Virus record (IMG/VR): IMGVR_UViG_3300030943_000118 | DNA: 31,625 nt | Direction: 5' to 3' (one strand) | Origin: a virus | Translations under genes and position numbers: made by a program | The notes under the pieces: generated by a model | Database searches by the model: none | Told to the model about the DNA's origin: nothing | The model's input: only the letters and a program-made list of their open reading frames with translations | Part shown: in pieces, positions 1 through 31,625 of the stretch | Layout of the letters: every line of letters begins with the position of its first letter | Numbering within the stretch: the stretch's first letter is position 1

Positions 1-127
1 TCGGGATAGACGATCATGAAGTTGATGTCTCTGCCGGTTGTGGCTGTCTTGGCATAGCCCCATGTTGACGCACCGTCATTCAGGGTGACCTGCGTATAGA
101 ACCGCGAAGCAGGAACGAACGTAACGA
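1..127. repeat. terminal direct repeat, identical to 31499..31625 (circular or terminally redundant genome; unit length 31,498 bp)
   Basis: Seen in sequence: the first 127 nt (tcgggatagacgatcatgaagttgatg...gaacgaacgtaacga) are repeated exactly at the window end. Confidence 0.95.
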
Positions 128-728
128 CCATGTCGTTGTACCCGGCGATAACGGTATTAATAACACCGTCAGAACCGAACTGGCGTGTCAGAGAGGCGTT
201 CAGAGCAGGCTTGAGATTGGAGTTGATGAAAAGCTTTCTGCCGGCTGCAGGAACTTCATCAGCGTCCATCTGACGAACTGCTTCATCAATAGCGGCAAGG
301 ATATCAGTCTTTGTCAGGACTGCGGGAGTTGCAACAACGCTGATGCCTGATGCCCCGGCGTACTTAGCGAAACGGTAAGCATCGAGCTCTGGAGTTACCC
401 AGTCGCGCATGAAGTTACCGATTACGGTACCGAATGTCTTACCGAGAGTGGCCTCGTCGTCGATTCTTCCAACCGAGATTTCCTTGCCTCTCATCTGAGC
501 GAGAGTCATTGTTTCCCACGCGGCTGTAACGTCGCCCGAGGGATATCCGGTAGACTGGCTGTAAGTTCCGAGTCCGGTTGTGGAGACCTTGAGAATCTTG
601 ATCTCATTGACTCCGGAAAACTCCGAAACCATGGAGGGAGTATCGAGAGCCTGCGTAACAGACTGTGCTTTGTAGATCAGGTCAACAACAGGGGCCATTT
701 TCGAAGCGAGTGCAATTGAGTTTGCCAT
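1..728 (-). CDS. major capsid protein, 5' part of a gene split by linearisation (continues at 31339..31498)
   Basis: Minus-strand ORF starting at ATG 728 with AAGGAG 7 nt upstream, open to the window edge and resuming in frame at the window end; translation MANSIALASKMAPVVDLIYKAQSVTQALDTP..., about 296 aa in total. Lies between the scaffold and head-tail connector genes. Absent from the ORF track because it crosses the edge. Function inferred from position and size. Confidence 0.7.
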   Translation of the reverse strand, partial: MANSIALASKMAPVVDLIYKAQSVTQALDTPSMVSEFSGVNEIKILKVSTTGLGTYSQSTGYPSGDVTAAWETMTLAQMRGKEISVGRIDDEATLGKTFGTVIGNFMRDWVTPELDAYRFAKYAGASGISVVATPAVLTKTDILAAIDEAVRQMDADEVPAAGRKLFINSNLKPALNASLTRQFGSDGVINTVIAGYNDMVVTFVPASRFYTQVTLNDGASTWGYAKTATTGRDINFMIVYP

Positions 729-730
729 AA

Positions 731-1288
731 TTATTTCTCCTTATTTTGTAATCCTGCGCCCTGCATGAGTGAGGCTGTAAATGCATCAAGCACTTTTCCG
801 CCGCCTGCTCCTGTGGGCGCTACTCCGTTGAGAATCGGTTCATTGGCGCCGAATATGAAAGACGTGTCCTCGGCCGCTTTGAGTGCCGCGAACTTGGTTT
901 CGATATCGGCTTCTTGGTTCTTGCTTAACTTGAGGGTTTCGACATCCAAAAACGGAATGACCGCCTTGACATTTTTGGCCCCGTGCTTTTTGGCCGCCTC
1001 GGTTAACTTGCTCGTGAACTCGTAATCTGATTTGATCTGATCGGCTTTTGCGTTGGCGGCAACAAGATCGGTCTGATACTGTGTCACCTTACCCTTGATC
1101 TCGTCATAGTCCTTGAATCCGTCGATGGTTGTATTGGCCGTAGTTAACTGCGTCTTAACTGACTCATAATCAGTTTTGATCGTGTCGTACTTAGCCTTTT
1201 CAGCCGTGACATCTTTTCCGTTTGCCGCCATAACCGCACTGATCTGTTCCTCTGTGAGTCCGAGTGTCTTGAGTTCTTCCGTTTTCAT
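731..1288 (-). CDS. capsid scaffolding protein (GP20-like)
   Basis: ORF 731..1312; the likely start is the second ATG at 1288 (MKTEELKTLGLTEEQ..., GAGG 8 nt upstream). Coiled-coil-like K/E/A-rich sequence directly upstream of the capsid gene. Family assignment from memory of GP20-type scaffold N-termini. Confidence 0.7.
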   Translation of the reverse strand: MKTEELKTLGLTEEQISAVMAANGKDVTAEKAKYDTIKTDYESVKTQLTTANTTIDGFKDYDEIKGKVTQYQTDLVAANAKADQIKSDYEFTSKLTEAAKKHGAKNVKAVIPFLDVETLKLSKNQEADIETKFAALKAAEDTSFIFGANEPILNGVAPTGAGGGKVLDAFTASLMQGAGLQNKEK

Positions 1289-1410
1289 CTTTCTTACCTC
1301 TTTCTTTCTCATTAAGTTGTTTAAGGCGTGTAACTGACCGCCGAGAATTGACTGTTTTAAGTCTGATCAACTGACTAATTATTGCCAGATCAAACCTTTA
1401 GGGTTCTTTC

Positions 1411-1440
1411 GGGCATGAAAAAAGCACCCGGTTAAGAGTG
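1411..1440 (-). terminator. possible weak intrinsic terminator inside the 300-bp gap upstream of the scaffold and capsid genes
   Basis: On the minus strand: AGGCACTC-TTAACC-GGGTGCTT hairpin (8 bp with G-U wobbles) followed by TTTTTT. Confidence 0.3.
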
Positions 1441-1613
1441 CCTTTCTGAGAGATTGTTGCTTTTGTAAAGCCAGAACCATGATCTACCTTGCGTCTATTA
1501 CTGGCTGTCAACGCTCAAGGCTTGAACTATCGCATTGGTCTGTCCTCCTTTTTCCCATTACTGATTCCCATACGGCATCAAATGATATTTTTGCTAGTAA
1601 TTCAGAAAACATT

Positions 1614-1883
1614 TCACACCGCCTCATATGTCTTCTCAAAGATGTCAGGCTTGCATGGATAACATTCTCCGCTCACGCCCTGAATGATGAAGTCATAATC
1701 TGAAACGTGCATCTCACCCTCGAGGGTGACTATCGATATGCTCTGAGAGTTATCAATTTTATTTGTTCGACTTGCTATAAGATGTGGAATTGCCCATTCA
1801 GGAAATGGACCGTAATTGCGTCTCATTTCCGGTGTCATTTGTACTGCTTCAATTACAACTGGTTTCTTTCTGTACTTTGCCAT
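1614..1883 (-). CDS. hypothetical protein (89 aa)
   Basis: ATG 1883 with AAGGAGG 4-5 nt upstream; begins 10 nt after the minor capsid gene stop. Confidence 0.65.
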   Translation of the reverse strand: MAKYRKKPVVIEAVQMTPEMRRNYGPFPEWAIPHLIASRTNKIDNSQSISIVTLEGEMHVSDYDFIIQGVSGECYPCKPDIFEKTYEAV

Positions 1884-1892
1884 AAATCCTCC

Positions 1893-3050
1893 TTACATTA
1901 CTCTCCCAAGCCCGTCAATCGTGACTCGTTCCCTCTGTTGTGGCAGTCCCATAGCCTTTGACAGGCCCGTGTACTCAGCAGATGAGCCTTGATACCGGCT
2001 CATAGCGTTCTGAATGTCCAGTGGATCACCGCCTCCCTGCTTTAACAAGCTGATCTCTTGCCTCTGTGCTCGCATATTCGTCTCAAGCTGTCTCTGTCTC
2101 TGCAAGGCCTCTGACGTGGTGTATTCCTTGCCGTTGTACTTCTTCGGTACGTTTTCAGCGTCGTTCATCTGCTTGAGTTGCTCGTCAGTGTAGGTCCGAA
2201 CTGAAGCACCCGGGACGAAGGCAAGATAATCGTGCATACAATTTGGTCCCTTGATTCCTGCGGCTGTTCCGAGCCCGCACTGATCAATCAGTTCTTTTTT
2301 CGTGAACACCTTGCCTTGAAACCATTGGTGATCTTCTCTCGCTCCTGCGTGCCATGTGATTTCAAAGCTGTTCGTTCCTAGGTCCTTAGCGGTATTTTCA
2401 TTGATGTGCGACATGGTCTGATTGAAGCCCGTCATGGTTGCCCTGCGAGCTGCCACTGTAACCCTGTTGTGATATCCGGACTCGTAATCTATCCATCTAA
2501 GCCCGGAGTTCGTCATATCCTTGACTGTGCGACGTAGGGATTCGGTGTAAGAAAATGCGCCCGTTGAGATATCGCCGATTGCCTTATCAAGTGTTTTCTG
2601 ATAGAACTGCGTAATGTCCAGCGCCTTGAGCTTTCCGTTTTCCTGTGTGACAAATCCGAGTGACTTGCTGATGTTCAGGAATTCATCCTTAGTCTGCTTC
2701 TTGACAGCTTCCATAAGTGATTGCAGCTCGATGTTATCGGCGACTGGAACCGGAACATTGCCCGTCTTGGTGTACAGATCAGCGTTTCGAATGTATTCAG
2801 CTTTGACCGCCTCTGCATAGATATCATCGATTGCCTTGTCGGATAGGTTAAGCGTAAACTGAATGGCTTTCTTGATCTCTTGCTTGGATTGCCCTAACTG
2901 TACGAGCCTTGTTATCTGCCAGTCAGCAGATCGAGTAATAGAGGCGTTGATCTGGATCCGGCGCACGATATCGGACATAATGCGATTCTCAAGATCGCCG
3001 AATGCAGATACCGGACCTGTCGGGATTCCCTCGATGTCAGATGCTTGCAT
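1893..3050 (-). CDS. minor capsid / head morphogenesis protein
   Basis: 385-aa ORF immediately downstream of the portal gene, GGAGGG RBS; position and size match the minor head protein that follows portal in SPP1/Sfi11/TP901-like phages. Confidence 0.7.
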   Translation of the reverse strand: MQASDIEGIPTGPVSAFGDLENRIMSDIVRRIQINASITRSADWQITRLVQLGQSKQEIKKAIQFTLNLSDKAIDDIYAEAVKAEYIRNADLYTKTGNVPVPVADNIELQSLMEAVKKQTKDEFLNISKSLGFVTQENGKLKALDITQFYQKTLDKAIGDISTGAFSYTESLRRTVKDMTNSGLRWIDYESGYHNRVTVAARRATMTGFNQTMSHINENTAKDLGTNSFEITWHAGAREDHQWFQGKVFTKKELIDQCGLGTAAGIKGPNCMHDYLAFVPGASVRTYTDEQLKQMNDAENVPKKYNGKEYTTSEALQRQRQLETNMRAQRQEISLLKQGGGDPLDIQNAMSRYQGSSAEYTGLSKAMGLPQQRERVTIDGLGRVM

Positions 3051-3068
3051 ATTACCCTCCGACTCTGC

Positions 3069-3329
3069 TTATTTTACAAGCGAATTGCTCCATTTCTTAT
3101 AGCAATCAAGATATCCCTCTTCCTTGTCGCCGTTCCACGTAAATTCGTAATACATTCCGTCCGAAACCGTTGTACTCAAAAGTGCCTTGTTGTTTTGTAA
3201 AACCTTACACTGCCACACAACGTAAACCATGCTCGCTTCAAGCGGGGTTGAATCGGAAACATCTCTGTTATTGTTGAAAAAATTAACAATTGCGCTTATG
3301 GCCTTTTCCCTAAAATCTACTTCGTTCAT
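3069..3329 (-). CDS. hypothetical protein (86 aa)
   Basis: ORF between the portal and minor capsid genes with an AGGAGAGG-like RBS. Confidence 0.5.
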   Translation of the reverse strand: MNEVDFREKAISAIVNFFNNNRDVSDSTPLEASMVYVVWQCKVLQNNKALLSTTVSDGMYYEFTWNGDKEEGYLDCYKKWSNSLVK

Positions 3330-3425
3330 AATTTCCTATCCTCTCCTTACACAACGCCCGTCCTGATAGGCTCTGCGTCTGTGCTCCGTTAAGTGACTTG
3401 CCCTGTACCTCTGCTGCTGGCGTTG

Positions 3426-4823
3426 CTAGGGCTGTTTGATTGCCCCCCCAAACGTATCCGGCATCACACCCGCACTCTGCGGCACGTTCGCCTTTGCAGT
3501 CGCTTCATCTTCGCCGTACCACTTCATGCGGTATTCCCATGGGTTCATCAGTCCGGCCGCTACATCGGCTTTGTCGCTTGCCTTGTTCGATTCATCGTCA
3601 GTCAGAATTGAATCGCCGAATTCGCACTTGTATTCATATCCGGTATTTACCAGACCGTTTACAAATGCCATAGCATCAACCAAATCACTTAAGCAATCCT
3701 TGAGGTTGTCCTCGATCGCTATGACGCGGTTGTACTTTGTCTTTTTGGCTGACTTAATCTCTGTTGCTGTTTTCTCAATCGTCGCTTCTCTGGACAGATC
3801 GCCAAACGACAGCCCGACATTCGATTCAATGTTTCGCTTGAATTCCTCAAGACCCCCTATATAGCCGTCTCCTCTAAGCTCCGGAGAAAACGCTACATAA
3901 GGCGCCTCTGCATCTCCATTGCCTTTCATTCCGAGAGCACGCAGTAATCGCTCTTTGGGTCTGAGTCGATACCCCTCGTCATTCGCTTGCGGTATTGCTT
4001 CGGGATCCGCTATGATCGCCCGCTCTGCTGATTCATACTCCCATTCCAGGCGTCCGAACTGCTTGTCTGCTTTCTTGATCAACTCAATAGCAGATTCGAA
4101 TATCGACACGCCATTGAACGAACGGTCGATCTTGTTCTTCAGCGGGTTTTTGTAGTACCCGAAATCCGGCTTGTTCCAGTCAGGATAGAATATCTCTGGC
4201 TTGAGTTTCGCCCAGTCATCGAAAGTATCGAGCGGAATCTCTCTGCCGATGTCTGATTCTGACTGCGACTTATAAGCCTTGTTTGTAATCGTAAGTCCTG
4301 CATCAGATACGGTATGCCTCTCTAATCGCCTGTAGTGGTCGCTGTCACCTTTGCGTCTGAGCTCAATGAAGATAACGTCCATGAGTCTGCCACGCGAATC
4401 GTAGGCAATGGGAACGAAATCACCCTGTGCTACGTACTCAACAGCAGACACGCCCAAAGGCTTGATACAGAACGCACCTAAAGCAATGCCCTCTTGGAAG
4501 TTCTCATTAAGATCCCGAATAGCTGCCTTGTACAGAACGTCCAGCTTATCATTGCCAGTGGATGACTCCATTTCATTGAGACAGACATCTGCAAACTCTC
4601 GGGCAATGGATGACTCAAGACCAAGCGAACAGATACCGTCTTTGTCAGATATCCACGCCGCTTTACCGTCGTACATCTTCCGCCATATATCGATCCGTGT
4701 AATCATCGTGGATGTGATCGCTGCTTCACCGCCTACGATCTTCTTAATATCCGTGGTCGAAAACATAGCTTTCACCCCCTGTAGGAATGCCTTGATTGAT
4801 GTAATTAAAGACATTCGCTTCAC
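3426..4823 (-). CDS. portal protein
   Basis: 465-aa ORF directly downstream of the terminase large subunit; size, position and acidic C-terminal region are typical of SPP1-type portals. Confidence 0.8.
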   Translation of the reverse strand: MKRMSLITSIKAFLQGVKAMFSTTDIKKIVGGEAAITSTMITRIDIWRKMYDGKAAWISDKDGICSLGLESSIAREFADVCLNEMESSTGNDKLDVLYKAAIRDLNENFQEGIALGAFCIKPLGVSAVEYVAQGDFVPIAYDSRGRLMDVIFIELRRKGDSDHYRRLERHTVSDAGLTITNKAYKSQSESDIGREIPLDTFDDWAKLKPEIFYPDWNKPDFGYYKNPLKNKIDRSFNGVSIFESAIELIKKADKQFGRLEWEYESAERAIIADPEAIPQANDEGYRLRPKERLLRALGMKGNGDAEAPYVAFSPELRGDGYIGGLEEFKRNIESNVGLSFGDLSREATIEKTATEIKSAKKTKYNRVIAIEDNLKDCLSDLVDAMAFVNGLVNTGYEYKCEFGDSILTDDESNKASDKADVAAGLMNPWEYRMKWYGEDEATAKANVPQSAGVMPDTFGGAIKQP

Positions 4824-6169
4824 TCCTCTTTATCGTCATACGGTAGAAACTTCTTGATTTGTTTCCACATTCCCATAACAAAATACCTGGTGCCGTCTAA
4901 GCAATGGTCGTTCTCTTTGACTGGCTGTTCTGTGCCTCGCTCAATTGATTTCTTGTCATACGAATACAGCCCGAACTCTTTTGTAAGTTCCGGCTGCTCC
5001 CAGACAGATAAGACGTTGTATGTTAGGCACTTCTGGACTCGCGATATGCCAAGAGCCACACCGTTCTGCGCGTCCCTTATGAGGATCCTCGGCATTGCTC
5101 GCTTTATTTCCTCGGCAAGTCCTTTAGCAGACGGGTCAATAAAAGCGTAACGAACAATACAATCATATGTAGCTTCGATTCGTTCCACGAATGAGACAAA
5201 ATCTTTAGCATACTGAGACGGCGAGCGTTGATGCCCTGTTGATCTTCCTGAATGATAATACTCACCAAGGCCACCTACTCTCTTAAGCGATGTCCACAGT
5301 CCAAATGCCTCGAATGTCGTTGCGTTCATCTGTCCATAATCGATTCCGATTCCTACAGTGTCGGGCGATATCGGGTTATTCCGTTCGTCTTGAGGCGGGA
5401 TGCTGATATGGTCCTTGCAGAACATGTAATAAATAAGCTCGTCTATGCCGATACACAGTCCAAGCCAGAGCCAGTTAAATAGCTTGATGTCTGACGCTTT
5501 GAGTAGTTCTGCTGATTCTAATAGTTTCTTACCAAGCCACTCTTTGGGAACGTCCCGATAATCAAGATGAACGTGCAGAACATCCGGCCTTAACTTCATC
5601 TTTTCAAGCCATGCCATGATAGGCGCATTCGGGTTTTTCGGAGGATTAAACAAATAAACGATCTGAAATACTTCGTTGTTCCCCCTGCTGAAAGTCGCCT
5701 CTATATTTAGTAGTTCGTCCTCTCCTGCTCCGGAATCAAAGAACTCTGTAAGCTCGTCAATCACTACGTACTTAATCGGTCTGGATTCATCAATTACGCC
5801 TTTTGTGTCGTCAATTGAATCGTTACCGGTGAAATAGATTGTATTCTGTAATTTCTTATAGCAAATCTGCATAGGCGAAAGACTTATCTTGAACCGATTT
5901 TTTGATATGCGAGTCCGATTGATTGCTCGAAGTGTTTCCGTGTAAACTGTTTTCCTGATCTTGTTGTGAAACTTCCTTATGACAACAATAGAACACAATT
6001 GTTCTGATATGATCTTTGCTATTGTCCGGATAGAAGCAAAGGATGATTTAGTTGCCGCTCTTCCAGATGTCAGAATGATATGCGTGTGTTCCGTGTCGAA
6101 AAAAACATCATCCAACTTTTCGATTGTTTCCTCAAGTAGATAGACCGTCTTTTCGTCTTCCAAACACAA
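4820..6169 (-). CDS. terL: terminase large subunit
   Basis: 449 aa with an N-terminal P-loop-like segment ILTSGRAATKSS and a C-terminal acidic nuclease motif (DHCLDGTRYF). Apparent TTG start at 6169, no in-frame ATG before the P-loop. Overlaps the terS 3' end by 38 nt. Confidence 0.8.
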   Translation of the reverse strand: MCLEDEKTVYLLEETIEKLDDVFFDTEHTHIILTSGRAATKSSFASIRTIAKIISEQLCSIVVIRKFHNKIRKTVYTETLRAINRTRISKNRFKISLSPMQICYKKLQNTIYFTGNDSIDDTKGVIDESRPIKYVVIDELTEFFDSGAGEDELLNIEATFSRGNNEVFQIVYLFNPPKNPNAPIMAWLEKMKLRPDVLHVHLDYRDVPKEWLGKKLLESAELLKASDIKLFNWLWLGLCIGIDELIYYMFCKDHISIPPQDERNNPISPDTVGIGIDYGQMNATTFEAFGLWTSLKRVGGLGEYYHSGRSTGHQRSPSQYAKDFVSFVERIEATYDCIVRYAFIDPSAKGLAEEIKRAMPRILIRDAQNGVALGISRVQKCLTYNVLSVWEQPELTKEFGLYSYDKKSIERGTEQPVKENDHCLDGTRYFVMGMWKQIKKFLPYDDKEE

Positions 6170-6884
6170 TCACCACTCCATCATCGTTATTGCTTACATC
6201 ATCGTCCTCATTCAGCTTCTTAGCTTGTGCCTGGATAAGTCCAAGCTTGGCCTGCTGTTCTTCTGTTGCCATATTCATATGCTCCGTGAGCCAGTCAAGG
6301 GCTTTCATACGGTCAGCCAGTTTAATAGAATCGCTTTTCCCTGTCTTGACCTCACTGATTATCGTGCCGTCTATTTGGTCAGAGGGAACAAAAGACATGT
6401 TGTTGATTGTCTCGATTCCGTTATCTGTCTCGACATCTCGCGCTATCCATGTGATGTAGTCCGTCATGTCAGCAAAGGCAATGTCCATGTACTTCTGAAA
6501 GATGTCGGAGGGCTTGAGCATGGCTTGAGAATAGCGCTGTTCCTTGATCTTCATGATTTCATCACGAATCTTGACATTATCCAACAGTCGGGATCCGCAA
6601 GTGCACGCGGTAATGTAATCGCACTCGTAAGCCTTTTGATATGACTTCGTCGCATTAAACGACTTGCCATAATGTAAGCAAAACAATTGCTGCTTGGCTG
6701 TGAGCGATGTATTTGAGATAACCGACTGAACGGCTTCCCTGTTCTTGGAACGTTCCAGTGTTCCAGCGTTCCAACGTTCCTTTGATTTCCAGCCTCTAAC
6801 TGTTCCTGCTGGTATATTTAGCTTTGCGGCGATATCGGCAAGCGACATGCCGGAATCAAATAATGACTTAGCTTCTTCATGCAC
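6132..6884 (-). CDS. terS: terminase small subunit
   Basis: 250 aa with an N-terminal HTH (MSLADIAAKLNIPAGTVRGWK) and the LTAKQQLFCLHYGKSFNATKSYQKAY motif typical of Terminase_2-type small subunits. Apparent GTG start at 6884 with GAGAGGTGAGG upstream. Confidence 0.8.
   Translation of the reverse strand: MHEEAKSLFDSGMSLADIAAKLNIPAGTVRGWKSKERWNAGTLERSKNREAVQSVISNTSLTAKQQLFCLHYGKSFNATKSYQKAYECDYITACTCGSRLLDNVKIRDEIMKIKEQRYSQAMLKPSDIFQKYMDIAFADMTDYITWIARDVETDNGIETINNMSFVPSDQIDGTIISEVKTGKSDSIKLADRMKALDWLTEHMNMATEEQQAKLGLIQAQAKKLNEDDDVSNNDDGVVIVFGRRKDGLST
6744..6784. repeat. palindrome GGAACGTTCC plus four tandem 8-bp GTTCCA-containing units inside terS; candidate pac site
   Basis: Seen in sequence: cttGGAACGTTCCagtGTTCCAgcGTTCCAacGTTCCttt. 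Confidence 0.45.
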
Positions 6885-6937
6885 TCACCTCACCTCTCTC
6901 TTGATAAAATAAAAGAGATTACCACAGGCAGCAGTAA

Positions 6938-7231
6938 TCATCTGATTCGTTCGATTGTTTTTCCTTCGTCGTTCATCAAAAATGCTTCTGTCGCCCCTGA
7001 AAGGGTTATTACGTTTGCAGGGCAACCTTCGTTCATTGGTGTTTTGTAGTAAGTTATAAATCCATCTGGCCGCTTGTTGCTCAACGAAAGCATTTCCGCA
7101 TCTTCTTTGGTCATTGCTTTTTGGTCCCTGTAATAACCGTACTGAACTTCTTGCACCCCTGAAACAACGTGCCATGTGCAGTCTTGAGTATCTTTTGCGT
7201 GCTCGTTAATGGTGGTGTACTTAATAATCAT
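6938..7231 (-). CDS. hypothetical protein (97 aa), first gene of the late operon
   Basis: ATG 7231 with GAGGT 7 nt upstream. Preferred over the overlapping Arg-rich ORF 6885..7175. Confidence 0.6.
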   Translation of the reverse strand: MIIKYTTINEHAKDTQDCTWHVVSGVQEVQYGYYRDQKAMTKEDAEMLSLSNKRPDGFITYYKTPMNEGCPANVITLSGATEAFLMNDEGKTIERIR

Positions 7232-7385
7232 CTTTCTACCTCATTTCTATCTATCTGTCTGCCTGTGATACTTCCCTTTCGGGATTCCGATATTGCTCAG
7301 CGTCGGAATAAGCGGCACGGAGTTTTTACCGAGGTTCCGGATCCTCGTTGCGGCCCGTGGTCGGAGGGTAACCAATTCCGGGCAT

Positions 7386-7416
7386 GTAAAAAGCCGGGCG
7401 TTTTGATGCGCCCGAC
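7386..7416 (-). terminator. intrinsic terminator downstream of the sigma-like regulator gene
   Basis: Minus strand: GTCGGGCG-CATCAAAA-CGCCCGGC hairpin followed by TTTTTAC, about 30 nt after the stop at 7447. Confidence 0.55.
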
Positions 7417-7446
7417 TTTTGTTACTTTGTAATTTTAATGATATCA

Positions 7447-7917
7447 TCACTCAACGCACAACTGGACACAACTATTTTTAGCAATGATTGAAATTGACCG
7501 ATCAAGATAACTTTGAATCGTGTTTTTATGGCATGGCATTTCAGATGCGGCTTGTTCTTGGGTCTTTCCGTCGTAATAGACCAGTATCACGACTTGCTGT
7601 AGCAGCTTAGGCAATCGGAATGTTTGCATGTCAAGCCATTCTACAGCGGACTCTTGGGCGTCAAGCTCGGCATTGAGCTTTGTCTTGTCATACCTGCCCT
7701 GCCTGCGTTCTGCCGGGATTCTAGTAATAATACTAATTAGCCCTCCGTCTGTCGCTCCTGATGTCTGTACAGCGTCCCTGTCGTATGTAACGGCTTGCAG
7801 GGATAGAGCGGTGACGATTTCTGCATCCGTCTCGCAAACAACCCTGCGTCCTGCCTGTATGACAGACATTGCTATCTTGCGCTCCTCGAATAGTTTTCTT
7901 ACTTCGAATTCAGTCAA
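7447..7917 (-). CDS. sigma-70 region-4-like transcriptional regulator (putative late-gene activator)
   Basis: C-terminal segment LPKLLQQVVILVYYDGKTQEQAASEMPCHKNTIQSYLDRSI resembles a sigma-70 region 4 HTH. Sits immediately upstream of the packaging and structural operon. Apparent TTG start. Confidence 0.55.
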   Translation of the reverse strand: MTEFEVRKLFEERKIAMSVIQAGRRVVCETDAEIVTALSLQAVTYDRDAVQTSGATDGGLISIITRIPAERRQGRYDKTKLNAELDAQESAVEWLDMQTFRLPKLLQQVVILVYYDGKTQEQAASEMPCHKNTIQSYLDRSISIIAKNSCVQLCVE

Positions 7918-7979
7918 AATTTGTTACCTCCCTTGGTCGCGTTTCACAAGTTTCAGCAAATAAAATTTTAAGTTGTTTT

Positions 7980-8168
7980 TCAGGGTTTTTTCCGGACTTC
8001 TCTGACAAATACCCGCGTCATAACTACCGAAGCAATATAAGCGCAAGCAGGACAGATATAAATTTCTCTTTCAAGACCTTCTCCATATCCGGTTATTCTG
8101 AAATGTACGGCCGATTTTCCTTTAAACTTGAATCTGTTCCCAAGAATTTCGCTTTCTACGTCTGTCAT
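7980..8168 (-). CDS. small CxxC-containing protein (62 aa)
   Basis: Start ATG 8168 overlaps the upstream stop (ATGA); ORF-track start 8258 is probably too far upstream. Confidence 0.45.
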   Translation of the reverse strand: MTDVESEILGNRFKFKGKSAVHFRITGYGEGLEREIYICPACAYIASVVMTRVFVREVRKKP

Positions 8169-8506
8169 GGCGTTACCTCGGGTAGTTGTGGAGCGCATGT
8201 CCAGTGCGGATATTCCTTTTCGTTTTTGGCAACATACTCGAATGGCGTTTCTCCCCAACAGTTATACAAAACGTCTTGAGCCATGACGTACCACTCGTAT
8301 CCATCAAATGTTGCATCTTCCTTTTTCGGCTTCTCTTCGGCTGTCACGCGGATTCTGGTACGGGAAAGTTCGCGGATAATGTCTTTGTATGCCTTGGTCT
8401 TTTCCTCATACCGTAACGGATTGATTATTCCCGTGTACGCCTCTACAAAACTTTCCAAATACGCAATTCTGCCCTCGCAATATTTAATTAGTTCACTATT
8501 ATTCAT
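8165..8506 (-). CDS. hypothetical protein (113 aa)
   Basis: ORF with GGGAG RBS; start is 11 nt after the upstream mini-gene stop. Confidence 0.6.
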   Translation of the reverse strand: MNNSELIKYCEGRIAYLESFVEAYTGIINPLRYEEKTKAYKDIIRELSRTRIRVTAEEKPKKEDATFDGYEWYVMAQDVLYNCWGETPFEYVAKNEKEYPHWTCAPQLPEVTP

Positions 8507-8518
8507 CAGCTTTTCTCC

Positions 8519-8689
8519 CTACTTACAACTTATGCAATAATGCAAAAATTCTCCGTCAACTTTTGCTGTGCGCCATTCTTCTTCTTTGATTTTCTCAAGT
8601 GCTTCTCCAAAGGATTCCATGCCGCCGATTTCTTCTGTGCAACTATCACAGATTATTGAATATTTCCCGTATTCTTTTACGATGCTCAT
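8519..8689 (-). CDS. zinc-ribbon mini-protein (56 aa, CxxC...CxxC)
   Basis: Found by translating the gap: MSIVKEYGKYSIICDSCTEEIGG...FLHYCISCK; ATGA overlap with the upstream gene. Not in the ORF track (below its size cutoff). Confidence 0.4.
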   Translation of the reverse strand: MSIVKEYGKYSIICDSCTEEIGGMESFGEALEKIKEEEWRTAKVDGEFLHYCISCK

Positions 8690-8961
8690 TCGACTTCCTC
8701 CAAAATTTCCGTAACGTCATATGTCATTGCTTTTATACCTAATTCAAAATCACCACTTGTTGTTTCCCGAAAAACCTTTTTGCACAACTCGCTTATCCTT
8801 TCGTTCTTCTTTAGTGCGGATATTGCGAGAGAATGATATTCCATAATCTTTACAATATGGTTCGGCAACGGCGTTGGATCATTTTCACATTTGCTAAGTT
8901 TGTTTTGACATTTAAACCAGATTATGGCTTCTTCTGTCTTGGTTCTTTCCGTTTCGCTCAC
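8686..8961 (-). CDS. hypothetical protein (about 91 aa)
   Basis: ORF 8686..8997; likely start is GTG 8961 (AAGGAGG 7 nt upstream, GTGA overlap with the upstream stop). Confidence 0.5.
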   Translation of the reverse strand: MSETERTKTEEAIIWFKCQNKLSKCENDPTPLPNHIVKIMEYHSLAISALKKNERISELCKKVFRETTSGDFELGIKAMTYDVTEILEEVE

Positions 8962-9161
8962 TGTGTTGCCTCCTTGCGATACTTCGCTTTTGTGCAATTC
9001 ACTTTCATTCGAATTTTCACAACTTCGGGAAGTTTTAATTCGTGTTGCTGTTTATCGAGAATCCCATCTAGTTCAAACATTGCATCTTGATAAGGGCACT
9101 TTTGCTCATATTTGCACTCTTCGCACTCGAAATTAACATCTGTGATAAATGATCCGCTCAT
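8958..9161 (-). CDS. small Cys-rich protein (67 aa, CxxC...C)
   Basis: ATG 9161 with GGAGGGG 5 nt upstream. Confidence 0.5.
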   Translation of the reverse strand: MSGSFITDVNFECEECKYEQKCPYQDAMFELDGILDKQQHELKLPEVVKIRMKVNCTKAKYRKEATQ

Positions 9162-9224
9162 ACCGGCCCCTCCAACATCTTCGCGTCCTCACCGTCTAAA
9201 ATCATCTGCCATACCTTTTCCCTC

Positions 9225-9602
9225 CTAACCAATAACTCTCAGCTCCATGTCTGGATATTCATCCTTCCAGAGTTTTTCCTTCATAATGAAATCTGCTGTC
9301 TTTTTTCCTTTTGAATCTTCTACCCACGGGATCCCGTTGAGCCCCCAAACAATGAAGTCCGGCATGTATCGGATCCCACACTCAAACAAAAAAGATGGCT
9401 GTCGCTTGAATCTCTTGATCTGACCGGCTGCTAGTAACAGTTTCAGATCTCCGTACCTGTTCGCTTCGAGGATGCTTGCAAACCTAATTCCATCTACTAT
9501 GGTTATTTTGTTGTGGTACTTCGGGGATGCGGCCGGCTTGTTTGCAGATATTCCGACCTCTTTGCGATAGTCGGCCATGCTCATGTGCTCGGTTCCGGTC
9601 AT
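9225..9602 (-). CDS. DUF1064-like phage protein (possible nuclease fold)
   Basis: KYHNKITIVDGIRFASILEANRYGDLKLL...DFIVW...YPD matches my recollection of the DUF1064 family; not confirmed by search. Confidence 0.65.
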   Translation of the reverse strand: MTGTEHMSMADYRKEVGISANKPAASPKYHNKITIVDGIRFASILEANRYGDLKLLLAAGQIKRFKRQPSFLFECGIRYMPDFIVWGLNGIPWVEDSKGKKTADFIMKEKLWKDEYPDMELRVIG

Positions 9603-9768
9603 GCTCTGGCCTCGTTCAAATCGGTCAAGGTGTTGAAAAAATCGTTATACGTCTCACTTACTTCAATAGTTGCATCAACTCCATATTCTTTCACTGCACT
9701 TATCATCTGGTTTGATATTTCGGTTCTCATTATTTGAATCATTTCTCGAACAGTATTTTTGTCCATGA
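9599..9768 (-). CDS. hypothetical mini-protein (55 aa)
   Basis: MDKNTVREMIQIMRTEISNQ...; its stop overlaps the next start (ATGA). Not in the ORF track. Confidence 0.4.
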
Positions 9769-9781
9769 TTTATTCCTCCTA

Positions 9782-10039
9782 TCACCACAAATCTTCGCTG
9801 TACAATTCTCCGTGCCGCCCAGAATCCTCTTTAACCTGTCCGCATCTTTCGGCATATATCTTTGCTTGGTGTCGGGTCAAAAACTTACCTTCATCTGTCA
9901 CAAATCCCTGTTCATCTACAAATGGCCTTCTGATGCCCATTTCATGGATTGTCTCAAAACAGTTGCAGTGACGTTTTCCGGTCACGACGATAGATTCTTT
10001 TCCCTCTTGGGTGACCTTAATTGCTGATGCTGTTATCAC
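9782..10039 (-). CDS. hypothetical protein (85 aa)
   Basis: Apparent GTG start 10039 with GGAGG 8 nt upstream. Confidence 0.5.
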   Translation of the reverse strand: MITASAIKVTQEGKESIVVTGKRHCNCFETIHEMGIRRPFVDEQGFVTDEGKFLTRHQAKIYAERCGQVKEDSGRHGELYSEDLW

Positions 10040-10042
10040 TGT

Positions 10043-10672
10043 TTATGCCTCCGGTTCTTCTTCCTTTATGGCCTTTGTCATTTGTTCAAGTGTCCTTCGG
10101 GCTGCCTCGATCTGCAGAAGAGCGGTTTCAACTTCTACCGGGCATTTTCGTTCGAGGCCCTTATCAATTTGCTCCGCCATTTCGTCGGATCTCCAGACGT
10201 GTATGTTGTGCTTGCTTAAAACCGCCTGAATGTCTTTTATAATCTGCTGATAATCCCCGTTTCTTGACAAACGTTCATTTTCTGTTTGCAATCGGCCTAT
10301 TGTCTGCGCCAATTTTGAAGAAAATATGCGCCCGATGCTGTGCTTTTCGGCGGTATCTGCGATATAGTCGTTGATATATTCTTTTTTGTCGTTGTGAAAC
10401 GGGTATCTGTCTGGCTGCATCCGGTACATCAGGATGTACCAGAGGACATCGGGGTCTGGTACCATCTTCCGGTATTCAGCTTTCTTTTTAGTCTGTAGCT
10501 GCTTTGTTTCAGAGTTGTACCAGATAAGGCCCATGCTGTCGGGTATCTCCCGCTTGTCAATCATCTTCGCTGGGCAGACAACATAGAACTCATGGAAGTA
10601 CTGAAGATATAGGTGCATTTTCGAATCCCGCAAAAAATCCCCTCGGCTGATCTTGATTTCATAACCGGTCAT
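10043..10672 (-). CDS. nuclease-like protein (PD-(D/E)xK-type motif GYEIKISRGDF), segment downstream of an in-frame TAA
   Basis: 209-aa ORF with no RBS before its ATG; it is in the same frame as the 35-codon ORF 10718..10825, which has a proper RBS. Family guess (MmcB-like) is from motif recall only. Confidence 0.6.
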   Translation of the reverse strand: MTGYEIKISRGDFLRDSKMHLYLQYFHEFYVVCPAKMIDKREIPDSMGLIWYNSETKQLQTKKKAEYRKMVPDPDVLWYILMYRMQPDRYPFHNDKKEYINDYIADTAEKHSIGRIFSSKLAQTIGRLQTENERLSRNGDYQQIIKDIQAVLSKHNIHVWRSDEMAEQIDKGLERKCPVEVETALLQIEAARRTLEQMTKAIKEEEPEA

Positions 10673-10714
10673 TGTTTGATGCGCCCAGCTTTTATTTATA
10701 GCTACAGCATCTAC

Positions 10715-10825
10715 TTATAACATTCCGGTTTGTGTCGGGCCGTTCTTTACCTCAGCCATGAAAAAATCATGAAAATGCCGGTCGGCCAGCGCCTGCTTGA
10801 TTTGTCCTGATGTGACCTCGCTCAT
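10715..10825 (-). pseudogene. 5' segment of the same nuclease-like gene, ending in an in-frame TAA at 10715..10717
   Basis: ATG 10825 with GGGGGT 8 nt upstream, 15 nt after the SSB stop; MSEVTSGQIKQALADRHFHDFFMAEVKNGPTQTGML-stop, then VDAVAINKSWAHQT-MTGYEIK... continues in frame. Confidence 0.4.
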
Positions 10826-10839
10826 ATACTTATTACCCC

Positions 10840-11247
10840 CTACAAGTCAAATGGAAGAGTCGTATCATCATCCATAACCGGGTAGACTCCATTGTCTACT
10901 GTTGGCGCGACGGGTCTCGGTGCTGACTGCTCTTTTGCTTTTCCATTGCAAAACTCAAACGATTCAACAACCAAATCAGTGACGTAAACCTTGCCACCGT
11001 CCTTGTCGTACGATCTTGTCTGCAGATCGCCCTCGACCATGATTTTGTCGCCCTTAGCAAAATACTGTGCGATCAGTTCAGCGGTCTTTCTCCATGCGGT
11101 ACAGGTAAACCAATCCGTCTGCTTCTCTCCGCTTGCGTCCTTAAATTTGCGGGTACAGGCAATGTTGAATGAGCAAAACGGGATCTGTGACGCTGTTGTC
11201 TTGAGTTCAATATCTTTTCCGATCGTTCCGATTCCGTAAAATTTCAT
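10840..11247 (-). CDS. ssb: single-stranded DNA-binding protein
   Basis: OB-fold-like core (WFTCTAWRK...GDKIMVEGDLQTRSYDKDGGKVYVTDLVVESFEF) and an acidic C-terminal tail ending DDDTTLPFDL. Confidence 0.85.
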   Translation of the reverse strand: MKFYGIGTIGKDIELKTTASQIPFCSFNIACTRKFKDASGEKQTDWFTCTAWRKTAELIAQYFAKGDKIMVEGDLQTRSYDKDGGKVYVTDLVVESFEFCNGKAKEQSAPRPVAPTVDNGVYPVMDDDTTLPFDL

Positions 11248-11257
11248 AAAATCCTCC

Positions 11258-11473
11258 TTAATATTCTGCTGCTGTTCCTTTTTGAGCGTCTTTATCCATC
11301 AGTTCCTTGAGCCATTCACTTTCGATATCCGGCTTGAATCTTGATTTGTCTTTGTCCCTGTTGGGTCTGTCCTTGCAATCGGCGCAGTTTGTGTATCTTA
11401 TCTCGCTTAGAATCAGATATCGGCCATCCATGCAACCGGCGCACTTTGTCCCCTTTAACCGACCGTCAATCAT
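11258..11473 (-). CDS. small zinc-finger protein (71 aa, CxxC...CxxC)
   Basis: Start overlaps the 3' end of the upstream ATPase gene. Confidence 0.5.
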   Translation of the reverse strand: MIDGRLKGTKCAGCMDGRYLILSEIRYTNCADCKDRPNRDKDKSRFKPDIESEWLKELMDKDAQKGTAAEY

Positions 11474-12380
11474 TTATTAAGTCCCTCCATGCGTACCGAA
11501 TCTCCTGACCGTCGCAGGACATCTGTTTGCTTTGTCTGTCAAAAAACAGATCGGCCATTTTGTCCATCACTCCCAGATCCCTGTTTTTGGCAACCTCTAA
11601 AATATTGCTGCACTGTAACAACGTGTGATCTTCGGGCCAGCGAAACAATGTTTTTGCGCATCTCTTAAAATCACTGCTCACTCTGTGAAGTAAAAATACA
11701 TTGTCTGCAGCATTGGTAAGATCAGCGGTGCCGGATATGTCGTCAATTCTCAAGATCCCCGATTCCGTTTTTCGAGGATGAGCAACAAGAACGATATGAA
11801 CATTTGTTTCTTCTGCAAACTTTTTCAAATTCCAAATAAACTCTGTCTGTTTCGCGTTTCGGTTTGCGTCCGATGCTCCAATGTCTATGCTCATCAGATT
11901 ATCCAGGATGATCACATCAACGCCCTTTACCTCCACGCAGTGCCGCAACATCCCAAAAAGTACATCTAGCTGATTCCCGTAATTGTTGTTGTAAACAAAC
12001 ATCCGCTGATCCAGCCACTGTTTGATCGGAGTCACAACCTCCTGCATTACTTTGAAGTAGTTTTCGTGTTTTGTTGCCAGGGTGTAAGATCTTCCTGCGG
12101 CTAACAGGTATGTCCATTCAAAAACCCTTGACTCGTTCATCTCTCCGGAAAACAGAGCCACCTTTTTATTTTCCTGTACTACCTGCAAAGCTATCTGCGT
12201 TAAGATTGTTGACTTGCCTGCTGCGCGAAATCCAGAGAATACAGACATTTCTTTTTTGTTCAGCCCAATGATCCACTTATCAATCAACCAGATGCCTGTT
12301 TTTATTGACACGATCTGGCTTCGGTCTTTGGGCTTTGCGGTCATGCTTGTAAAAAACCACTTGCCTTTATCCTCGTTCAC
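11466..12380 (-). CDS. DnaB-like replicative helicase / RecA-fold ATPase
   Basis: Walker A GFRAAGKST, Walker B VIILDNL; 304 aa; sits between the replisome organiser and SSB. Confidence 0.65.
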   Translation of the reverse strand: MNEDKGKWFFTSMTAKPKDRSQIVSIKTGIWLIDKWIIGLNKKEMSVFSGFRAAGKSTILTQIALQVVQENKKVALFSGEMNESRVFEWTYLLAAGRSYTLATKHENYFKVMQEVVTPIKQWLDQRMFVYNNNYGNQLDVLFGMLRHCVEVKGVDVIILDNLMSIDIGASDANRNAKQTEFIWNLKKFAEETNVHIVLVAHPRKTESGILRIDDISGTADLTNAADNVFLLHRVSSDFKRCAKTLFRWPEDHTLLQCSNILEVAKNRDLGVMDKMADLFFDRQSKQMSCDGQEIRYAWRDLIND

Positions 12381-13072
12381 AAATCAAAGCCCCCTCCTGC
12401 ATTTTTTATCGGTCCTGCCTTTTTTCCACCGCCTTGGTTCAGATACCCCTCAAACTTATTTGAAAACAGTGTTTCCGGTCTCAGGTACTTTTGCATGTCG
12501 GTTCCAGACCATTCAGCAACCTTGACATCGATAACCGTGTAAAAGCTTTCGAGGGTAAATTTTTCATTCATTCTCGCTTTTATCAGGTCTTTGGTTTTTT
12601 GAGAGGTATGCATATAAGATGTTCCGGCTTTCAAGTTTAAGTAATCAACAATGGTTCTGTATGGCAGTCTTTCCTCTCTCTCTTCACTCTCTTTCTTATC
12701 TATAGTTTCAGTTTCAGTTTCAGTTTCCATATGTTGAACATATGATTTACATGTGTTTAACATATCTTTATCATGTGTACCCTTTTTACTTGCTCTGTTC
12801 TCGCTTCTGCTCTCCGAATAGGCAATTCTTCTGTTTGACTCCTTTTCGAGCTTGATGTTGAAGTACAGCCCGTTTTCATCAATTTTGAAATGTTTGTAAA
12901 TGTCTTTATCATATGATTTACACATCTTCAACATATCTTCTTCTGATAATCGCCCGTTTTGATGCTCGTAACACATGATCCTTATGTACTTTCCGACCTG
13001 TTCGTCCGTCATTAACATCGTTCCAGACAAAAAGTCAGAAGTATAAAATAGAAATGCAGGATCTTTTGCCAT
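12377..13072 (-). CDS. replication initiation protein (replisome organiser, DnaD-like C-terminal region)
   Basis: 231 aa; C-terminal LPYRTIVDYLNLKAGTSYMHTSQKTKDLIKARMNEKFTLESFYTVIDVKVAEWSG resembles the conserved C-terminus of phage replisome organisers (from memory); contains internal DNA and protein repeats. Confidence 0.6.
   Translation of the reverse strand: MAKDPAFLFYTSDFLSGTMLMTDEQVGKYIRIMCYEHQNGRLSEEDMLKMCKSYDKDIYKHFKIDENGLYFNIKLEKESNRRIAYSESRSENRASKKGTHDKDMLNTCKSYVQHMETETETETIDKKESEEREERLPYRTIVDYLNLKAGTSYMHTSQKTKDLIKARMNEKFTLESFYTVIDVKVAEWSGTDMQKYLRPETLFSNKFEGYLNQGGGKKAGPIKNAGGGFDL
12705..12947. repeat. iteron-like repeats inside the replisome organiser gene; candidate origin of replication
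   Basis: Seen in sequence: four tandem GTTTCA/GTTTCC hexamers (12705..12728); 13-mer CATATGATTTACA at 12739 and 12910; 10-mer AACATATCTT at 12759 and 12930; both pairs spaced 171 bp, AT-rich. Confidence 0.4.
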
Positions 13073-13606
13073 TTAATTACCTCCCTTCCAGGATGCATTC
13101 ATCCTGTTTATTTCTTCCGGCGTCATGGTCTCTATTCCGATTTCCTTAGCCTCTGATACAACGCCATTGATCAGCGTTGCCATTTGCTTACTGTCGTATA
13201 AACTTGACCCAAAATAGTAAAGTAGCTGTGTTCCCTCCCCGTTCTTTGTCTGCCCTACTTCCTCTGTCAATTTGTAAAGTTGCTTGAACATTTCAACCGC
13301 TTCGTTCTTGACAACAACATAGGTATATCTGCCGTAATCCTTGAGCGCTTTCAAATACAGTTCGTCTTTTGTCGTGTTCAGCACTTCCGCCATTTTCCCG
13401 AGTAGCGCCCACAAATACCCGTTGCTGTCCAGACTTCTTCGCTCCCTGTGTACCTTTATCTCGCAGTCAAGCGCCTTGCCCTTATCCGTTGCTGTCTTGA
13501 GTTCTTCAAGCGATTCAAGGCCGTCTCGCGACTTGAGCGTGATGATAATTTCCGGCTTCATGCCGGCGTTGAATTGTAGGCGAATTTGGCTTGCTTGCGA
13601 TTTCAA
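13073..13606 (-). CDS. hypothetical protein (177 aa), replication/recombination module
   Basis: Tightly packed ORF; no family recognised. Confidence 0.6.
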   Translation of the reverse strand: MKSQASQIRLQFNAGMKPEIIITLKSRDGLESLEELKTATDKGKALDCEIKVHRERRSLDSNGYLWALLGKMAEVLNTTKDELYLKALKDYGRYTYVVVKNEAVEMFKQLYKLTEEVGQTKNGEGTQLLYYFGSSLYDSKQMATLINGVVSEAKEIGIETMTPEEINRMNASWKGGN

Positions 13607-13854
13607 AGATACGACCTCCCAAACTCTTTAATAAAATCATTCCGGCTTCCACGATTCAGTTCATACTCTGTTTGACACATCGCCTTGCACTTGTTCCAAA
13701 ACTCATAATCCTGATGTATGTTCATGTGGCATTCGTGACAGAGGTCAAGCATGTAGTTGTACTTTTCAGATCGCCTTTTATTTGCCGCGTTGAAAATGTG
13801 ATGCCTATCTGTTGCCGTTCTTCCGCAACCCTTGCAGGCTGTCCACTCTTTCAC
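13603..13854 (-). CDS. small HNH-fold zinc-binding protein (putative nuclease)
   Basis: CKGCG...DRHHIFNAANKRR...YNY...LCHECHMNIH fits the CxxC / HH / N / CxxCH pattern of HNH nucleases. Confidence 0.5.
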   Translation of the reverse strand: MKEWTACKGCGRTATDRHHIFNAANKRRSEKYNYMLDLCHECHMNIHQDYEFWNKCKAMCQTEYELNRGSRNDFIKEFGRSYL

Positions 13855-14600
13855 CTTAAGACCGGCGGCACTTCCATTTTCTGCGCCATGTCCTTAAGCT
13901 GGTCGATGTTCAAATCAGTGAGTTTTTTGACTTTTGCATCGAGCTTGTTGTATGCCGTGAGTGCGGTGGAGTAGATGTCATAGCAGAATCCATCTGCAGA
14001 TCCTTTGTCCTTGCCTATGGCGTCGGGATAGAGCAGGTGACCGATATGATTGATAATCTTCTGCTTATCGTCTACGGGAGGCGAGGGAGGCACCGGCGGC
14101 ACTACAGGCGTGATTGTCGCGGTCTGCGGCTTAGGCGTTGTCTTTGGTTTGGTTTCTTCAGGTGTTCCTGCGTCGGGATCCGGCATTTCTTCTGTCGGTA
14201 TGCAAAACACCTGAAATAGTGCGTACTTAAACGCGATTGCCATTGCCTTGTTGCTGCCCTTGTCTCCGGTGTCGTCTGATTCTCCAACCGTTACCGCCTC
14301 AACAAAAGATCCGTCATCGGCATAAAAAGCGAATTTAATTTTGAAGATTGACAGATGCGAGACACCGCCGTTCTTTGTCTCTCTGTCGCTCCTGTTCTGC
14401 TCTAAAACAGAGGGAACAACAAAGACGTGATACTTTGCCAGCATCGGCTGCAATGCGTTCATAACGTCGTCAATACCCCTGTACATGAACCCTTGCTGTA
14501 CATTCTTCTTGCCTTTTGCGACTGCTCCGATTTCGCCAATGATCGAGCATATAGCCGCGTAGATTTTCGGTTCATAAACTTTCAGTGTTTCGGTGCTCAT
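13851..14600 (-). CDS. erf: ERF-family single-strand annealing recombinase
   Basis: YRGIDDVMNALQPMLAKYHVFVVP...GDKGSNKAMAIAFKYALFQVFCIP matches the ERF core as I recall it; Pro-rich linker and C-terminal tail. Confidence 0.7.
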   Translation of the reverse strand: MSTETLKVYEPKIYAAICSIIGEIGAVAKGKKNVQQGFMYRGIDDVMNALQPMLAKYHVFVVPSVLEQNRSDRETKNGGVSHLSIFKIKFAFYADDGSFVEAVTVGESDDTGDKGSNKAMAIAFKYALFQVFCIPTEEMPDPDAGTPEETKPKTTPKPQTATITPVVPPVPPSPPVDDKQKIINHIGHLLYPDAIGKDKGSADGFCYDIYSTALTAYNKLDAKVKKLTDLNIDQLKDMAQKMEVPPVLR

Positions 14601-14602
14601 TT

Positions 14603-15763
14603 TCAGCCCTCCTTGATTTCTCGGTAGCTATATCCCATCTGGTTCAGCATCTCGATTAATGCTTCAATTCTTTCAACCGTGTCCGTGATTGCAATTCTGA
14701 TTGTGCCATTACCCGCCGGTGTTGCCCGTTCATTGACTTCCTCCGGTCCCGGTTCAAAGGCAGGAAAATCAAAATCGTCAGGTGAGAAGTCAGGCGTAGC
14801 AAAGTTATCAATCGGGGGTTCAGGCAGATACTTGAGGAAAGGAATAACGCGAGTAGGCACATCTTCAATGGTTCCGAATCCGACAATCTGCGCTTCCTGT
14901 ATTCCGCTTCTTGTTTCAACGTCTAAAACTTGCCCCGCAAAGTATTCAAATCCATCAGGGATAAGATAGGAATATTTCTGTCCGTCAAATCCTCCCTCAG
15001 GATGTCCGCTCTTGTAATTTACAAATGCTATTTTCTGTAGGGTCGATTCAGCAACGGATTTCGACTCAACCACGGGTTCCGGTATCACTTCGGGTACCGG
15101 CTTGTACACCTGCTTCTGCGCCTCGATCTGCGCTCTCTGCATCTCGATAGCCTTGTGCTTTGCCGCGACGCTTGTAATCGCCTGTGAGGCGTTCAGCGTG
15201 GGTATGTACTCAACAAGGATCTCTGCTTGATTTTCCTGCGTCTTGAACATTTCGAGTTCATCGGCGACCTTGTCGATAAATGCGGCACATTGTTTCTTGA
15301 GCGTCTCGACGTTCGCGGTTTTGGTTATATTCAGCCCGATACGCTCAAATGTTAAGAAGTCAATATTTGGGTAGTTCTCGAGAAAGCCGTCAAAGAATGC
15401 GCGGATGTCTGTCTCTTTGAATGCCTTGATTGCATCCTCGACCGTATCAATCTTTACCTTCAATTGACCGTCGGCATCATCATAAATGTCGGTTATGCAG
15501 GTCTTATAAACCTTGAGGAATTCCTCATATGCTGCCATGTACTTGTTTTTCAGTTCCATGCGCTGCGCTTCAAAGGCTTTCTTCTCGTTGTTGAGGTCGG
15601 CCCGTGCCGCCTTGACGATCTTGACCGTTTCATCGGTGCAGATCATTGACAGGTATTCGGCGACCTTTTTCTGGATCTCTGCCGATTTCGTTTTCAGGTG
15701 CTGCGTAATAATTGGAAGCTGTTCAAGCGTGATCAGTTCGTTAGATGTTTTTTTGGTTGCCAT
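14603..15763 (-). CDS. hypothetical protein (386 aa), recombinase-associated (possibly DUF1351-like)
   Basis: ATG 15763 with GGAGGGG 7 nt upstream; immediately upstream of ERF. Family guess is low confidence. Confidence 0.7.
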   Translation of the reverse strand: MATKKTSNELITLEQLPIITQHLKTKSAEIQKKVAEYLSMICTDETVKIVKAARADLNNEKKAFEAQRMELKNKYMAAYEEFLKVYKTCITDIYDDADGQLKVKIDTVEDAIKAFKETDIRAFFDGFLENYPNIDFLTFERIGLNITKTANVETLKKQCAAFIDKVADELEMFKTQENQAEILVEYIPTLNASQAITSVAAKHKAIEMQRAQIEAQKQVYKPVPEVIPEPVVESKSVAESTLQKIAFVNYKSGHPEGGFDGQKYSYLIPDGFEYFAGQVLDVETRSGIQEAQIVGFGTIEDVPTRVIPFLKYLPEPPIDNFATPDFSPDDFDFPAFEPGPEEVNERATPAGNGTIRIAITDTVERIEALIEMLNQMGYSYREIKEG

Positions 15764-15961
15764 TTAGTTCCCCTCCACTTTGAAATTATCGACGCAGTCA
15801 GCGCAGAACACGCAGCCGCATATCTCGTATCTGGTTTCACCCGTGATGTCTTCGCTGCACTCGTCACATATAATCTTCGGTTCTTCTTTGGGTTCCGGAG
15901 GATCAAGGTATTTATCCTCTGCCCTATCCAACGCGGCCTGTTGTGCGTAATCGTTGTACAT
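15764..15961 (-). CDS. small Cys-rich zinc-binding protein (65 aa)
   Basis: IICDECSEDITGETRYEICGCVFCADCVDNF; GAGGG RBS; directly downstream of the pentapeptide-repeat gene. Confidence 0.5.
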   Translation of the reverse strand: MYNDYAQQAALDRAEDKYLDPPEPKEEPKIICDECSEDITGETRYEICGCVFCADCVDNFKVEGN

Positions 15962-15976
15962 TTTGATTTCCCTCTA

Positions 15977-16741
15977 TTAGTTGTAGTTTTCTGCCTCTTT
16001 CCGTGTAATGAAAAAGTGAATCCCGGTAGAACATTCAATCCATCTATCCTCGTCGAAGTTATCAACACGGACGGTCTCGCCTTTGCGGTAAACAAAACTC
16101 TTGTCATATCCAGAAACCGCTTCATCCGCTCCGATTATTTCGAGCACTACGGCTTCTGAACATCTGCATTTTCGGGTAGTTGCAGAAGATCTCTTTCCGG
16201 TGACCAATAGCTTGACGATCACACCAGATTTTCGAGAATCGTTTCCGTCTCTGGCTGTTTTCCAAGCTATAAAATCGCCTTCTTCGGGGCAGGATAGAGC
16301 GAAAAACGCAGTTGTTTCGTTGTATTCTGCGCGGCTGAGGTCTGCGCTCCTGAGGTCTGCGCGGCTGAGGTTTGCGCGGCTGAGGTCTGCGCTCCTGAGG
16401 TCTGCGCGGCTGAGGTCTGCGCCACTGAGGTCTGCGCGGCTGAGGTCTGCGCTCCTGAGGTCTGCGCGGCTGAGGTTTGCGCGGCTGAGGTCTGCGCGGC
16501 TGAGGTCTGCGCCACTGAGGTTTGCGCGGCTGAGGTCTGCGCGGCTGAGGTCTGCGCTCCTGAGGTCTGCGCGGCTGAGGTCTGCGCTCCTGAGGTCTGC
16601 GCGGCTGAGGTCTGCGCTCCTGAGGTCTGCGAGGCTGAGGTCTGCGCCACTGAGGTTTGCGCGCCTACCGCCGCGATCGTATAGCCATTCTGTATGCAGT
16701 TTTAAAATCTCTTTTAGTTCGTCTGCTGTGTATGTTTTCAA
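15977..16741 (-). CDS. pentapeptide-repeat protein (about 24 A(D/N)LSx units) with an uncharacterised C-terminal domain of about 110 aa
   Basis: ANLSGADLSLADLRSADLSRADLRSADLSRADL... with strict 5-residue period; apparent TTG start with GGAGGG 7 nt upstream. Confidence 0.8.
   Translation of the reverse strand: MKTYTADELKEILKLHTEWLYDRGGRRANLSGADLSLADLRSADLSRADLRSADLSRADLRSADLSRADLSRANLSGADLSRADLSRANLSRADLRSADLSRADLSGADLSRADLRSADLSRANLSRADLRSADLSRAEYNETTAFFALSCPEEGDFIAWKTARDGNDSRKSGVIVKLLVTGKRSSATTRKCRCSEAVVLEIIGADEAVSGYDKSFVYRKGETVRVDNFDEDRWIECSTGIHFFITRKEAENYN
16322..16665. repeat. about 23 tandem near-identical 15-bp units (ctgaggtctgcgcgg and variants) encoding the pentapeptide repeats
   Basis: Seen directly in the sequence; the variants differ at one or two positions. 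Confidence 0.9.
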
Positions 16742-16803
16742 GGTGTTTCCCTCCGTGTTATAATTGTGGTGTCAGTAATTCCCTTTAGCCGTTTGAGTAG
16801 TAA

Positions 16804-17049
16804 TCAGACGGCTTTTTCTTTGGCCTCTTTGTTGGCTTTGAATGCCTCTCTGATTTCGTTTAAACGCGGCTGAAATCTGTTGATCGATGATTCGATGCGC
16901 CCGATGCGATAATCAAGATCGGGAAAACCGTGTTTAGTATTGTCATTTTTGAGATTGATCGTGCGCTGCTTCCCGTCATTCAAAAAAATTAAAGCTATGT
17001 CGAGATCAGCCATTTCGCTTGTCATTGCTAGTATTTCTTCTTCGCTCAT
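16804..17049 (-). CDS. hypothetical protein (81 aa)
   Basis: ATG 17049 with GGAAGGAGA RBS. Confidence 0.55.
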   Translation of the reverse strand: MSEEEILAMTSEMADLDIALIFLNDGKQRTINLKNDNTKHGFPDLDYRIGRIESSINRFQPRLNEIREAFKANKEAKEKAV

Positions 17050-17067
17050 TTGCTTGTCTCCTTCCTT

Positions 17068-17223
17068 TCAAAATCCGTGAAACATCGGGCTAAAGTCGTT
17101 CTCCGGCTTGATCGGGGTACTAATCGATGCGCTCCGGTTTGGTAAAACTTTCAGCCTGTTCTCATAGGCTTTATGGCGACGGTTTGTCAAAAGGATTGTG
17201 ATGATCTGACGGATGATACTCAT
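17068..17223 (-). CDS. hypothetical mini-protein (51 aa)
   Basis: ATG 17223 with AAAGGAGG 8 nt upstream; two further mini-ORFs (17230..17340, 17343..17483) sit upstream. Not in the ORF track. Confidence 0.3.
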   Translation of the reverse strand: MSIIRQIITILLTNRRHKAYENRLKVLPNRSASISTPIKPENDFSPMFHGF

Positions 17224-17484
17224 GTCTGATTACCTCCTTTTCCGTTGATAAAAGAACTTCCCGATATCGTCTGTCTTGATCCCCAGTGTGTCGGCAACCC
17301 CCAGAACAATTTCGAGTTCGAATAGACTTATCTGCTGCATCTCTACCCCTCCATTTCGAATAATGATATCTGCCTTGCTCCCTGCTCCTGATAGCAAATC
17401 TCCATGAGCCGCTTATGTCGCTCTGCCTCCGGCATACCGTCCTTATTTATCACCAGATCTATAAACTCAAAATCAATGTCCATT

Positions 17485-18375
17485 TCAAAACTCCATTTTT
17501 ACCTGTATAGGACGGTTTTCAATGGCTCTACAATTGGCAACAGCTTGTATGTAATAGCTTTCCTTTAGTTCAATTCCTATATGCCTGCGTCCCATTTCAA
17601 TGGCAACATATCCGGTTGATCCAATCCCATCAAATGGGTCTAAAACGATGTCATTTGGATTTGTCCAGAGCTCAATACCCCGGCGAATAACAGATAGTTG
17701 CAAAGGGCAGATATGTTTTTCGTCTTTATCTTCCCTTGCACAATCCTTTTGTAAGGTATCACCCTGCCTTATGTCCATCCAAACAGGTGATGCGTACTGC
17801 TGCCATTTGTCTACCGGGAAAGATTCGTTTGTATGTGTTGTTCTTTCGGGATTGTCACCCGGTTTTCTGAATGTTACCAAATAATCAGGCACGCCCTGTC
17901 TGCTCATGCAAGAGTCTTTTTTGATCTGTTTGTGTAATAGTCCCAGCGCCTTTGTTCTTTGCATGGCAACAACGGGATCTTTCCAAATAACAACCTCAGA
18001 GTGATAGATCATACCGGCCTGCTGCATCCCTCTAATAACATCGCCCCTAAGATCTCTCAGACCTATTACGCCGTCGCGTTCTTTCATCAAAGGCAGATTC
18101 ATGCAATGAACGGAAATCATTCTTCCGGGCATCATGACACGCACCCACTGACGAATCAGAAACTCGTAATGATCCCAAAATTCCGAATATGTGCGGCTGT
18201 TGCCTAAGTCTCGTTCACTGTTTGAATATGTATACAAAGATGCAAAAGGTATGGACGTAATTGAGTAGTGTATAGAGTTATCCGGGATCCCCTGCATGAC
18301 CTCACATGAATCCCCGTTATAAATTGCAAATTTATCTCCAATCTCTTGATTCATTACCTTTATGCTGCCAGCCAT
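17485..18375 (-). CDS. DNA methyltransferase (N6-adenine / N4-cytosine type, beta-class motif order), orphan
   Basis: N-terminal catalytic-type motif SIPF (variant of D/S-PP-Y/F) and C-terminal AdoMet motif LDPFDGIGSTG; no restriction endonuclease gene adjacent. Confidence 0.7.
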   Translation of the reverse strand: MAGSIKVMNQEIGDKFAIYNGDSCEVMQGIPDNSIHYSITSIPFASLYTYSNSERDLGNSRTYSEFWDHYEFLIRQWVRVMMPGRMISVHCMNLPLMKERDGVIGLRDLRGDVIRGMQQAGMIYHSEVVIWKDPVVAMQRTKALGLLHKQIKKDSCMSRQGVPDYLVTFRKPGDNPERTTHTNESFPVDKWQQYASPVWMDIRQGDTLQKDCAREDKDEKHICPLQLSVIRRGIELWTNPNDIVLDPFDGIGSTGYVAIEMGRRHIGIELKESYYIQAVANCRAIENRPIQVKMEF

Positions 18376-19739
18376 ATGGGTATCTCCATTTCTATCTGAG
18401 GGTTATACTCCTCTGTTTCTCGATATGTTTTTCTTACTTCCCTTTCGATGGACGCACGCGAGAATCCGGCCAATTTTTCAAACATCTCAATGGATTGCTG
18501 TTCTTTTCTTTTGATGTTTTCTCGAACGGCGCCCTCTGCTTCTGATGTGATGATGTAAACATTTACCGGCTGTATCTGTCCAAATCTCCAGCATCTGCGA
18601 ATGGCCTGATACATCATTTCGTAACTGTCAGAAAGTCCAACAAAAACCATGTTATTGCACTGCTGCCAGTTCATTCCAAATCCTGCTATCGATGGTTTAG
18701 AAATCATGATCCGAAACTTTTCTTCAGCAAATCCGATTAGACAATCCCTTTTATAGTCTCGATCATCGGATCCTTTTACTTCCGTTCCTCCTGACATTTT
18801 TGTCAGCATTTCGGATTCTGTGTTTAAGTCACACCACAATAACCACTGTCCCGGATCCTTTTTTATTAAGTCAACGGCCATCTGGCAACGGTCCTCTTTG
18901 CTGTCCCTGCGTGCGGTCCTGCGTTCTGTGAGTGTTGAAGCAATTGCCGGTACAAACATCAGCTGCCCGTCTATTTCTCCGTTTTCTGACTCGACTATGA
19001 TTTCTTCAATATTTAATGGAGGTAAATCGTATCCAATGTTTTCATAACCTAAATCAGAAGGTTTTCGAACGACAATAGCCCACTGGCTGATCCATTCCCA
19101 AAACTTATCCTCAGCATGTCCTTTTAAAATCCACTTTGCTGTTTCTCCTCCGTCATGATAGAAAAACGTTGAAAGCATCTCCGTTCTGGACATGACACCC
19201 ATGAATTCAGAATGATTCCCAAGCTCCACATAATCGTTTGGTGCCGGTGTAGCGGAACAAGCGAGCTTATAGGGAGTATCACGAAATGTTGTAATAATTA
19301 ACTCTCTGGTTTTCGAATTGAAATGCTTCAATATTCCTGATTCATCCAGAACTATTCCAGCAAATACAGCAGGATTAAAATGTTCTAACATATCATAGTT
19401 TGTAATGTTTATACCCTGGATAACATCTTCTTGTGTCCGACATACATTGACTTCATATCCAAACTTTATGCCCTCTTTTTTTGTCTGATTGGTTACGGCC
19501 AACGGTGCCAGTATTAATACTGGTTTTCCTGTATGGTTTACAACCTGTTGTGAAAATTCAAGCTGCATAGCGCTCTTTCCGGTTCCTGTGTCGGTAAACA
19601 GACAGTAACGCCCTTTTTTGACAGCCAATGTAACAACGTCTTTCTGCCAATTAAACAGATTGCTATTAATTTCAGTTGGTTCAAATCCACTTGGTGTGAT
19701 GGCAAATCTTTTTGATTCCAAAAATTCTTTATATTTCAC
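18360..19739 (-). CDS. SF2 helicase (SNF2/DEAD-like)
   Basis: Motif I DTGTGKS, motif II VLDESG, motif III SATPAPN, motif VI QAIRRCWRFGQ; GTG start with GGGAGG 7 nt upstream. Confidence 0.8.
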   Translation of the reverse strand: MKYKEFLESKRFAITPSGFEPTEINSNLFNWQKDVVTLAVKKGRYCLFTDTGTGKSAMQLEFSQQVVNHTGKPVLILAPLAVTNQTKKEGIKFGYEVNVCRTQEDVIQGINITNYDMLEHFNPAVFAGIVLDESGILKHFNSKTRELIITTFRDTPYKLACSATPAPNDYVELGNHSEFMGVMSRTEMLSTFFYHDGGETAKWILKGHAEDKFWEWISQWAIVVRKPSDLGYENIGYDLPPLNIEEIIVESENGEIDGQLMFVPAIASTLTERRTARRDSKEDRCQMAVDLIKKDPGQWLLWCDLNTESEMLTKMSGGTEVKGSDDRDYKRDCLIGFAEEKFRIMISKPSIAGFGMNWQQCNNMVFVGLSDSYEMMYQAIRRCWRFGQIQPVNVYIITSEAEGAVRENIKRKEQQSIEMFEKLAGFSRASIEREVRKTYRETEEYNPQIEMEIPIWLAA

Positions 19740-19923
19740 TGTCAGTCCTCCCTCTCGAAAAGCCCGAGTTTTCCGATGCGATCCTTGATCCAGTTTGAAT
19801 AATCTTTGCCAACTTCAAGAAATTCATGCAAATCACGGGTTTTACGGCATGTTCACCATTGTTCTCATAGACAGGAATGAGTTCATTGCTTATAATGTAC
19901 ATATTGATAATCTTTCTGGGCAT
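19729..19923 (-). CDS. hypothetical small protein (64 aa), uncertain
   Basis: ORF with a weak AAGGA RBS; its start region is complementary to the predicted antisense RNA. Confidence 0.25.
   Translation of the reverse strand: MPRKIINMYIISNELIPVYENNGEHAVKPVICMNFLKLAKIIQTGSRIASENSGFSRGRTDSEI
19868..19896 (+). promoter_or_regulatory. plus-strand sigma-A-like promoter TAGACA-N17-TATAAT
   Basis: -35 TAGACA at 19868..19873, 17-nt spacer, -10 TATAAT at 19891..19896. Confidence 0.4.
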
Positions 19924-19958
19924 TGCCCTAGCCGTCCTTGCCGGGCGGCTTTTTTATT
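19903..19958 (+). ncRNA. predicted short antisense RNA (about 55 nt) between the promoter and terminator
   Basis: Promoter and terminator are about 30 nt apart; no RBS-preceded ORF in between; antisense to the early transcript between the Cro-like and helicase genes. Confidence 0.3.
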
Positions 19959-19960
19959 TT
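19930..19960 (+). terminator. plus-strand intrinsic terminator
   Basis: AGCCGTCC-TTGCC-GGGCGGCT hairpin (8 bp, one G-U) followed by TTTTTTATTTT; on the minus strand it has a C-A mismatch and no U-tract. Confidence 0.5.
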
Positions 19961-19965
19961 GTCTG

Positions 19966-20205
19966 TTAAGCTGATTTGGAAAGTCTTTCAGGGGAAAATC
20001 CAAGAAGATAATCAACGGAGCACCCAAACGTATCTGCCATTTTTACAAGATATTCCGACGGACACCGCATATTGTCGGATTCCCACGAAGACAGTGTTTT
20101 CGATGAAATTCCGAGTTCTTTTGCTAGCGTTACCTGCGACTTTCTAAGCCGTACCCTCTCTGATCCAATTCTATTTTCGTTTGCTGAAAATGATGAAGCC
20201 ATTTG
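19966..20205 (-). CDS. XRE-family HTH regulator, Cro-like (first gene of the early operon)
   Basis: HTH LRKSQVTLAKELGISSKTLSSWE and C-terminal ADTFGCSVDYLLG; likely start MASSF at 20205 (AGGAGGGAGG upstream). Confidence 0.75.
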   Translation of the reverse strand, partial: QMASSFSANENRIGSERVRLRKSQVTLAKELGISSKTLSSWESDNMRCPSEYLVKMADTFGCSVDYLLGFSPERLSKSA

Positions 20206-20367
20206 CCTCCCTCCTTTCTCCAAGTCTTTCTTGTAGTCTTGGCATTAGCTTATAACTTAAAATTGTATGTGTCAACGGATTTTAGGAACAATTAAAAGAA
20301 TTATTTGTAGTTTTTATTGTTTTCTACAAATTCTTGTAGTACAATGCGAATACAAGGAGGTGATAGC
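20206..20367. promoter_or_regulatory. divergent switch region with promoters and operator-like repeats
   Basis: Minus-strand -35 TTGACA (20270..20275) with a TATAAG-like -10; plus-strand -10 TACAAT (20340..20345); inverted repeat ATTTGTAG-N13-CTACAAAT (20303..20331); 10-bp direct repeat TTCTTGTAGT at 20228 and 20331. Confidence 0.6.
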
Positions 20368-20721
20368 TTGGCTATACAAATGAGACTTAAGGAATTACGC
20401 AAAAAACGGGGATACACGCAAGTAAGCATGGCGGCCGCTTTGGGCGTAAATTACGGTTCATATCGAAATTGGGAACAGGGCGTAAATCAGCCCGACAATT
20501 ATGATATCGAGAAAATTATTGATCTTTTGAATACAACAGCGGACTACTTATATGGGAGAACAAATAATCCAGAAAGAAGTGTTTCTTATTCTGATCCAGA
20601 TAAGGCTTGGCTTATGGATAAAATAGAAAAATCAGGTAAGGTCGAGTTGTCGCAGATTAGAAGGGTTTGGGAGGCATTTTATGAAGAGCAGAAACGCCCA
20701 AATATCAACGTTTTCAGATAG
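20368..20721 (+). CDS. XRE-family HTH regulator, CI-like repressor candidate (no peptidase domain)
   Basis: HTH LRKKRGYTQVSMAAALGV...; TTG 20368 lies 7 nt after AGGAGG (alternative ATG 20380; ORF-track start 20317). Confidence 0.7.
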   Translation: MAIQMRLKELRKKRGYTQVSMAAALGVNYGSYRNWEQGVNQPDNYDIEKIIDLLNTTADYLYGRTNNPERSVSYSDPDKAWLMDKIEKSGKVELSQIRRVWEAFYEEQKRPNINVFR

Positions 20722-20820
20722 AAAAAGCATACAGAGATCAGATGAAAACAATACACTTGCAACAAAAAGTTACAACAGCCCAATAAGAAGCGCATAATGA
20801 GCGCTTAGAAAGAGGCGCAT

Positions 20821-21069
20821 ATGAAGCAGCTTCTAATTTTCGCAGCACTTATGATAATTGCCTTTTCTCCTGAGATATTACGATTCATCGGACGTCGCAT
20901 AGTCAACCGCTGGCTCAAGTCTGCAAAATCAATTCAGGATGATCCCCCCGATAATGATATGCACCTTGAGATTATGGTGCGAAACAAATATACTCACAAC
21001 TGGATCGTGGCATCGGCAGCAATGGTTCTGGCAAGACCAGGAGAGTATGATTTATGGATGCCTAAGTAG
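20821..21069 (+). CDS. small membrane protein (82 aa, N-terminal TM helix)
   Basis: MKQLLIFAALMIIAF... hydrophobic N-terminus; AAAGAGG RBS; co-oriented with the repressor-like gene. Confidence 0.55.
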   Translation: MKQLLIFAALMIIAFSPEILRFIGRRIVNRWLKSAKSIQDDPPDNDMHLEIMVRNKYTHNWIVASAAMVLARPGEYDLWMPK

Positions 21070-21094
21070 TCGCGCGTTACGATACAGATTAAAT

Positions 21095-21136
21095 AAAAAA
21101 AGCCGTCTACCCCCGAAAGGATAGACGGCTTTTATA
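21095..21136. terminator. bidirectional intrinsic terminator between convergent genes
   Basis: AAAAAAA-GCCGTCTA-cccccgaaagga-TAGACGGC-TTTTAT: perfect 8-bp stem with an A-tract on one side and a T-tract on the other. Confidence 0.7.
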
Positions 21137-21144
21137 GTTGAATG

Positions 21145-21798
21145 CTAAACCCTTACAACTCCCGGATAATCCGGATTGATGCTGATCCACAAATTCGGCT
21201 GATTCTGGATTCTGCCCCAGGTGCCCGATACTTCCGCAATGCCAAGAGTGAGCTTATCCTTAGCGAGAGCAATGTGGTCGCGTGACTCAATGCTTGCGTC
21301 CGGTGTCTTATGTATCCACGTGTCCGCTACTACCTTGATGGCGAATAGGCACGGATCGGCTTCGGGATAGCGCAGAACATAGATAAACGGACTATCGTAA
21401 TACGCCTGTTTGCGGATTTCCCGACCGTTTCCGTCGCCATAGCGACCGTCATAATCGGACTGTGCCTGTACGATCTGACCGTTGCCGATGAAAAACGCCG
21501 CATGTCCGCCCTTTGTTGCTGTTTTCGGACGCAGGAGAATGTCGCCTCTCTGCAAGCCCGCGCCGGTACGAAGATTGATGCGCGATGCAATGTTCTCAAA
21601 TCCTGCCGTAAGCAATGGAGCAAGCATATCGCCCGTATAGGAAGCACCGCCTGTGTTGAATCCTGCCGCTTTGAGTCCGTCAATGACAATCTTCGAGCAG
21701 TCGGTATCTCTGTCACCTCTGCGGGCCTGTGAGTACCCATGATAATTGTCTGACGCTATGCTTTCGGCATATTGTACGGCTTTTTCGATTTTGCTCAT
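21145..21798 (-). CDS. endolysin, NlpC/P60-like cysteine peptidase with a C-terminal binding-type domain
   Basis: Catalytic-type Cys in RDTDCSKIVIDG and His in GGHAAFFIGNG; ATGA overlap with the upstream holin gene. Confidence 0.7.
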   Translation of the reverse strand: MSKIEKAVQYAESIASDNYHGYSQARRGDRDTDCSKIVIDGLKAAGFNTGGASYTGDMLAPLLTAGFENIASRINLRTGAGLQRGDILLRPKTATKGGHAAFFIGNGQIVQAQSDYDGRYGDGNGREIRKQAYYDSPFIYVLRYPEADPCLFAIKVVADTWIHKTPDASIESRDHIALAKDKLTLGIAEVSGTWGRIQNQPNLWISINPDYPGVVRV

Positions 21799-22178
21799 AC
21801 CGCCTTACCTCGCAAGATGTACGCCTCAATCTGCGCTTTCAAATATGCCTGTATGTCAATATTGTGCTCTGATAAAAATGTAATTGTAGACTCTGATATT
21901 TGATTTTCCACAATAGCTCGAGCCTTATCGAGTGCCTGCAACTGTTCGTCCTTTGACCAGACCCCATCTTTGGTTGCGTCTTTGAGGTCAGTGACAAATG
22001 TCTGTGTGACCGCGTCGACGGCAGTCGCTACTGCTGATCCGATATCGGTCAGCATGTGCTCTAACTTTTCGTTGTCGGTCTTTGATGCCAGGTACTTCAC
22101 GCCAGCGTTAACCAGGATGATCATACAGGGCGCCAAAACCAGAGTGATTAATGAGATGATGATTTCTGTCCATTCCAT
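21795..22178 (-). CDS. putative holin
   Basis: 127 aa with an N-terminal TM helix (IIISLITLVLAPCMIILVNAGV) directly upstream of and coupled to the endolysin gene. Confidence 0.55.
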   Translation of the reverse strand: MEWTEIIISLITLVLAPCMIILVNAGVKYLASKTDNEKLEHMLTDIGSAVATAVDAVTQTFVTDLKDATKDGVWSKDEQLQALDKARAIVENQISESTITFLSEHNIDIQAYLKAQIEAYILRGKAV

Positions 22179-22193
22179 GATTCTTTCCTCCTT

Positions 22194-22706
22194 TTATCCT
22201 TTCATGTCTTCATGTTCTGCTGTTTCTTCGGGTGAGAAATGATTATTATCCCTAAACATCAGCGTGCCGTGCTCCACTCTTCTGTGTTCGTCGAGACGCT
22301 TGTGAGCTGACCGCGTGGACTGATCTATCAAATCCACCTTTCGGCATAGCGTCTCCTGCTCTTTTACAATTCCCGAAATCTGGTCCCCCACTCCCTTGCT
22401 CAGCTTATCGACGGTTGTGTTCATTTTTTCCACGGATGTAGTCAAATTGACAAAAGCAATCTCTGATTTTGTTTCTTTTGTTGCTTCCGCTACCGCCTTA
22501 TCCACTGCCGCCTGCGAGTCAATTTTGGCTTTTGATCGCAGGGTGTTTAGCTGGATTATGACGCCCAAAACAATGCCAATAATAACGATGACACCCAATA
22601 TTCCGGCAAATACAAATATGGTTGATTCTGGTATGGTTCCGTTACTCAAGGCTTCATCCTCTCTTTCAATTTTTTGTAATAAAAAAGCGCCTAAGCGCTG
22701 CATCAT
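22194..22706 (-). CDS. lysis-module membrane protein (170 aa, one TM helix)
   Basis: TM segment IFVFAGILGVIVIIGIVLGVII followed by a coiled-coil-like region; no SD before its ATG but a 9-codon uORF with AGGAGGT ends in TAATG at its start. Confidence 0.5.
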   Translation of the reverse strand: MMQRLGAFLLQKIEREDEALSNGTIPESTIFVFAGILGVIVIIGIVLGVIIQLNTLRSKAKIDSQAAVDKAVAEATKETKSEIAFVNLTTSVEKMNTTVDKLSKGVGDQISGIVKEQETLCRKVDLIDQSTRSAHKRLDEHRRVEHGTLMFRDNNHFSPEETAEHEDMKG

Positions 22707-22750
22707 TATTCGGGGCCGTCTCGGATCCTGATCATATGCGACCTCCTAAT

Positions 22751-24970
22751 TTACATTCTCTGGCCATGTATTGTTCTATAGCTAAAACTTTGATGTGAAC
22801 TTCCTTTTACATTTAGATTTGTACTAGACAACAATGAAAAATTTATTGTTTCACCCACCGAAGCATGTAAACAGAAAGGGATAGAATATACAAACCAACC
22901 ATTCGTATTTACACCAAACAAGGTTTGAAAATTACCCTCTGGTGCTTTTACTGATAAATAAACATCACCGTTTGCCGCCCCTGTAAGAATTGAAAATACT
23001 CCAGAAAAAACTCCAGTAAATGGGCAAACATAAGCAAACTCTGGAAATACCCATTCACTATTTGCCAATGATTGGTTCTCTGCAAACGCTGTAAAAACAG
23101 TCCTGACAAAGGCTTGTCTTGCTATGATTTCACCAGACGCAGCGCCAATAAATGTTGTAGGCATCCAAACTTTCAAGGGCACTGCATTACTTCCCACAGC
23201 CGCAGAACCTCCTGCAACATCCGCAGTGACACCGGTATTAGATAAATCAATGGATTTTAACTCTCTGTACTTTGGACCGCTCCCCTGAGACCATAAATAC
23301 GTAAATTGTAAGGCCAATTGTTTCAAGAAATTGACACCATTATCATTAGAATCTTCTCTCAAAAATGCAGTGCTTACTTTGCCGCCTCTTGTTGCTGCGG
23401 GATTAATAGAGGGCAAAGACGATCGCGCAAAAAAACCTCCCTGATACATTCGCGAAGCTATGGTTTCATAAACCGCAGATAGGTCCGTATTGCTTGTGTA
23501 CCATTGTGTTAACGATTGGGTCTTTATTTCTCCGGTACTTAGATTGAAAAATGACTTCCCGTCTGCGCTGCTAAGCGCGCCTGAAGCCACAATCCACTCT
23601 ACATTGATACCAATAGCAGTGAGTACCCTCGCAAGGATATTGCCTGTTGCATCATAACCAAGCCATGTAACGCCGCCATCTGCAGAATATGTAAAGGTTG
23701 TTGCTGTCTGCCGCCAAATGAAGATACTGTCCGCCCGCAAAGGGTGATCGTGTTGGTAGTAAATGACTGACCCGTCCGGAAGTGTTTCCGATGACGGGTA
23801 AAGCCCCGTTGACTGCGCGGAGAACTCATTAAGTTGAAGCATTGCCTGCTGGTACGTGGTCAGTTTCTGCACCGCGATTTGTTCTTGTTGCGCAATGGCA
23901 GAAAGTTGCTTTTCAGCCGCAGGTTTATACTTTGCTAAAGCTGTTGCCCTGCCAGCCGCCGATAAAACGGAATGACCGCGATATGAGTAATTATGTGTCA
24001 TGATTTTCGTAGTAATGGTTGACGCATCCGGGAGAACTATCGATATAGCATCGGTCGCCAAAAAAGACGGATCACCCTGCAAATCGCAGTCGAAAATATA
24101 GTAGCTTGATGCGCCGATGTCCACCCAAATTCCATTAAGGATCGCCTGAACATTCTGCCCCAACAAAAACGGATTCTCGGCAAGCGATAAACAATAGTTG
24201 TTTGTACCGGCCCTGTAGGTCGTCTGGACGTTGTTCGTGTCCATGGCGACATACTCAACACCGGTCAAACTGATCTGCACGGGATCGCATTTTAGAGAGT
24301 CTCGAAGCGCAGGCGTAATTGTCATAATTGGCGTTGTACCGTACCAAACGAACTCAAGCACGCCCGCCCGGGAGAACCGAGCGACCTTACCGCAGATCAT
24401 GGCCAGATATCCGATAGCATCACGGCAGGTCATTCTCGAGCTCTCGGGAATACCTTCCAAAGTGATTGCGCTGTTTGTTCCGGCTATACCGGTTGTCGTG
24501 ATCCCGCAAGCCAGACAGATTTTGTTAAGCGCCTCACTGATCGAGCACGGGAAAGTAATCCCTGCCAAATAGTAAGGACGCTCTGTCAGCACCATACGGT
24601 CATAGGCTTTTATCGGAATGGTTTTCATCCCGCGTAAGGCCTCGACAATAATAAAGTAGCCAAGGTTTACCCATTCGCGGGCAGCTCCTACCATTAACCC
24701 TACTTGACCAAGCAGTGCGCTATTTTGTAAAGACACATTGTTTAGTTCTCCGGAGAGATTCAATAAGGTCAAATCCAACTCAGACATGACTGTGGTCCCG
24801 ATGGATATCTCACTCCCGGAGGCTGTTGATTCTGTGTATTTCATGGATCCCGCGAGGATGTTTGCGTCCCCCAGTGTAGTATTCGGAGACCCATACACGG
24901 TGAGGGATGCGGCATAATCCCTCGCTATTGTCGGATTGGCCAGAATTGCCAGGTAATCATTTGATGGCAT
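22751..24970 (-). CDS. tail-associated protein (Tal-like; candidate tail endopeptidase / receptor-binding protein)
   Basis: 739-aa ORF after the tape measure and a small tail component; GAGGAG RBS; assignment by size and position. Confidence 0.65.
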   Translation of the reverse strand: MPSNDYLAILANPTIARDYAASLTVYGSPNTTLGDANILAGSMKYTESTASGSEISIGTTVMSELDLTLLNLSGELNNVSLQNSALLGQVGLMVGAAREWVNLGYFIIVEALRGMKTIPIKAYDRMVLTERPYYLAGITFPCSISEALNKICLACGITTTGIAGTNSAITLEGIPESSRMTCRDAIGYLAMICGKVARFSRAGVLEFVWYGTTPIMTITPALRDSLKCDPVQISLTGVEYVAMDTNNVQTTYRAGTNNYCLSLAENPFLLGQNVQAILNGIWVDIGASSYYIFDCDLQGDPSFLATDAISIVLPDASTITTKIMTHNYSYRGHSVLSAAGRATALAKYKPAAEKQLSAIAQQEQIAVQKLTTYQQAMLQLNEFSAQSTGLYPSSETLPDGSVIYYQHDHPLRADSIFIWRQTATTFTYSADGGVTWLGYDATGNILARVLTAIGINVEWIVASGALSSADGKSFFNLSTGEIKTQSLTQWYTSNTDLSAVYETIASRMYQGGFFARSSLPSINPAATRGGKVSTAFLREDSNDNGVNFLKQLALQFTYLWSQGSGPKYRELKSIDLSNTGVTADVAGGSAAVGSNAVPLKVWMPTTFIGAASGEIIARQAFVRTVFTAFAENQSLANSEWVFPEFAYVCPFTGVFSGVFSILTGAANGDVYLSVKAPEGNFQTLFGVNTNGWFVYSIPFCLHASVGETINFSLLSSTNLNVKGSSHQSFSYRTIHGQRM

Positions 24971-24972
24971 AA

Positions 24973-25308
24973 TTACAACTCCTCAAAAGCAATAGAGGAC
25001 TCCCACTGATCATCCATGATCATGTTTTCGTCGCTCGTCCGTACCTTGAAAGTACCCGTCAGCTGACTGCCCCTGCACAGATACGTCATTGTGAAATACG
25101 CACTAGCGATAAGAGCCGCAAAGGCAGTCAGTTCAGCATCGGTAAAAGTAAACTCAACCGAAATCGTCGCTTTCCCGGCTCTCACTCGCTGATCCCAGTC
25201 GATGCCGGTTTCAGAAGTTCCGGATTCGGCAACGACATCTTCTTTGTGCACAGAATATGTGTTAATCATGTTATCTAAATCCGTTGTTCCAATCGTTAAA
25301 ATTGACAT
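24973..25308 (-). CDS. tail component, possibly a short distal tail protein
   Basis: ORF 24973..25317; likely start ATG 25308 (AGGTGA 5 nt upstream) just after the tape measure stop. Confidence 0.5.
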   Translation of the reverse strand: MSILTIGTTDLDNMINTYSVHKEDVVAESGTSETGIDWDQRVRAGKATISVEFTFTDAELTAFAALIASAYFTMTYLCRGSQLTGTFKVRTSDENMIMDDQWESSIAFEEL

Positions 25309-25313
25309 CCATA

Positions 25314-27515
25314 TCACCTGTTTTTCTTAATGGCGTAATTGTCCGCCGCTTTGACAACGATTTCCTCTATCTGATTACCGCCTACATAGACCGGAATAAA
25401 GATGTTCTCCGGCCCTTTTCTCGTGACAGTTTGAGGCAGATTGGCAAGATTGGACATAAATGCCCGGAGCGCCGTTGTCTCGTTTGGTACTGACCTACCG
25501 TAAGCCTGCCCCTGCATCTGCGACACCATGCCGCTTGCAGATACAGCCTGTGCTGCCTTGAGTGCATTCTCAGATGATTCTACTGATGCATCCTCAAGCA
25601 AGTAGGCGTTATCGTCAACGCCCTTTGCCGCACCTGCCGGAATTTGTTTACCGACCTGTTTCGCGAATACCCGCGACGGTGATTTGATTCCAAGAAAATC
25701 TTTAACGGTTTGCAGCGCCTTGGCAGCAGCTTCTTTGGCGGCATCTCCGAGCTTCGAAGCTGCATCCGTGATTCCTTTTTTCACTCCATCGATGATGTTC
25801 TTTCCGAGCGTACCCCAGTCGATTTTCCCCAAGGCTTCCTTGATCTTGTCGAATATTTCGGGTCCTGATTCGGACAGGGCGCTCGCCGCGTCGATGATTC
25901 CAGTTAAGAGGGCTCCTATGATCTCAATAGCGGCTTCTATGATCATCGGGAGCGCATTAATAAGCGCCGTTACAATAGAGATGATGATGTCCGGCACCAT
26001 TTCGATCAGCGCCGGGATTGCGGAAACAAGCCCCTCTATGAGAGCGATAAGAATCTGCACGGCCGTCTCGATAATCATCGGGAGGTTTGCCATTAAGGTG
26101 TCGACTATGGTTGTGATCAATGTGGGAAGCATAGCAACCAGTTGTGGTCTTGCAGATGCTATTCCCGTGATCAGTGCCAAAAGAATCTGAATGGCTGCCG
26201 TGATGATAAGCGGCAGATTGTCGATAAGCACCTGTACGATTGTACCGACAGTGTCAACCATCATCTGAATAAGTTCAGGGATCATCCCTGTGATGCCATT
26301 TACAAGAGCAAGTAGAATCTGAATTCCTGCATCAAGAATTAATGGCAGGTTTTCCATGAGGGTTGATACAACCGTCGTAACGCATGTAACCATGGCGGGG
26401 ATAAGTGTAGGAAGCGCCGCCGCTATGCCCGTGATAAGGCTTGTAAGCAGCGTCATTCCGATAGTAAACAGTAGAGGTAAGTTTGTCGTAATGGTTGTAA
26501 TGAGTCCGGTAACTATTCCGACTCCTGCGGTTGCCAGTGTAGGAAGCTGTGCAATTAAAGCATTAAGCAGTGTAGTAAGAAAGCTATTCGCCATAGTGAT
26601 TACAGCCGGCAGTTGAGCAGTGATCCCGCTAAGGATCTGCCCGACTACTCCGCCGGCCGCACTAATAAGCCCCGGTATGCCGTCCTTGGCGAAAGCATCA
26701 GTTAGAGTTGATACCATGCCGATAGCTTCAGGCAGGAGTGTCTTTGTCAGGCTATCCGAGATAGGCTTAACGACTTCGCCAACCAACGAATTAGCATTGT
26801 CCTTGAGTGTACTGATAAGTCCGTCGAATGTTGTCGACGCGGTTTCCATGCCCTTGTAGAACTGACCGCCCTCGGATGTTGCTGTCTTGAATGCAGCCGT
26901 GAGTTCGTCCGCGGATATTCCGCCCTTGGACATCCTGTCTGTGAGCTCCGACATTGATTCGCCGGTCTTTTCCGAGATGACTTTTAGCGGATTAAATCCT
27001 GCCTCGATCATCATCTGACAAGTCTCGCCGGTGAGCTTACCCATCGAATTGGCTTTACCGAATGCATTTGTAAGGGAACCGAGTTTTTCAGCGTTCCCGA
27101 GAGACACATCTCCGAGCATCGTGAGTATTCCAGTCGAATCATCAGCAGCCACGCCAAAAGCCAATAGGGTAGTTGTCGCCGTTGCAAGATCAGACATCTC
27201 AAACGGAGTAGCAGCTCCCAGCTTCTTGAGTTCATTGACCTTCGCTACAGCTGCCTCTTCGCTCCCAAGCATGGTCTTAAAATTTGCAGTGTAGTTTTCC
27301 ATTTGAGCATTGTATTTAACGCCGGAAACGACCAGAGCGCCCATGCCGGTACCAACTGCTGCAAGTGCTCCGACTGTGATGCCGGCCATGCCCGCCGCGG
27401 CTGATCCGATCGCTCCAAAGCCTTTGGATGCAAACGATCCAAGCCCCGACAAACTAGACTTAAAACCAGACTCATCTAGTTCGGTCCCGATCTTGATTGT
27501 GCCGTCGTTTGCCAT
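25314..27515 (-). CDS. tail tape measure protein
   Basis: 733 aa with Gly/Ala-rich N-terminus, repeated NLPxII...AIQILLALIxGI segments and a C-terminal SPSRV motif; sits between the chaperone genes and the distal tail genes. Confidence 0.85.
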   Translation of the reverse strand: MANDGTIKIGTELDESGFKSSLSGLGSFASKGFGAIGSAAAGMAGITVGALAAVGTGMGALVVSGVKYNAQMENYTANFKTMLGSEEAAVAKVNELKKLGAATPFEMSDLATATTTLLAFGVAADDSTGILTMLGDVSLGNAEKLGSLTNAFGKANSMGKLTGETCQMMIEAGFNPLKVISEKTGESMSELTDRMSKGGISADELTAAFKTATSEGGQFYKGMETASTTFDGLISTLKDNANSLVGEVVKPISDSLTKTLLPEAIGMVSTLTDAFAKDGIPGLISAAGGVVGQILSGITAQLPAVITMANSFLTTLLNALIAQLPTLATAGVGIVTGLITTITTNLPLLFTIGMTLLTSLITGIAAALPTLIPAMVTCVTTVVSTLMENLPLILDAGIQILLALVNGITGMIPELIQMMVDTVGTIVQVLIDNLPLIITAAIQILLALITGIASARPQLVAMLPTLITTIVDTLMANLPMIIETAVQILIALIEGLVSAIPALIEMVPDIIISIVTALINALPMIIEAAIEIIGALLTGIIDAASALSESGPEIFDKIKEALGKIDWGTLGKNIIDGVKKGITDAASKLGDAAKEAAAKALQTVKDFLGIKSPSRVFAKQVGKQIPAGAAKGVDDNAYLLEDASVESSENALKAAQAVSASGMVSQMQGQAYGRSVPNETTALRAFMSNLANLPQTVTRKGPENIFIPVYVGGNQIEEIVVKAADNYAIKKNR

Positions 27516-27559
27516 GCTTCCACCACCTTTTATGTGTGAAAATCATCGGCACTAAGGCA

Positions 27560-27697
27560 CTACTTGATTTTGATTTCGAATTCTTGTTTGCAGTTTCGCC
27601 CCTTGCATCGGACGAAAAGACCTTTACTCTGTCCTGTTTCGTCATACTCAACGGGCATTTCATAGCCACAGTGCGGGCATTTAACTTTCTTTCTCAC
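27560..27697 (-). CDS. zinc-ribbon mini-protein (45 aa, CPHC...C...C)
   Basis: GTG 27697 with GGAGG 6 nt upstream, embedded in the last codons of the Gp15-like gene; MRKKVKCPHCGYEMPVEYDETGQSKGLFVRCKGRNCKQEFEIKIK. Confidence 0.35.
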   Translation of the reverse strand: MRKKVKCPHCGYEMPVEYDETGQSKGLFVRCKGRNCKQEFEIKIK

Positions 27698-28313
27698 TGT
27701 TGACCTCCGCCATTTTACGGTTGATGTGTTTGAGCATATCCGCATCCCGTTTCGCGAGCGCCATTTTGCTATCGGCATTCGTTTCAGATTCGAGAGCGTA
27801 TAGGTTTTTCATGTCGATGTAAAACTTCTTCTGATGTTTGTCCATGCCAGCCGTATCGGTTACCCGGTAGCTCATGATCTTGGACATTTTCAGATCGTCG
27901 TTCAGCGACTCAAACATGCATTTGAACTTCCACCAGTGCAGATCCGCGCTTGCTATGTCCTGCAGGTCGAGCTTGTACTGGGTCTGAAACGCCGAATAGA
28001 TAAATGGCGCGTCCTGCTCAAAGCAGTAGCACCGCTTCGAGTTCGAGGATCCCTTACTTTTACTCTTACTCTTCTTCTCATCCTTGCCGCCCCGGTAGAA
28101 CCACATCATCATTTCAAATGCTTGCGCCGTATCGTCCGGCATATTCTCGCCATAGAATAATTCAAGCGCGGTACCGACTCTGTCAGTGTCGCTCAAGGCG
28201 TTGTCGAAGATGCAGATTTCTATCAGGATAAATGTTCGAAATCCATAATTGACAGGGTAATCGGTGCCGTCGATTGTTACTGACCGAGGGAGTTCGTCAA
28301 TCATGATGTTCAT
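27681..28313 (-). CDS. Gp15-like tail assembly protein
   Basis: 210 aa with a central KSKSKSKGSS low-complexity stretch, between the tail chaperone and tape measure genes; family from memory. Confidence 0.6.
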   Translation of the reverse strand: MNIMIDELPRSVTIDGTDYPVNYGFRTFILIEICIFDNALSDTDRVGTALELFYGENMPDDTAQAFEMMMWFYRGGKDEKKSKSKSKGSSNSKRCYCFEQDAPFIYSAFQTQYKLDLQDIASADLHWWKFKCMFESLNDDLKMSKIMSYRVTDTAGMDKHQKKFYIDMKNLYALESETNADSKMALAKRDADMLKHINRKMAEVNSEKES

Positions 28314-28637
28314 TTATCTCACCCGTTTGGCGCTATACTTCGTGACGATCTGCATCTTTGCCTCTCCGACTATTTCGCAGAATTCATAGTATGCGTTCTG
28401 CGCTGTCATGGAGTTCTTGCAATCCCCGATAACATCAGCACCGGTTGCAGAAATAAAGAACGTTTTGAACATCTGGATCAGAACCTTGTTCATGTCGCTC
28501 ATTTTCTTGGTTTTTGATGCATCCTGAATCTTCTTTTCCGACCAAGAGAGCTGATCAACCGCCTTTTCAAAGGCTTCGGAATGATCGATGTCAAAGATAT
28601 CAAATTCAAACTCAACGTTATTAATTTTCATTGTCAT
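28314..28637 (-). CDS. tail assembly chaperone
   Basis: ORF 28314..28670; likely start ATG 28637 (GAGGAGGG 7 nt upstream) just after the post-tail-gene hairpin. Confidence 0.55.
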   Translation of the reverse strand: MTMKINNVEFEFDIFDIDHSEAFEKAVDQLSWSEKKIQDASKTKKMSDMNKVLIQMFKTFFISATGADVIGDCKNSMTAQNAYYEFCEIVGEAKMQIVTKYSAKRVR

Positions 28638-28649
28638 AAAATTTCCCTC

Positions 28650-28684
28650 CTCAAAAGGAAAGCGGGGCATATTTCAGCCCCGCC
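28650..28684 (-). terminator. intrinsic terminator / attenuator just downstream of the major tail protein gene
   Basis: Minus strand: GCGGGGC-tgaaatat-GCCCCGC perfect 7-bp stem followed by TTTCCTTTT. Confidence 0.5.
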
Positions 28685-28690
28685 GGTTGA

Positions 28691-29503
28691 TTAAGCAGCA
28701 GTGGTAAAGTCGGTACCGGATGCGGCCAGACACTGACCGTAAATGTCACATACGCCAGCAACGGAAATAAGATACTTCGTTGTTCCGGCAAGAGCGGCAG
28801 TCGGCGTAATGGTGAGGATCTTCTTGGTTGCGTCCCACGACTGGGCGGCCGCAACGATATCACCTGTCACCGAGTTGAGCAGCGAGACCGCGGATCTGGC
28901 AATGGCATTGTTAAACGTCAGTACCATGCTCGATGCTTTTGCGATTGCTGTAGCGGCATCAGCCGGAACAACAGTAGAAAGGGCAACAGCGGAAATGGAT
29001 CCGGGAACGTAGGTGTATGCAGCGGGCTTCCCGCCGCATGATTTCAGCTCGATGTCGATAGCAGAATTTTCTCCGCCGTTACCACCGCCGTCTGAATTAA
29101 CCACGATAGCAATCTGGCCAGTTTCGCCGATGCCCGTGACTATGTTGTAATAAACATAGTTCGTAACAACAGCCTTACCGATACCGAACTTAACCGCGAA
29201 CCCGAGCATGTAGTCCTGAGCAGCATCGCCGATATAGCGATCACCTGCGAGCTTAAATGTCCGCTGGTTCCCGGTCTTGGTTGTGGTCGGGCCCATGCGG
29301 ATATAGGTCTTTTCGGACAATACCGGATTGAGCTGGGCGTCCACTCCTTCGACAAACAGACCGACTACACCATACGCCGGGATAAGCGTCGCTACAGCAT
29401 TGGTAGGATCCATGTCAATGGCGAGTACATACTCATCGTTTACAGCCGCCCCGGTATAAACCGGATTCGTTGTAATTCCTGTCATTAAGGTTGATACAAG
29501 CAT
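28691..29503 (-). CDS. major tail protein
   Basis: 270 aa, GAGGAGG RBS, placed between the neck genes and the chaperones; Ser/Thr/Ala-rich C-terminal region, possibly an Ig-like decoration domain. Confidence 0.75.
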   Translation of the reverse strand: MLVSTLMTGITTNPVYTGAAVNDEYVLAIDMDPTNAVATLIPAYGVVGLFVEGVDAQLNPVLSEKTYIRMGPTTTKTGNQRTFKLAGDRYIGDAAQDYMLGFAVKFGIGKAVVTNYVYYNIVTGIGETGQIAIVVNSDGGGNGGENSAIDIELKSCGGKPAAYTYVPGSISAVALSTVVPADAATAIAKASSMVLTFNNAIARSAVSLLNSVTGDIVAAAQSWDATKKILTITPTAALAGTTKYLISVAGVCDIYGQCLAASGTDFTTAA

Positions 29504-29505
29504 TT

Positions 29506-29940
29506 TTAATCCTCCTCATAATAAGTTACTTTGCACTGCAGCATGTATTTTGCAGTTGCGGTTGTGATGTCAACGTCGGCTAAGTTTGGCATGTTTTGCA
29601 GTGACTCAATTTTCTGCACTTTGCACTTAACCCCGAGGTTCGGGAATGCTTTTATTTTGTTCTGTGCGTCAATCCAGTCGCTGAAATCCTGCGCCATGTT
29701 CATAGCCAATAGATTTAGGTCGTCCGTGCCCTCTGAAAACGATTTCGAGATGATGACCGCGAAACCATATTCCTTGACAGCCCCGGAGTGTAGGTATTTT
29801 TTGATTGTTCTTGGTGCATAAGACGGGATGAAAGCGATCGTGTCAGGCGTTCCCAAAGACACGTTGAAATTGAGAACGTTCCCGACTACCTCCAAAACCT
29901 TAGCTTCAAGATAGGCTTTCATGATGTCATGTTTGCTCAT
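29506..29940 (-). CDS. neck protein (tail terminator / tail completion candidate)
   Basis: ORF 29506..30018; likely start ATG 29940 (MSKHDIMKAYLEAK...) overlapping the upstream stop (ATGA). Confidence 0.6.
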   Translation of the reverse strand: MSKHDIMKAYLEAKVLEVVGNVLNFNVSLGTPDTIAFIPSYAPRTIKKYLHSGAVKEYGFAVIISKSFSEGTDDLNLLAMNMAQDFSDWIDAQNKIKAFPNLGVKCKVQKIESLQNMPNLADVDITTATAKYMLQCKVTYYEED

Positions 29941-30353
29941 TTTGTGCCTCCCTTGATGTAGTTCTGTACCGCCCTTTGCAGGTCTGACATTCTTGCGGCT
30001 TTCATGGCTTGATCCCAATGTGAAGTAGCGAGCGGTTTCGAATATCGAAGCCTTTTTCCTGTAGATACTTTGTACTCGCCGTGCGAATAAGATGATCCAG
30101 TGGTCGAAGAAACAAATAAGATACCACCGTATTGATACCTGGAGTATGGCGCAAGATAATGCACTACGCCCCCGCCATTCTCGACATACGTTCTGACATC
30201 CTTGATCATGACGTGATTGAGTTCAGGAACATACGGCTGCATAAGCTTTCGCGCTTCGTTCGCCATGAACAACTGCGTTTTGTCGCCGCCAGTCGTTTCT
30301 TCGATGATCGTTTTTTCTGGCTTGTTGAATTCAAAGCTGATCTTATTACCCAT
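29937..30353 (-). CDS. neck protein (head-tail joining)
   Basis: ORF 29937..30365; likely start ATG 30353 (MGNKISFEF...) directly after the upstream stop. Confidence 0.6.
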   Translation of the reverse strand: MGNKISFEFNKPEKTIIEETTGGDKTQLFMANEARKLMQPYVPELNHVMIKDVRTYVENGGGVVHYLAPYSRYQYGGILFVSSTTGSSYSHGEYKVSTGKRLRYSKPLATSHWDQAMKAARMSDLQRAVQNYIKGGTK

Positions 30354-30354
30354 A

Positions 30355-30789
30355 TCAGCCACCAAACCTGTAATGCAACTGTACCGCCCCGGAGTTGTCC
30401 GAGAATGCCGTTGCCTTGAATGCGCCTGGTTTGTTACGGCTTAACACCTGAGCCGCCGTGTTGGGACTTGCAGAGGCTATTACCTCTGAAGAATTACCCA
30501 AAATAATCACGTCGCCTAGATTGCCGGTGAAGTACTGACCTCTGGATGCAGCAGGAACTTTGACCCATTCGGCATATGGCTTGTACTTTGTACTTGCCGG
30601 GATCCTCGAAACATACGATCCTGCCATTTGTGAAGATGTCCCGGAATTAACAGCTGTCTGCAAGCACTTGGAAAAGCACTCAGGGAGTACAGTCTTATAC
30701 CATACATCCGCTGTGCCGTCCGGATTGTCCGCACCTTTAAGGCAGTTATACAAAGTGATTGTCTGGTTGTAGTTCGGGTTCAGTGCCAC
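30355..30789 (-). CDS. neck protein (head closure candidate)
   Basis: 144-aa ORF with an apparent GTG start overlapping the upstream gene. Confidence 0.6.
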   Translation of the reverse strand: MALNPNYNQTITLYNCLKGADNPDGTADVWYKTVLPECFSKCLQTAVNSGTSSQMAGSYVSRIPASTKYKPYAEWVKVPAASRGQYFTGNLGDVIILGNSSEVIASASPNTAAQVLSRNKPGAFKATAFSDNSGAVQLHYRFGG

Positions 30790-31220
30790 ATGTCTACCCC
30801 CCTGCGCATCAACACAGTACCGGATAGGTATTTCTTAGCGATAGAGTTGATAGAGCCGTTCTTGTTCAGGAGTGCCGTTGCATCGAAGCTGCCAGACTGA
30901 CCGTCGTTTCCGAATGCCGTCTGAATCATTCCTGTAGCGGTTGCTTTTTCGAGCTTGTACAGGTACTCAGCGATGTCACAGAGGCAGTCCTTGATGTCAG
31001 TCAGAACGAGCGTGATTACTTCGTCCCTGATCGTAATGGTTGCCACTGTGCTCACGATAACAACAGAAGAGAGCCGCCCACCGGTTAAGGTGTTCAGCTC
31101 CCTTTCTGCCTGCTTCTCGTAGAATGGAAATTCGGTTGCACCTATGACAGCCGCAGAACCTGCCCTGTATGTGCTCGTGTAATAGGTCGAGTCAACGATT
31201 GCTGCCATTGTGTGCCTCAT
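30780..31220 (-). CDS. head-tail connector / adaptor protein
   Basis: 146-aa ORF immediately after the capsid region; ATG 31220 overlaps the stop of the 39-codon ORF (ATGA); alternative ATG at 31208. Confidence 0.6.
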   Translation of the reverse strand: MRHTMAAIVDSTYYTSTYRAGSAAVIGATEFPFYEKQAERELNTLTGGRLSSVVIVSTVATITIRDEVITLVLTDIKDCLCDIAEYLYKLEKATATGMIQTAFGNDGQSGSFDATALLNKNGSINSIAKKYLSGTVLMRRGVDMWH

Positions 31221-31336
31221 TCCTTTTTCTTTGTCGGCTTTTCTGCCGGCTTGACCTCTGCATATCCCTTACCGATCCAGTAAGGGAGTTCTGCAGCGGA
31301 TGTCTCGACGGTTATACCGCCATTACGTACCTGCAT
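31217..31336 (-). CDS. possible mini-protein (39 aa) between the capsid and connector genes
   Basis: MQVRNGGITVETSAAELPYWIGKGYAEVKPAEKPTKKKE; starts 2 nt after the capsid stop with no clear SD. Confidence 0.25.
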   Translation of the reverse strand: MQVRNGGITVETSAAELPYWIGKGYAEVKPAEKPTKKKE

Positions 31337-31338
31337 GA

Positions 31339-31625
31339 TCAAGTCGTGCTCTTGTGGAGATACACGCCCTTGGCCTTGTTCTCATACACGAATGCATCGT
31401 GATACAGGAGGAACTGATACAGCCAAGAATCCTTGATCTGGTTTGTGTCCGGATCAAAGACTTTAGGGATGATGAACTTGGGAACCTGCACAACAGCCTC
31501 GGGATAGACGATCATGAAGTTGATGTCTCTGCCGGTTGTGGCTGTCTTGGCATAGCCCCATGTTGACGCACCGTCATTCAGGGTGACCTGCGTATAGAAC
31601 CGCGAAGCAGGAACGAACGTAACGA
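31339..31625 (-). CDS. major capsid protein, 3' part (31499..31625 duplicates 1..127)
   Basis: In-frame continuation of the ORF that starts at 728; ends ...YENKAKGVYLHKSTT, stop TGA at 31339..31341. Confidence 0.7.
   Translation of the reverse strand, partial: VTFVPASRFYTQVTLNDGASTWGYAKTATTGRDINFMIVYPEAVVQVPKFIIPKVFDPDTNQIKDSWLYQFLLYHDAFVYENKAKGVYLHKSTT
31499..31625. repeat. terminal direct repeat, identical to 1..127
   Basis: Exact 127-nt identity seen in the sequence. Confidence 0.95.

Follow-up and report, generated by a model that had tools for sequence, protein, structure and literature searches.

A role in DNA-damage (mitomycin C) tolerance has been reported for MmcB of Caulobacter. 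Proteins of the MmcB-like type (PF06319, formerly DUF1052) are about 150 residues long and lack the C-terminal helical region, of about 125 residues, that is found in the phage proteins described here. DUF1052 has been catalogued among the PD-(D/E)XK families and PF06319 is mostly alphaproteobacterial (PMC3424549), whereas the phage family occurs mostly in phages and prophages of Bacillota. Beyond that 2012 PD-(D/E)XK survey, our search of the literature on MmcB and DUF1052 found nothing. Among phage proteins, the best profile match to the product studied here is phrog_5429, annotated as 'DNA repair protein'. This group includes gp32 of Anoxybacillus phage A403 (YP_009837570), which carries the same annotation and is 35% identical over residues 3-251. 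Like the gene described below, the gp32 gene belongs to a replication/recombination module, where it adjoins a Holliday-junction resolvase. The 'DNA repair' label of phrog_5429 is an annotation carried over from MmcB. The phrog_5429 genes are intact, unlike the copy described here, and its interruption also sets it apart from the other MmcB-like/PF06319 proteins with which it is compared.

In-frame stop codons within conserved coding sequence are also encountered in phage readthrough and recoding, as in the UGA of Q-beta A1 and in gut phages with recoded TAG or TGA. These known cases involve UGA or UAG, and the codons are conserved among relatives or affect many genes; recoded phages moreover carry suppressor tRNAs. 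A second precedent is the ordinary nonsense or frameshift decay of accessory genes in phages and prophages.

The DNA analysed, hereafter the window, is the whole 31,625-nt virus record IMGVR_UViG_3300030943_000118 of IMG/VR. Because an exact 127-nt direct repeat lies at its ends (1..127 and 31499..31625), the window is probably a circular assembly (k=127 signature) and a complete genome of about 31.5 kb. It carries a cI/Cro-like HTH pair, and no integrase was noticed. On the minus strand, an ATG at 10825..10823 opens a frame of 36 sense codons (MSEVTSGQIKQALADRHFHDFFMAEVKNGPTQTGML) that runs into a TAA at 10717..10715; beyond it, 223 further in-frame codons (VDAVAINKSWAHQTMTGYEIK...) lead up to the TAA at 10045..10043 (Table 1). 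An earlier note on this DNA had described two ORFs in one frame split by a single TAA, and its coordinates, strand and frame were all confirmed.

The interrupted gene sits in a replication/recombination module, after the genes for an ERF recombinase, a DnaB-like helicase and SSB. This last, immediate neighbour (10840..11247; PF00436 in public gene calls) ends in a TAG at 10842..10840, and 14 bases separate this TAG from the ATG. The ATG thus starts at the 15th base, at the distance previously given. The Shine-Dalgarno-like GGGGGT overlaps the SSB stop codon by one base, its first G (10840) being the final G of the TAG; at the corresponding position the closest relative, L008, has AGGAGGT. The ATG of the downstream ORF, at Met52, has nothing comparable before it, in line with the observation that only the upstream ORF has a ribosome-binding site.

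Table 1. Features of the interrupted nuclease gene; positions are those of the window.
Feature	Position	Strand	Remark
Shine-Dalgarno-like GGGGGT	10835..10840	-	ahead of the gene's ATG; read from the sequence
N-terminal 36 codons (MSEV...TGML)	10718..10825	-	helix 1 and strand 1 of the predicted PD-(D/E)xK domain
Glu25, nearly invariant	10753..10751	-	within the N-terminal 36 codons
Lys27, invariant	10747..10745	-	within the N-terminal 36 codons
Premature TAA (ochre), codon 37	10715..10717	-	CAA in the two closest relatives
Remaining nuclease domain, residues 38 to about 135	10421..10714	-	holds Asp39, Glu56 and Lys58
Catalytic-motif Asp39	10711..10709	-	downstream of the premature stop
Catalytic-motif Glu56	10660..10658	-	downstream of the premature stop
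Catalytic-motif Lys58	10654..10652	-	downstream of the premature stop
Met52, first in-frame ATG past the stop	10670..10672	-	no Shine-Dalgarno site
Internal TTG (Leu65)	10631..10633	-	preceded by GAGGGG with a 5-nt spacer; start used by public gene callers
C-terminal mainly helical region, residues about 136-260, with one long helix	10046..10420	-	AF2 model
Natural TAA terminator of the gene	10043..10045	-	homologues end at the equivalent place

Is this one gene or two? The read-through product, 260 aa long, is a full-length member of a family whose proteins are single chains of ~260 aa. A search of the protein collection found 32 relatives, nearly all of 252-282 aa and covering 89-100% of the query; the exceptions were P0002, a 196-aa call from the window phage itself, and P0029, from the frameshifted locus L025. 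When deposited phage genomes were searched by tblastn with the read-through product, single ORFs were found over residues 3-251. The phrog_5429 profile aligned with residues 1-121 in one stretch across the stop (E 2e-23, and 4e-17 with the downstream ORF alone), with its positions 1-31 covered by the upstream 36 codons. The upstream 36 residues match the N-termini of all homologues in the alignment, and 34 of them are identical in P0001, an intact relative. Since the homologues are single ORFs and the upstream residues match their N-termini, 10043..10825 (-) holds a single gene. The earlier note had described one gene interrupted by the TAA, and had named two findings that would speak against it, namely two separate genes in homologues and upstream codons with no similarity to homologue N-termini. 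The homologues proved to be single ~260-aa ORFs, and the upstream 35-36 codons match them.

What does the gene encode? We built an AF2 model on P0001, which is 77% identical to the window product, from a 28-sequence alignment (mean pLDDT 79; first 120 residues mostly 84-96). The nuclease part of the model comprises a helix (6-16) and three strands (21-27, 37-43 and 52-57) followed by further alpha/beta elements, and has the alpha-beta-beta-beta-alpha-beta core of the restriction-endonuclease-like fold. Asp39, Glu56 and Lys58 are invariant and Glu25 nearly invariant among the 28 homologues; the arrangement is that of the PD-(D/E)xK catalytic motif, with the Asp on strand 2 and (D/E)-x-K on strand 3. 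The family profile finds the MmcB-like structure 3DNX (SPO1766, Ruegeria pomeroyi), the nearest solved structure, over the YE-x-K-x-SR-x-DF segment. The C-terminal region, modelled with lower prediction confidence, consists of helices 147-155, 159-205, 213-225 and 230-250 and has weak coiled-coil-type matches at best among PDB sequences. The protein would thus be a PD-(D/E)xK nuclease of MmcB-like type with an added C-terminal helical domain, and conservation of the motif points to a metal-dependent phosphodiesterase activity. The nuclease-like identity first proposed from the DNA alone was upheld by alignment to nuclease families, which gives the MmcB-like PD-(D/E)xK fold.

The relationship to PF06319 itself is distant. 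Of the 19 sequences that make up alignment A1 (the window product with 18 relatives), five match PF06319, at a best E of 3.9e-9, and the match is also precomputed for relatives P0022 and P0030. The window product has no Pfam match at E<=1 and falls below the PF06319 gathering threshold. Judged by sequence, the phage family does not clearly belong to PF06319 and appears to be an outlier or a distant sister of it. Two other assignments were rejected: the NCBIfam family sce7726 scored below threshold (34.5 bits against a cutoff of 70), and three intact relatives gave no PADLOC match that would place them in an anti-phage defence family. In a genome scan, the family turned up chiefly within Bacillota prophage regions (Oscillospiraceae, Lachnospiraceae, Paenibacillus, Bacillus and others), and the host of the window phage is probably a member of Bacillota.

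In the AF2 model, strand 2 begins at the residue that the stop replaces, and the invariant Asp39 comes two codons later. Glu25 and Lys27 are therefore cut off from Asp39, Glu56 and Lys58, and the claim that a PD-(D/E)xK motif is split by the stop holds, with the two former residues on one side and the three latter on the other.

How did the stop codon arise? The aligned codon is CAA (Gln) in both closest relatives, L008 (P0001, 77%) and L009 (P0003, 56%), in which the flanking codons are otherwise near-identical. Because both have CAA, the stop results from a single C-to-T transition on the coding strand, CAA to TAA, at window base 10717. A comparison with related phages at this codon had been proposed, and it yielded this sense codon in both. 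Among the 28 homologues, position 37 is Q in 15, I in 9, K in 2, L in 1 and V in 1, all sense codons. The stop is not conserved in diverged relatives: every aligned relative at 31-77% identity has a sense codon, and the TAA is confined to clonal copies of the window phage. The locus thus has the features of a nonsense pseudogene, a one-base change from a sense codon in a genome that uses TAA as a terminator. A related phage with an intact gene (P0003, L010; 56%, CAA) shares JGI sample 3300030339 with the window phage (L021). In the P0003-bearing phage, the gene follows a 139-aa ORF without a Pfam match, not the 135-aa SSB gene.

A sequencing error was one of the origins considered in the earlier note, and the assemblies speak against it. 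We fetched 17 further loci of the window phage, which derive from several samples and from JGI, ENA and Logan assemblies, and each one has the TAA. Fifteen of these 17 are 100% identical to the window, with a longest match of 12.2 kb. The sole substitution among them is in the ENA contig L018, at window 12299 (A in the window, T in L018; minus-strand bases), within the DnaB-like helicase gene (11466..12380). The other ENA contig that differs, L015 (19.7 kb), does so only in the repeat number of a tandem array (see below). The 36-aa ORF is indexed on at least 24 contigs, and the 196-aa product, too, is listed for many contigs of JGI, ENA and Logan origin.

An artefact in the broader sense would be a sequencing or assembly error, or a majority call at a polymorphic site, the functional phages having CAA. 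It would be in keeping with the facts that all contigs probably come from the samples of one project, that some Logan and ENA assemblies may reuse JGI reads, and that the base is known from assemblies, not from reads. Against this, the base is identical in at least seven JGI metagenome assemblies and in those of Logan and ENA, which are independent and were produced by other software, and no 260-aa variant at >=90% identity was found in the 15-billion-protein collection. We regard such an artefact as very improbable, and error as the source of the TAA is effectively excluded. Scans of IMG/VR proteins and DNA found no near-identical genomes with CAA, and the phage GenBank collection gave no DNA-level relative. 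Two scans of the metagenome_contigs collection were likewise negative, but carry no weight, since the samples in question are evidently absent from it. The TAA-bearing contigs probably come from one study site. As they are all ~100% identical and clonal, they provide no evolutionary depth; they attest to a real and dominant allele, not to its maintenance over evolutionary time.

The array that varies in L015 (16326..16663) consists of 22.5 copies of a 15-bp unit, TCTGCGCGGCTGAGG, with 86% matches, and lies in about 1 kb without a publicly annotated gene, between a methyltransferase/small-ORF block and the DUF1351/ERF recombination genes. It is about 100 bp longer in L015, so its copy number varies between assemblies, and it may represent either a replication origin of iteron type or sequence coding for pentapeptide repeats. 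A second, short AT-rich tandem repeat at 12724..12778 (11/22-bp period, 2.5-4.6 copies) lies inside a 231-aa gene with a Phg_2220_C domain (12377..13072).

How long has the stop been there? Compared with L008, at a synonymous divergence of about 0.7-1.3, dN/dS is 0.03 for the upstream 36 codons and 0.05 for the downstream nuclease part; the C-terminal region evolves faster than the nuclease domain (0.23). The low dN/dS on both sides of the stop indicates strong purifying selection for nearly all of the time since divergence from L008. No further lesion is present in the interrupted gene. A very recent stop and a gene still in use both fit the data, but a recent stop needs no special mechanism.

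Other damaged copies of the family were found: (i) among 80 genomic loci, in a prophage of Paenibacillus campinasensis 7537-G1 (L063:1501-2268; NZ_NPBY01000061.1), the TGG of the conserved Trp47 has become an independent in-frame TAG (KKS*ANPC) and the remaining ORF is intact; (ii) in L078 (Paenibacillus qinlingensis), the frame is lost after the nuclease domain and the Arg of the SRxDF motif is changed to His; and (iii) in L025:965-1467 (Logan SRR21487927), a frameshift follows ...KKRAVYRN, in a single contig, so that it may be a sequencing error. In light of these copies, occasional inactivation of this accessory gene is ordinary for the family. The window gene resembles ordinary decay in that one transition has occurred in an otherwise intact gene. 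It differs in that the broken allele is the only one recovered, in many samples, and belongs to a circularly assembled, apparently complete phage.

Can the stop be decoded? In bacteria, both release factors act on UAA, the least leaky of the stops, and UAA followed by G is not a leaky context. The base after the stop is indeed a G. The 161 nt around it fold no better than shuffled sequence (z -0.41), giving no sign of a stimulatory RNA structure, and no slippery site lies beside it. ARAGORN found no tRNA gene in the whole circular genome, and a phage-encoded suppressor tRNA was rejected on this ground. The locus thus shows none of the marks of programmed readthrough, be it a leaky context, an RNA structure or a phage suppressor tRNA. 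With a UAA that is not conserved and no phage tRNA, it is also without the features of the known readthrough and recoding cases. A frameshift or ribosome hopping was likewise rejected, as homology resumes in frame at once and the alternative frames close soon, the +1 frame at a TAG two codons past the TAA (AAG TAG) and the -1 frame at a TAA nine codons beyond.

Functional readthrough would nonetheless mean that the TAA is decoded at low frequency, by a near-cognate tRNA-Gln, tRNA-Lys or tRNA-Tyr or by a host ochre suppressor, giving a little full-length nuclease and possibly keeping a potentially toxic enzyme low. Three observations fit: the ORF beyond the stop remains intact and conserved (dN/dS 0.05), several residues are tolerated at position 37 in the family, and the TAA allele is the only one seen across many samples. 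An intact downstream ORF is, however, equally expected after a very recent mutation, and no diverged lineage (relatives at 31-77% identity) retains the stop. With the tightest bacterial terminator in a context that is not leaky, no downstream RNA structure, no phage tRNA and a TAA that normally terminates many genes here, we consider functional readthrough unlikely. The sequence around the stop offers no signal in support of the readthrough suggested in the earlier note.

Two equally speculative ideas have a slender probability. The ochre codon might attenuate expression if it is partly suppressed: with Gln, Lys or Tyr inserted by a host suppressor or by near-cognate decoding, at a position that takes many residues, a trace of an otherwise toxic nuclease would still be made. 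Or the knockout might have been positively selected and have swept all samples, hypothetically because a host defence system recognises the nuclease.

A change of the genetic code is effectively refuted. TAA replaces Gln here, the residue that reassigned TAA/TAG specifies in some alternative codes, and a phage or host that reads TAA as an amino acid would account for the interruption. Yet TAA, TAG and TGA all end long ORFs in the window, about one third of the long minus-strand ORFs ending in TAA, the interrupted gene included. No internal stop was found in any other gene of the window, and there is no suppressor tRNA. We know of no TAA reassignment in bacteria or phages. In the other same-frame pairs of neighbouring ORFs, each member is an ordinary gene with a start codon of its own; as TAA is a normal terminator and these pairs are ordinary genes, there is no sign of stop-codon reassignment, and an alternative code was rejected.

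Could translation restart beyond the stop? Reinitiation at Met52 (10672) or at the TTG at 10633 would give a truncated protein that keeps a non-catalytic role through its C-terminal helices. The ATG of Met52 lies 45 nt past the stop, the TTG of Leu65 is preceded by GAGGGG at a 5-nt spacing and was the start chosen by gene callers, and in the model the C-terminal helices form a unit of their own. However, Met52 has no Shine-Dalgarno site ahead of it, and GAGGGG is encoded by the conserved SRGDF motif and so is a by-product of the coding sequence. The restarted products would begin inside the nuclease fold, without strands 1-2 or 1-3, and would probably misfold according to the model. A start at Met52, called in one Logan assembly (P0033; same cluster as P0002), gives a 209-aa product without Glu25, Lys27 and Asp39; a start at the Leu65 TTG gives a 196-aa product (P0002, P0034) without any catalytic-motif residue. 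Only three short gene calls occur among the homologous proteins found, two from the window phage and one from the frameshifted L025 (P0029). A functional truncated protein is, in our judgement, quite improbable.

The reading we prefer, and hold to be highly probable, is a recent CAA-to-TAA nonsense mutation that inactivated a dispensable MmcB-like nuclease gene of a Bacillota phage. Nonsense inactivation was among the options first listed for this gene, and it is the best supported of them, given a CAA-to-TAA change in a standard-code genome without a suppressor tRNA. In the lineage of the window phage, codon 37 changed from CAA (Gln) to TAA, as the comparison with relatives shows. Ribosomes starting from the good ribosome-binding site would make a 36-residue peptide and then terminate. 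Products restarted at Met52 or Leu65 would lack Asp39 or the whole catalytic motif, and as they would be without this metal-binding residue or the entire motif, nuclease activity would be lost or nearly lost. The gene would be dispensable, since it is the mutant phage that assemblies of many samples have yielded. Finally, the absence of a second lesion and the strong purifying selection on both halves relative to the nearest relative suggest that the mutation is recent.

Three points weigh against nonsense inactivation: (i) the rest of the ORF is perfectly intact, which is expected also if the gene is still used; (ii) position 37 is variable, so that rare readthrough would probably insert a residue that the protein tolerates; and (iii) the contigs are clonal, and bear on the reality of the base, not on gene loss over evolutionary time.

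The significance of this finding is mainly for annotation. In place of two hypothetical proteins, as in the public gene calls of 36 aa and 196 aa, there should be a single merged entry for an MmcB-like nuclease gene, flagged as interrupted. For the family, the interrupted copy suggests that a widespread phage nuclease is dispensable for phage persistence in a natural setting; at least three more copies are likewise broken. Should the knockout have been selected or the stop be suppressed, this would point to a cost of the nuclease.

Follow-up and report, generated by a model that had tools for sequence, protein, structure and literature searches.

The DNA analysed here, referred to throughout as the window, is a stretch of 31,625 nucleotides from the IMG/VR virus record IMGVR_UViG_3300030943_000118. 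It contains a replication/recombination module formed by a replication initiator gene and its neighbours on the same strand (Table 1), and the remainder is a siphovirus-like genome with terminase, portal, tape measure and endolysin genes, and an XRE repressor pair. Directly downstream of the initiator gene is that of a DnaB_C/AAA_25 helicase-type ATPase, the start of which overlaps the initiator stop codon, and whose product is presumably the partner recruited by the initiator C-terminal domain. Genes for NinB/Orf, ERF and DUF1351 proteins are found upstream of the initiator, also on the same strand. Two arrays of 11-bp direct repeats (iterons) are embedded in the initiator gene, together with a run of tandem hexamers and a purine-rich tract.

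Table 1. Features of the replication module, with positions counted from the first nucleotide of the window.
Feature	Position	Strand	Basis or remark
Replication initiator gene, 231 aa	12377..13072	-	Pfam, PHROG, structure prediction
Iteron array A, 11-bp units x3	12906..12938	-	TRF second patch; homologue comparison
Iteron array B, 11-bp units x5	12728..12778	-	TRF period 11; phased-hexamer scan
Tandem hexamer run, (GAAACT)x4	12704..12727	-	TRF, 4.0 exact copies
Purine-rich (GA-rich) tract, coding strand	12669..12703	-	candidate part of unwinding region
DnaB_C/AAA_25 helicase-type ATPase gene	11466..12380	-	Pfam DnaB_C 6.9e-18, AAA_25 2.5e-18; PHROG 239, 19
SSB gene	10840..11247	-	Pfam SSB 4.4e-28; PHROG 44

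The initiator is formed from a DUF1376-like N-terminal domain (residues ~1–96), a linker (~97–135) and a C-terminal Phg_2220_C domain (141–212). The last of these matches the Pfam profile PF09524 over its full length at 102.5 bits, against a gathering cutoff of 27, and the PHROG matches of the protein are 428 (“replication initiation protein”) and 1701 (“DnaD-like helicase loader”). The N domain scores 14.9 bits (E 0.036) against DUF1376 (PF07120, the YdaU family), which is below the 30.1-bit gathering threshold; relatives score 23.1 bits (L102) and 35.9 bits (L083), and a precomputed PF07120 match is present in some homologues. Alignment of the N-domain family with YdaU residues 18–102, using hhalign, gave a probability of 87.8% (E 3e-6). 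Together, these profile comparisons support the N domain being a remote relative of DUF1376. Structure prediction modelled it as a winged-helix-like fold (pLDDT 86), with a C-terminal domain that is predicted to be DnaD-like and a linker predicted to be disordered at residues ~100–134, while a Foldseek search of the full-length model against the PDB returned no match below E = 1.

The initial annotation of this DNA had picked out two words within the gene, CATATGATTTACA and AACATATCTT, as iteron-like repeats. Each is present exactly twice in the window, at 12739 and 12910 for the former (expected 0.01) and at 12759 and 12930 for the latter (expected 0.08), and the members of both pairs are 171 bp apart, as had been described. 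The two pairs are pieces of a single imperfect repeat of ~33 bp, itself composed of three 11-bp tandem units, a unit that had been missed behind the paired words. Array B reads, on the coding strand, ACACATGATAA AGATATGTTAA ACACATGTAAA TCATATGTTCA ACATATG(GAAA), with the core CAYATG/GATATG, and encodes residues 99–115 of the linker. The units of array A are AGATATGTTGA AGATGTGTAAA TCATATGATAA, continued as far as 12884 by two degenerate copies. This array lies inside the N-domain coding part, where it encodes residues 45–56, corresponding to the second helix of the winged-helix-like domain and the turn after it. The arrays share a palindromic CATATG core, and array A is identical to units 2–4 of array B at 27/33 positions.

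Two repeat searches agree on this organisation. TRF reported a period of 11 with 4.6 copies at 12728–12778, and a second patch at 12884–12940. A scan of the whole window for phased hexamers (periods 8–14, up to one mismatch) gave CATATG with period 11 at 12728 as the sole five-copy array, whereas 60 dinucleotide-preserving shuffles never exceeded four phased copies. No other repeat clusters were found in the replication module. The hexamer run abuts the last iteron of array B without a gap, and is followed downstream by the purine-rich tract; array B and the hexamer run both occupy the inter-domain linker of the gene. It had been described as four tandem GTTTCA, a register in which there are three exact copies plus GTTTCC; four exact copies are obtained as AGTTTC. 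The proposed coding product was correct, as (GAAACT)x4 on the coding (-) strand specifies ETETETET (residues 116–123).

That the repeats occupy an AT-rich stretch was borne out by the base composition, with the 250-bp segment from 12692 tying for the lowest GC content in the whole window (0.328, versus 0.46 overall). Two of the seven least stable 40-bp segments, starting at 12881 and 12740, both fall on the arrays, the stability of which is about 3 SD below average. In purine/pyrimidine strand asymmetry, the 60-nt segment from 12669 shares the highest value of the window (0.82). Within the replication module, the DNA of lowest stability and greatest strand asymmetry is thus that flanking the repeats. 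GC skew shows no switch along the window, and is uninformative here because all the genes are on one strand. Other AT-rich spots, at 20157–20340, 22748 and 19278, were considered as origins and rejected, as no repeat arrays are found there.

To compare conservation at the DNA and protein levels, ~100 loci encoding the N domain were retrieved from IMG/VR and GTDB genomes. Retrieval used two peptide patterns, one of them HMETE-like, and hence carrying an ascertainment bias, and the other N-terminal, which brought in the EN-type majority. Sixty-nine non-identical homologue genes (median pairwise amino acid identity 0.56) were placed in a codon-threaded alignment, and constraint was measured as the fraction of majority codons among sequences sharing the majority residue. 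This fraction was 0.92 for codons 44–54 and 0.97 for codons 103–127, compared with 0.61 across the 81 informative codons that remain in the N-terminal region. The homologues are phylogenetically related, and the contrast between the repeat zones and the remaining codons is one internal to a single alignment, in which it gave Mann-Whitney p values of 6e-6 (44–54) and 1e-11 (103–127). Near-fixed synonymous sites are confined to the two repeat zones, where the fixed codons include ATA for isoleucine, TAT, CAT and TCA/ACA.

The phasing of the units is conserved along with their sequence. When the genes are anchored on the last CATATG, the core is conserved at 100% in that unit, and at 93–96%, 55–97% and 67–90% in the first, second and third units preceding it, compared with only 39–76% for the spacers, and the units are kept in register across the homologues. 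Three in-phase units are present at the array A position in 59/69 homologues. Phased arrays of at least three units number 98 in the initiator genes (45.9 kb in total), whereas the flanks (289.9 kb) have none. Both arrays have GCATATG in one lineage, and ACATATG in all others. As 11 is not divisible by 3, the iteron word is read in three frames, as GAT/CAT ATG (DM/HM), AAC ATA TGT (NIC) and xCA TAT GTT (S/T-Y-V), which accounts for the conservation of the peptide “DM.NIC.TYV.HME” among homologues with only ~50% identity.

Codon use in the hexamer run is also uniform. In a set of 13 of the homologues, threonine in the ET run is encoded by ACT at 52/52 positions, versus 38% elsewhere in those genes, and glutamate by GAA at 55/55, versus 80% elsewhere. 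Of the homologues, 66/69 use GAAAAT or GAAACT as the hexamer, and in a protein that is 99% identical the run is shorter by one ET unit. Slippage, instead of selection, could also keep the hexamers of a given array identical.

Two models were discarded. An alternative-frame ORF of 51 aa (12757–12912, - strand), which spans the gap between the arrays, was considered as the source of the constraint and rejected, as the DNA separating the arrays shows no conservation at synonymous sites. Likewise, a fixed-loop geometry between arrays A and B was dropped because their distance in the homologues, which varies from 168 to 261 bp, leaves no conserved remainder modulo 11 and thus no constant helical phase.

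A distant, GC-rich clade, with 31–33% identity in the N domain, keeps the same array layout with unrelated words and unrelated peptides. One member, L083, combines the DUF1376 match given above with Phg_2220_C. The triplet words in this clade are CGGTTCAACCG, ATAGCACAGCC, TGGCTATGTTC and GCGGTTGACYG, in 11-bp units with some 12-bp periods, and are located in either the N-domain coding part (nt ~167–200) or the linker (nt ~290–375). The CGGTTCAACCG triplet, for example, is read as RFNR / GST / VVQP. Downstream of the arrays are runs of three to four copies of (TCTCCG), (CTCCTA) or (TCTCCT). The iteron words thus differ between N-domain clades.

Synonymous constraint, phasing, exclusivity to initiator genes and the three-frame reading together lead us to reject duplication of a protein motif as the explanation of the repeats, and the two iteron arrays and the hexamer run are almost certainly a functional element at the DNA level. 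Conservation of array A is also partly protein-level, because it encodes a folded helix. We further consider it likely, from sequence comparison, that the repeats are the phage’s replication origin, embedded in the gene of its initiator. The locus combines at least three direct repeats at an initiator domain boundary and conservation at the DNA level with adjoining AT-rich, easily melted DNA and a helicase-type gene directly downstream, features by which in-gene origins are recognised. The suggestion of a plausible ori, made originally from the repeats, their AT-rich setting and the lactococcal precedent, is strongly supported by the synonymous conservation of the repeat zones, their restriction to initiator genes, the helical phasing, the low stability of the DNA and the recurrence of the layout in the distant clade.

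A mechanism can be proposed on this basis. The DUF1376-like N domain would bind the CATATG units, probably as dimers, and since the units are one helical turn apart, the protomers would be aligned on one face of the DNA. Such binding finds indirect support in the winged-helix-like fold predicted for the N domain, and in the change of iteron words from one N-domain clade to another. Several protomers may then build a nucleoprotein complex on array B, possibly bridging to array A ~170 bp away, that would stress and open the adjoining (GAAACT)n and purine-rich, AT-rich DNA. The Phg_2220_C domain would bring the DnaB-type ATPase encoded downstream, or helicase-loading factors of the host, to the opened DNA, with SSB stabilising it.

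By analogy, the best reading is that this arrangement would work like the known in-gene origins of lambda (ori/O) and of the lactococcal phages TP901-1 and Tuc2009. The iterons of lambda are ~19 bp long. In oriλ, iterons followed by an AT-rich tract that melts are found in the middle of gene O, with additional iterons adding residues to the O protein, and iteron number varies from four in lambda to six in Stx phages, the iterons of which have also been recoded synonymously (PMC7466680). As in lambda O, the origin candidate here falls between an N-terminal DNA-binding part and a C-terminal helicase-recruiting part, and the gene for the helicase partner directly follows. It differs from lambda in having 11-bp units with a 6-bp palindromic core, two arrays and a 6-bp tandem run, and its initiator is probably unrelated in sequence.

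The lactococcal precedent had been invoked in the initial annotation, and is sound as a precedent. TP901-1 ORF13 and Tuc2009 Rep2009 are described as binding direct repeats in their own genes that constitute the ori (PMC8965321), and the Tuc2009 genome record states of the rep gene that it “contains origin of replication”. In the TP901-1 rep gene the repeats have a 15-bp period in three copies, and in Tuc2009 they consist of AGGATAGGATAGGTA in 3.8 copies. As in the window, these repeats are mid-gene, ahead of the C-terminal domain, and an SSB gene is nearby; in contrast to it, their period is 15 bp which, as a multiple of 3, means that they are read in one frame. The gene had been termed a replisome organiser, of which the function as a replication initiator was upheld while homology to the lactococcal organisers was not: BLASTP of the initiator against TP901-1 ORF13 and Tuc2009 Rep found no homology (E 0.99 and 1.3). 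TP901-1 ORF13 consists of HTH_36 and DnaB_2, and Tuc2009 Rep of Rep_Org_C, with no Pfam domain common to either and the initiator in the window. The analogy is therefore functional and architectural, and is not one of family membership.

Theta plasmids of the P1, F, R6K and pSC101 type offer a further parallel, in that a winged-helix initiator binds direct repeats spaced by whole helical turns, with an AT-rich unwinding element adjoining. Their iterons are ~17–22 bp long, have a spacing of ~22 bp and are situated outside the rep coding sequence, in contrast to the 11-bp period and the location of the arrays inside coding sequence in the window. The variant features of the phage arrangement are the 11-bp period, the triplets, the two arrays, one of them in the DNA-binding-domain part, the 6-bp run and the DUF1376-type initiator.

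An alternative is that replication starts elsewhere and that the arrays are regulatory protein-binding sites, serving autoregulation, copy control or some other factor of phage or host. Constraint and phasing indicate a DNA-binding-site function whichever process is served. Each array also contains one antisense sigma-70-like match on the + strand (12746–12774 and 12885–12912, 10/12 each), but the number of such promoter-like matches is that expected from shuffles (2 versus 2.3). A second very AT-rich region, at 20157–20340, could be put forward as the origin; however, it is the divergent promoter region of the XRE regulators (repressor), without a repeat array, and no other repeat cluster is available in the replication module. 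The position of the arrays, at a domain boundary by easily melted DNA and upstream of a helicase gene, matches that of proven in-gene origins, and we regard a purely regulatory role as unlikely.

Constraint might instead act on the mRNA, with structure formed by the palindromic units controlling how the initiator message is translated, how stable it is, or how it is coupled to the helicase gene. Neighbouring CATATG units can form hairpins, including a 16-bp stem at 12729–12765, the region folds slightly better than shuffled sequences (z = -2.3), and the change to GCATATG in both arrays of one lineage would also keep the pairing. Nevertheless, RNA folding requires neither an exact 11-nt period nor a triplet organisation, array A is not paired with array B in the minimum-energy fold, and nothing pairs with the hexamer run or the purine tract. 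An Rfam scan of 11000–14500 gave only a sub-threshold chance match, and relatives with unrelated words retain the period and not the structure. A role at the RNA level is consequently very improbable.

The exchange of C-terminal domains in the CATATG clade raises a further possibility, that the domain-boundary DNA is mainly a “linker” for homologous recombination, through which C-terminal adaptors are exchanged between phages. In this clade, at least eight unrelated C-terminal types replace one another after the hexamer run, and Pfam identifies two of the C domains, Phg_2220_C and DnaB_2; the swaps occur exactly past the CATATG-(GAAAYT)n junction, which is ~100% conserved. Downstream genes vary too, encoding DnaB helicases or a Toprim-DnaB_C primase-helicase, compared with the DnaB_C-only ATPase in the window. 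Recombination accounts neither for the 11-bp phasing, nor for the array within the N-domain coding part (array A), nor for other clades keeping the layout while changing the words, and as the main function of this DNA it is highly unlikely; where modules are exchanged at a conserved origin, this is to be expected as a by-product, rather than as an alternative to it. We infer that the N domain, iterons and hexamer run behave as one specificity module, with the C domain an exchangeable adaptor to different helicases.

It is scarcely credible that the repeats are no more than a duplicated peptide motif, as the initial annotation had allowed they might prove to be, and a low-complexity acidic linker, without function as DNA: DMLKMCKSY (residues 46–54) does resemble DMLNTCKSY (103–111), and ETETETET is a simple dipeptide repeat, but one 7-nt word is read in three frames within each array, synonymous positions are fixed solely in the repeat zones, one copy falls in a helix predicted with confidence whereas the second is in the linker, predicted to be disordered, and distant relatives hold the period-11 layout with unrelated peptides.

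In the Rac prophage of E. coli, YdaU, the founding DUF1376 protein (92 bits against the family profile), has an N domain homologous to that of the initiator. The ydaU gene, at 1421119–1421976 of NC_000913.3, is likewise in a replication module, upstream of ydaV, an ATP-binding loader-like gene, and its linker contains four AAGCAGATGTTCAA-like words (~1421471–1421562) spaced by 33, 33 and 12 bp, followed by (ATAAAG)x3.3. The word AAGCAGATGTTCAA resembles CATATGTTCAA of the window. These repeats cannot alone separate DNA-level from protein-level conservation because a 33-bp spacing keeps them in one frame, and searching viral contigs with YdaU returned only near-identical Rac copies, of no use for comparison. 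The Rac prophage has an active origin, oriJ (PMC3945230).

More tentatively, DUF1376-type initiators, including Rac YdaU, may represent a large class in which the origin obeys a fixed “grammar” contained in the coding sequence. This would consist of 11-bp iteron triplets at two sites, the winged-helix-like part and the linker, followed by a 6-bp tandem run, with specificity groups arising as the words and the N domain diversify in concert. As three units of 11 bp make 33 bp, or 11 codons, a triplet word is translated in all three frames. The hexamer run could then be a distinct origin component, such as a periodic track for single-strand binding or unwinding with a logic like that of the DnaA-trios, and more than a linker. 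We consider so broad a reading possible, though doubtful.

These findings offer a testable function for DUF1376, a domain of unknown function with a member in E. coli K-12 (YdaU), and, for a group of uncultured phages, confine the probable origin to ~270 bp. They also provide an example of a DNA signal overprinted on coding sequence which, through its three-frame reading, can mislead analyses of protein motifs and of selection. Conversely, the three-frame iteron signature could be used to annotate origins in metagenomic phage contigs. An N domain and iteron module with swappable C-terminal adaptors illustrates, in addition, how phages reshuffle the specificity of replication and the choice of helicase.

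The DUF1376 family is seldom mentioned in the literature searched, and the N domain is scarce among cultured replicons: it occurs in one of 50,697 catalogued phage records, itself metagenomic, and in none of the PLSDB plasmids, and no close cultured relatives of the window were found by DNA comparison in INPHARED. Among viral metagenomes, by contrast, the domain is abundant, and IMG/VR contains at least 586 stretches that match it.

The iteron flank, the hexamer run and the C-terminal part of the initiator all vary among relatives. The metagenomic protein P0001 (229 aa, 99% identical to the window's initiator) lacks one ET unit (6 bp) of the run, so near-identical phages differ in hexamer copy number. 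Both iteron arrays carry GCATATG, not ACATATG, in one lineage (loci L041, L042, L044 and L155-L171), a concerted flanking-base change. The C-terminal part is represented by at least eight unrelated sequence types, swapped exactly 3' of the conserved CATATG-(GAAAYT)n junction, and the genes downstream at the swap loci include those for DnaB helicases and a Toprim-DnaB_C primase-helicase.

In a distant clade of GC-rich DUF1376 + Phg_2220_C initiators the layout is that of the window but the iteron words differ, occurring in triplets of CGGTTCAACCG, ATAGCACAGCC, TGGCTATGTTC or GCGGTTGACYG, 11 bp (in some cases 12 bp) long, with hexamer runs of (TCTCCG)/(CTCCTA) after the triplets. The iteron words appear to form specificity groups. 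The DUF1376 gene ydaU of the Rac prophage has four copies of a AAGCAGATGTTCAA-like word, similar to the window's CATATGTTCAA, at spacings of 33, 33 and 12 bp, with (ATAAAG)x3.3 after them in the linker.

Two other kinds of signal overlap the iteron arrays. Each array has one antisense sigma-70-like promoter match (10/12); as their count equals the shuffle expectation, the repeat sequence itself probably gives rise to them incidentally. An alternative-frame ORF of 51 aa, starting in array A and stopping in array B, is probably not a gene, since homologues show no conservation of the synonymous sites that lie between the two arrays.

Coordinates of the features discussed (window positions unless a locus is named)
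Feature	Position	Strand
Hexamer run	12704-12727	
Sigma-70-like matches	12746-12774; 12885-12912	+
51-aa ORF	12757-12912	-
GC-rich-clade initiator loci	L083 1784-2644; L088 2998-3795; L173-L252	
C-terminal swap loci, after hexamer run	L033, L037, L041, L093, L098, L100, L102, L116, L141, L170	
Rac ydaU repeats (within ydaU)	L172 3472-3620 = E. coli K-12 NC_000913.3 about 1421471-1421619	
NinB/Orf-like gene	13073-13606	
25-nt direct repeat	13416-13507	
Pentapeptide-repeat protein gene	15977-16741	-
15-bp tandem array	16326-16663	
Region of the XRE-type regulator genes	19990-20720	
Lowest-GC 100-bp stretch	20244	
Tape-measure gene	25314-27515	
32-nt direct repeats	25921-26216	

No integrase was seen among the scanned ORFs of the window. 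Two divergent XRE-type regulator genes lie either side of an AT-rich stretch, and the lowest-GC 100 bp of the window (GC 0.23) falls between them; this is likely the immunity, or lysis-lysogeny, switch region.

The strongest tandem repeat of the window is a 15-bp array of 22.5 copies that encodes the pentapeptide-repeat protein, which has a C-terminal DUF5758 domain; the long opposite-strand and other-frame ORFs there are by-products of the repeat. The tape-measure gene holds three 32-nt direct repeats spaced 132 bp (44 codons) apart, internal repeats typical of tape-measure proteins, and the NinB/Orf-like gene has a direct repeat of 25 nt whose copies are 84% identical and lie 67 bp apart.

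Follow-up and report, generated by a model that had tools for sequence, protein, structure and literature searches.

The window, i.e. the whole stretch of 31,625 nucleotides that was analysed, represents the complete genome of a siphophage (~31.5 kb), assembled as a circle, with a 127-nt direct repeat common to both ends. Nearly all of its genes are carried on the minus strand, and the features considered here are listed in Table 1. The operon that holds the pentapeptide-repeat gene starts at a cro-like gene opposite the repressor and continues with the genes of a SNF2-type helicase and an orphan N6/N4 DNA methyltransferase. Four small ORFs separate the methyltransferase gene from the repeat gene, in agreement with the early-region placement given in an earlier note that was made from the sequence alone. 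The repeat gene is followed by a Cys-rich ORF, past which the order of genes is DUF1351, ERF, NinB, replication initiator, DnaB and SSB. A scan for promoters and terminators showed nothing above chance. Megablast of positions 13000-20000 against 50,697 phage records returned no match, which indicates that the phage has no cultured close relative among them.

Table 1. Location of the repeat gene, its parts and the surrounding features in the window
Feature	Position	Strand	Remarks
Capsid and packaging genes	731-6884		
Cys-rich ORF, 65 aa	15764..15961	minus	CxxC...CxCxxCxxC; probably a zinc finger; from the ORF list
Pentapeptide-repeat + DUF5758 ORF	15977..16741 (including stop)	minus	254 aa; TTG start; from the ORF list and Pfam
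DUF5758 domain, aa 147-250	15992..16303	minus	Predicted all-beta with a terminal helix; conserved motifs CPEEG, KRSSATxRKCR, RWxECSxGIHFFxTR
Array of 22 in-frame 15-bp units, A(D/N)Lxx	16331-16660	minus	aa 28-137; 330 bp; from Tandem Repeats Finder and the unit table
N-terminal cap, aa 1-27	16661..16741	minus	Helix at aa 6-22 in the AF2 model; family consensus motif ELxxILxxHxxWL
Ribosome-binding site GGAGGG	16749-16754	minus	7 nt upstream of the TTG; read from the sequence
N6/N4 DNA methyltransferase	17485-18375		Orphan; early operon
SNF2-type helicase	18360-19739		Early operon, after the cro-like gene
Repressor	20317-20721	plus	Divergent
Lysin	21145-21798		
Tail genes	22751-31220		

The 254-aa repeat protein was called identically on ENA and JGI contigs, and its TTG start is backed by homologues through a common MKTYTADELKEIL beginning (MKTYT... 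residue). The long ORFs that run over the array in other frames, 16101-16763 (plus) and 16267-16650 (minus), were rejected as by-products of the stop-free repeat. Within the early lytic operon the repeat gene is accessory; it is missing from a related phage that retains the Cys-rich ORF, DUF1351 and ERF. In that phage a relative of the Cys-rich protein, 83% identical, is encoded directly upstream of DUF1351-ERF, and based on this position the Cys-rich ORF could be assigned to the DUF1351-ERF recombination module. The mini-protein described in the earlier note is a real ORF and not a specific partner of the repeat protein. It had been said to match nothing; a weak match to PHROG_54, a DksA-like zinc finger (1.2e-4), was found, together with just 4 homologues in 5.8 billion clusters.

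Pfam analysis of the repeat protein gave two matches. The pentapeptide family PF00805 (4.5e-37, 125.6 bits against a gathering cut-off of 20.2) is located N-terminal to the second match, PF19062 or DUF5758 (1.1e-31, 109.3 bits versus 26.9 for the cut-off), which covers profile positions 1-105 of 105. The part C-terminal to the array, 117 aa in length, had been described as matching nothing, and this does not hold in view of the full-length DUF5758 match. Structure prediction of the whole protein gave a confident beta-helix, as the earlier note had supposed. In the AF2 model aa 28-137 form a right-handed quadrilateral beta-helix, with mean pLDDT values per 10-residue block of 86-98 across aa 31-120, then 74 and 69. 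For the C-terminal domain a confident fold was again obtained (a beta-rich domain of 105 aa, pLDDT about 90), but a known structural relative did not emerge: no solved relative of DUF5758 was found, and a profile search of PDB sequences retrieved pentapeptide-repeat chains only, leaving the C-terminal domain without a match. In the models the protein consists of three parts: a cap helix, a rigid beta-helix that holds the 22 A(D/N)Lxx units, and the all-beta DUF5758 domain. An alignment of 118 DUF5758 sequences contained 16 invariant and 32 nearly invariant columns. The invariant residues, all of which are present in the window protein, include K, R, S, T, C, H, W and Y. A four-ligand (Cys3-His) zinc site was considered for this domain and is weakened by the mycobacteriophages of cluster E, where PPAEG stands in place of CPEEG and the cysteine is therefore replaced.

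At the DNA level, the array was detected by Tandem Repeats Finder at 16326..16663 with a period of 15, 22.5 copies, 86% matches and a score of 515. The array of near-identical pentapeptides reported in the earlier note was confirmed, with the number of canonical in-frame A[DN]Lxx units being 22 rather than about 24. Only six distinct 15-mers occur among these units, namely GCAGACCTCAGCCGC (ten times), GCAGACCTCAGGAGC (six times) and four rarer ones, and the differences between units are confined to the three outward-facing positions of the pentapeptide. Codon use in the array is uniform, with GCA for all Ala, CTC for all Leu and GAC for all Asp, while in the rest of the genome these codons account for 36%, 16% and 47%, respectively. 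The G+C content of the array is 69% versus 46% for the genome. The small number of 15-mers and the uniform codons show that DNA was amplified, as opposed to protein-level convergence. The amplification was recent, and the unit and codon statistics agree with the recent expansion at the nucleotide level that had been proposed.

The length of the array differs between assemblies of this phage. Independent assemblies from ENA (L001), IMG/VR (L002) and JGI (L163, L176) carry the same array and are 100% identical to the window. The longest exact repeat inside the array measures 72 nt, which is below the assembly k of 127 or 141. The set of alleles was defined as the 90%-identity protein cluster, which comprises seven sequences (P0125-P0131). 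Two entries of 254 aa with 22 units differ only in the TTG being read as M or L and represent six contigs altogether. Two further entries of 219 aa have 15 units in two arrangements, one made of units 1-15 and the other of units 1-8 plus 16-22. The remaining alleles have 13 units (209 aa), 6 units (174 aa, with a linked K->N change in DUF5758) and 4 units (164 aa). The same N- and C-terminal sequences are kept in all seven members. For two alleles the flanks were compared with the window at the nucleotide level: the 4-unit contig L164 (29 kb) showed 0 mismatches over 2,571 + 3,567 nt, and 0 mismatches were likewise counted for the 15-unit contig L177. These data support a change of copy number in the array of this phage, with 22, 15, 15' (the second arrangement), 13, 6 and 4 units found between short-read assemblies, and they bear out the earlier suggestion that copy number can change by slippage.

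A unit of 15 bp implies that recombination or slippage alters the number of units in frame. The locus has the characteristics of a tandem-repeat contingency locus, i.e. near-identical units, variable copy number and identical flanks, as far as the two alleles checked and the short-read assemblies go. Switching on and off by frameshift, as in contingency loci, was not seen among these alleles; all length changes are in frame.

The window protein has many relatives. A word-index search with the C-terminal domain returned 1,235 homologues, almost all of them composed of pentapeptide repeats and DUF5758, and the N-terminal helix motif ELxxILxxHxxWL is common to most of these. With phmmer, 3,569 matches at E<=1e-3 were obtained against 1.84 billion representatives, and DUF5758 is C-terminal in the homologues among the 150 matches listed. 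More than 505 loci with the DUF5758 family are present in IMG/VR. In 185,579 species, represented by one genome each, 105 loci were found, mostly in Clostridia and some in Bacteroidota, Saccharibacteria and Rhizobiales. Among cultured phages, tblastn with DUF5758 gave 160 records, of which 152 are cluster E mycobacteriophages with the protein annotated as 'pentapeptide repeat protein'. The family also occurs in Clostridia prophages and in giant viruses, and DUF5758 is also found by itself, in proteins of 109-119 aa. A scan of the longest family members for informative fusions showed pentapeptide repeats plus DUF5758 and nothing else. Judged by its profile matches, the window protein joins a large, catalogued but unstudied PF00805 + PF19062 family; the literature searched contained no mention of DUF5758, and no annotation or experiment that gives it a function was found.

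The gene neighbourhoods did not reveal a conserved partner. When 13 proteins of the window were compared by tblastn with 78 related loci, no neighbour proved to be conserved, and a Pfam scan of 189 neighbouring ORFs turned up nothing more specific than general families of the early region (HTH, SSB, annealing proteins, methylases). No defence or anti-defence gene was consistently adjacent to the family loci in these neighbour scans.

Many family members carry homogenised arrays, with a mean pairwise unit identity of 0.85-0.93 and unit numbers of 4 to 31, and the homogenised unit type is specific to the lineage. Over the family, the number of units per member ranges from about 2 to at least 31. 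Close pairs differ as well: the unit number is 13 in L035 but 27 in L032, whose flanks are about 97-98% identical, and 22 in L011 against 23 in L013, at about 99% identity. The distance from the N-cap to DUF5758 moves in steps of 5 aa and whole coils are not preferred, the unit counts modulo 4 being distributed as 26/19/18/15. Cluster E is a counter-example to this pattern. In all six isolate genomes examined the gene has a fixed length of 281 aa and its units have diverged, unlike the homogenised array of the window, which varies between assemblies. For these six orthologues pN/pS reached 2.44 in the repeats versus 0.35 in DUF5758, and 16 of the 18 variable repeat residues face outward. The number of variable codon columns in the repeats compared with DUF5758 was not significantly different in these six sequences (Fisher p=0.11), and a positive-selection test on the pair L026/L047 showed no excess (0.26 vs 0.16). 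The signal of excess change in the cluster E repeats is accordingly weak. DUF5758 is under purifying selection and, across the family, forms the conserved part of the protein; the solenoid varies in length and surface.

Several other systems can be set beside the window protein. Gp59 of Mycobacterium phage 244 and its cluster E (Kostyavirus) counterparts have the same architecture, i.e. an N-terminal segment, a pentapeptide beta-helix and a C-terminal DUF5758, which is 48-49% identical to that of the window protein. Gene 59 of phage 244 is also placed alike, as the third gene after the repressor and early in an operon beginning beside it. In Orf-232 of the Salmonella phages ST64T and L, a similar N-cap helix (ADLSKILEEHKVWI) precedes a homogenised array of ADLRG units. 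Orf-232 belongs to an early accessory region, being flanked by ral and gene 17 in the early-left operon. Its C-terminal domain is another one, without a match to DUF5758. Phages L and ST64T differ in this gene by exactly one 15-bp unit (bioRxiv 10.1101/2020.10.05.325894). In Vibrio phage 24, the pentapeptide-repeat protein encoded by gene 24_60 contains a repeat region that proved difficult to assemble, and a phage deleted for this gene became highly sensitive to Sucellos, a RexAB-like system (bioRxiv 10.1101/2024.07.02.601686). This is the sole experimental function of any phage pentapeptide-repeat protein found in the literature searched. Like the window protein, it is a phage pentapeptide-repeat protein encoded by DNA repetitive enough to defeat assembly; no Vibrio phage was present among the 160 DUF5758 tblastn records and 24_60 can be regarded as an analogue only. 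A Foldseek search of predicted viral structures placed the DUF5758 fold in phages and in giant viruses (Mimiviridae-like), with all matches being predicted models. For the giant-virus matches, E values ranged from 1e-7 to 1e-4 and TM-scores, normalised by query length, from 0.55 to 0.68. These proteins share the C-terminal DUF5758 fold in their models and differ in their hosts and, by name, in their N-terminal scaffolds (MORN-repeat, RING, HEAT-repeat and pentapeptide-repeat).

Based on this material, we tentatively favour, with a probability of roughly 0.4, the reading that the repeat protein is an early host-takeover or counter-defence effector which combines a constant core, DUF5758, with a variable module, the solenoid, and which is not a mimic of the Qnr/MfpA type. 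The protein would be made early in infection, would be dispensable for the basic phage cycle and would act on a host factor by protein contacts. DUF5758 would be the constant functional core. The purifying selection on this domain, its stand-alone forms and the other scaffolds that appear to carry it in giant viruses indicate that it probably binds a widely conserved partner. Such a partner or ligand might be common to very different hosts, i.e. mycobacteria, Clostridia and, should the matches in giant viruses prove right, amoebae. The invariant residues of the domain (basic, Ser/Thr, Cys and His) are the only hint at the kind of ligand, which may resemble a nucleotide or a nucleic acid. The solenoid may provide a rigid element for protein binding or spacing whose length and surface vary. 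A generic anti-defence role for the protein is plausible as an inference.

Variation in the length of the array could also be neutral. If so, the array may be just an unstable segment with a tolerated length, in a protein that has a housekeeping task in the replication/recombination module beside DUF1351 and ERF. The unit counts, which are untied to whole coils, are consistent with this, as are the wide range of unit numbers in the family, the existence of DUF5758 without any solenoid, the purifying selection on the repeats of the pair L026/L047 and a neighbourhood in which SSB, single-strand annealing proteins and DnaB are often found. However, the related phage has the recombination module without the repeat gene, and no neighbour is conserved. 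The restriction of unit differences to outward-facing positions, the pN/pS of the cluster E repeats and the different homogenised unit types among lineages also speak against it. We consider neutral instability somewhat unlikely.

The short alleles could instead be artefacts, if the phage always has at least 22 units and the array was collapsed by short-read assemblers in some samples. The data are short-read metagenome assemblies throughout, and collapse is possible in the low-k rounds of such assemblers. About 11 of the 24 contigs that contain the upstream gene terminate within the array, and five others enter it from the downstream side and stop there. In addition, a deletion between identical blocks of the 22-unit form would be enough to produce each of the short alleles. 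On the other side, the contigs L164 and L177 contain k-mers that a 22-unit genome could not supply, from k>=38 and k>=54, respectively. A simple collapse at the final k is unlikely in view of these novel k-mers, which appear well below 127 or 141. Five lengths were observed, with two arrangements of the 15-unit form and from two data sources, and the 6-unit allele carries its own linked amino-acid change. The single 15-bp unit that separates the comparable genes of phages L and ST64T was found in independently isolated phages (bioRxiv 10.1101/2020.10.05.325894). Taken together, there is a small chance that assembly artefacts account for the short alleles. The gene lengths given in viral catalogues are in any case unreliable for the DUF5758 family, since the arrays break and may collapse short-read assemblies.

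The earlier note had proposed a candidate DNA-mimic anti-defence or topoisomerase-modulating factor, i.e. a protein like Qnr, MfpA or AlbG whose target would be gyrase, a topoisomerase or a defence enzyme that acts on DNA. Qnr, MfpA, AlbG and McbG indeed also form a right-handed quadrilateral beta-helix from A(D/N)LXX repeats, and the PDB sequence matches included 3pss, 2xtw, 2bm4 and 6zt4, in line with the fold being common to MfpA and Qnr. The gene is early, an orphan methyltransferase is encoded nearby, and phages are known to encode gyrase modulators (reviewed in PMC10886550). Qnr and MfpA, however, have a surface that imitates the DNA helix and they dimerise by C-terminal helices (PMC10886550). 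An acidic surface of this DNA-like kind is missing from the window protein; its repeat domain contains 18 Asp and 18 Arg, has a net charge of 0 and a pI of 6.5, and among family members the charge is variable, from -0.87 to +0.58 per unit. The protein ends in the beta-rich DUF5758 instead of a dimerising helix. Its length is not fixed, varying from 4 to 22 units within one phage, and conservation in the family is found in DUF5758 and not in the solenoid. NCBIfam models scored far under their cut-offs, with 41.4 bits versus 240 for Qnr, 26.1 versus 360 for MfpA and 35-43 versus 450-460 for QnrA/B/S. The window protein was kept apart from Qnr and MfpA because only the fold is common to them, and the mimic proposal, in view of the neutral charge, the unfixed length and these scores, has become very unlikely.

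A phage-encoded exclusion or defence factor against competing phages is highly improbable: the accessory, moron-like distribution and fast evolution of the gene would fit, and pentapeptide repeats are part of at least one defence system, Hailong (PMC13586616), but the gene is part of the lytic early operon, which is on the other strand from the repressor, and is therefore not expected to be expressed from a prophage, PADLOC gave no match, and the protein has no membrane or nuclease domain.

The interest of this family member lies in the length variation within a population together with the broad viral distribution of DUF5758. A more far-reaching proposal, in which the family as a whole is a widespread effector of viruses ranging from phages to giant viruses, with DUF5758 as a new fold gripping a universal ligand or partner and the solenoid drawn from a hypermutable contingency array, seems unlikely to us. 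If it were true, standing variation in the length and surface of the effector would be present in every population and would let the phage escape or engage host immunity, e.g. RexAB-like abortive-infection systems. Since the solenoid can be re-sized in frame within one phage population, the family lends itself to study as a candidate host-interaction factor that evolves fast. Phages of gut, rumen and soil bacteria commonly encode DUF5758 joined to a pentapeptide solenoid, as do many cultured mycobacteriophages, of which those of cluster E offer a ready genetic system for the DUF5758 family.

Both ends of the window carry an identical direct repeat of 127 nt (1-127 and 31499-31625), a pattern characteristic of circular assemblies made at k=127; the window therefore covers an entire phage genome, about 31.5 kb in size. 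For the same phage, many contigs from metagenome assemblies (L165-L169, L178, L179 and L003) terminate within the 15-bp array of the repeat-protein gene, from either side. The array is thus a systematic break point in short-read assembly, and catalogue gene lengths are unreliable for the family of pentapeptide repeat and DUF5758 proteins. Two long ORFs crossing the array in other frames, with translations consisting there of ARLRS... and AQTSA... repeats, were rejected as genes and are by-products of the stop-free repeat. Coordinates of the individual features are listed in the table.

Table. Features located in the window and in Salmonella phage ST64T
Feature	Location	Strand	Description
Long ORF	16101-16763	+	crosses array in another frame
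Long ORF	16267-16650	-	crosses array in another frame
Short tandem repeats, 11 and 22 bp	12724-12778		TTTACATGTGTTGAACATATA, 2.5 copies
N6/N4 methyltransferase ORF	17485-18375
SNF2-type helicase ORF	18360-19739
Terminator-like hairpin	16787-16813	+	AGCCGT...ACGGCT then TTTTCT
ST64T Orf-232	L186 (phage locus):3087-3785		P22-like early-left gene, located between ral and gene 17

Orf-232 of Salmonella phage ST64T combines the same cap-helix motif as the window protein with a homogenised array, here made of ADLRG units, while its C-terminal domain is unrelated. This architecture suggests a broader class of phage early proteins, in which a cap and a homogenised pentapeptide array are followed by a variable C-terminal domain. 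In a related phage (contigs L170-L175, from JGI 3300025888, 3300025846 and others) the repeat-protein gene is replaced by two small ORFs. The Cys-rich ORF (83% identity), DUF1351, ERF and DnaB are common to this phage and the window. Upstream of its lysin, the related phage encodes a protein of 1,182 aa with a weak match to Dockerin_1, which hints at a cellulolytic host of the Clostridia type.

A terminator-like hairpin lies immediately upstream of the repeat-protein gene. It spans the stop of an 81-aa ORF, and its orientation opposes the direction of the genes. Taken as a whole, the promoter and terminator scan did not rise above chance.

Elsewhere in the genome, the short tandem repeats are located within the replication-initiator ORF (12377-13072) and look like the iterons of a replication origin. 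The SNF2-type helicase and N6/N4 methyltransferase ORFs overlap by 16 nt (18360-18375), suggesting that this pair may be translationally coupled. The C-terminal part of the methylase is also matched by PHROG_16, annotated as 'DNA helicase'.

Follow-up and report, generated by a model that had tools for sequence, protein, structure and literature searches.

The window analysed here is the whole 31,625-nt stretch of viral DNA held as IMG/VR virus record IMGVR_UViG_3300030943_000118, a contig from a JGI metagenome. It includes two overlapping leftward genes, coding for a Snf2-type ATPase (the helicase gene) and an amino-methyltransferase (MTase), downstream of two smaller genes of the same operon, next to which lies a divergent repressor gene. 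The features are, in the order of their coordinates:

17485..18375, minus strand: beta-class DNA amino-methyltransferase of the helicase-linked SPPF family, 296 aa (PF01555, phrog_67, 2zie, AlphaFold/Foldseek)
17611..17640, minus strand: MTase motif I (AdoMet binding), D246-P-F-D-G-I-G-S-T-G255, the 'D-state' of the family
18244..18255, minus strand: MTase motif IV (catalytic), S41-I42-P43-F44, aligned with SPPY of 2zie and SPPF of the family
18360..18387, minus strand: gene junction as read from the sequence, with GGAG at 18387-18384, the MTase ATG at 18375-18373 and the helicase stop codon at 18362-18360
18360..19739, minus strand: minimal Swi2/Snf2-type ATPase (dsDNA translocase), 459 aa, GTG start (phrog_62, AlphaFold, Foldseek)
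18576..18608, minus strand: helicase motif VI, Q378-AIRRCWRFG-Q388, with Snf2-like arginine fingers; Q378, R382, R385 and G387 invariant
19341..19346, minus strand: helicase motif II (Walker B), D132-E133 within LDESG, both invariant
19572..19589, minus strand: helicase motif I (Walker A), T51-G-T-G-K-S56; G52, G54 and K55 invariant in 33 aligned members
19729-19923, minus strand: 64-aa ORF, upstream in the leftward operon (the upstream genes span 19729..20223)
19966-20223, minus strand: Cro-like HTH protein, upstream in the leftward operon (phrog_8/4/3 transcriptional regulators; HTH_3 in the L006/L008 gene calls)
20317..20721, plus strand: divergent CI-like HTH repressor (phrog_8, E 1.6e-22; HTH_3/HTH_31 in gene calls)

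The helicase had been described in an initial annotation as an SF2 enzyme of SNF2/DEAD-like character, which could be refined to the Swi2/Snf2 type from Foldseek matches and invariant motifs. Pfam profiles recognised the protein weakly, with Helicase_C at 26 bits and ResIII, SNF2-rel_dom and DEAD under their cut-offs (SNF2-rel_dom at 18.5 bits against a cut-off of 24.9, where fused relatives score 31–34 bits), while the PHROG profile phrog_62 'DNA helicase' matched with E 6.8e-55. When the AlphaFold model (pLDDT 88.5) was compared with the PDB by Foldseek, all of the top 50 matches were Snf2 motors (Mot1, Ino80, CSB, Chd1, ISWI, DDM1; E ~1e-16 to 3e-18). Two RecA-like lobes bearing Snf2 inserts are followed by a long helix at the C-terminal end (residues 400–442) and by a disordered tail (439–459), which is the counterpart of the linker found in relatives with fused domains. 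The protein has motifs I, II, III and VI, including the Snf2-type QxxxRxxRxGQ, and T164, P167 and N168 of motif III, invariant in the ATPase family, are kept in the window. A nuclease domain is absent, the Snf2 motor model covering all 459 aa.

The downstream gene product matches PF01555 (N6_N4_Mtase) with 81 bits over residues 38–278 (cut-off 26.7; E 1.6e-22), phrog_67 with E 4e-41 and PDB entry 2zie (TTHA0409) with E 6.7e-20. Its AlphaFold model (pLDDT 90.5) finds as top Foldseek matches in the PDB the beta-class MTases TTHA0409, rotifer N4CMT, CcrM and M.PvuII, with probability 1.0. The order of motif IV (residues 41–44), TRD and motif I (residues 246–255 of 296) places the enzyme in the beta class, in agreement with the PF01555 match; both the beta-class order and an AdoMet motif DPFDGIGSTG near the C-terminus had been named in the initial annotation and are borne out here. 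Motif I fits FxGxG (F248-D-G250-I-G252), and among aligned family members G250 and S253 are invariant and F248 and G252 at least 90% conserved, while the D246/T254 state found in the window alternates in the family with an S/T246/E254 state. Judged by its sequence, the MTase is most likely a catalytically competent enzyme of the SPPF-type family. SPPF and SPPY are typical of N4-cytosine enzymes, and S41, the first residue of motif IV, where Ser is typical of such enzymes, is invariant in 46 aligned members; the target is probably N4-cytosine, an assignment drawn solely from this serine and the nearest structures (N4CMT, M.PvuII). Fold, motif order and the motif IV serine are common to the window MTase, M.PvuII (SPPF), rotifer N4CMT (SPPY) and TTHA0409 (SPPY), but identity to these proteins is only 15–22%, position 2 of motif IV is Ile, and the window MTase is, unlike them, dedicated to a Snf2 partner. 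It should be noted that TTHA0409, the best structural match, is itself only a 'putative' methylase.

At the junction, the MTase ORF begins within the helicase ORF and overlaps the end of it by 16 nt, in line with an earlier reading that put the MTase start within the last helicase codons. GGAG sits 8 nt upstream of this ATG, which makes coupled translation plausible, and the arrangement suggests translational coupling of helicase and MTase. In relatives with split genes, the junction varies from a 4-nt overlap to a gap of a few nt. A programmed frameshift fusing both ORFs was considered and rejected, since the 16-nt overlap holds no slippery heptamer, a good SD precedes the ATG and the junctions of split relatives are varied.

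The Cro-like gene and the CI-like repressor constitute a lysis-lysogeny switch beside the Snf2-MTase pair, which is the first large unit of the early operon and directly follows the Cro-like genes both in the window and in EBPR podovirus 1. The window also codes for a DnaB-like replicative helicase (11466-12380), separate from the Snf2 ATPase. The ORFs just downstream of the MTase are of 36–81 aa, and PHROG scans of all larger neighbours returned only functions of phage replication, recombination, lysis and regulation, with no restriction enzyme near the pair; the MTase thus stands without a cognate restriction enzyme within the reach of these scans, as had been claimed.

The pairing of both genes extends far beyond this phage. 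A full-length helicase homologue abuts the MTase in 55 of 55 independent loci, comprising 11 of 11 found via the MTase alone in genomes and cultured phages (same strand) and 44 of 44 from IMG/VR. Hosts include Mycobacterium, Gordonia, Synechococcus and Flavobacterium, with further loci in Clostridia and proteobacterial genomes and in viromes. In 74 of the 150 best family representatives both domains are fused into one protein, and the gene order is reversed in two loci, which argues for a functional rather than an accidental linkage. The nearest kin are gp65 ('DNA helicase') and gp66 ('DNA methylase') of Mycobacterium phage Ramsey, Orf62/63 of Gordonia phage GMA1 and gp52/gp50 of EBPR podovirus 1, together with the fused proteins of Synechococcus phage S-CBS3 (gp40, 754 aa) and Flavobacterium phage FCV-1 (729 aa). 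These share the gene order of the window, with ORFs abutting or fused, and are 41–57% (helicase) and 43–72% (MTase) identical to it over the full length, but they carry SPPF and mostly the S/T...E form of motif I, where the window has SIPF and D...T. A plasmid search gave only 5 matches, on large replicons, so that the module is essentially phage-borne and not a feature of conjugative elements; a nucleotide search of 50,697 phage records with the 3.3-kb region returned no match. Linkage to the helicase is therefore the defining feature of the module and not incidental to it: the coupling proposed in the initial annotation stands, but the weight given there to the helicase was too low for a conserved and often fused two-domain module. 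The window pair is one ordinary copy of a phage module of Snf2 motor and amino-MTase that is very widespread. It is present in hundreds of 50%-identity clusters from many bacterial phyla, with roughly 460 clusters in the family, is often fused or invaded by inteins, and ranks with the most widespread two-gene cassettes of tailed phages. In the literature, we found no experimental study of the helicase-linked SPPF MTase family, including methylation, ATPase or interaction data; the one pertinent paper to emerge was the general account of DarB-type dyads.

We propose, with a probability of roughly 0.6, that the module combines a Snf2 dsDNA translocase with a translationally coupled beta-class amino-MTase and protects phage DNA by motor-assisted methylation. 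It is transcribed at the head of the early operon, beside the cro/cI-like switch, and both proteins would work in a single complex, much as the domains of fused relatives do. Driven by ATP, the motor could then carry the MTase along phage DNA, or clear or remodel bound proteins, such that new and replicating phage DNA would be quickly methylated and so shielded from host restriction. It speaks against the proposal that a sequence-specific MTase guards only against restriction enzymes with the same site. By analogy to known systems, self-protection of phage DNA against host restriction is plausible: an anti-restriction mechanism in which a motor assists the methylation of incoming DNA has been proposed for DarB of phage P1 and for the 'DNA methylase-helicase dyad' of polyvalent proteins (Iyer et al. 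2017, PMC5512222). As in DarB, the window couples a DNA amino-MTase to an ATPase of the Swi2/Snf2 clade in a mobile element. However, DarB-type MTases are gamma-class enzymes (EcoKI/TaqI-like, NPP(Y/F)) that carry an LPD36 domain at the N-terminus and precede the helicase inside giant virion-packaged proteins (PMC5512222), whereas the window MTase is a small beta-class enzyme (S-x-P-F), located C-terminal to or downstream of the motor in an early operon, and with only 296 aa it has no room for an extra domain such as LPD36. Membership in the DarB-like dyads was rejected on these grounds (class, position downstream of the helicase and lack of an extra domain). A more specific form of the proposed mechanism, which we regard as tentative and in its entirety doubtful, would make Snf2 translocation a mechanistic requirement for methylation, with a low-specificity N4-cytosine MTase carried processively along phage DNA as the beta-class, motor-first counterpart of DarB, and with the change from FSP to TSI at motif IV and the Asp/Glu swap in motif I retuning the catalytic pocket. 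If a benefit of the motor to the MTase were shown, it would explain a common phage counter-defence, and the module could give a simple prokaryotic model of remodeller-assisted DNA methylation, comparable to DDM1/HELLS in eukaryotes.

The position of the module beside recombination and replication genes in several phages leaves room for a role in phage DNA metabolism or regulation instead of anti-restriction, in which replication, recombination or transcription would proceed on a template remodelled or cleared by the Snf2 motor, and the methyl mark would serve as an epigenetic signal, for example to tell replicated DNA from unreplicated, to time packaging or to bias the lysis-lysogeny switch. 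In the window the module adjoins the cro/cI switch, and elsewhere its neighbours include an SSB (Dulem virus 39), an annealing protein (Ramsey) and replication genes (GMA1). In addition, conservation across 119 lineages is even over the full length of the MTase, the presumed DNA-recognition region not excepted, unlike in MTases that track diverse host restriction specificities. The phages carrying the module have replicative helicases of their own, however, and the module moves as a cassette among unrelated replication modules; in one locus (L005), the pair resides in an unrelated phage backbone with PolA/VapE/Dcm, alongside a second SNF2 helicase. In DarB (PMC5512222), phage MTase-Snf2 dyads also have an established precedent, which is one of anti-restriction. 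We consider a role in DNA metabolism the less probable one, although it is the strongest competitor of motor-assisted protection.

The motif SIPF itself had been taken to replace the usual (D/N/S)PP(Y/F), and alignment to beta-class enzymes confirms it as the catalytic motif IV, since it matches column for column TSPPY of TTHA0409 (PDB 2zie) and SPPF of the family. Positions 1, 3 and 4 agree with the consensus (D/N/S)-P-P-(Y/F/W) and position 2 alone departs from it, so that, by this alignment, the catalytic Ser and the stacking Phe are intact, as is the second Pro. In alignments of the family S41 and P43 do not vary, and F44 is conserved to at least 90%. SPPF is found in 107 of 126 aligned family members, while S-x-P-F with x = I/V/L/T occurs in about 8 scattered lineages of an NJ tree that is crude, so that the figure of about 8 independent origins is approximate. 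Among the closest homologues (69–99% identity) SIPF is retained in 119 of 120, while relatives 70–73% identical to the window MTase (P0113, L018-L020) have FSPPF in an otherwise identical scaffold. The I42 codon is ATA in the window and ATC in L005 and L017, synonymous changes are likewise seen at S41, P43 and F44, and the SIPF site is, as read from these codons, under purifying selection here. We regard SIPF as a recurrent, selectively maintained and conservative variant of SPPF, which is probably harmless.

The initial annotation had seen in the Ile-for-Pro exchange a hint of unusual target-base chemistry or a new specificity, for example a different acceptor atom or double methylation as in the N(I/L)PY rRNA dimethyltransferases. 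The substitution is indeed strictly conserved in the clade of the window. It goes together with T/S in place of F/Y directly ahead of the motif IV Ser, and with the D-state of motif I, which is found in 7 of 8 non-Pro lineages compared to 18 of 111 with SPPF (Fisher p = 6e-5, without correction for phylogeny). Human DIMT1, moreover, with NLPY as motif IV an active amino-MTase with an aliphatic residue at the position of the first Pro, makes m6,6A (PMC10915109). However, the analogy between SIPF and the KsgA/Dim1-type rRNA adenine dimethyltransferases, which belong to another MTase class and act on RNA, covers the tolerance of an aliphatic residue in place of the first Pro only. In related beta-class structures the first Pro and the first residue of motif IV contact the target amino group, the Pro apparently through its backbone oxygen and not its side chain (PMC10406627), and the remaining active-site motifs of the window MTase are canonical for the beta class, DPFxGxGST included. 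Taking together the alignment with SPPF, the scattered recurrence, purifying selection, the backbone contact and NLPY in DIMT1, we find no support for new chemistry; with FSPPF in close relatives on the same scaffold and three of the four motif residues unaltered, such chemistry is improbable. SIPF alone matters little and mainly shows that enzymes of the helicase-linked family can do without the first Pro of motif IV.

Very unlikely is a phage-borne defence or superinfection exclusion system of the restriction-modification kind (type III-like, DISARM-like or Hma-like), with the MTase marking self DNA and the helicase taking part in restriction against unmarked competitors. The window pair does resemble type III systems (Mod2Res, EcoP15I) in joining a beta-class, Mod-like MTase to an SF2 ATPase with ATP-dependent movement on DNA, but Res belongs to another SF2 branch and has a PD-(D/E)xK nuclease, and mod precedes res, whereas in the window the ATPase is of Snf2 type, the helicase gene comes first and no nuclease gene accompanies the pair. 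Type III membership was rejected accordingly, with the 459 aa fully accounted for by a Snf2 motor and the ResIII profile under threshold. The helicase gave weak PADLOC matches to ZorD, DpdE, HmaA and DrmD (E 3e-8 to 1e-2), which lie far under family level, and the MTase matched just generic type II/orphan MTase models; membership in a known defence system was rejected on this PADLOC result. Relatives of the module carry inteins inside either domain, which points to an importance of the module to phages. In the scanned relatives of more than 1000 aa, the domains found were inteins (Hint, LAGLIDADG) and, in a single relative, HMG boxes, with no nuclease or effector domains among them.

That the MTase is a dead pseudo-enzyme, whose eroded motif IV leaves it only to target the Snf2 motor to DNA, would recall the eroded beta-class partners METTL14 (EPPL) and MTA9 (NALW) (PMC7544214) and would fit a motif IV off the (D/N/S)PP(Y/F/W) consensus, but is the least credible of all readings, given that the second position alone is altered while S41, P43, F44 and the AdoMet-binding glycines show little or no variation, that the site is under purifying selection and that most of the family has a perfect SPPF.

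The genes of this 31.6-kb phage contig (JGI metagenome 3300031918, Ga0311367_10001109) lie nearly all on the minus strand; their arrangement around the methyltransferase (MTase) and the adjoining helicase gene, together referred to as the module, is listed below.

Genes of the window in transcription order (coordinates, strand, product)
22751-27515: tail genes, first in transcription order
21145-22178: holin and endolysin, after the tail genes
20317-20721, plus strand: CI-like HTH regulator, divergent from the Cro-like gene, the two as a pair lying immediately upstream of the module
19966-20223, minus strand: Cro-like HTH regulator, divergent partner of the CI-like gene
Between the Cro-like gene and the module: 64-aa ORF
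18360-19739, minus strand: helicase ORF, 459 aa
17485-18375, minus strand: MTase ORF, 296 aa
Downstream of the MTase, before the pentapeptide-repeat gene: several tiny ORFs
15977-16741, minus strand: pentapeptide-repeat protein, 254 aa, DUF5758-like C-terminus, ~750 bp downstream of the MTase
Then: DUF1351, Erf, NinB/Orf, replication initiator, DnaB-like helicase, SSB, resolvase
Further along, after the resolvase: terminase, portal and head genes

No integrase turned up in those parts of the window that were scanned, despite the Cro-like/CI-like pair. As the initial annotation had stated, the MTase start falls inside the helicase gene, its ATG sitting 16 nt within the helicase ORF, and no nuclease candidate was found near the pair in the window, which leaves the MTase, as also stated there, without a cognate restriction enzyme. 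A GGAG motif 8 nt 5' of this ATG, together with the absence of a slippery sequence from the overlap, points to translational coupling of the two genes, while frameshifting between the ORFs is disfavoured, since the overlap lacks a slippery sequence.

Assignment of the MTase to the beta class could be confirmed from the motif order, with SIPF at residues 41-44 preceding DPFDGIGSTG at 246-255, and from an 81-bit match to PF01555 (cut-off 26.7). In the alignment to its best solved relative, TTHA0409 (2zie; E 6.7e-20, residues 18-275), TSPPY faces TSIPF, so that the comparison proposed initially as a check identifies SIPF as motif IV of the enzyme. An AlphaFold model built from 46 sequences is confident (pLDDT 90.5, pTM 0.89), its closest PDB structures being TTHA0409, a rotifer N4-cytosine MTase, CcrM and M.PvuII. 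Of the 120 database sequences closest to the enzyme (69-99% identity), 119 keep S-I-P-F, the sole exception, P0113, carrying FSPPF. The I42 codon is ATA in the window vs ATC in two relatives, and the Ser, Pro and Phe codons likewise vary synonymously, which places the site under purifying selection as judged from these codons. The MTase appears to be an active beta-class amino-MTase.

It had been suggested that the Ile-for-Pro replacement may indicate unusual target-base chemistry or specificity, which the wider family does not bear out. When 1.84 billion cluster representatives were searched exhaustively with HMMER, 461 matched at E ≤ 1e-30; among 126 of the top matches, once aligned, SPPF is the norm with 107 members, followed by SIPF (11, of which 8 belong to the window's own clade), SVPF and SPAF (2 each) and SLPF, STPF and SPPY (1 each), one last sequence being misaligned at motif IV. 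Neither S41 nor P43 varies, and F44 is conserved at 90% or more. Relatives only 27-30% diverged from the window MTase retain FSPPF (P0113; loci L018-L020), and replacement of the first proline turns up repeatedly, in about eight scattered lineages of a neighbour-joining tree, albeit a crude one. In beta-class enzymes of solved structure, two residues hold the target amino group, the first of the motif through its side chain and the first proline (Asp31 and Pro32 in CcrM), and the aromatic residue is stacked against the base; the proline contact reads as one of the backbone oxygen, which Ile would retain (PMC10406627). Some active amino-MTases moreover have an aliphatic residue here, such as human DIMT1 with its 'noncanonical NLPY catalytic core' (PMC10915109), and rare NLPY variants are recorded among REBASE gold-standard enzymes (bioRxiv 10.1101/2023.12.13.571470). 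Taken together, the family norm, the recurrence, the backbone contact and these active enzymes make new chemistry improbable; SIPF is a conservative, recurrent variant of motif IV, and a claim of new chemistry is unjustified.

Motif I of the family takes one of two forms that exclude each other, (S/T)-P-F-x-G-x-G-S-E in 92 lineages (S/T246 with E254) and D-P-F-x-G-x-G-S-(T/V/I) in 25 (D246 with T/V/I254; nt 17640-17638 and 17616-17614 in the window), so the acidic residue appears to have been relocated between the positions before PF and after GS. Asp precedes PF in 7/8 non-Pro lineages vs 18/111 lineages with SPPF (p = 6e-5 by Fisher test, without correction for phylogeny), and the residue preceding the motif IV Ser is usually T/S in non-Pro lineages rather than F/Y. 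This hints that the adjoining loops of motifs I and IV are adjusted in concert, which by itself is no indication of a new reaction.

Of the two proteins the helicase matters more. Its profile scores are weak (Helicase_C 26 bits; SNF2-rel_dom below threshold); its model is confident (pLDDT 88.5), and its 50 best PDB matches are without exception motors of the Swi2/Snf2 type, among them Mot1, Ino80, CSB, Chd1, ISWI and DDM1. Walker A, the DE of motif II, motif III and the QxxxRxxRxGQ of motif VI are invariant across the family. All 459 residues belong to the two lobes, the long helix at the C-terminal end or the disordered tail, leaving no nuclease domain. The protein is a Snf2-type motor.

Linkage of the two genes is absolute in the gathered data. 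Eleven loci were retrieved via the MTase alone, from Tissierella, Pseudoflavonifractor, a Clostridia MAG, a gammaproteobacterial MAG, a Logan-assembled contig (L005), Synechococcus phage S-CBS3, Dulem virus 39, Flavobacterium phage FCV-1, Mycobacterium phage Ramsey, Gordonia phage GMA1 and EBPR podovirus 1, and all 11 carry a full-length helicase homologue (41-57% identity) directly upstream or fused. The two genes are likewise linked in 44/44 IMG/VR loci, in one of which a 913-nt insert separates the genes and in two of which the order is reversed, arguing that linkage is maintained through rearrangement; in these two contigs (L023 and L024; IMG/VR 3300045988_119783 and _143024) the helicase starts ~22 nt past the MTase. 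Of the 150 best representatives, 74 have both proteins fused into one chain of about 730-800 aa. The module occurs in unrelated phage backbones alongside separate replicative helicases, directly preceded by a Cro-like gene both in the window and in EBPR podovirus 1, and is rare on plasmids (5 matches, on large replicons).

Among known systems, type III restriction-modification is rejected by the absent nuclease, a different SF2 branch and the opposite gene order, and PADLOC gave only generic matches for the pair. The module works like the 'DNA methylase-helicase dyad' described by Iyer et al. and exemplified by P1 DarB (PMC5512222), but lies outside that family: the DarB MTase is gamma-class NPP(Y/F) rather than beta-class S-x-P-F, DarB has an LPD36 domain that the module lacks, the motor comes first in the module, and DarB is a giant virion protein whereas the window proteins are small and encoded in an early operon.

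The pair thus joins a motor of the Snf2 type to a beta-class amino-MTase that is apparently active, and its two genes are early genes in obligate linkage. We propose a model in which the two proteins assemble into a complex, an arrangement implied by the natural fusions, and the target would be N4-cytosine, judging from the Ser that opens motif IV and from the structures nearest to the enzyme. By tracking along DNA or displacing bound proteins, the motor may speed the MTase to sites on incoming or replicating phage DNA, where the methyl mark would shield it from host restriction. Across 119 lineages the presumed DNA-recognition region matches the catalytic core in conservation, a hint that specificity is shared or relaxed and does not follow many host systems; this even conservation is equally compatible with a regulatory role of the module. 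The finding is real and ordinary in kind, one more member of a large, annotated phage Snf2-MTase module without characterised function: cultured-phage members are annotated just 'DNA helicase' and 'DNA methylase', and no experimental work on them was found in the literature. What keeps it of interest is the role of the motor-MTase coupling, still unexplored, and the way in which the active-site motifs I and IV covary.

Since DNA mimicry is known for pentapeptide-repeat proteins, the gene for such a protein downstream of the MTase might be a second anti-defence gene of the same early operon. It is underlain by a tandem repeat (16326-16663; 15-nt unit, 22.5 copies), and the corresponding protein of L007, an otherwise near-identical phage contig, has only 164 aa vs 254 aa, so repeat number is variable. 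Some carriers encode additional DNA MTases beside the module, such as a Dcm-type PF00145 enzyme in L005 and a second MTase, gp69, in Ramsey, and L005 also encodes a second, canonical SNF2 helicase (extra genes at L005:7776-9500 and 12494-12897 and at L013:4937-6280); the module is thus not simply a phage's only methylase or helicase. Relatives of ~1060-1100 aa (P0130, P0132, P0141, P0196, P0204, P0224) contain inteins (Hint, Intein_splicing, LAGLIDADG), located in lobe 1 of the Snf2 part or within the MTase domain; inteins usually occur in genes that an element cannot afford to lose. A metagenomic contig of 4.8 kb encodes a relative of 1304 aa (P0259; L016:307-4221) in which two HMG boxes, a domain type typical of eukaryotes, follow the Snf2-MTase core, so this phage module may have been transferred into a eukaryote or eukaryotic virus. 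Finally, stand-alone family MTases of 298-308 aa (P0112, DAH63453.1; Dulem virus 39 XCD07459.1) bear the GenBank label 'helicase of the snf2 rad54 family', a propagating misannotation probably carried over from fused relatives.

Follow-up and report, generated by a model that had tools for sequence, protein, structure and literature searches.

Predicted antisense RNA gene in the early operon

The interval between a Cro-like regulator gene and a helicase gene in a 31,625-nt viral sequence (IMG/VR record IMGVR_UViG_3300030943_000118; this whole stretch is referred to as the window) probably represents a sar-like cis-antisense RNA gene, which adjoins the 5′-terminal part of an AntA-type antirepressor gene. 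The unit comprises a putative promoter (P_as) and an intrinsic terminator on the plus strand, within an early operon read from the minus strand. The existence of the transcript, its two ends, and all of the regulatory consequences discussed below are predictions from the DNA sequence.

The window corresponds to a circularly permuted phage genome, with genes for scaffold, minor capsid, terminase, SSB, DnaB-like, ERF, lysis, and tail proteins. The phage is uncultivated and originates from peat metagenomes, and its ribosome-binding sites (RBSs) look Firmicute-like. The Cro-like HTH regulator (19966–20202, minus strand; 78 aa; HTH_3, E = 2.5e-9; Phage_CI_repr, 7e-6) is the product of the gene that opens the minus-strand early operon. 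A gene for a CI-like HTH repressor (20368–20721, plus strand; 117 aa) diverges from it, starts with TTG after AGGAGG, and encodes a product without a peptidase domain. On the other side of the interval, the next gene downstream of the antirepressor (antA) remnant encodes a superfamily-2 DNA helicase (18360–19739, minus strand; GTG start and GGAGG RBS; phrog_62, DNA helicase, E = 7e-55), and a DNA methylase gene (17485–18375, minus strand) belongs to the same operon. These gene calls and domain matches agree with the original prediction, which had placed the unit inside a minus-strand operon between the Cro-like and helicase genes. The scans described below likewise recovered the near-consensus plus-strand promoter and the plus-strand terminator, with its 8-bp GC-rich stem and U-tract, that had been proposed there.

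Predicted antisense promoter and terminator

The promoter scan identified a −35 hexamer TAGACA (19868–19873, plus strand) opposite codons 10–12 (P-V-Y) of the antA remnant and a −10 hexamer TATAAT (19891–19896, plus strand) opposite codons 3–4 (ATT ATA, encoding Ile-Ile). With its 17-nt spacer, the putative P_as (TAGACA-N17-TATAAT, 19868–19896) matches 11 of the 12 positions of TTGACA/TATAAT, a consensus that was assumed for the host only from the GGAGG RBSs and the early promoter of a related contig (L050; TTGACA-17-TAGAAT) and that may not be the host's. It is the top-scoring site in 15000–25000 and the sole site with at least 11 of 12 matches on either strand of the whole 31.6-kb window. 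The spacer contains a palindrome, AATGA-GT-TCATT, of which no second copy was found. Separately, the cI/cro intergenic region contains TTGTAG repeats, which are candidate operators. The palindrome was considered as a regulator site and dropped, as it is present in a single copy and is unlike these candidate operators.

Transcription from P_as would start near A19903, which is 7 nt past the −10 hexamer and about 1 nt upstream of the antA ATG at 19902, and would stop within a T run, giving a predicted RNA of about 55 nt (53–56 nt; 19903–19957, plus strand). Folding of this RNA yielded two hairpins (−20 kcal/mol, z = −2.9). Its unpaired 5′ tail includes a putative anti-Shine-Dalgarno sequence, TCTTTCT (19911–19917, plus strand), which complements the AGAAAGA upstream of ATG 19902. 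The tail is followed by a small predicted hairpin, GGGC-ATT-GCCC (19918–19928, plus strand). The scan placed the terminator stem-loop, AGCCGTCC-TTGCC-GGGCGGCT, at 19930–19950 (plus strand), where it begins 33 nt past the −10 hexamer and has eight pairs (six of them G-C) and a 5-nt loop. The T run TTTTTATTTT (19951–19960, plus strand) completes an intrinsic terminator in the plus orientation only, and this G+C-rich stem-loop with a U run directly after it has the form of a rho-independent terminator on that strand. A minus-strand transcript would instead have AGGGCAATG after the hairpin and no T run, so the terminator is unidirectional. With its last T at 19960, the T run stops at least 6 nt short of the stop codon of the Cro-like gene (19966–19968).

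The probability that such an arrangement arises by chance was evaluated using dinucleotide shuffles of the window, in which promoters with at least 11 of 12 matches were counted. The shuffles contained a mean of 0.42 such promoters per window, and at least one was present in 36% of them; a lone 11/12 match is not significant. The pairing of a promoter with a terminator is significant, because the window has about four strong terminators and a chance promoter located 20–100 nt upstream of a strong terminator on the same strand is accordingly expected about 0.002 times (hand arithmetic). Exact TATAAT hexamers occur four times on the plus strand and are absent from the minus strand. Two of these four are located 22–33 nt upstream of the only two strong plus-strand terminators in the window (about 0.004 each), and no terminator was found downstream of the remaining two. 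The second pair, at 16735–16813 (terminator at 16787–16813, plus strand), is situated in the same operon and has the same strand asymmetry.

A decayed antirepressor gene opposite the predicted RNA

The gene opposite the predicted RNA is a remnant of an AntA-type antirepressor gene (19742–19902, minus strand), which becomes apparent when two reading frames are joined. From the conserved ATG at 19902, 21 in-frame codons extend to 19840, where a 1-nt deletion is found, and the ancestral frame then resumes and continues to a TGA at 19744–19742. In a three-frame translation, these two parts appear as MYIISNELIPVYENNGEHAVK and TRDLHEFLEVGKDYSNWIKDRIGKLGLFERED*, each in a different frame. The joined 53 aa match the Pfam AntA family (PF08346; E = 1.3e-9; 38.9 bits, cut-off 27) over positions 1–34 of the 68 in the profile, and also match PHROG anti-repressor families. 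At the deletion site, the window has GTAAA-ACC and the relatives have GTAAATACC, corresponding to the loss of one T. Programmed −1 frameshifting at GUA-AAA-C was also considered and dropped, as four consecutive A are too few and comparison with the relatives shows a plain T deletion.

Gene finders and the original prediction had called a different ORF at this locus (19729–19923, minus strand; 64 aa), which starts at a window-specific upstream ATG and for which no family match was found in Pfam or PHROG. The ATG at 19923 is particular to this phage and lies within the loop of the small hairpin, and the tail of the ORF is out of frame and overlaps the helicase start. At least 24 metagenome contigs, drawn from several assemblies (JGI, ENA, and Logan), contain this ORF with 100% identity, which rules out a sequencing error as the origin of the deletion. 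Contigs with the exact ORF are 100% identical across 19700–20400, with no variation. An RNA antisense to the early mRNA and to the start of this ORF had been proposed; the antisense layout is supported, but the description of the target is not. Rather than an ordinary gene that starts at 19923, the target is a frameshifted and truncated antA remnant with its conserved start at 19902.

Conservation of the unit among related lineages

Homologs of this 5′ region were found in only two further metagenomic lineages, namely L050 and the L055–57 group. L050 is a 1.8-kb contig that contains a CI-like gene, an unrelated Cro-like HTH gene (68 aa), and a 46-aa in-frame AntA stump. Members of the other group (L055/56/57/78–80) encode an 83-aa AntA protein and have a divergent zinc-ribbon gene upstream. 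Independent scans of both lineages recovered a unit antisense to the AntA gene. In L050, TAGACA-17-TATAAT with TG is followed by a terminator with eight pairs and TTTTTATTGT, and in L055, TATACA-17-TATAAT with TG is followed by a terminator with nine pairs and TTTTATTTGT. The position, spacing, and orientation of the promoter-terminator pair are thus kept in three lineages with differing neighbor genes. The −10 hexamer is unchanged in every lineage compared. The −35 hexamer is the same in L050 and differs in L055 via a synonymous change (GTC→GTA); the weaker −35 of L055 (4/6) is accompanied by a TGn extended −10, which is also present in L050. Moreover, an A is found 7 nt past the −10 hexamer in the window, L050, and L055.

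The RNAs predicted for the three lineages have a common fold, in which an unpaired 5′ tail precedes a GGGC-loop-GCCC hairpin that is followed by the terminator hairpin, with energies of −20, −19.8, and −23 kcal/mol and z values from −2.9 to −4.0. The GGGC/GCCC stem is invariant and its loop varies in length and sequence (TCCAC in L050 and TTCT in L055). In L055, the counterpart of the anti-Shine-Dalgarno sequence is CCTCTCC, which faces a GGAGAGG Shine-Dalgarno sequence.

Conservation of the P_as hexamers could be a by-product of protein coding, with the Ile-Ile and Pro-Val-Tyr codons being conserved. Where all three lineages share the amino acid, identical codons are used at 6 of 10 positions in the promoter footprint and at 4 of 13 positions downstream; this synonymous-site signal leans in the expected direction but falls short of significance (Fisher p = 0.16). 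The peptide IPVYE is also encoded by distant ant genes, there without any promoter, which shows that this peptide does not by itself dictate the promoter.

Similarity across the lineages starts just beyond the T run and fades past the −35 hexamer, and the genes upstream and downstream of the unit are different in all three. L077, whose Cro is 73% identical to that of the window, lacks the unit, which argues that the unit moves together with the 5′ end of antA rather than with cro. In Streptococcus phage TP-J34, an example of the cro-ant gene pair of Gram-positive temperate phages, a cI-like gene, divergent promoters, a cro-like gene, and an antirepressor gene follow one another in the order seen in the window. 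Examination of the TP-J34 cro/ant junction revealed no antisense promoter-terminator unit, so the unit is not general to the cro-ant layout. Based on the differing flanks and its absence from L077 and TP-J34, the unit is a mosaic module associated with the 5′ end of antA. This comparison covers three lineages, with all other copies of the window phage being 100% identical.

Database searches were also conducted. In Rfam, the whole window had no match at the gathering score, and 19800–20050 gave noise only at E ≤ 10, with no sar. Searches of the region by blastn returned only short matches within antirepressor coding sequence among GenBank phages and no matches among plasmids. Among the 37 IMG/VR loci with helicase relatives, the closest (L001; 87% amino acid identity) has other upstream genes and no unit, and the relatives of the Cro-like and CI-like proteins in IMG/VR are distant ones only. 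The exact terminator pattern had no matches in IMG/VR. Alignment of the AntA N-terminus gave no matches in genome contigs, and in IMG/VR identified only full-length ant genes of low-GC phages, all without the unit. A degenerate DNA pattern in which neither promoter nor terminator was required had 15 matches in genome contigs and IMG/VR, all of which are attributable to chance.

Strand specificity and alternative explanations

A covariation analysis of related sequences, as suggested in the original prediction, was performed with stem pairs counted on a manual structural alignment, as MAFFT and RNAalifold misaligned the loops of these short RNAs. Between the window and L050, terminator pairs 3 (C-G/A-U), 5 (G-C/C-G), and 6 (U-G/G-C) have changed on both sides with pairing kept. 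Furthermore, the hairpin is more stable in the antisense orientation because each of its G-U pairs is replaced by a C-A mismatch when the sense strand folds, as is the case in every variant. The antisense and sense energies are −13.7 and −10.1 kcal/mol for the window, −12.0 and −10.9 kcal/mol for L050, −14.6 and −9.1 kcal/mol for L055, and −14.6 and −11.5 kcal/mol for L057, corresponding to differences of 1.1–5.5 kcal/mol in all four variants. The antisense-oriented T run is also kept in L050 and L055 and is antisense-only in all lineages. Both the hairpin asymmetry and the one-sided T run point to a function on the antisense strand.

This asymmetry bears on an alternative that we consider unlikely, in which the hairpin is only an element of the minus-strand early mRNA (for example, a processing site or a 5′ stabilizer following cleavage within the A-rich tract), the promoter is incidental, and no antisense RNA is produced. 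Such an explanation is compatible with a promoter that is entirely coding and is conserved not significantly above the neighboring codons, with the frequency of 11/12 matches in shuffled sequences, and with the folding of the hairpin on the sense strand (−9 to −11.5 kcal/mol), where an A-rich tract followed by the hairpin is conserved as well. However, it does not account for the weaker sense-strand hairpin in four of four variants (C-A replacing G-U), for the T run that is conserved after the hairpin in the antisense orientation only, for the twofold pairing of TATAAT with a terminator in a window with only four plus-strand TATAAT hexamers, or for the distant ant genes in which IPVYE is encoded and no promoter has arisen. 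It is rather improbable that the terminator acts as an insulator shielding the cro/cI switch from longer plus-strand read-in, again with an incidental promoter. No plus-strand gene or other strong plus-strand promoter is found upstream in the operon, the conserved block stops just past the −35 hexamer, and the L055 terminator is located in a divergent intergenic region, where it is reachable only by a transcript that starts inside antA. These observations conflict with an insulator even though the scan detected no further plus-strand terminator between 19950 and the CI-like gene, and even though the second plus-strand terminator of the operon (16787–16813) is also unidirectional.

The topology of the window and L050, with the promoter downstream of cro, aimed at cI, and no further plus-strand terminator in between, would also fit a lambda P_RE-like promoter. 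Its read-through transcript would be antisense over cro and sense into the CI-like gene, and the terminator would be an attenuator of the repressor mRNA. This explanation appears very improbable given the strength of the terminator (eight pairs, six G-C, and six T) with no evident antiterminator fold, a promoter that is near-consensus and not activator-dependent, and the lack of a cro/cI pair beyond the terminator in L055. A combination in which one promoter has two jobs, producing mostly a terminated sar/OOP-like antisense RNA and, by regulated read-through, a transcript antisense over cro and sense into the cI-like gene, is decidedly improbable. If true, the unit would unite P_RE and OOP in compact form and set repressor establishment. 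It would then also be clear why two independently truncated lineages have retained the promoter-bearing 5′ stump of antA despite decay of the protein. Finally, the plus strand may encode a small hydrophobic peptide, such as a type I toxin, from the ORF at 19877–19969 (30 aa). The window peptide (MSSLLIMYILIIFLGIALAVLAGRLFYFVC) is strongly hydrophobic and all three lineages keep this frame open, but its hydrophobic, Phe-rich residues are what a GC stem and a T run encode, it has no Pfam match, and it is not conserved (L050 reads ...HRSFWAPRPRPLAGG...). In addition, the ATG of this ORF is located between the −35 and −10 hexamers, before the predicted RNA start, and is directly abutted by AGGA with no spacing. 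A peptide-coding function is thus extremely improbable. This is the only plus-strand ORF in the interval, and the earlier claim that no RBS-preceded ORF lies between promoter and terminator holds. A type I toxin-antitoxin system was dropped for want of a conserved and translatable small hydrophobic ORF, as judged from the start position, the RBS spacing, and the L050 peptide.

Comparison with known antisense RNAs

The original prediction likened the arrangement to lambda OOP RNA. The position between the genetic switch and the replication genes is consistent with this likeness, but the closest analogue is another RNA, as the geometry of P22 sar fits better. In both P22 and the present phage, the promoter (here as predicted) is within the first antirepressor codons, with the −10 hexamer at codons 3–4 and the −35 hexamer at codons 10–12 in our case. 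In both, a small cis-antisense RNA with two predicted hairpins runs, or would run, back over the antirepressor Shine-Dalgarno sequence to an intrinsic terminator located where the small regulator gene upstream has its 3′ end. The sar region of a P22-like record extends over parts of both genes, namely the 5′ end of ant and the 3′ end of arc, and over the intergenic region, and a TATACT hexamer lies shortly before the 5′ end of sar. The sar RNA of P22 is 68–69 nt long, whereas the RNA predicted here is shorter (about 55 nt) and has no sequence or covariance-model similarity to sar (Rfam). Moreover, the target here is an AntA-family gene that carries both a truncation and a frameshift. The unit is inside the main early operon, at the junction of cro and the replication genes, whereas sar is in the late-region immI "ant moron," and the regulator encoded upstream is of the HTH Cro-like type and not, as in P22, the ribbon-helix-helix protein Arc. 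The sar RNA represses Ant synthesis via pairing with ant mRNA (PMC13397905; PMC2629481). In the present phage, in which the target gene is defective, the sar-like task of holding Ant off may be obsolete.

Similar to lambda OOP, the predicted RNA is a short antisense RNA with a constitutive-looking promoter and an intrinsic terminator, located between the switch and the replication genes and directed against the early transcript. OOP is reported to counteract cII expression (PMC5869508). No cII-like gene is present in our phage. In lambda, the 3′-terminal part of the cII coding sequence is covered by OOP, which acts via RNase III cleavage, whereas the RNA predicted here overlaps no upstream coding sequence and covers the RBS instead. 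The c4 RNA of P1/P7 and the CA RNA of N15 are further small RNAs through which temperate phages silence antirepressor genes. They are processed from the sense transcript or act within it (by translation block or premature termination) and, unlike the RNA predicted here, are not convergent cis-antisense transcripts.

Possible function and evolution

Under the favored explanation of a sar-like antisense RNA, a sigma-A/sigma-70-type near-consensus promoter in the first 12 antirepressor codons would fire against the early operon. The resulting RNA would perfectly complement a stretch of the early mRNA that extends from the position 1 nt upstream of ATG 19902 to shortly before the Cro-like stop codon. 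Pairing of the two RNAs at the cro/antA junction would block ribosome loading on the antirepressor frame, and the duplex would probably also create a double-stranded cleavage site. In addition, convergent firing could interfere with transcription from the early promoter. The net effect would be damped leaky expression of the antirepressor and of downstream replication genes, such as that for the helicase.

Because the antirepressor is broken by a 1-nt deletion and truncation, the RNA may today be either a regulator of downstream early genes or a still-intact relic. The likeliest current role would be the damping of leaky expression of downstream early (replication) genes, although the effect on the helicase is uncertain because this gene has a strong RBS of its own. 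The unit is intact while antA is truncated at different points in two lineages and frameshifted in one of them, which suggests that the RNA may have value in its own right, for example in gating replication genes.

The sar, OOP, and c4 RNAs are textbook examples of the antisense control of antirepressors and early genes, and are known from a few enterobacterial phages. If correct, our interpretation would indicate an independent and sequence-unrelated reinvention of the sar layout beside the cI/cro switch of an uncultivated Firmicute-like phage, and would make a promoter inside the first ant codons with a back-to-back terminator a recurrent design. For genome annotation, these results illustrate that a 64-aa "hypothetical protein" found in at least 24 contigs can be a pseudogene remnant over an unannotated predicted RNA gene.

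Remnant of the antA antirepressor gene

At least 24 public contigs are annotated with the 64-aa "hypothetical protein" that the window encodes on its minus strand (19742–19923); this ORF is a remnant of an AntA antirepressor, both frameshifted and truncated. The truncation point in the window differs from that in L050, another metagenomic lineage with an antisense unit at the antA 5' end, suggesting independent losses of the body of antA, with retention of its 5' end.

The CI-like repressor (117 aa; 20368–20721, plus strand) has only an HTH domain and lacks a peptidase/autocleavage domain. An antirepressor would be expected to be necessary for its induction, and the sole Ant-like gene seen is the broken one. 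No integrase gene was found among the ORFs scanned in the window, including the interval that separates the lysis genes from the repressor gene. The sole ORF in this interval encodes 82 aa without an assigned family (20821–21069, plus strand). Between this ORF and the convergent lysin gene on the minus strand is a hairpin of 16 pairs (21098–21133) with an A run on one side and a T run on the other; it looks like a bidirectional terminator.

Candidate protein-binding sites

The intergenic region between the divergent cI and cro genes contains repeats (20228–20340), with TTCTTGTAGT present at 20228 and 20331 and the related TTTGTAG at approximately 20304. These repeats are candidate operator half-sites; none of this type was found close to the antisense promoter in the antA remnant. 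The spacer of that promoter holds a palindrome with perfect arms, AATGA-GT-TCATT (19876–19887, plus strand), which occurs only once in the window and is near-invariant, synonymous sites included, across the three lineages that have the antisense unit (the window, L050, and L055). This palindrome could serve as a protein-binding site; alternatively, it could just be the N-E-L-I codons.

Other features of the early operon and related elements

The same minus-strand operon hosts a second promoter-terminator pair on the plus strand (16735–16820). In the sequence scan, the promoter (16735–16764) reads TTTTCA-18-(TGT)TATAAT, and the terminator (16787–16813), located 22 nt past TATAAT, is a 10-pair hairpin followed by TTTTTCTTT. 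The folding energy of this hairpin is -16.2 kcal/mol in the plus-strand RNA, compared with -10.8 kcal/mol in the minus-strand RNA. The pair is predicted to yield a further antisense RNA, roughly 50 nt long. Its terminator hairpin overlaps the stop codon of the gene at 16804–17049, and the -35 element overlaps the TTG start (16741) of a minus-strand pentapeptide-repeat gene (15977–16741), which also has DUF5758. This gene contains many tandem repeats in a 15-nt register (approximately 16326–16666), at which several assemblies break. The repeat copy number varies among otherwise identical contigs, such that the product has 254 aa in contig L041 and 219 aa in contig L042. Finally, in L078, an element with the L055-type module, a gene for a ribosomal protein S21 homolog (1763–1963) adjoins a DnaB-like/AAA_25 gene.

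Follow-up and report, generated by a model that had tools for sequence, protein, structure and literature searches.

The window analyzed here is the whole 31,625-nt stretch of IMG/VR virus record IMGVR_UViG_3300030943_000118. Within it, two divergent HTH genes flank a short operator-rich region, and downstream of the rightward, repressor-like gene come a gene for a small membrane protein and a strong two-way terminator. This arrangement had been described in a first-pass annotation and was found where that annotation placed it, with both the 8-bp inverted repeat and the 10-bp direct repeats confirmed. The features on which the analysis is based are the following.

1..127, no strand: assembly overlap, same bases as 31499-31625
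19729..19923, minus strand: 64-aa ORF, second gene of the early operon, without a family, also called on independent contigs
19966..20202, minus strand: Cro-like gene, 78 aa (Cro78), heading the leftward early operon; HTH_3 and PHROG matches
20203..20367, no strand: intergenic control region, 165 bp, with candidate operators and divergent promoters and clustered TTGTAG half-sites
20228..20237, plus strand: first copy of the 10-bp direct repeat TTCTTGTAGT, placed close to the transcript start, with the candidate leftward -10 lying 12 to 17 nt upstream of it
20249..20275, minus strand: candidate leftward early promoter (TTGACA 20275-20270, 15-nt spacer, TATAAG 20254-20249), read by eye and tentative
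20303-20310 and 20324-20331, plus strand: 8-bp inverted repeat, left arm ATTTGTAG and right arm CTACAAAT, 100% complementary
20324..20339, no strand: perfect 6-4-6 palindrome CTACAAATTCTTGTAG, 16 bp, with one exact match in the genome
20340..20345, plus strand: candidate -10 (TACAAT) of the rightward CI promoter, read by eye, tentative and absent from the consensus scan
20368..20721, plus strand: CI-like repressor gene, 117 aa (CI117); HTH_3, E 1e-11
20821..21069, plus strand: small membrane-protein gene, 82 aa, with an N-terminal hydrophobic helix, in the same direction as CI117
21098..21133, both strands: two-way intrinsic terminator, 16-bp stem, U-runs on both strands
21145..21798, minus strand: endolysin, last gene of the late operon; ELLD, Amidase_5 and NlpC/P60 matches

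Several lines of evidence upheld the annotation's claim that the genome is complete. The 127-bp overlap of the window ends defines a 31,498-bp complete circle, the genome being circular or circularly permuted; a second circular contig of 31,625 bp, from another sample, has a different breakpoint; and a 13-kb contig (L101) covers the window junction. Copies of the phage were 100% identical to each other, including across the lysin-terminator-CI-Cro joint in many shorter contigs from other samples. The contigs that carry the CI/Cro switch, at least 35 in number, were all 36 kb or shorter and held phage genes alone; none had host flank and none originated from an NCBI genome. Strain variants with swapped terminase modules were found, and the records include a 36,251-bp contig with this CI and this membrane protein. 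A megablast search with 23.6 kb found no match among 50,697 phage records, and a scan of the whole window with Rfam found nothing at gathering scores. The phage is a pac-type siphovirus, and its hosts are probably Clostridia-like.

The CI117 gene starts at a TTG codon that is preceded by AAGGAGG 7 nt upstream. Its product has 117 residues, one fewer than first annotated, and the accompanying observation that it has no autocleavage domain held, as Pfam gave no match to Peptidase_S24 at E values up to 0.01. Residues 1-61 were modeled as five helices of the HTH (pLDDT 82-91), after which there are only about 55 residues, comprising a linker and two predicted helices (78-89 and 94-108) with pLDDT of about 50. 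Over 99% of its length CI117 was 36% identical to gp32 of Paenibacillus phage Likha, annotated as a transcriptional repressor, which adjoins the integrase and lies opposite an XRE gene. Full-length Paenibacillus phage homologues adjoin an integrase, opposite a Cro-like gene, and CI117 is, as judged by homology and gene position, a genuine CI-position repressor. Residues 2-87 were in addition 35% identical to the Cpg repressor of phig1e, while the match to phrog_296 was faint and at the level of the HTH only (E 1e-3). In a Foldseek search with the full-length model, whose C-terminal part has pLDDT of about 50, the best matches were 9iaq, 1b0n and 9sf2 (AimC-study repressors and SinR), with E values of 4e-4 to 5e-3, TM of about 0.5 and 19-28% identity. 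A CI homologue with 45% identity (P0005) was rejected, as it sits in streptococcus-like integrative elements with an unrelated context.

The control region is distinguished by its density of one hexamer. TTGTAG or its complement CTACAA occurs 17 times in 31.5 kb, and four of these 17 occurrences fall within 109 bp of the control region, a clustering with a Poisson P of about 2e-6 per window and about 4e-4 genome-wide. The 8-bp inverted repeat and the 10-bp direct repeat are both parts of this one motif. The direct repeat TTCTTGTAGT has exactly two copies in the genome, at 20228 and 20331, with a spacing of 103 bp, or about 10 helical turns. The best operator candidate is the palindrome CTACAAATTCTTGTAG, which overlaps the spacer of the candidate rightward promoter and whose half-site centers, 10 bp apart, would fit an HTH dimer. 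That promoter has a weak candidate -35 (TTGTTT, 20317-20322). The consensus promoter scan missed the leftward candidate because its -10 ends in G and its spacer is 15 nt. In the same scan promoter-like sites were no commoner than in shuffled sequences, and the assignments of candidate promoters are weak. The GC content of the switch region is 39%, compared with about 46%.

On the other side of the control region, Cro78 starts at the ATG at 20202, with GGAGGGAGG and a GGAGG site upstream. It matched HTH_3 (E 3e-9) and Phage_CI_repr (E 9e-6) in Pfam, and phrog_8, a transcriptional regulator (E 7e-14). Gene calling on 35 other contigs, done independently, returned the same 78-aa Cro-like and 117-aa CI-like products. 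Several ORFs of 36-64 aa without a family lie downstream of cro, and the replication genes (a Phg_2220_C organizer with iterons, DnaB_C and SSB) are all in the leftward operon downstream of it.

To the right of CI117, the 82-aa membrane protein had no family in Pfam, PHROG or PADLOC. Its only other homologue, 76% identical, is on a 781-bp contig with unrelated flanks. Comparison of the two gave a pN/pS of 0.19; the ORF is therefore a real, selectively maintained gene, and it is a candidate superinfection-exclusion or moron gene. The terminator, whose strength was borne out by folding energies of -21.5 and -24.9 kcal/mol on the two strands (z about -6 for each), marks the end of the CI cassette as well as that of the late (lysis) operon, and takes up the 75-bp gap between the membrane-protein gene and the lysin gene. 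This joint is 84% conserved at the same place in the relative IMGVR_UViG_3300025888_000007 (L100:13030-13098). The position downstream of the endolysin is normally the place of an integrase, and phages with the same lysin (L059, 77%, and L062, 45%) have a tyrosine integrase there.

We searched the genome for the functions by which a repressed phage might be maintained. Pfam searches of all called proteins found no Phage_integrase, Resolvase/Recombinase, rve/DDE, ParA/CbiA (AAA_31), ParBc, StbA/ParM or tubulin (TubZ) match; the lack of any rve/DDE family in the genome also leaves no DDE transposase of the kind used by Mu-like phages. With phmmer, four Pfam-verified integrases matched 35 control loci and left the window unmatched among six-frame ORFs of at least 40 aa. 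There was no plasmid-type Rep in the genome outside the leftward operon, the presumed target of the repressor. The best dif-like sites (18/28 for the B. subtilis sequence, 18/28 for E. coli and 21/31 for the streptococcal one) were at the level of shuffled sequences, for queries from which the dif of the host may differ. General recombination genes are present, namely ERF (13851-14600) and NinB (13073-13606), and the first-pass statement that recombinases are absent consequently stands for tyrosine and serine site-specific enzymes and fails for recombinases in general. Its companion statement, that there are no ParA- or ParB-like genes, agreed with the Pfam results for the called proteins. When the proteins of the switch and its neighbors were analyzed with PADLOC, none was assigned to a defense system, and the matches were limited to generic HTH, helicase and methylase ones.

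Searches for copies elsewhere gave a similar picture. The plasmid collection contained no copy, its portal matches being at most 35% identical, and its DNA gave nothing meaningful for the switch. Genome-derived records lacked a near-identical CI, membrane protein or portal, and a tail-protein alignment scan of the genome collection found nothing. In these scans of 185,579 species genomes, portal relatives above 55% identity were absent; the portal-alignment scan recovered only prophages, with at most 55% identity, from Clostridia including Lachnospiraceae, which suggests this group as the host group. With no integrase among the ORFs and no integrated copies found, the observation that had drawn attention to the locus stands. 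The failure to find integrated copies is itself weak evidence, as the integrase-bearing relative described below likewise occurs only on a 36.6-kb contig and sequenced genomes include few of the likely hosts.

Comparison with related phages showed that the slot between the lysin gene and the early operon has three fillings: an integrase and CI, CI only, as in this phage, or neither. The first is found in IMGVR_UViG_3300025600_000037 (36.6 kb), whose portal is 70% and tail protein N-terminus 88% identical to those of the window phage. Its slot encodes, besides a tyrosine integrase (Phage_integrase E 9e-18), a lipoprotein and a nuclease-like protein, together with a 126-aa CI-like gene that lies opposite a Cro-like gene of the DUF739 family. 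The third is found in IMGVR_UViG_3300025888_000007 (35.5 kb), which has just YopX and a 56-aa ORF in the slot and no integrase on the whole contig. The closest cultured phage by portal (47.6%) is Ruminococcus phage RG-TP1, which was obtained by induction and has the order lysin, serine integrase, 114-aa HTH regulator and divergent Cro-like gene. The switch layout of the window, a divergent CI/Cro pair with candidate operators between them, lying between lysin and early genes, has the same position as those in RG-TP1 and IMGVR_UViG_3300025600_000037.

Two proposals regarding the lineage were discarded. That the whole lineage has no integrase was based on one relative and was overturned by the tyrosine integrase in IMGVR_UViG_3300025600_000037. 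Relatives of the SNF2 helicase were not usable as a guide to the lineage, as the helicase and methylase form a mosaic cassette in unrelated, mostly integrase-bearing phages. Portal clusters of at least 57% identity lay on contigs that were all 38 kb or shorter, whereas many clusters of 56% or less lay on contigs of 80 kb to 5.6 Mb; with equal rates of long contigs in the two groups, a count of 0 out of 20 for the close clusters has a probability of about 0.05. This size contrast is suggestive only, and is weakened by the 36.6-kb contig of the integrase-bearing relative.

Based on these data, we think it somewhat probable that the locus is a genuine CI/Cro-type switch in a phage of a mosaic, partly temperate lineage that has lost, or never received, the integration half of its lysogeny module. 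CI117 oligomers, joined via the two C-terminal helices, would occupy the TTGTAG sites and silence the leftward promoter, which is likely to drive Cro78 and apparently all of the replication, packaging, structural and lysis genes. Cro78 would oppose CI117 by repressing the CI promoter that the palindrome overlaps. The repressed operon would include the origin with its iterons as well as the replication genes, in a genome with no means to integrate or partition its DNA. Because replication would be silenced and nothing would integrate or partition the DNA, a repressed genome would not be stably inherited, and the phage would on that account be functionally lytic or form, at most, non-replicating repressed episomes. 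Such episomes (abortive lysogeny or pseudolysogeny) would be diluted out by growth; CI117 and the membrane protein, while expressed, could provide immunity or exclusion against superinfection. An intact switch in a purely lytic phage needs a reason, which we infer to be either this immunity or exclusion or a transient dormancy. Our best reading is that the phage is probably functionally lytic, or capable only of unstable repression. Of the lifestyles suggested in the first-pass annotation, a virulent phage with a retained switch is favored by the relatives, one with integrase and CI and one with neither, as far as a lifestyle can be judged from sequence; for a pseudolysogenic or carrier-state phage the data speak neither way; and an unrecognized maintenance mechanism found no backing in any partition gene, independent Rep, above-chance dif site, plasmid copy or host-flanked contig.

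Other roles for the switch had to be weighed. CI117 could be a regulator of the lytic program, governing the timing or shut-off of early transcription, or a moron acting against the host or competing phages, its CI/Cro likeness being architectural only. The YopX gene and 56-aa ORF that fill the slot in the closest integrase-less relative mark it as a variable cargo site, the GC content of the region is low (39% vs about 46%), the membrane-protein gene moves independently of CI117, and CI117 matches generic HTH regulators of defense systems, the RmrA N-terminus and CapH. However, these PADLOC matches are limited to the HTH part and the partner gene is absent; full-length homologues of CI117 are found in temperate phages at the CI position, next to an integrase, and the operator-like sites overlap both candidate divergent promoters, as in immunity regions. 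We consider a role of this kind unlikely, although it deserves to be kept in view. A truly temperate phage living as a free, plasmid-like episome without recognizable partition genes, whether by copy number, host factors or very slow host growth, appears improbable to us. It would fit the distant structural relatives (portal 31-35%) that exist as plasmid prophages of 40-41 kb in C. difficile and C. perfringens, one of which, pCPAAD1527_3, has the same overall gene layout with maintenance genes in the same slot. It would also fit the window phage having its own replication module with iterons and all its copies being phage-sized circular contigs. Yet the slot of pCPAAD1527_3 has ParM/StbA and a separate plasmid replication gene, both missing from the window, and the experimentally proven plasmid prophages listed in Table 1 of PMC8026635 each have a ParA, ParM or TubZ system. 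Moreover, the replication genes of the window phage are within the operon that the repressor would silence, a recombinase for multimer resolution is missing from the genome, the plasmid collection contains nothing that resembles the phage, and NCBI genomes supplied no identical protein. At least as improbable is that CI, Cro and the membrane protein are no remnant and form a self-sufficient pseudolysogeny module under selection, with the repressed, non-replicating circle rarely diluted in very slow-growing anaerobic hosts.

Readings in which an integrase acts from elsewhere, or was missed, fared worse. Integration by borrowed functions could proceed by host XerC/D at a dif-like site, by the integrase of a co-resident prophage, or by ERF-mediated homologous recombination; the phage does have ERF and NinB, an integrase is found in a related phage from similar samples, and Xer-dependent integration is mentioned for some phages in PMC8026635 and PMC3094311. 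Set against this are the dif matches, no better than shuffles for three dif sequences from which the host's may differ, the lack of any contig with a host junction, and the absence both of near-identical CI, membrane protein and portal from genome-derived records and of any portal relative above 55% identity in the 185,579 species genomes. We rate this route as very unlikely. To an incomplete or misassembled contig from which an integrase-bearing segment was dropped we give the least credence. The 36,251-bp contig with the same CI and membrane protein and the strain variants with swapped terminase modules are in keeping with a dropped segment, but the two 31,625-bp circular assemblies are independent and have different breakpoints, the lysin-terminator-CI-Cro joint is the same, base for base, in the shorter contigs of other samples, and the gap between membrane gene and lysin is only 75 bp and taken up by the terminator.

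A switch of this kind without integration genes is a well-documented example of a known phenomenon, exemplified by lytic P335-type phages, and no new mechanism. Its relevance is in part practical, as programs that predict the lifestyle of metagenomic phages depend heavily on integrase and repressor domains, and genomes that have a repressor and lack both integrase and partition genes fall between classes. In addition, the three related genomes form a natural series in which one can follow a lysogeny module being taken apart or exchanged at a conserved terminator joint.

Comparison with characterized switches places CI117 apart from Lambda/LexA-type CI, as it has an N-terminal HTH without the C-terminal Ser-Lys autocleavage domain. 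The gp31-gp33 region of Likha, a Fernvirus of Paenibacillus larvae, is more similar: gp32 is about 120 aa, has no peptidase domain and diverges from a small XRE/Cro-like gene. In Likha the integrase gp31 directly follows gp32, whereas here this position has the 82-aa membrane-protein gene and the terminator. Cpg of phig1e is likewise a small repressor without an autocleavage domain, presumably paired with a Cro-like partner. Unlike the window phage, phig1e is temperate and has an integrase, and its operator motif, which we take to be GATAC boxes, differs from the TTGTAG sites here. The predicted fold of CI117, a five-helix N-terminal HTH, a linker and a C-terminal helical pair, may resemble the SinR/AimC type (9iaq, 9sf2, 1b0n). 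In AimC (bioRxiv 10.1101/2025.11.23.689978) the C-terminal helices serve oligomerization and are the target of AimX, one of the small antirepressors that inactivate repressors of this type. Unlike AimC systems, the window genome lacks the arbitrium genes AimR/AimP, nor did the analysis identify an antirepressor in it. With phiCD38-2 and C. perfringens pCPAAD1527_3 the window phage shares its overall layout and the tail-module families Gp15 and DUF6673, and clostridial phage-plasmids also have an HTH regulator on the opposite strand between lysin and early operon. Their portals, however, are only 31-35% identical, and they have ParA or ParM, a plasmid Rep and small recombinases, none of which is in the window.

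The closest parallel in lifestyle is to be found among the P335 phages of lactococci. Phage phi31, reportedly the subject of the 2001 study by Madsen et al., is said to be a lytic P335-type phage that keeps its cI/cro switch and has no integrase. Staphylococcus phage SA97 and oenophage OE33PA, considered as precedents, were set aside as the reverse case, in which the integrase is kept and cI or attP is lost. Kelly et al. (2013, PMC3757294) note that some lytic P335 members have no integrase gene, and cite Madsen et al. 2001 for the genetic switch of an obligately lytic P335 phage. Although it has no sequence relationship to the P335-type phages and is only predicted to be lytic, the window phage resembles their lytic members in being a siphovirus of a Gram-positive host with a temperate-type gene order, a divergent repressor and Cro, no integrase, and close temperate relatives.

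The first 127 bases of the window recur at its end, another 31,625-bp contig, from a different sample, has its break elsewhere, and a 13-kb contig crosses the window junction at 100% identity. The window is therefore, as the first-pass annotation had held, a complete genome, circular or circularly permuted, of 31,498 bp. All copies in the JGI, ENA and Logan assemblies were identical in sequence and probably share one project as their origin. This identity was 100.000% along stretches as long as 20 kb in contigs of more than 15 samples (L038–L053, L101, L103 and L181), which are probably re-assemblies of one sample series; the clonality of the phage would be notable if the source samples were truly independent. 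Co-occurring near-identical strains (L190, L194 and L195; JGI/ENA) had the same minor capsid protein and a different terminase module (TerS of 239 aa, TerL of 454 aa, plus a DUF3850 gene), apparently through a recent exchange of this module in the population.

Nearly all genes of the window lie on the minus strand (reading of 19500–21600 and the ORF listing), the exception being a two-gene cassette at 20368–21069. The divergent HTH gene pair, small membrane-protein gene and strong bidirectional terminator described earlier at 19966–21136 were all present:

19966–20202, minus strand: Cro-like gene, 78 aa (Cro78); ATG behind a GGAGG site; HTH_3 (E 3e-9) and Phage_CI_repr in Pfam
20275–20249, minus strand: tentative candidate leftward promoter; TTGACA, 15 nt, TATAAG
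20340–20345, plus strand: TACAAT of a tentative candidate rightward promoter; weak -35
20368–20721, plus strand: CI-like gene, 117 aa (CI117); TTG start 7 nt after AAGGAGG; HTH_3 (E 1e-11)
20821–21069, plus strand: membrane-protein gene, 82 aa; hydrophobic helix at the N-terminal start
21098–21133, both strands: hairpin (two-way terminator); -21.5 and -24.9 kcal/mol per strand, z about -6 each, U-runs on both
21145–21798, minus strand: endolysin, the last late gene; ends 11 nt past the hairpin

The same 78-aa and 117-aa products were found in gene calls on 35 other contigs. Relatives of CI117 were sparse in a search of 5.8 billion proteins. Among cultured phages, it was 36% identical to a Paenibacillus larvae phage protein over 99% of its length, and its residues 2–87 were 35% identical to Cpg, the annotated repressor of Lactobacillus phage phig1e. 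The P. larvae protein is gp32 ("transcriptional repressor") in phage Likha, where its gene, like that of CI117, is divergent from a small XRE/Cro-like gene and the integrase gene comes immediately after it. The structure model of CI117 had a confident five-helix HTH, a linker and two low-confidence helices, and its best whole-length structural matches were SinR and the small repressors of the arbitrium AimC/AimX study, in which C-terminal helices mediate oligomerisation and are targeted by a small antirepressor (bioRxiv 10.1101/2025.11.23.689978). Pfam identified no peptidase domain in CI117, bearing out the claim that it lacks an autocleavage domain. Based on the Likha and phig1e homologues and the AimC- and SinR-like structural matches, CI117 is best described as a small, non-cleavable repressor in the CI position.

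The 82-aa membrane protein had no match in Pfam, PHROGs or PADLOC. Its sole other homologue (76% protein identity) was on a 781-bp contig with unrelated sequence on both sides of it, and comparison of the two genes gave a pN of 0.15, saturated synonymous sites and a pN/pS of 0.19. Because of this ratio and the unrelated flanks, we interpret the sequence as that of a real gene moving on its own. From its position, a role for the protein in superinfection exclusion is a guess.

The 8-bp inverted and 10-bp direct repeats noted previously in the control region were confirmed by a repeat listing and are parts of one motif, TTGTAG or its complement. Four of its 17 genomic occurrences fall inside 109 bp of the cro–CI intergenic region (P about 2e-6 per window and about 4e-4 genome-wide). 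The sequence CTACAAATTCTTGTAG at 20324–20339 is a perfect 6-4-6 palindrome occurring once in the genome, and TTCTTGTAGT has exactly two copies, at 20228 and 20331, spaced 103 bp. The motif sites overlap the best candidate promoters of the region, whose assignment is tentative because a consensus scan found promoter-like sites no commoner than in shuffled sequence and called neither candidate. Separately, 19868–19960 contains a near-consensus plus-strand promoter (TAGACA, 17 nt, TATAAT; 11/12 consensus) and, 34 nt downstream, a plus-strand intrinsic terminator (stem 19930–19950, then a T-run). Together these would yield an RNA of about 55 nt, antisense to the start codon of g64, the second gene of the leftward early operon, and to its junction with cro. 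This candidate (fold -20 kcal/mol, z -2.7) recalls lambda OOP and matched no Rfam family.

Pfam scans of all called proteins, with small proteins concatenated, assigned a helicase, an N6/N4 methylase, a pentapeptide-repeat protein, a DUF1351 protein, ERF, NinB, an HNH-like protein, the Phg_2220_C replisome organiser, DnaB_C, SSB, DUF1064, a sigma-like regulator, TerS, TerL, minor capsid 2, scaffold, tail module and lysin. None was a tyrosine or serine recombinase, transposase, ParA/ParB, ParM or TubZ. In addition, phmmer searches with four Pfam-verified integrases covered all six-frame ORFs of 40 aa or longer, unassigned ones included; they matched 35 control loci but no ORF of the window, and all intergenic gaps are too small to conceal an integrase- or partition-type gene. 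The main observation, a CI/Cro-type switch without integrase or partition genes in a complete genome, is thus correct; "no recombinase" holds for site-specific enzymes and not for general recombination, as ERF and NinB are present.

Several other features of the gene complement were observed. The gene at 15977–16741 (minus strand) has 32 tandem 15-nt units (16251–16730), which specify a pentapeptide-repeat domain (Pentapeptide E 4e-37) joined to DUF5758, and its product could have a DNA-mimic or anti-defence role. One other assembly of the phage has 270 nt (18 units) fewer, owing to copy-number variation or to collapse of the repeat. Two clusters of 11-bp iterons (12729–12790 and 12889–12939) inside the Phg_2220_C gene (12377–13072, minus strand) are probably the origin of replication; several Gram-positive phages have the origin inside the initiator gene. 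The genes of the SNF2-like helicase and N6/N4 methylase (window 17485–19739) move together: in viral contig L001 (6586–8840) they are 87% and 84% identical and lie between different neighbours, and in some 30 viral contigs, mostly integrase-bearing, they are about 52% identical. The portal (3426–4823) and the 295-aa major capsid protein (31342..728, wrapping the junction) had no Pfam match at E up to 0.01; JGI labels the portal relatives "A118 family predicted phage portal protein".

We consider the relatives sharing structural genes to offer the decisive evidence. IMGVR_UViG_3300025600_000037 (36.6 kb; portal 70%, tail protein N-terminus 88% identical) has a classical temperate layout: past the lysin, the opposite strand carries a tyrosine integrase (Phage_integrase E 9e-18, SAM_3 and Int_M domains), then genes for a lipoprotein and a nuclease-like protein, and finally a 126-aa CI-like gene that is unrelated to CI117 and faces a DUF739 Cro-like gene. 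In IMGVR_UViG_3300025888_000007 (35.5 kb; portal 71%, SSB 82%, tail proteins 56–88% identical), the lysin and an 84%-conserved copy of the window's terminator are followed by a 56-aa ORF and YopX on the opposite strand, then by a 58-aa HTH gene opening the early operon, with neither CI nor integrase anywhere in the genome. Phages sharing the lysin alone (77% and 45% identity) have an integrase downstream of it, and in Ruminococcus phage RG-TP1, which was obtained by induction and is the closest cultured phage (portal 47.6%), the lysin gene is followed by a serine integrase, a small HTH regulator and a divergent Cro-like gene. Because related phages fill the slot between lysin and early operon with integrase and CI, CI only, or neither, it is a swap site with three states in one lineage, the window representing the middle state, a repressor without integrase.

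Two short intergenic segments flanked by unrelated genes show about 84% conservation between the window and the 35.5-kb relative: the two-way terminator (21070–21134; L100 13030–13098) and the joint following the tail gene (22670–22754; L100 10527–10609). They look like module boundaries that serve recombination. That relative also has extra ORFs within conserved genes or modules (L106 7634–8134 and 11615–14248; L100 11318–11818), including a 166-aa ORF between TerS and TerL, a 236-aa ORF splitting the minor capsid gene and an HNH_3/AP2 gene in the lysis region, which may be homing-endonuclease or intron-like insertions.

Searches for integrated copies found none and left the observation unrefuted. 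Among the more than 35 contigs with the CI117/Cro78 switch, none exceeded 36 kb, had a host gene or came from an NCBI genome, and the portal relatives recovered by scanning 185,579 species genomes reached 55% identity at most. These were prophages lying on large contigs from Herbinix, Lachnoclostridium, Blautia, Hungatella and similar Clostridia, and so point to such Clostridia as the likely host group. In a large protein collection, all 20 portal clusters of at least 57% identity were on contigs of at most 38 kb, while many at 56% or less were on contigs of 80 kb to 5.6 Mb, a contrast that is only suggestive because the integrase-bearing relative is likewise known only from a 36.6-kb contig.

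A plasmid-like or host-assisted lifestyle is a less likely alternative that nothing positive supports. The distant relatives (portal 31–35%), from C. difficile and C. perfringens, are plasmid prophages of 40 kb, and in one of them the same slot holds an HTH regulator, a plasmid Rep and ParM. The proven plasmid prophages tabulated in PMC8026635 all have a partition system; the window has none. Furthermore, its replication genes and iterons sit inside the operon that the repressor would silence. The best matches of the window to the B. subtilis, E. coli and streptococcal dif sites were at chance level.

Of the alternatives proposed earlier, an unrecognised maintenance mechanism thus gained nothing positive, and a virulent phage with a retained switch is closest to the most economical reading, that the phage belongs to a highly mosaic, partly temperate lineage and lacks an integrase. 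Such a phage would be functionally lytic, or limited to forming unstable repressed genomes, and may use its repressor and membrane gene for immunity or exclusion. Lytic P335 lactococcal phages without an integrase are a direct precedent (PMC3757294, which cites Madsen et al. 2001 for the genetic switch in an obligately lytic P335 phage).
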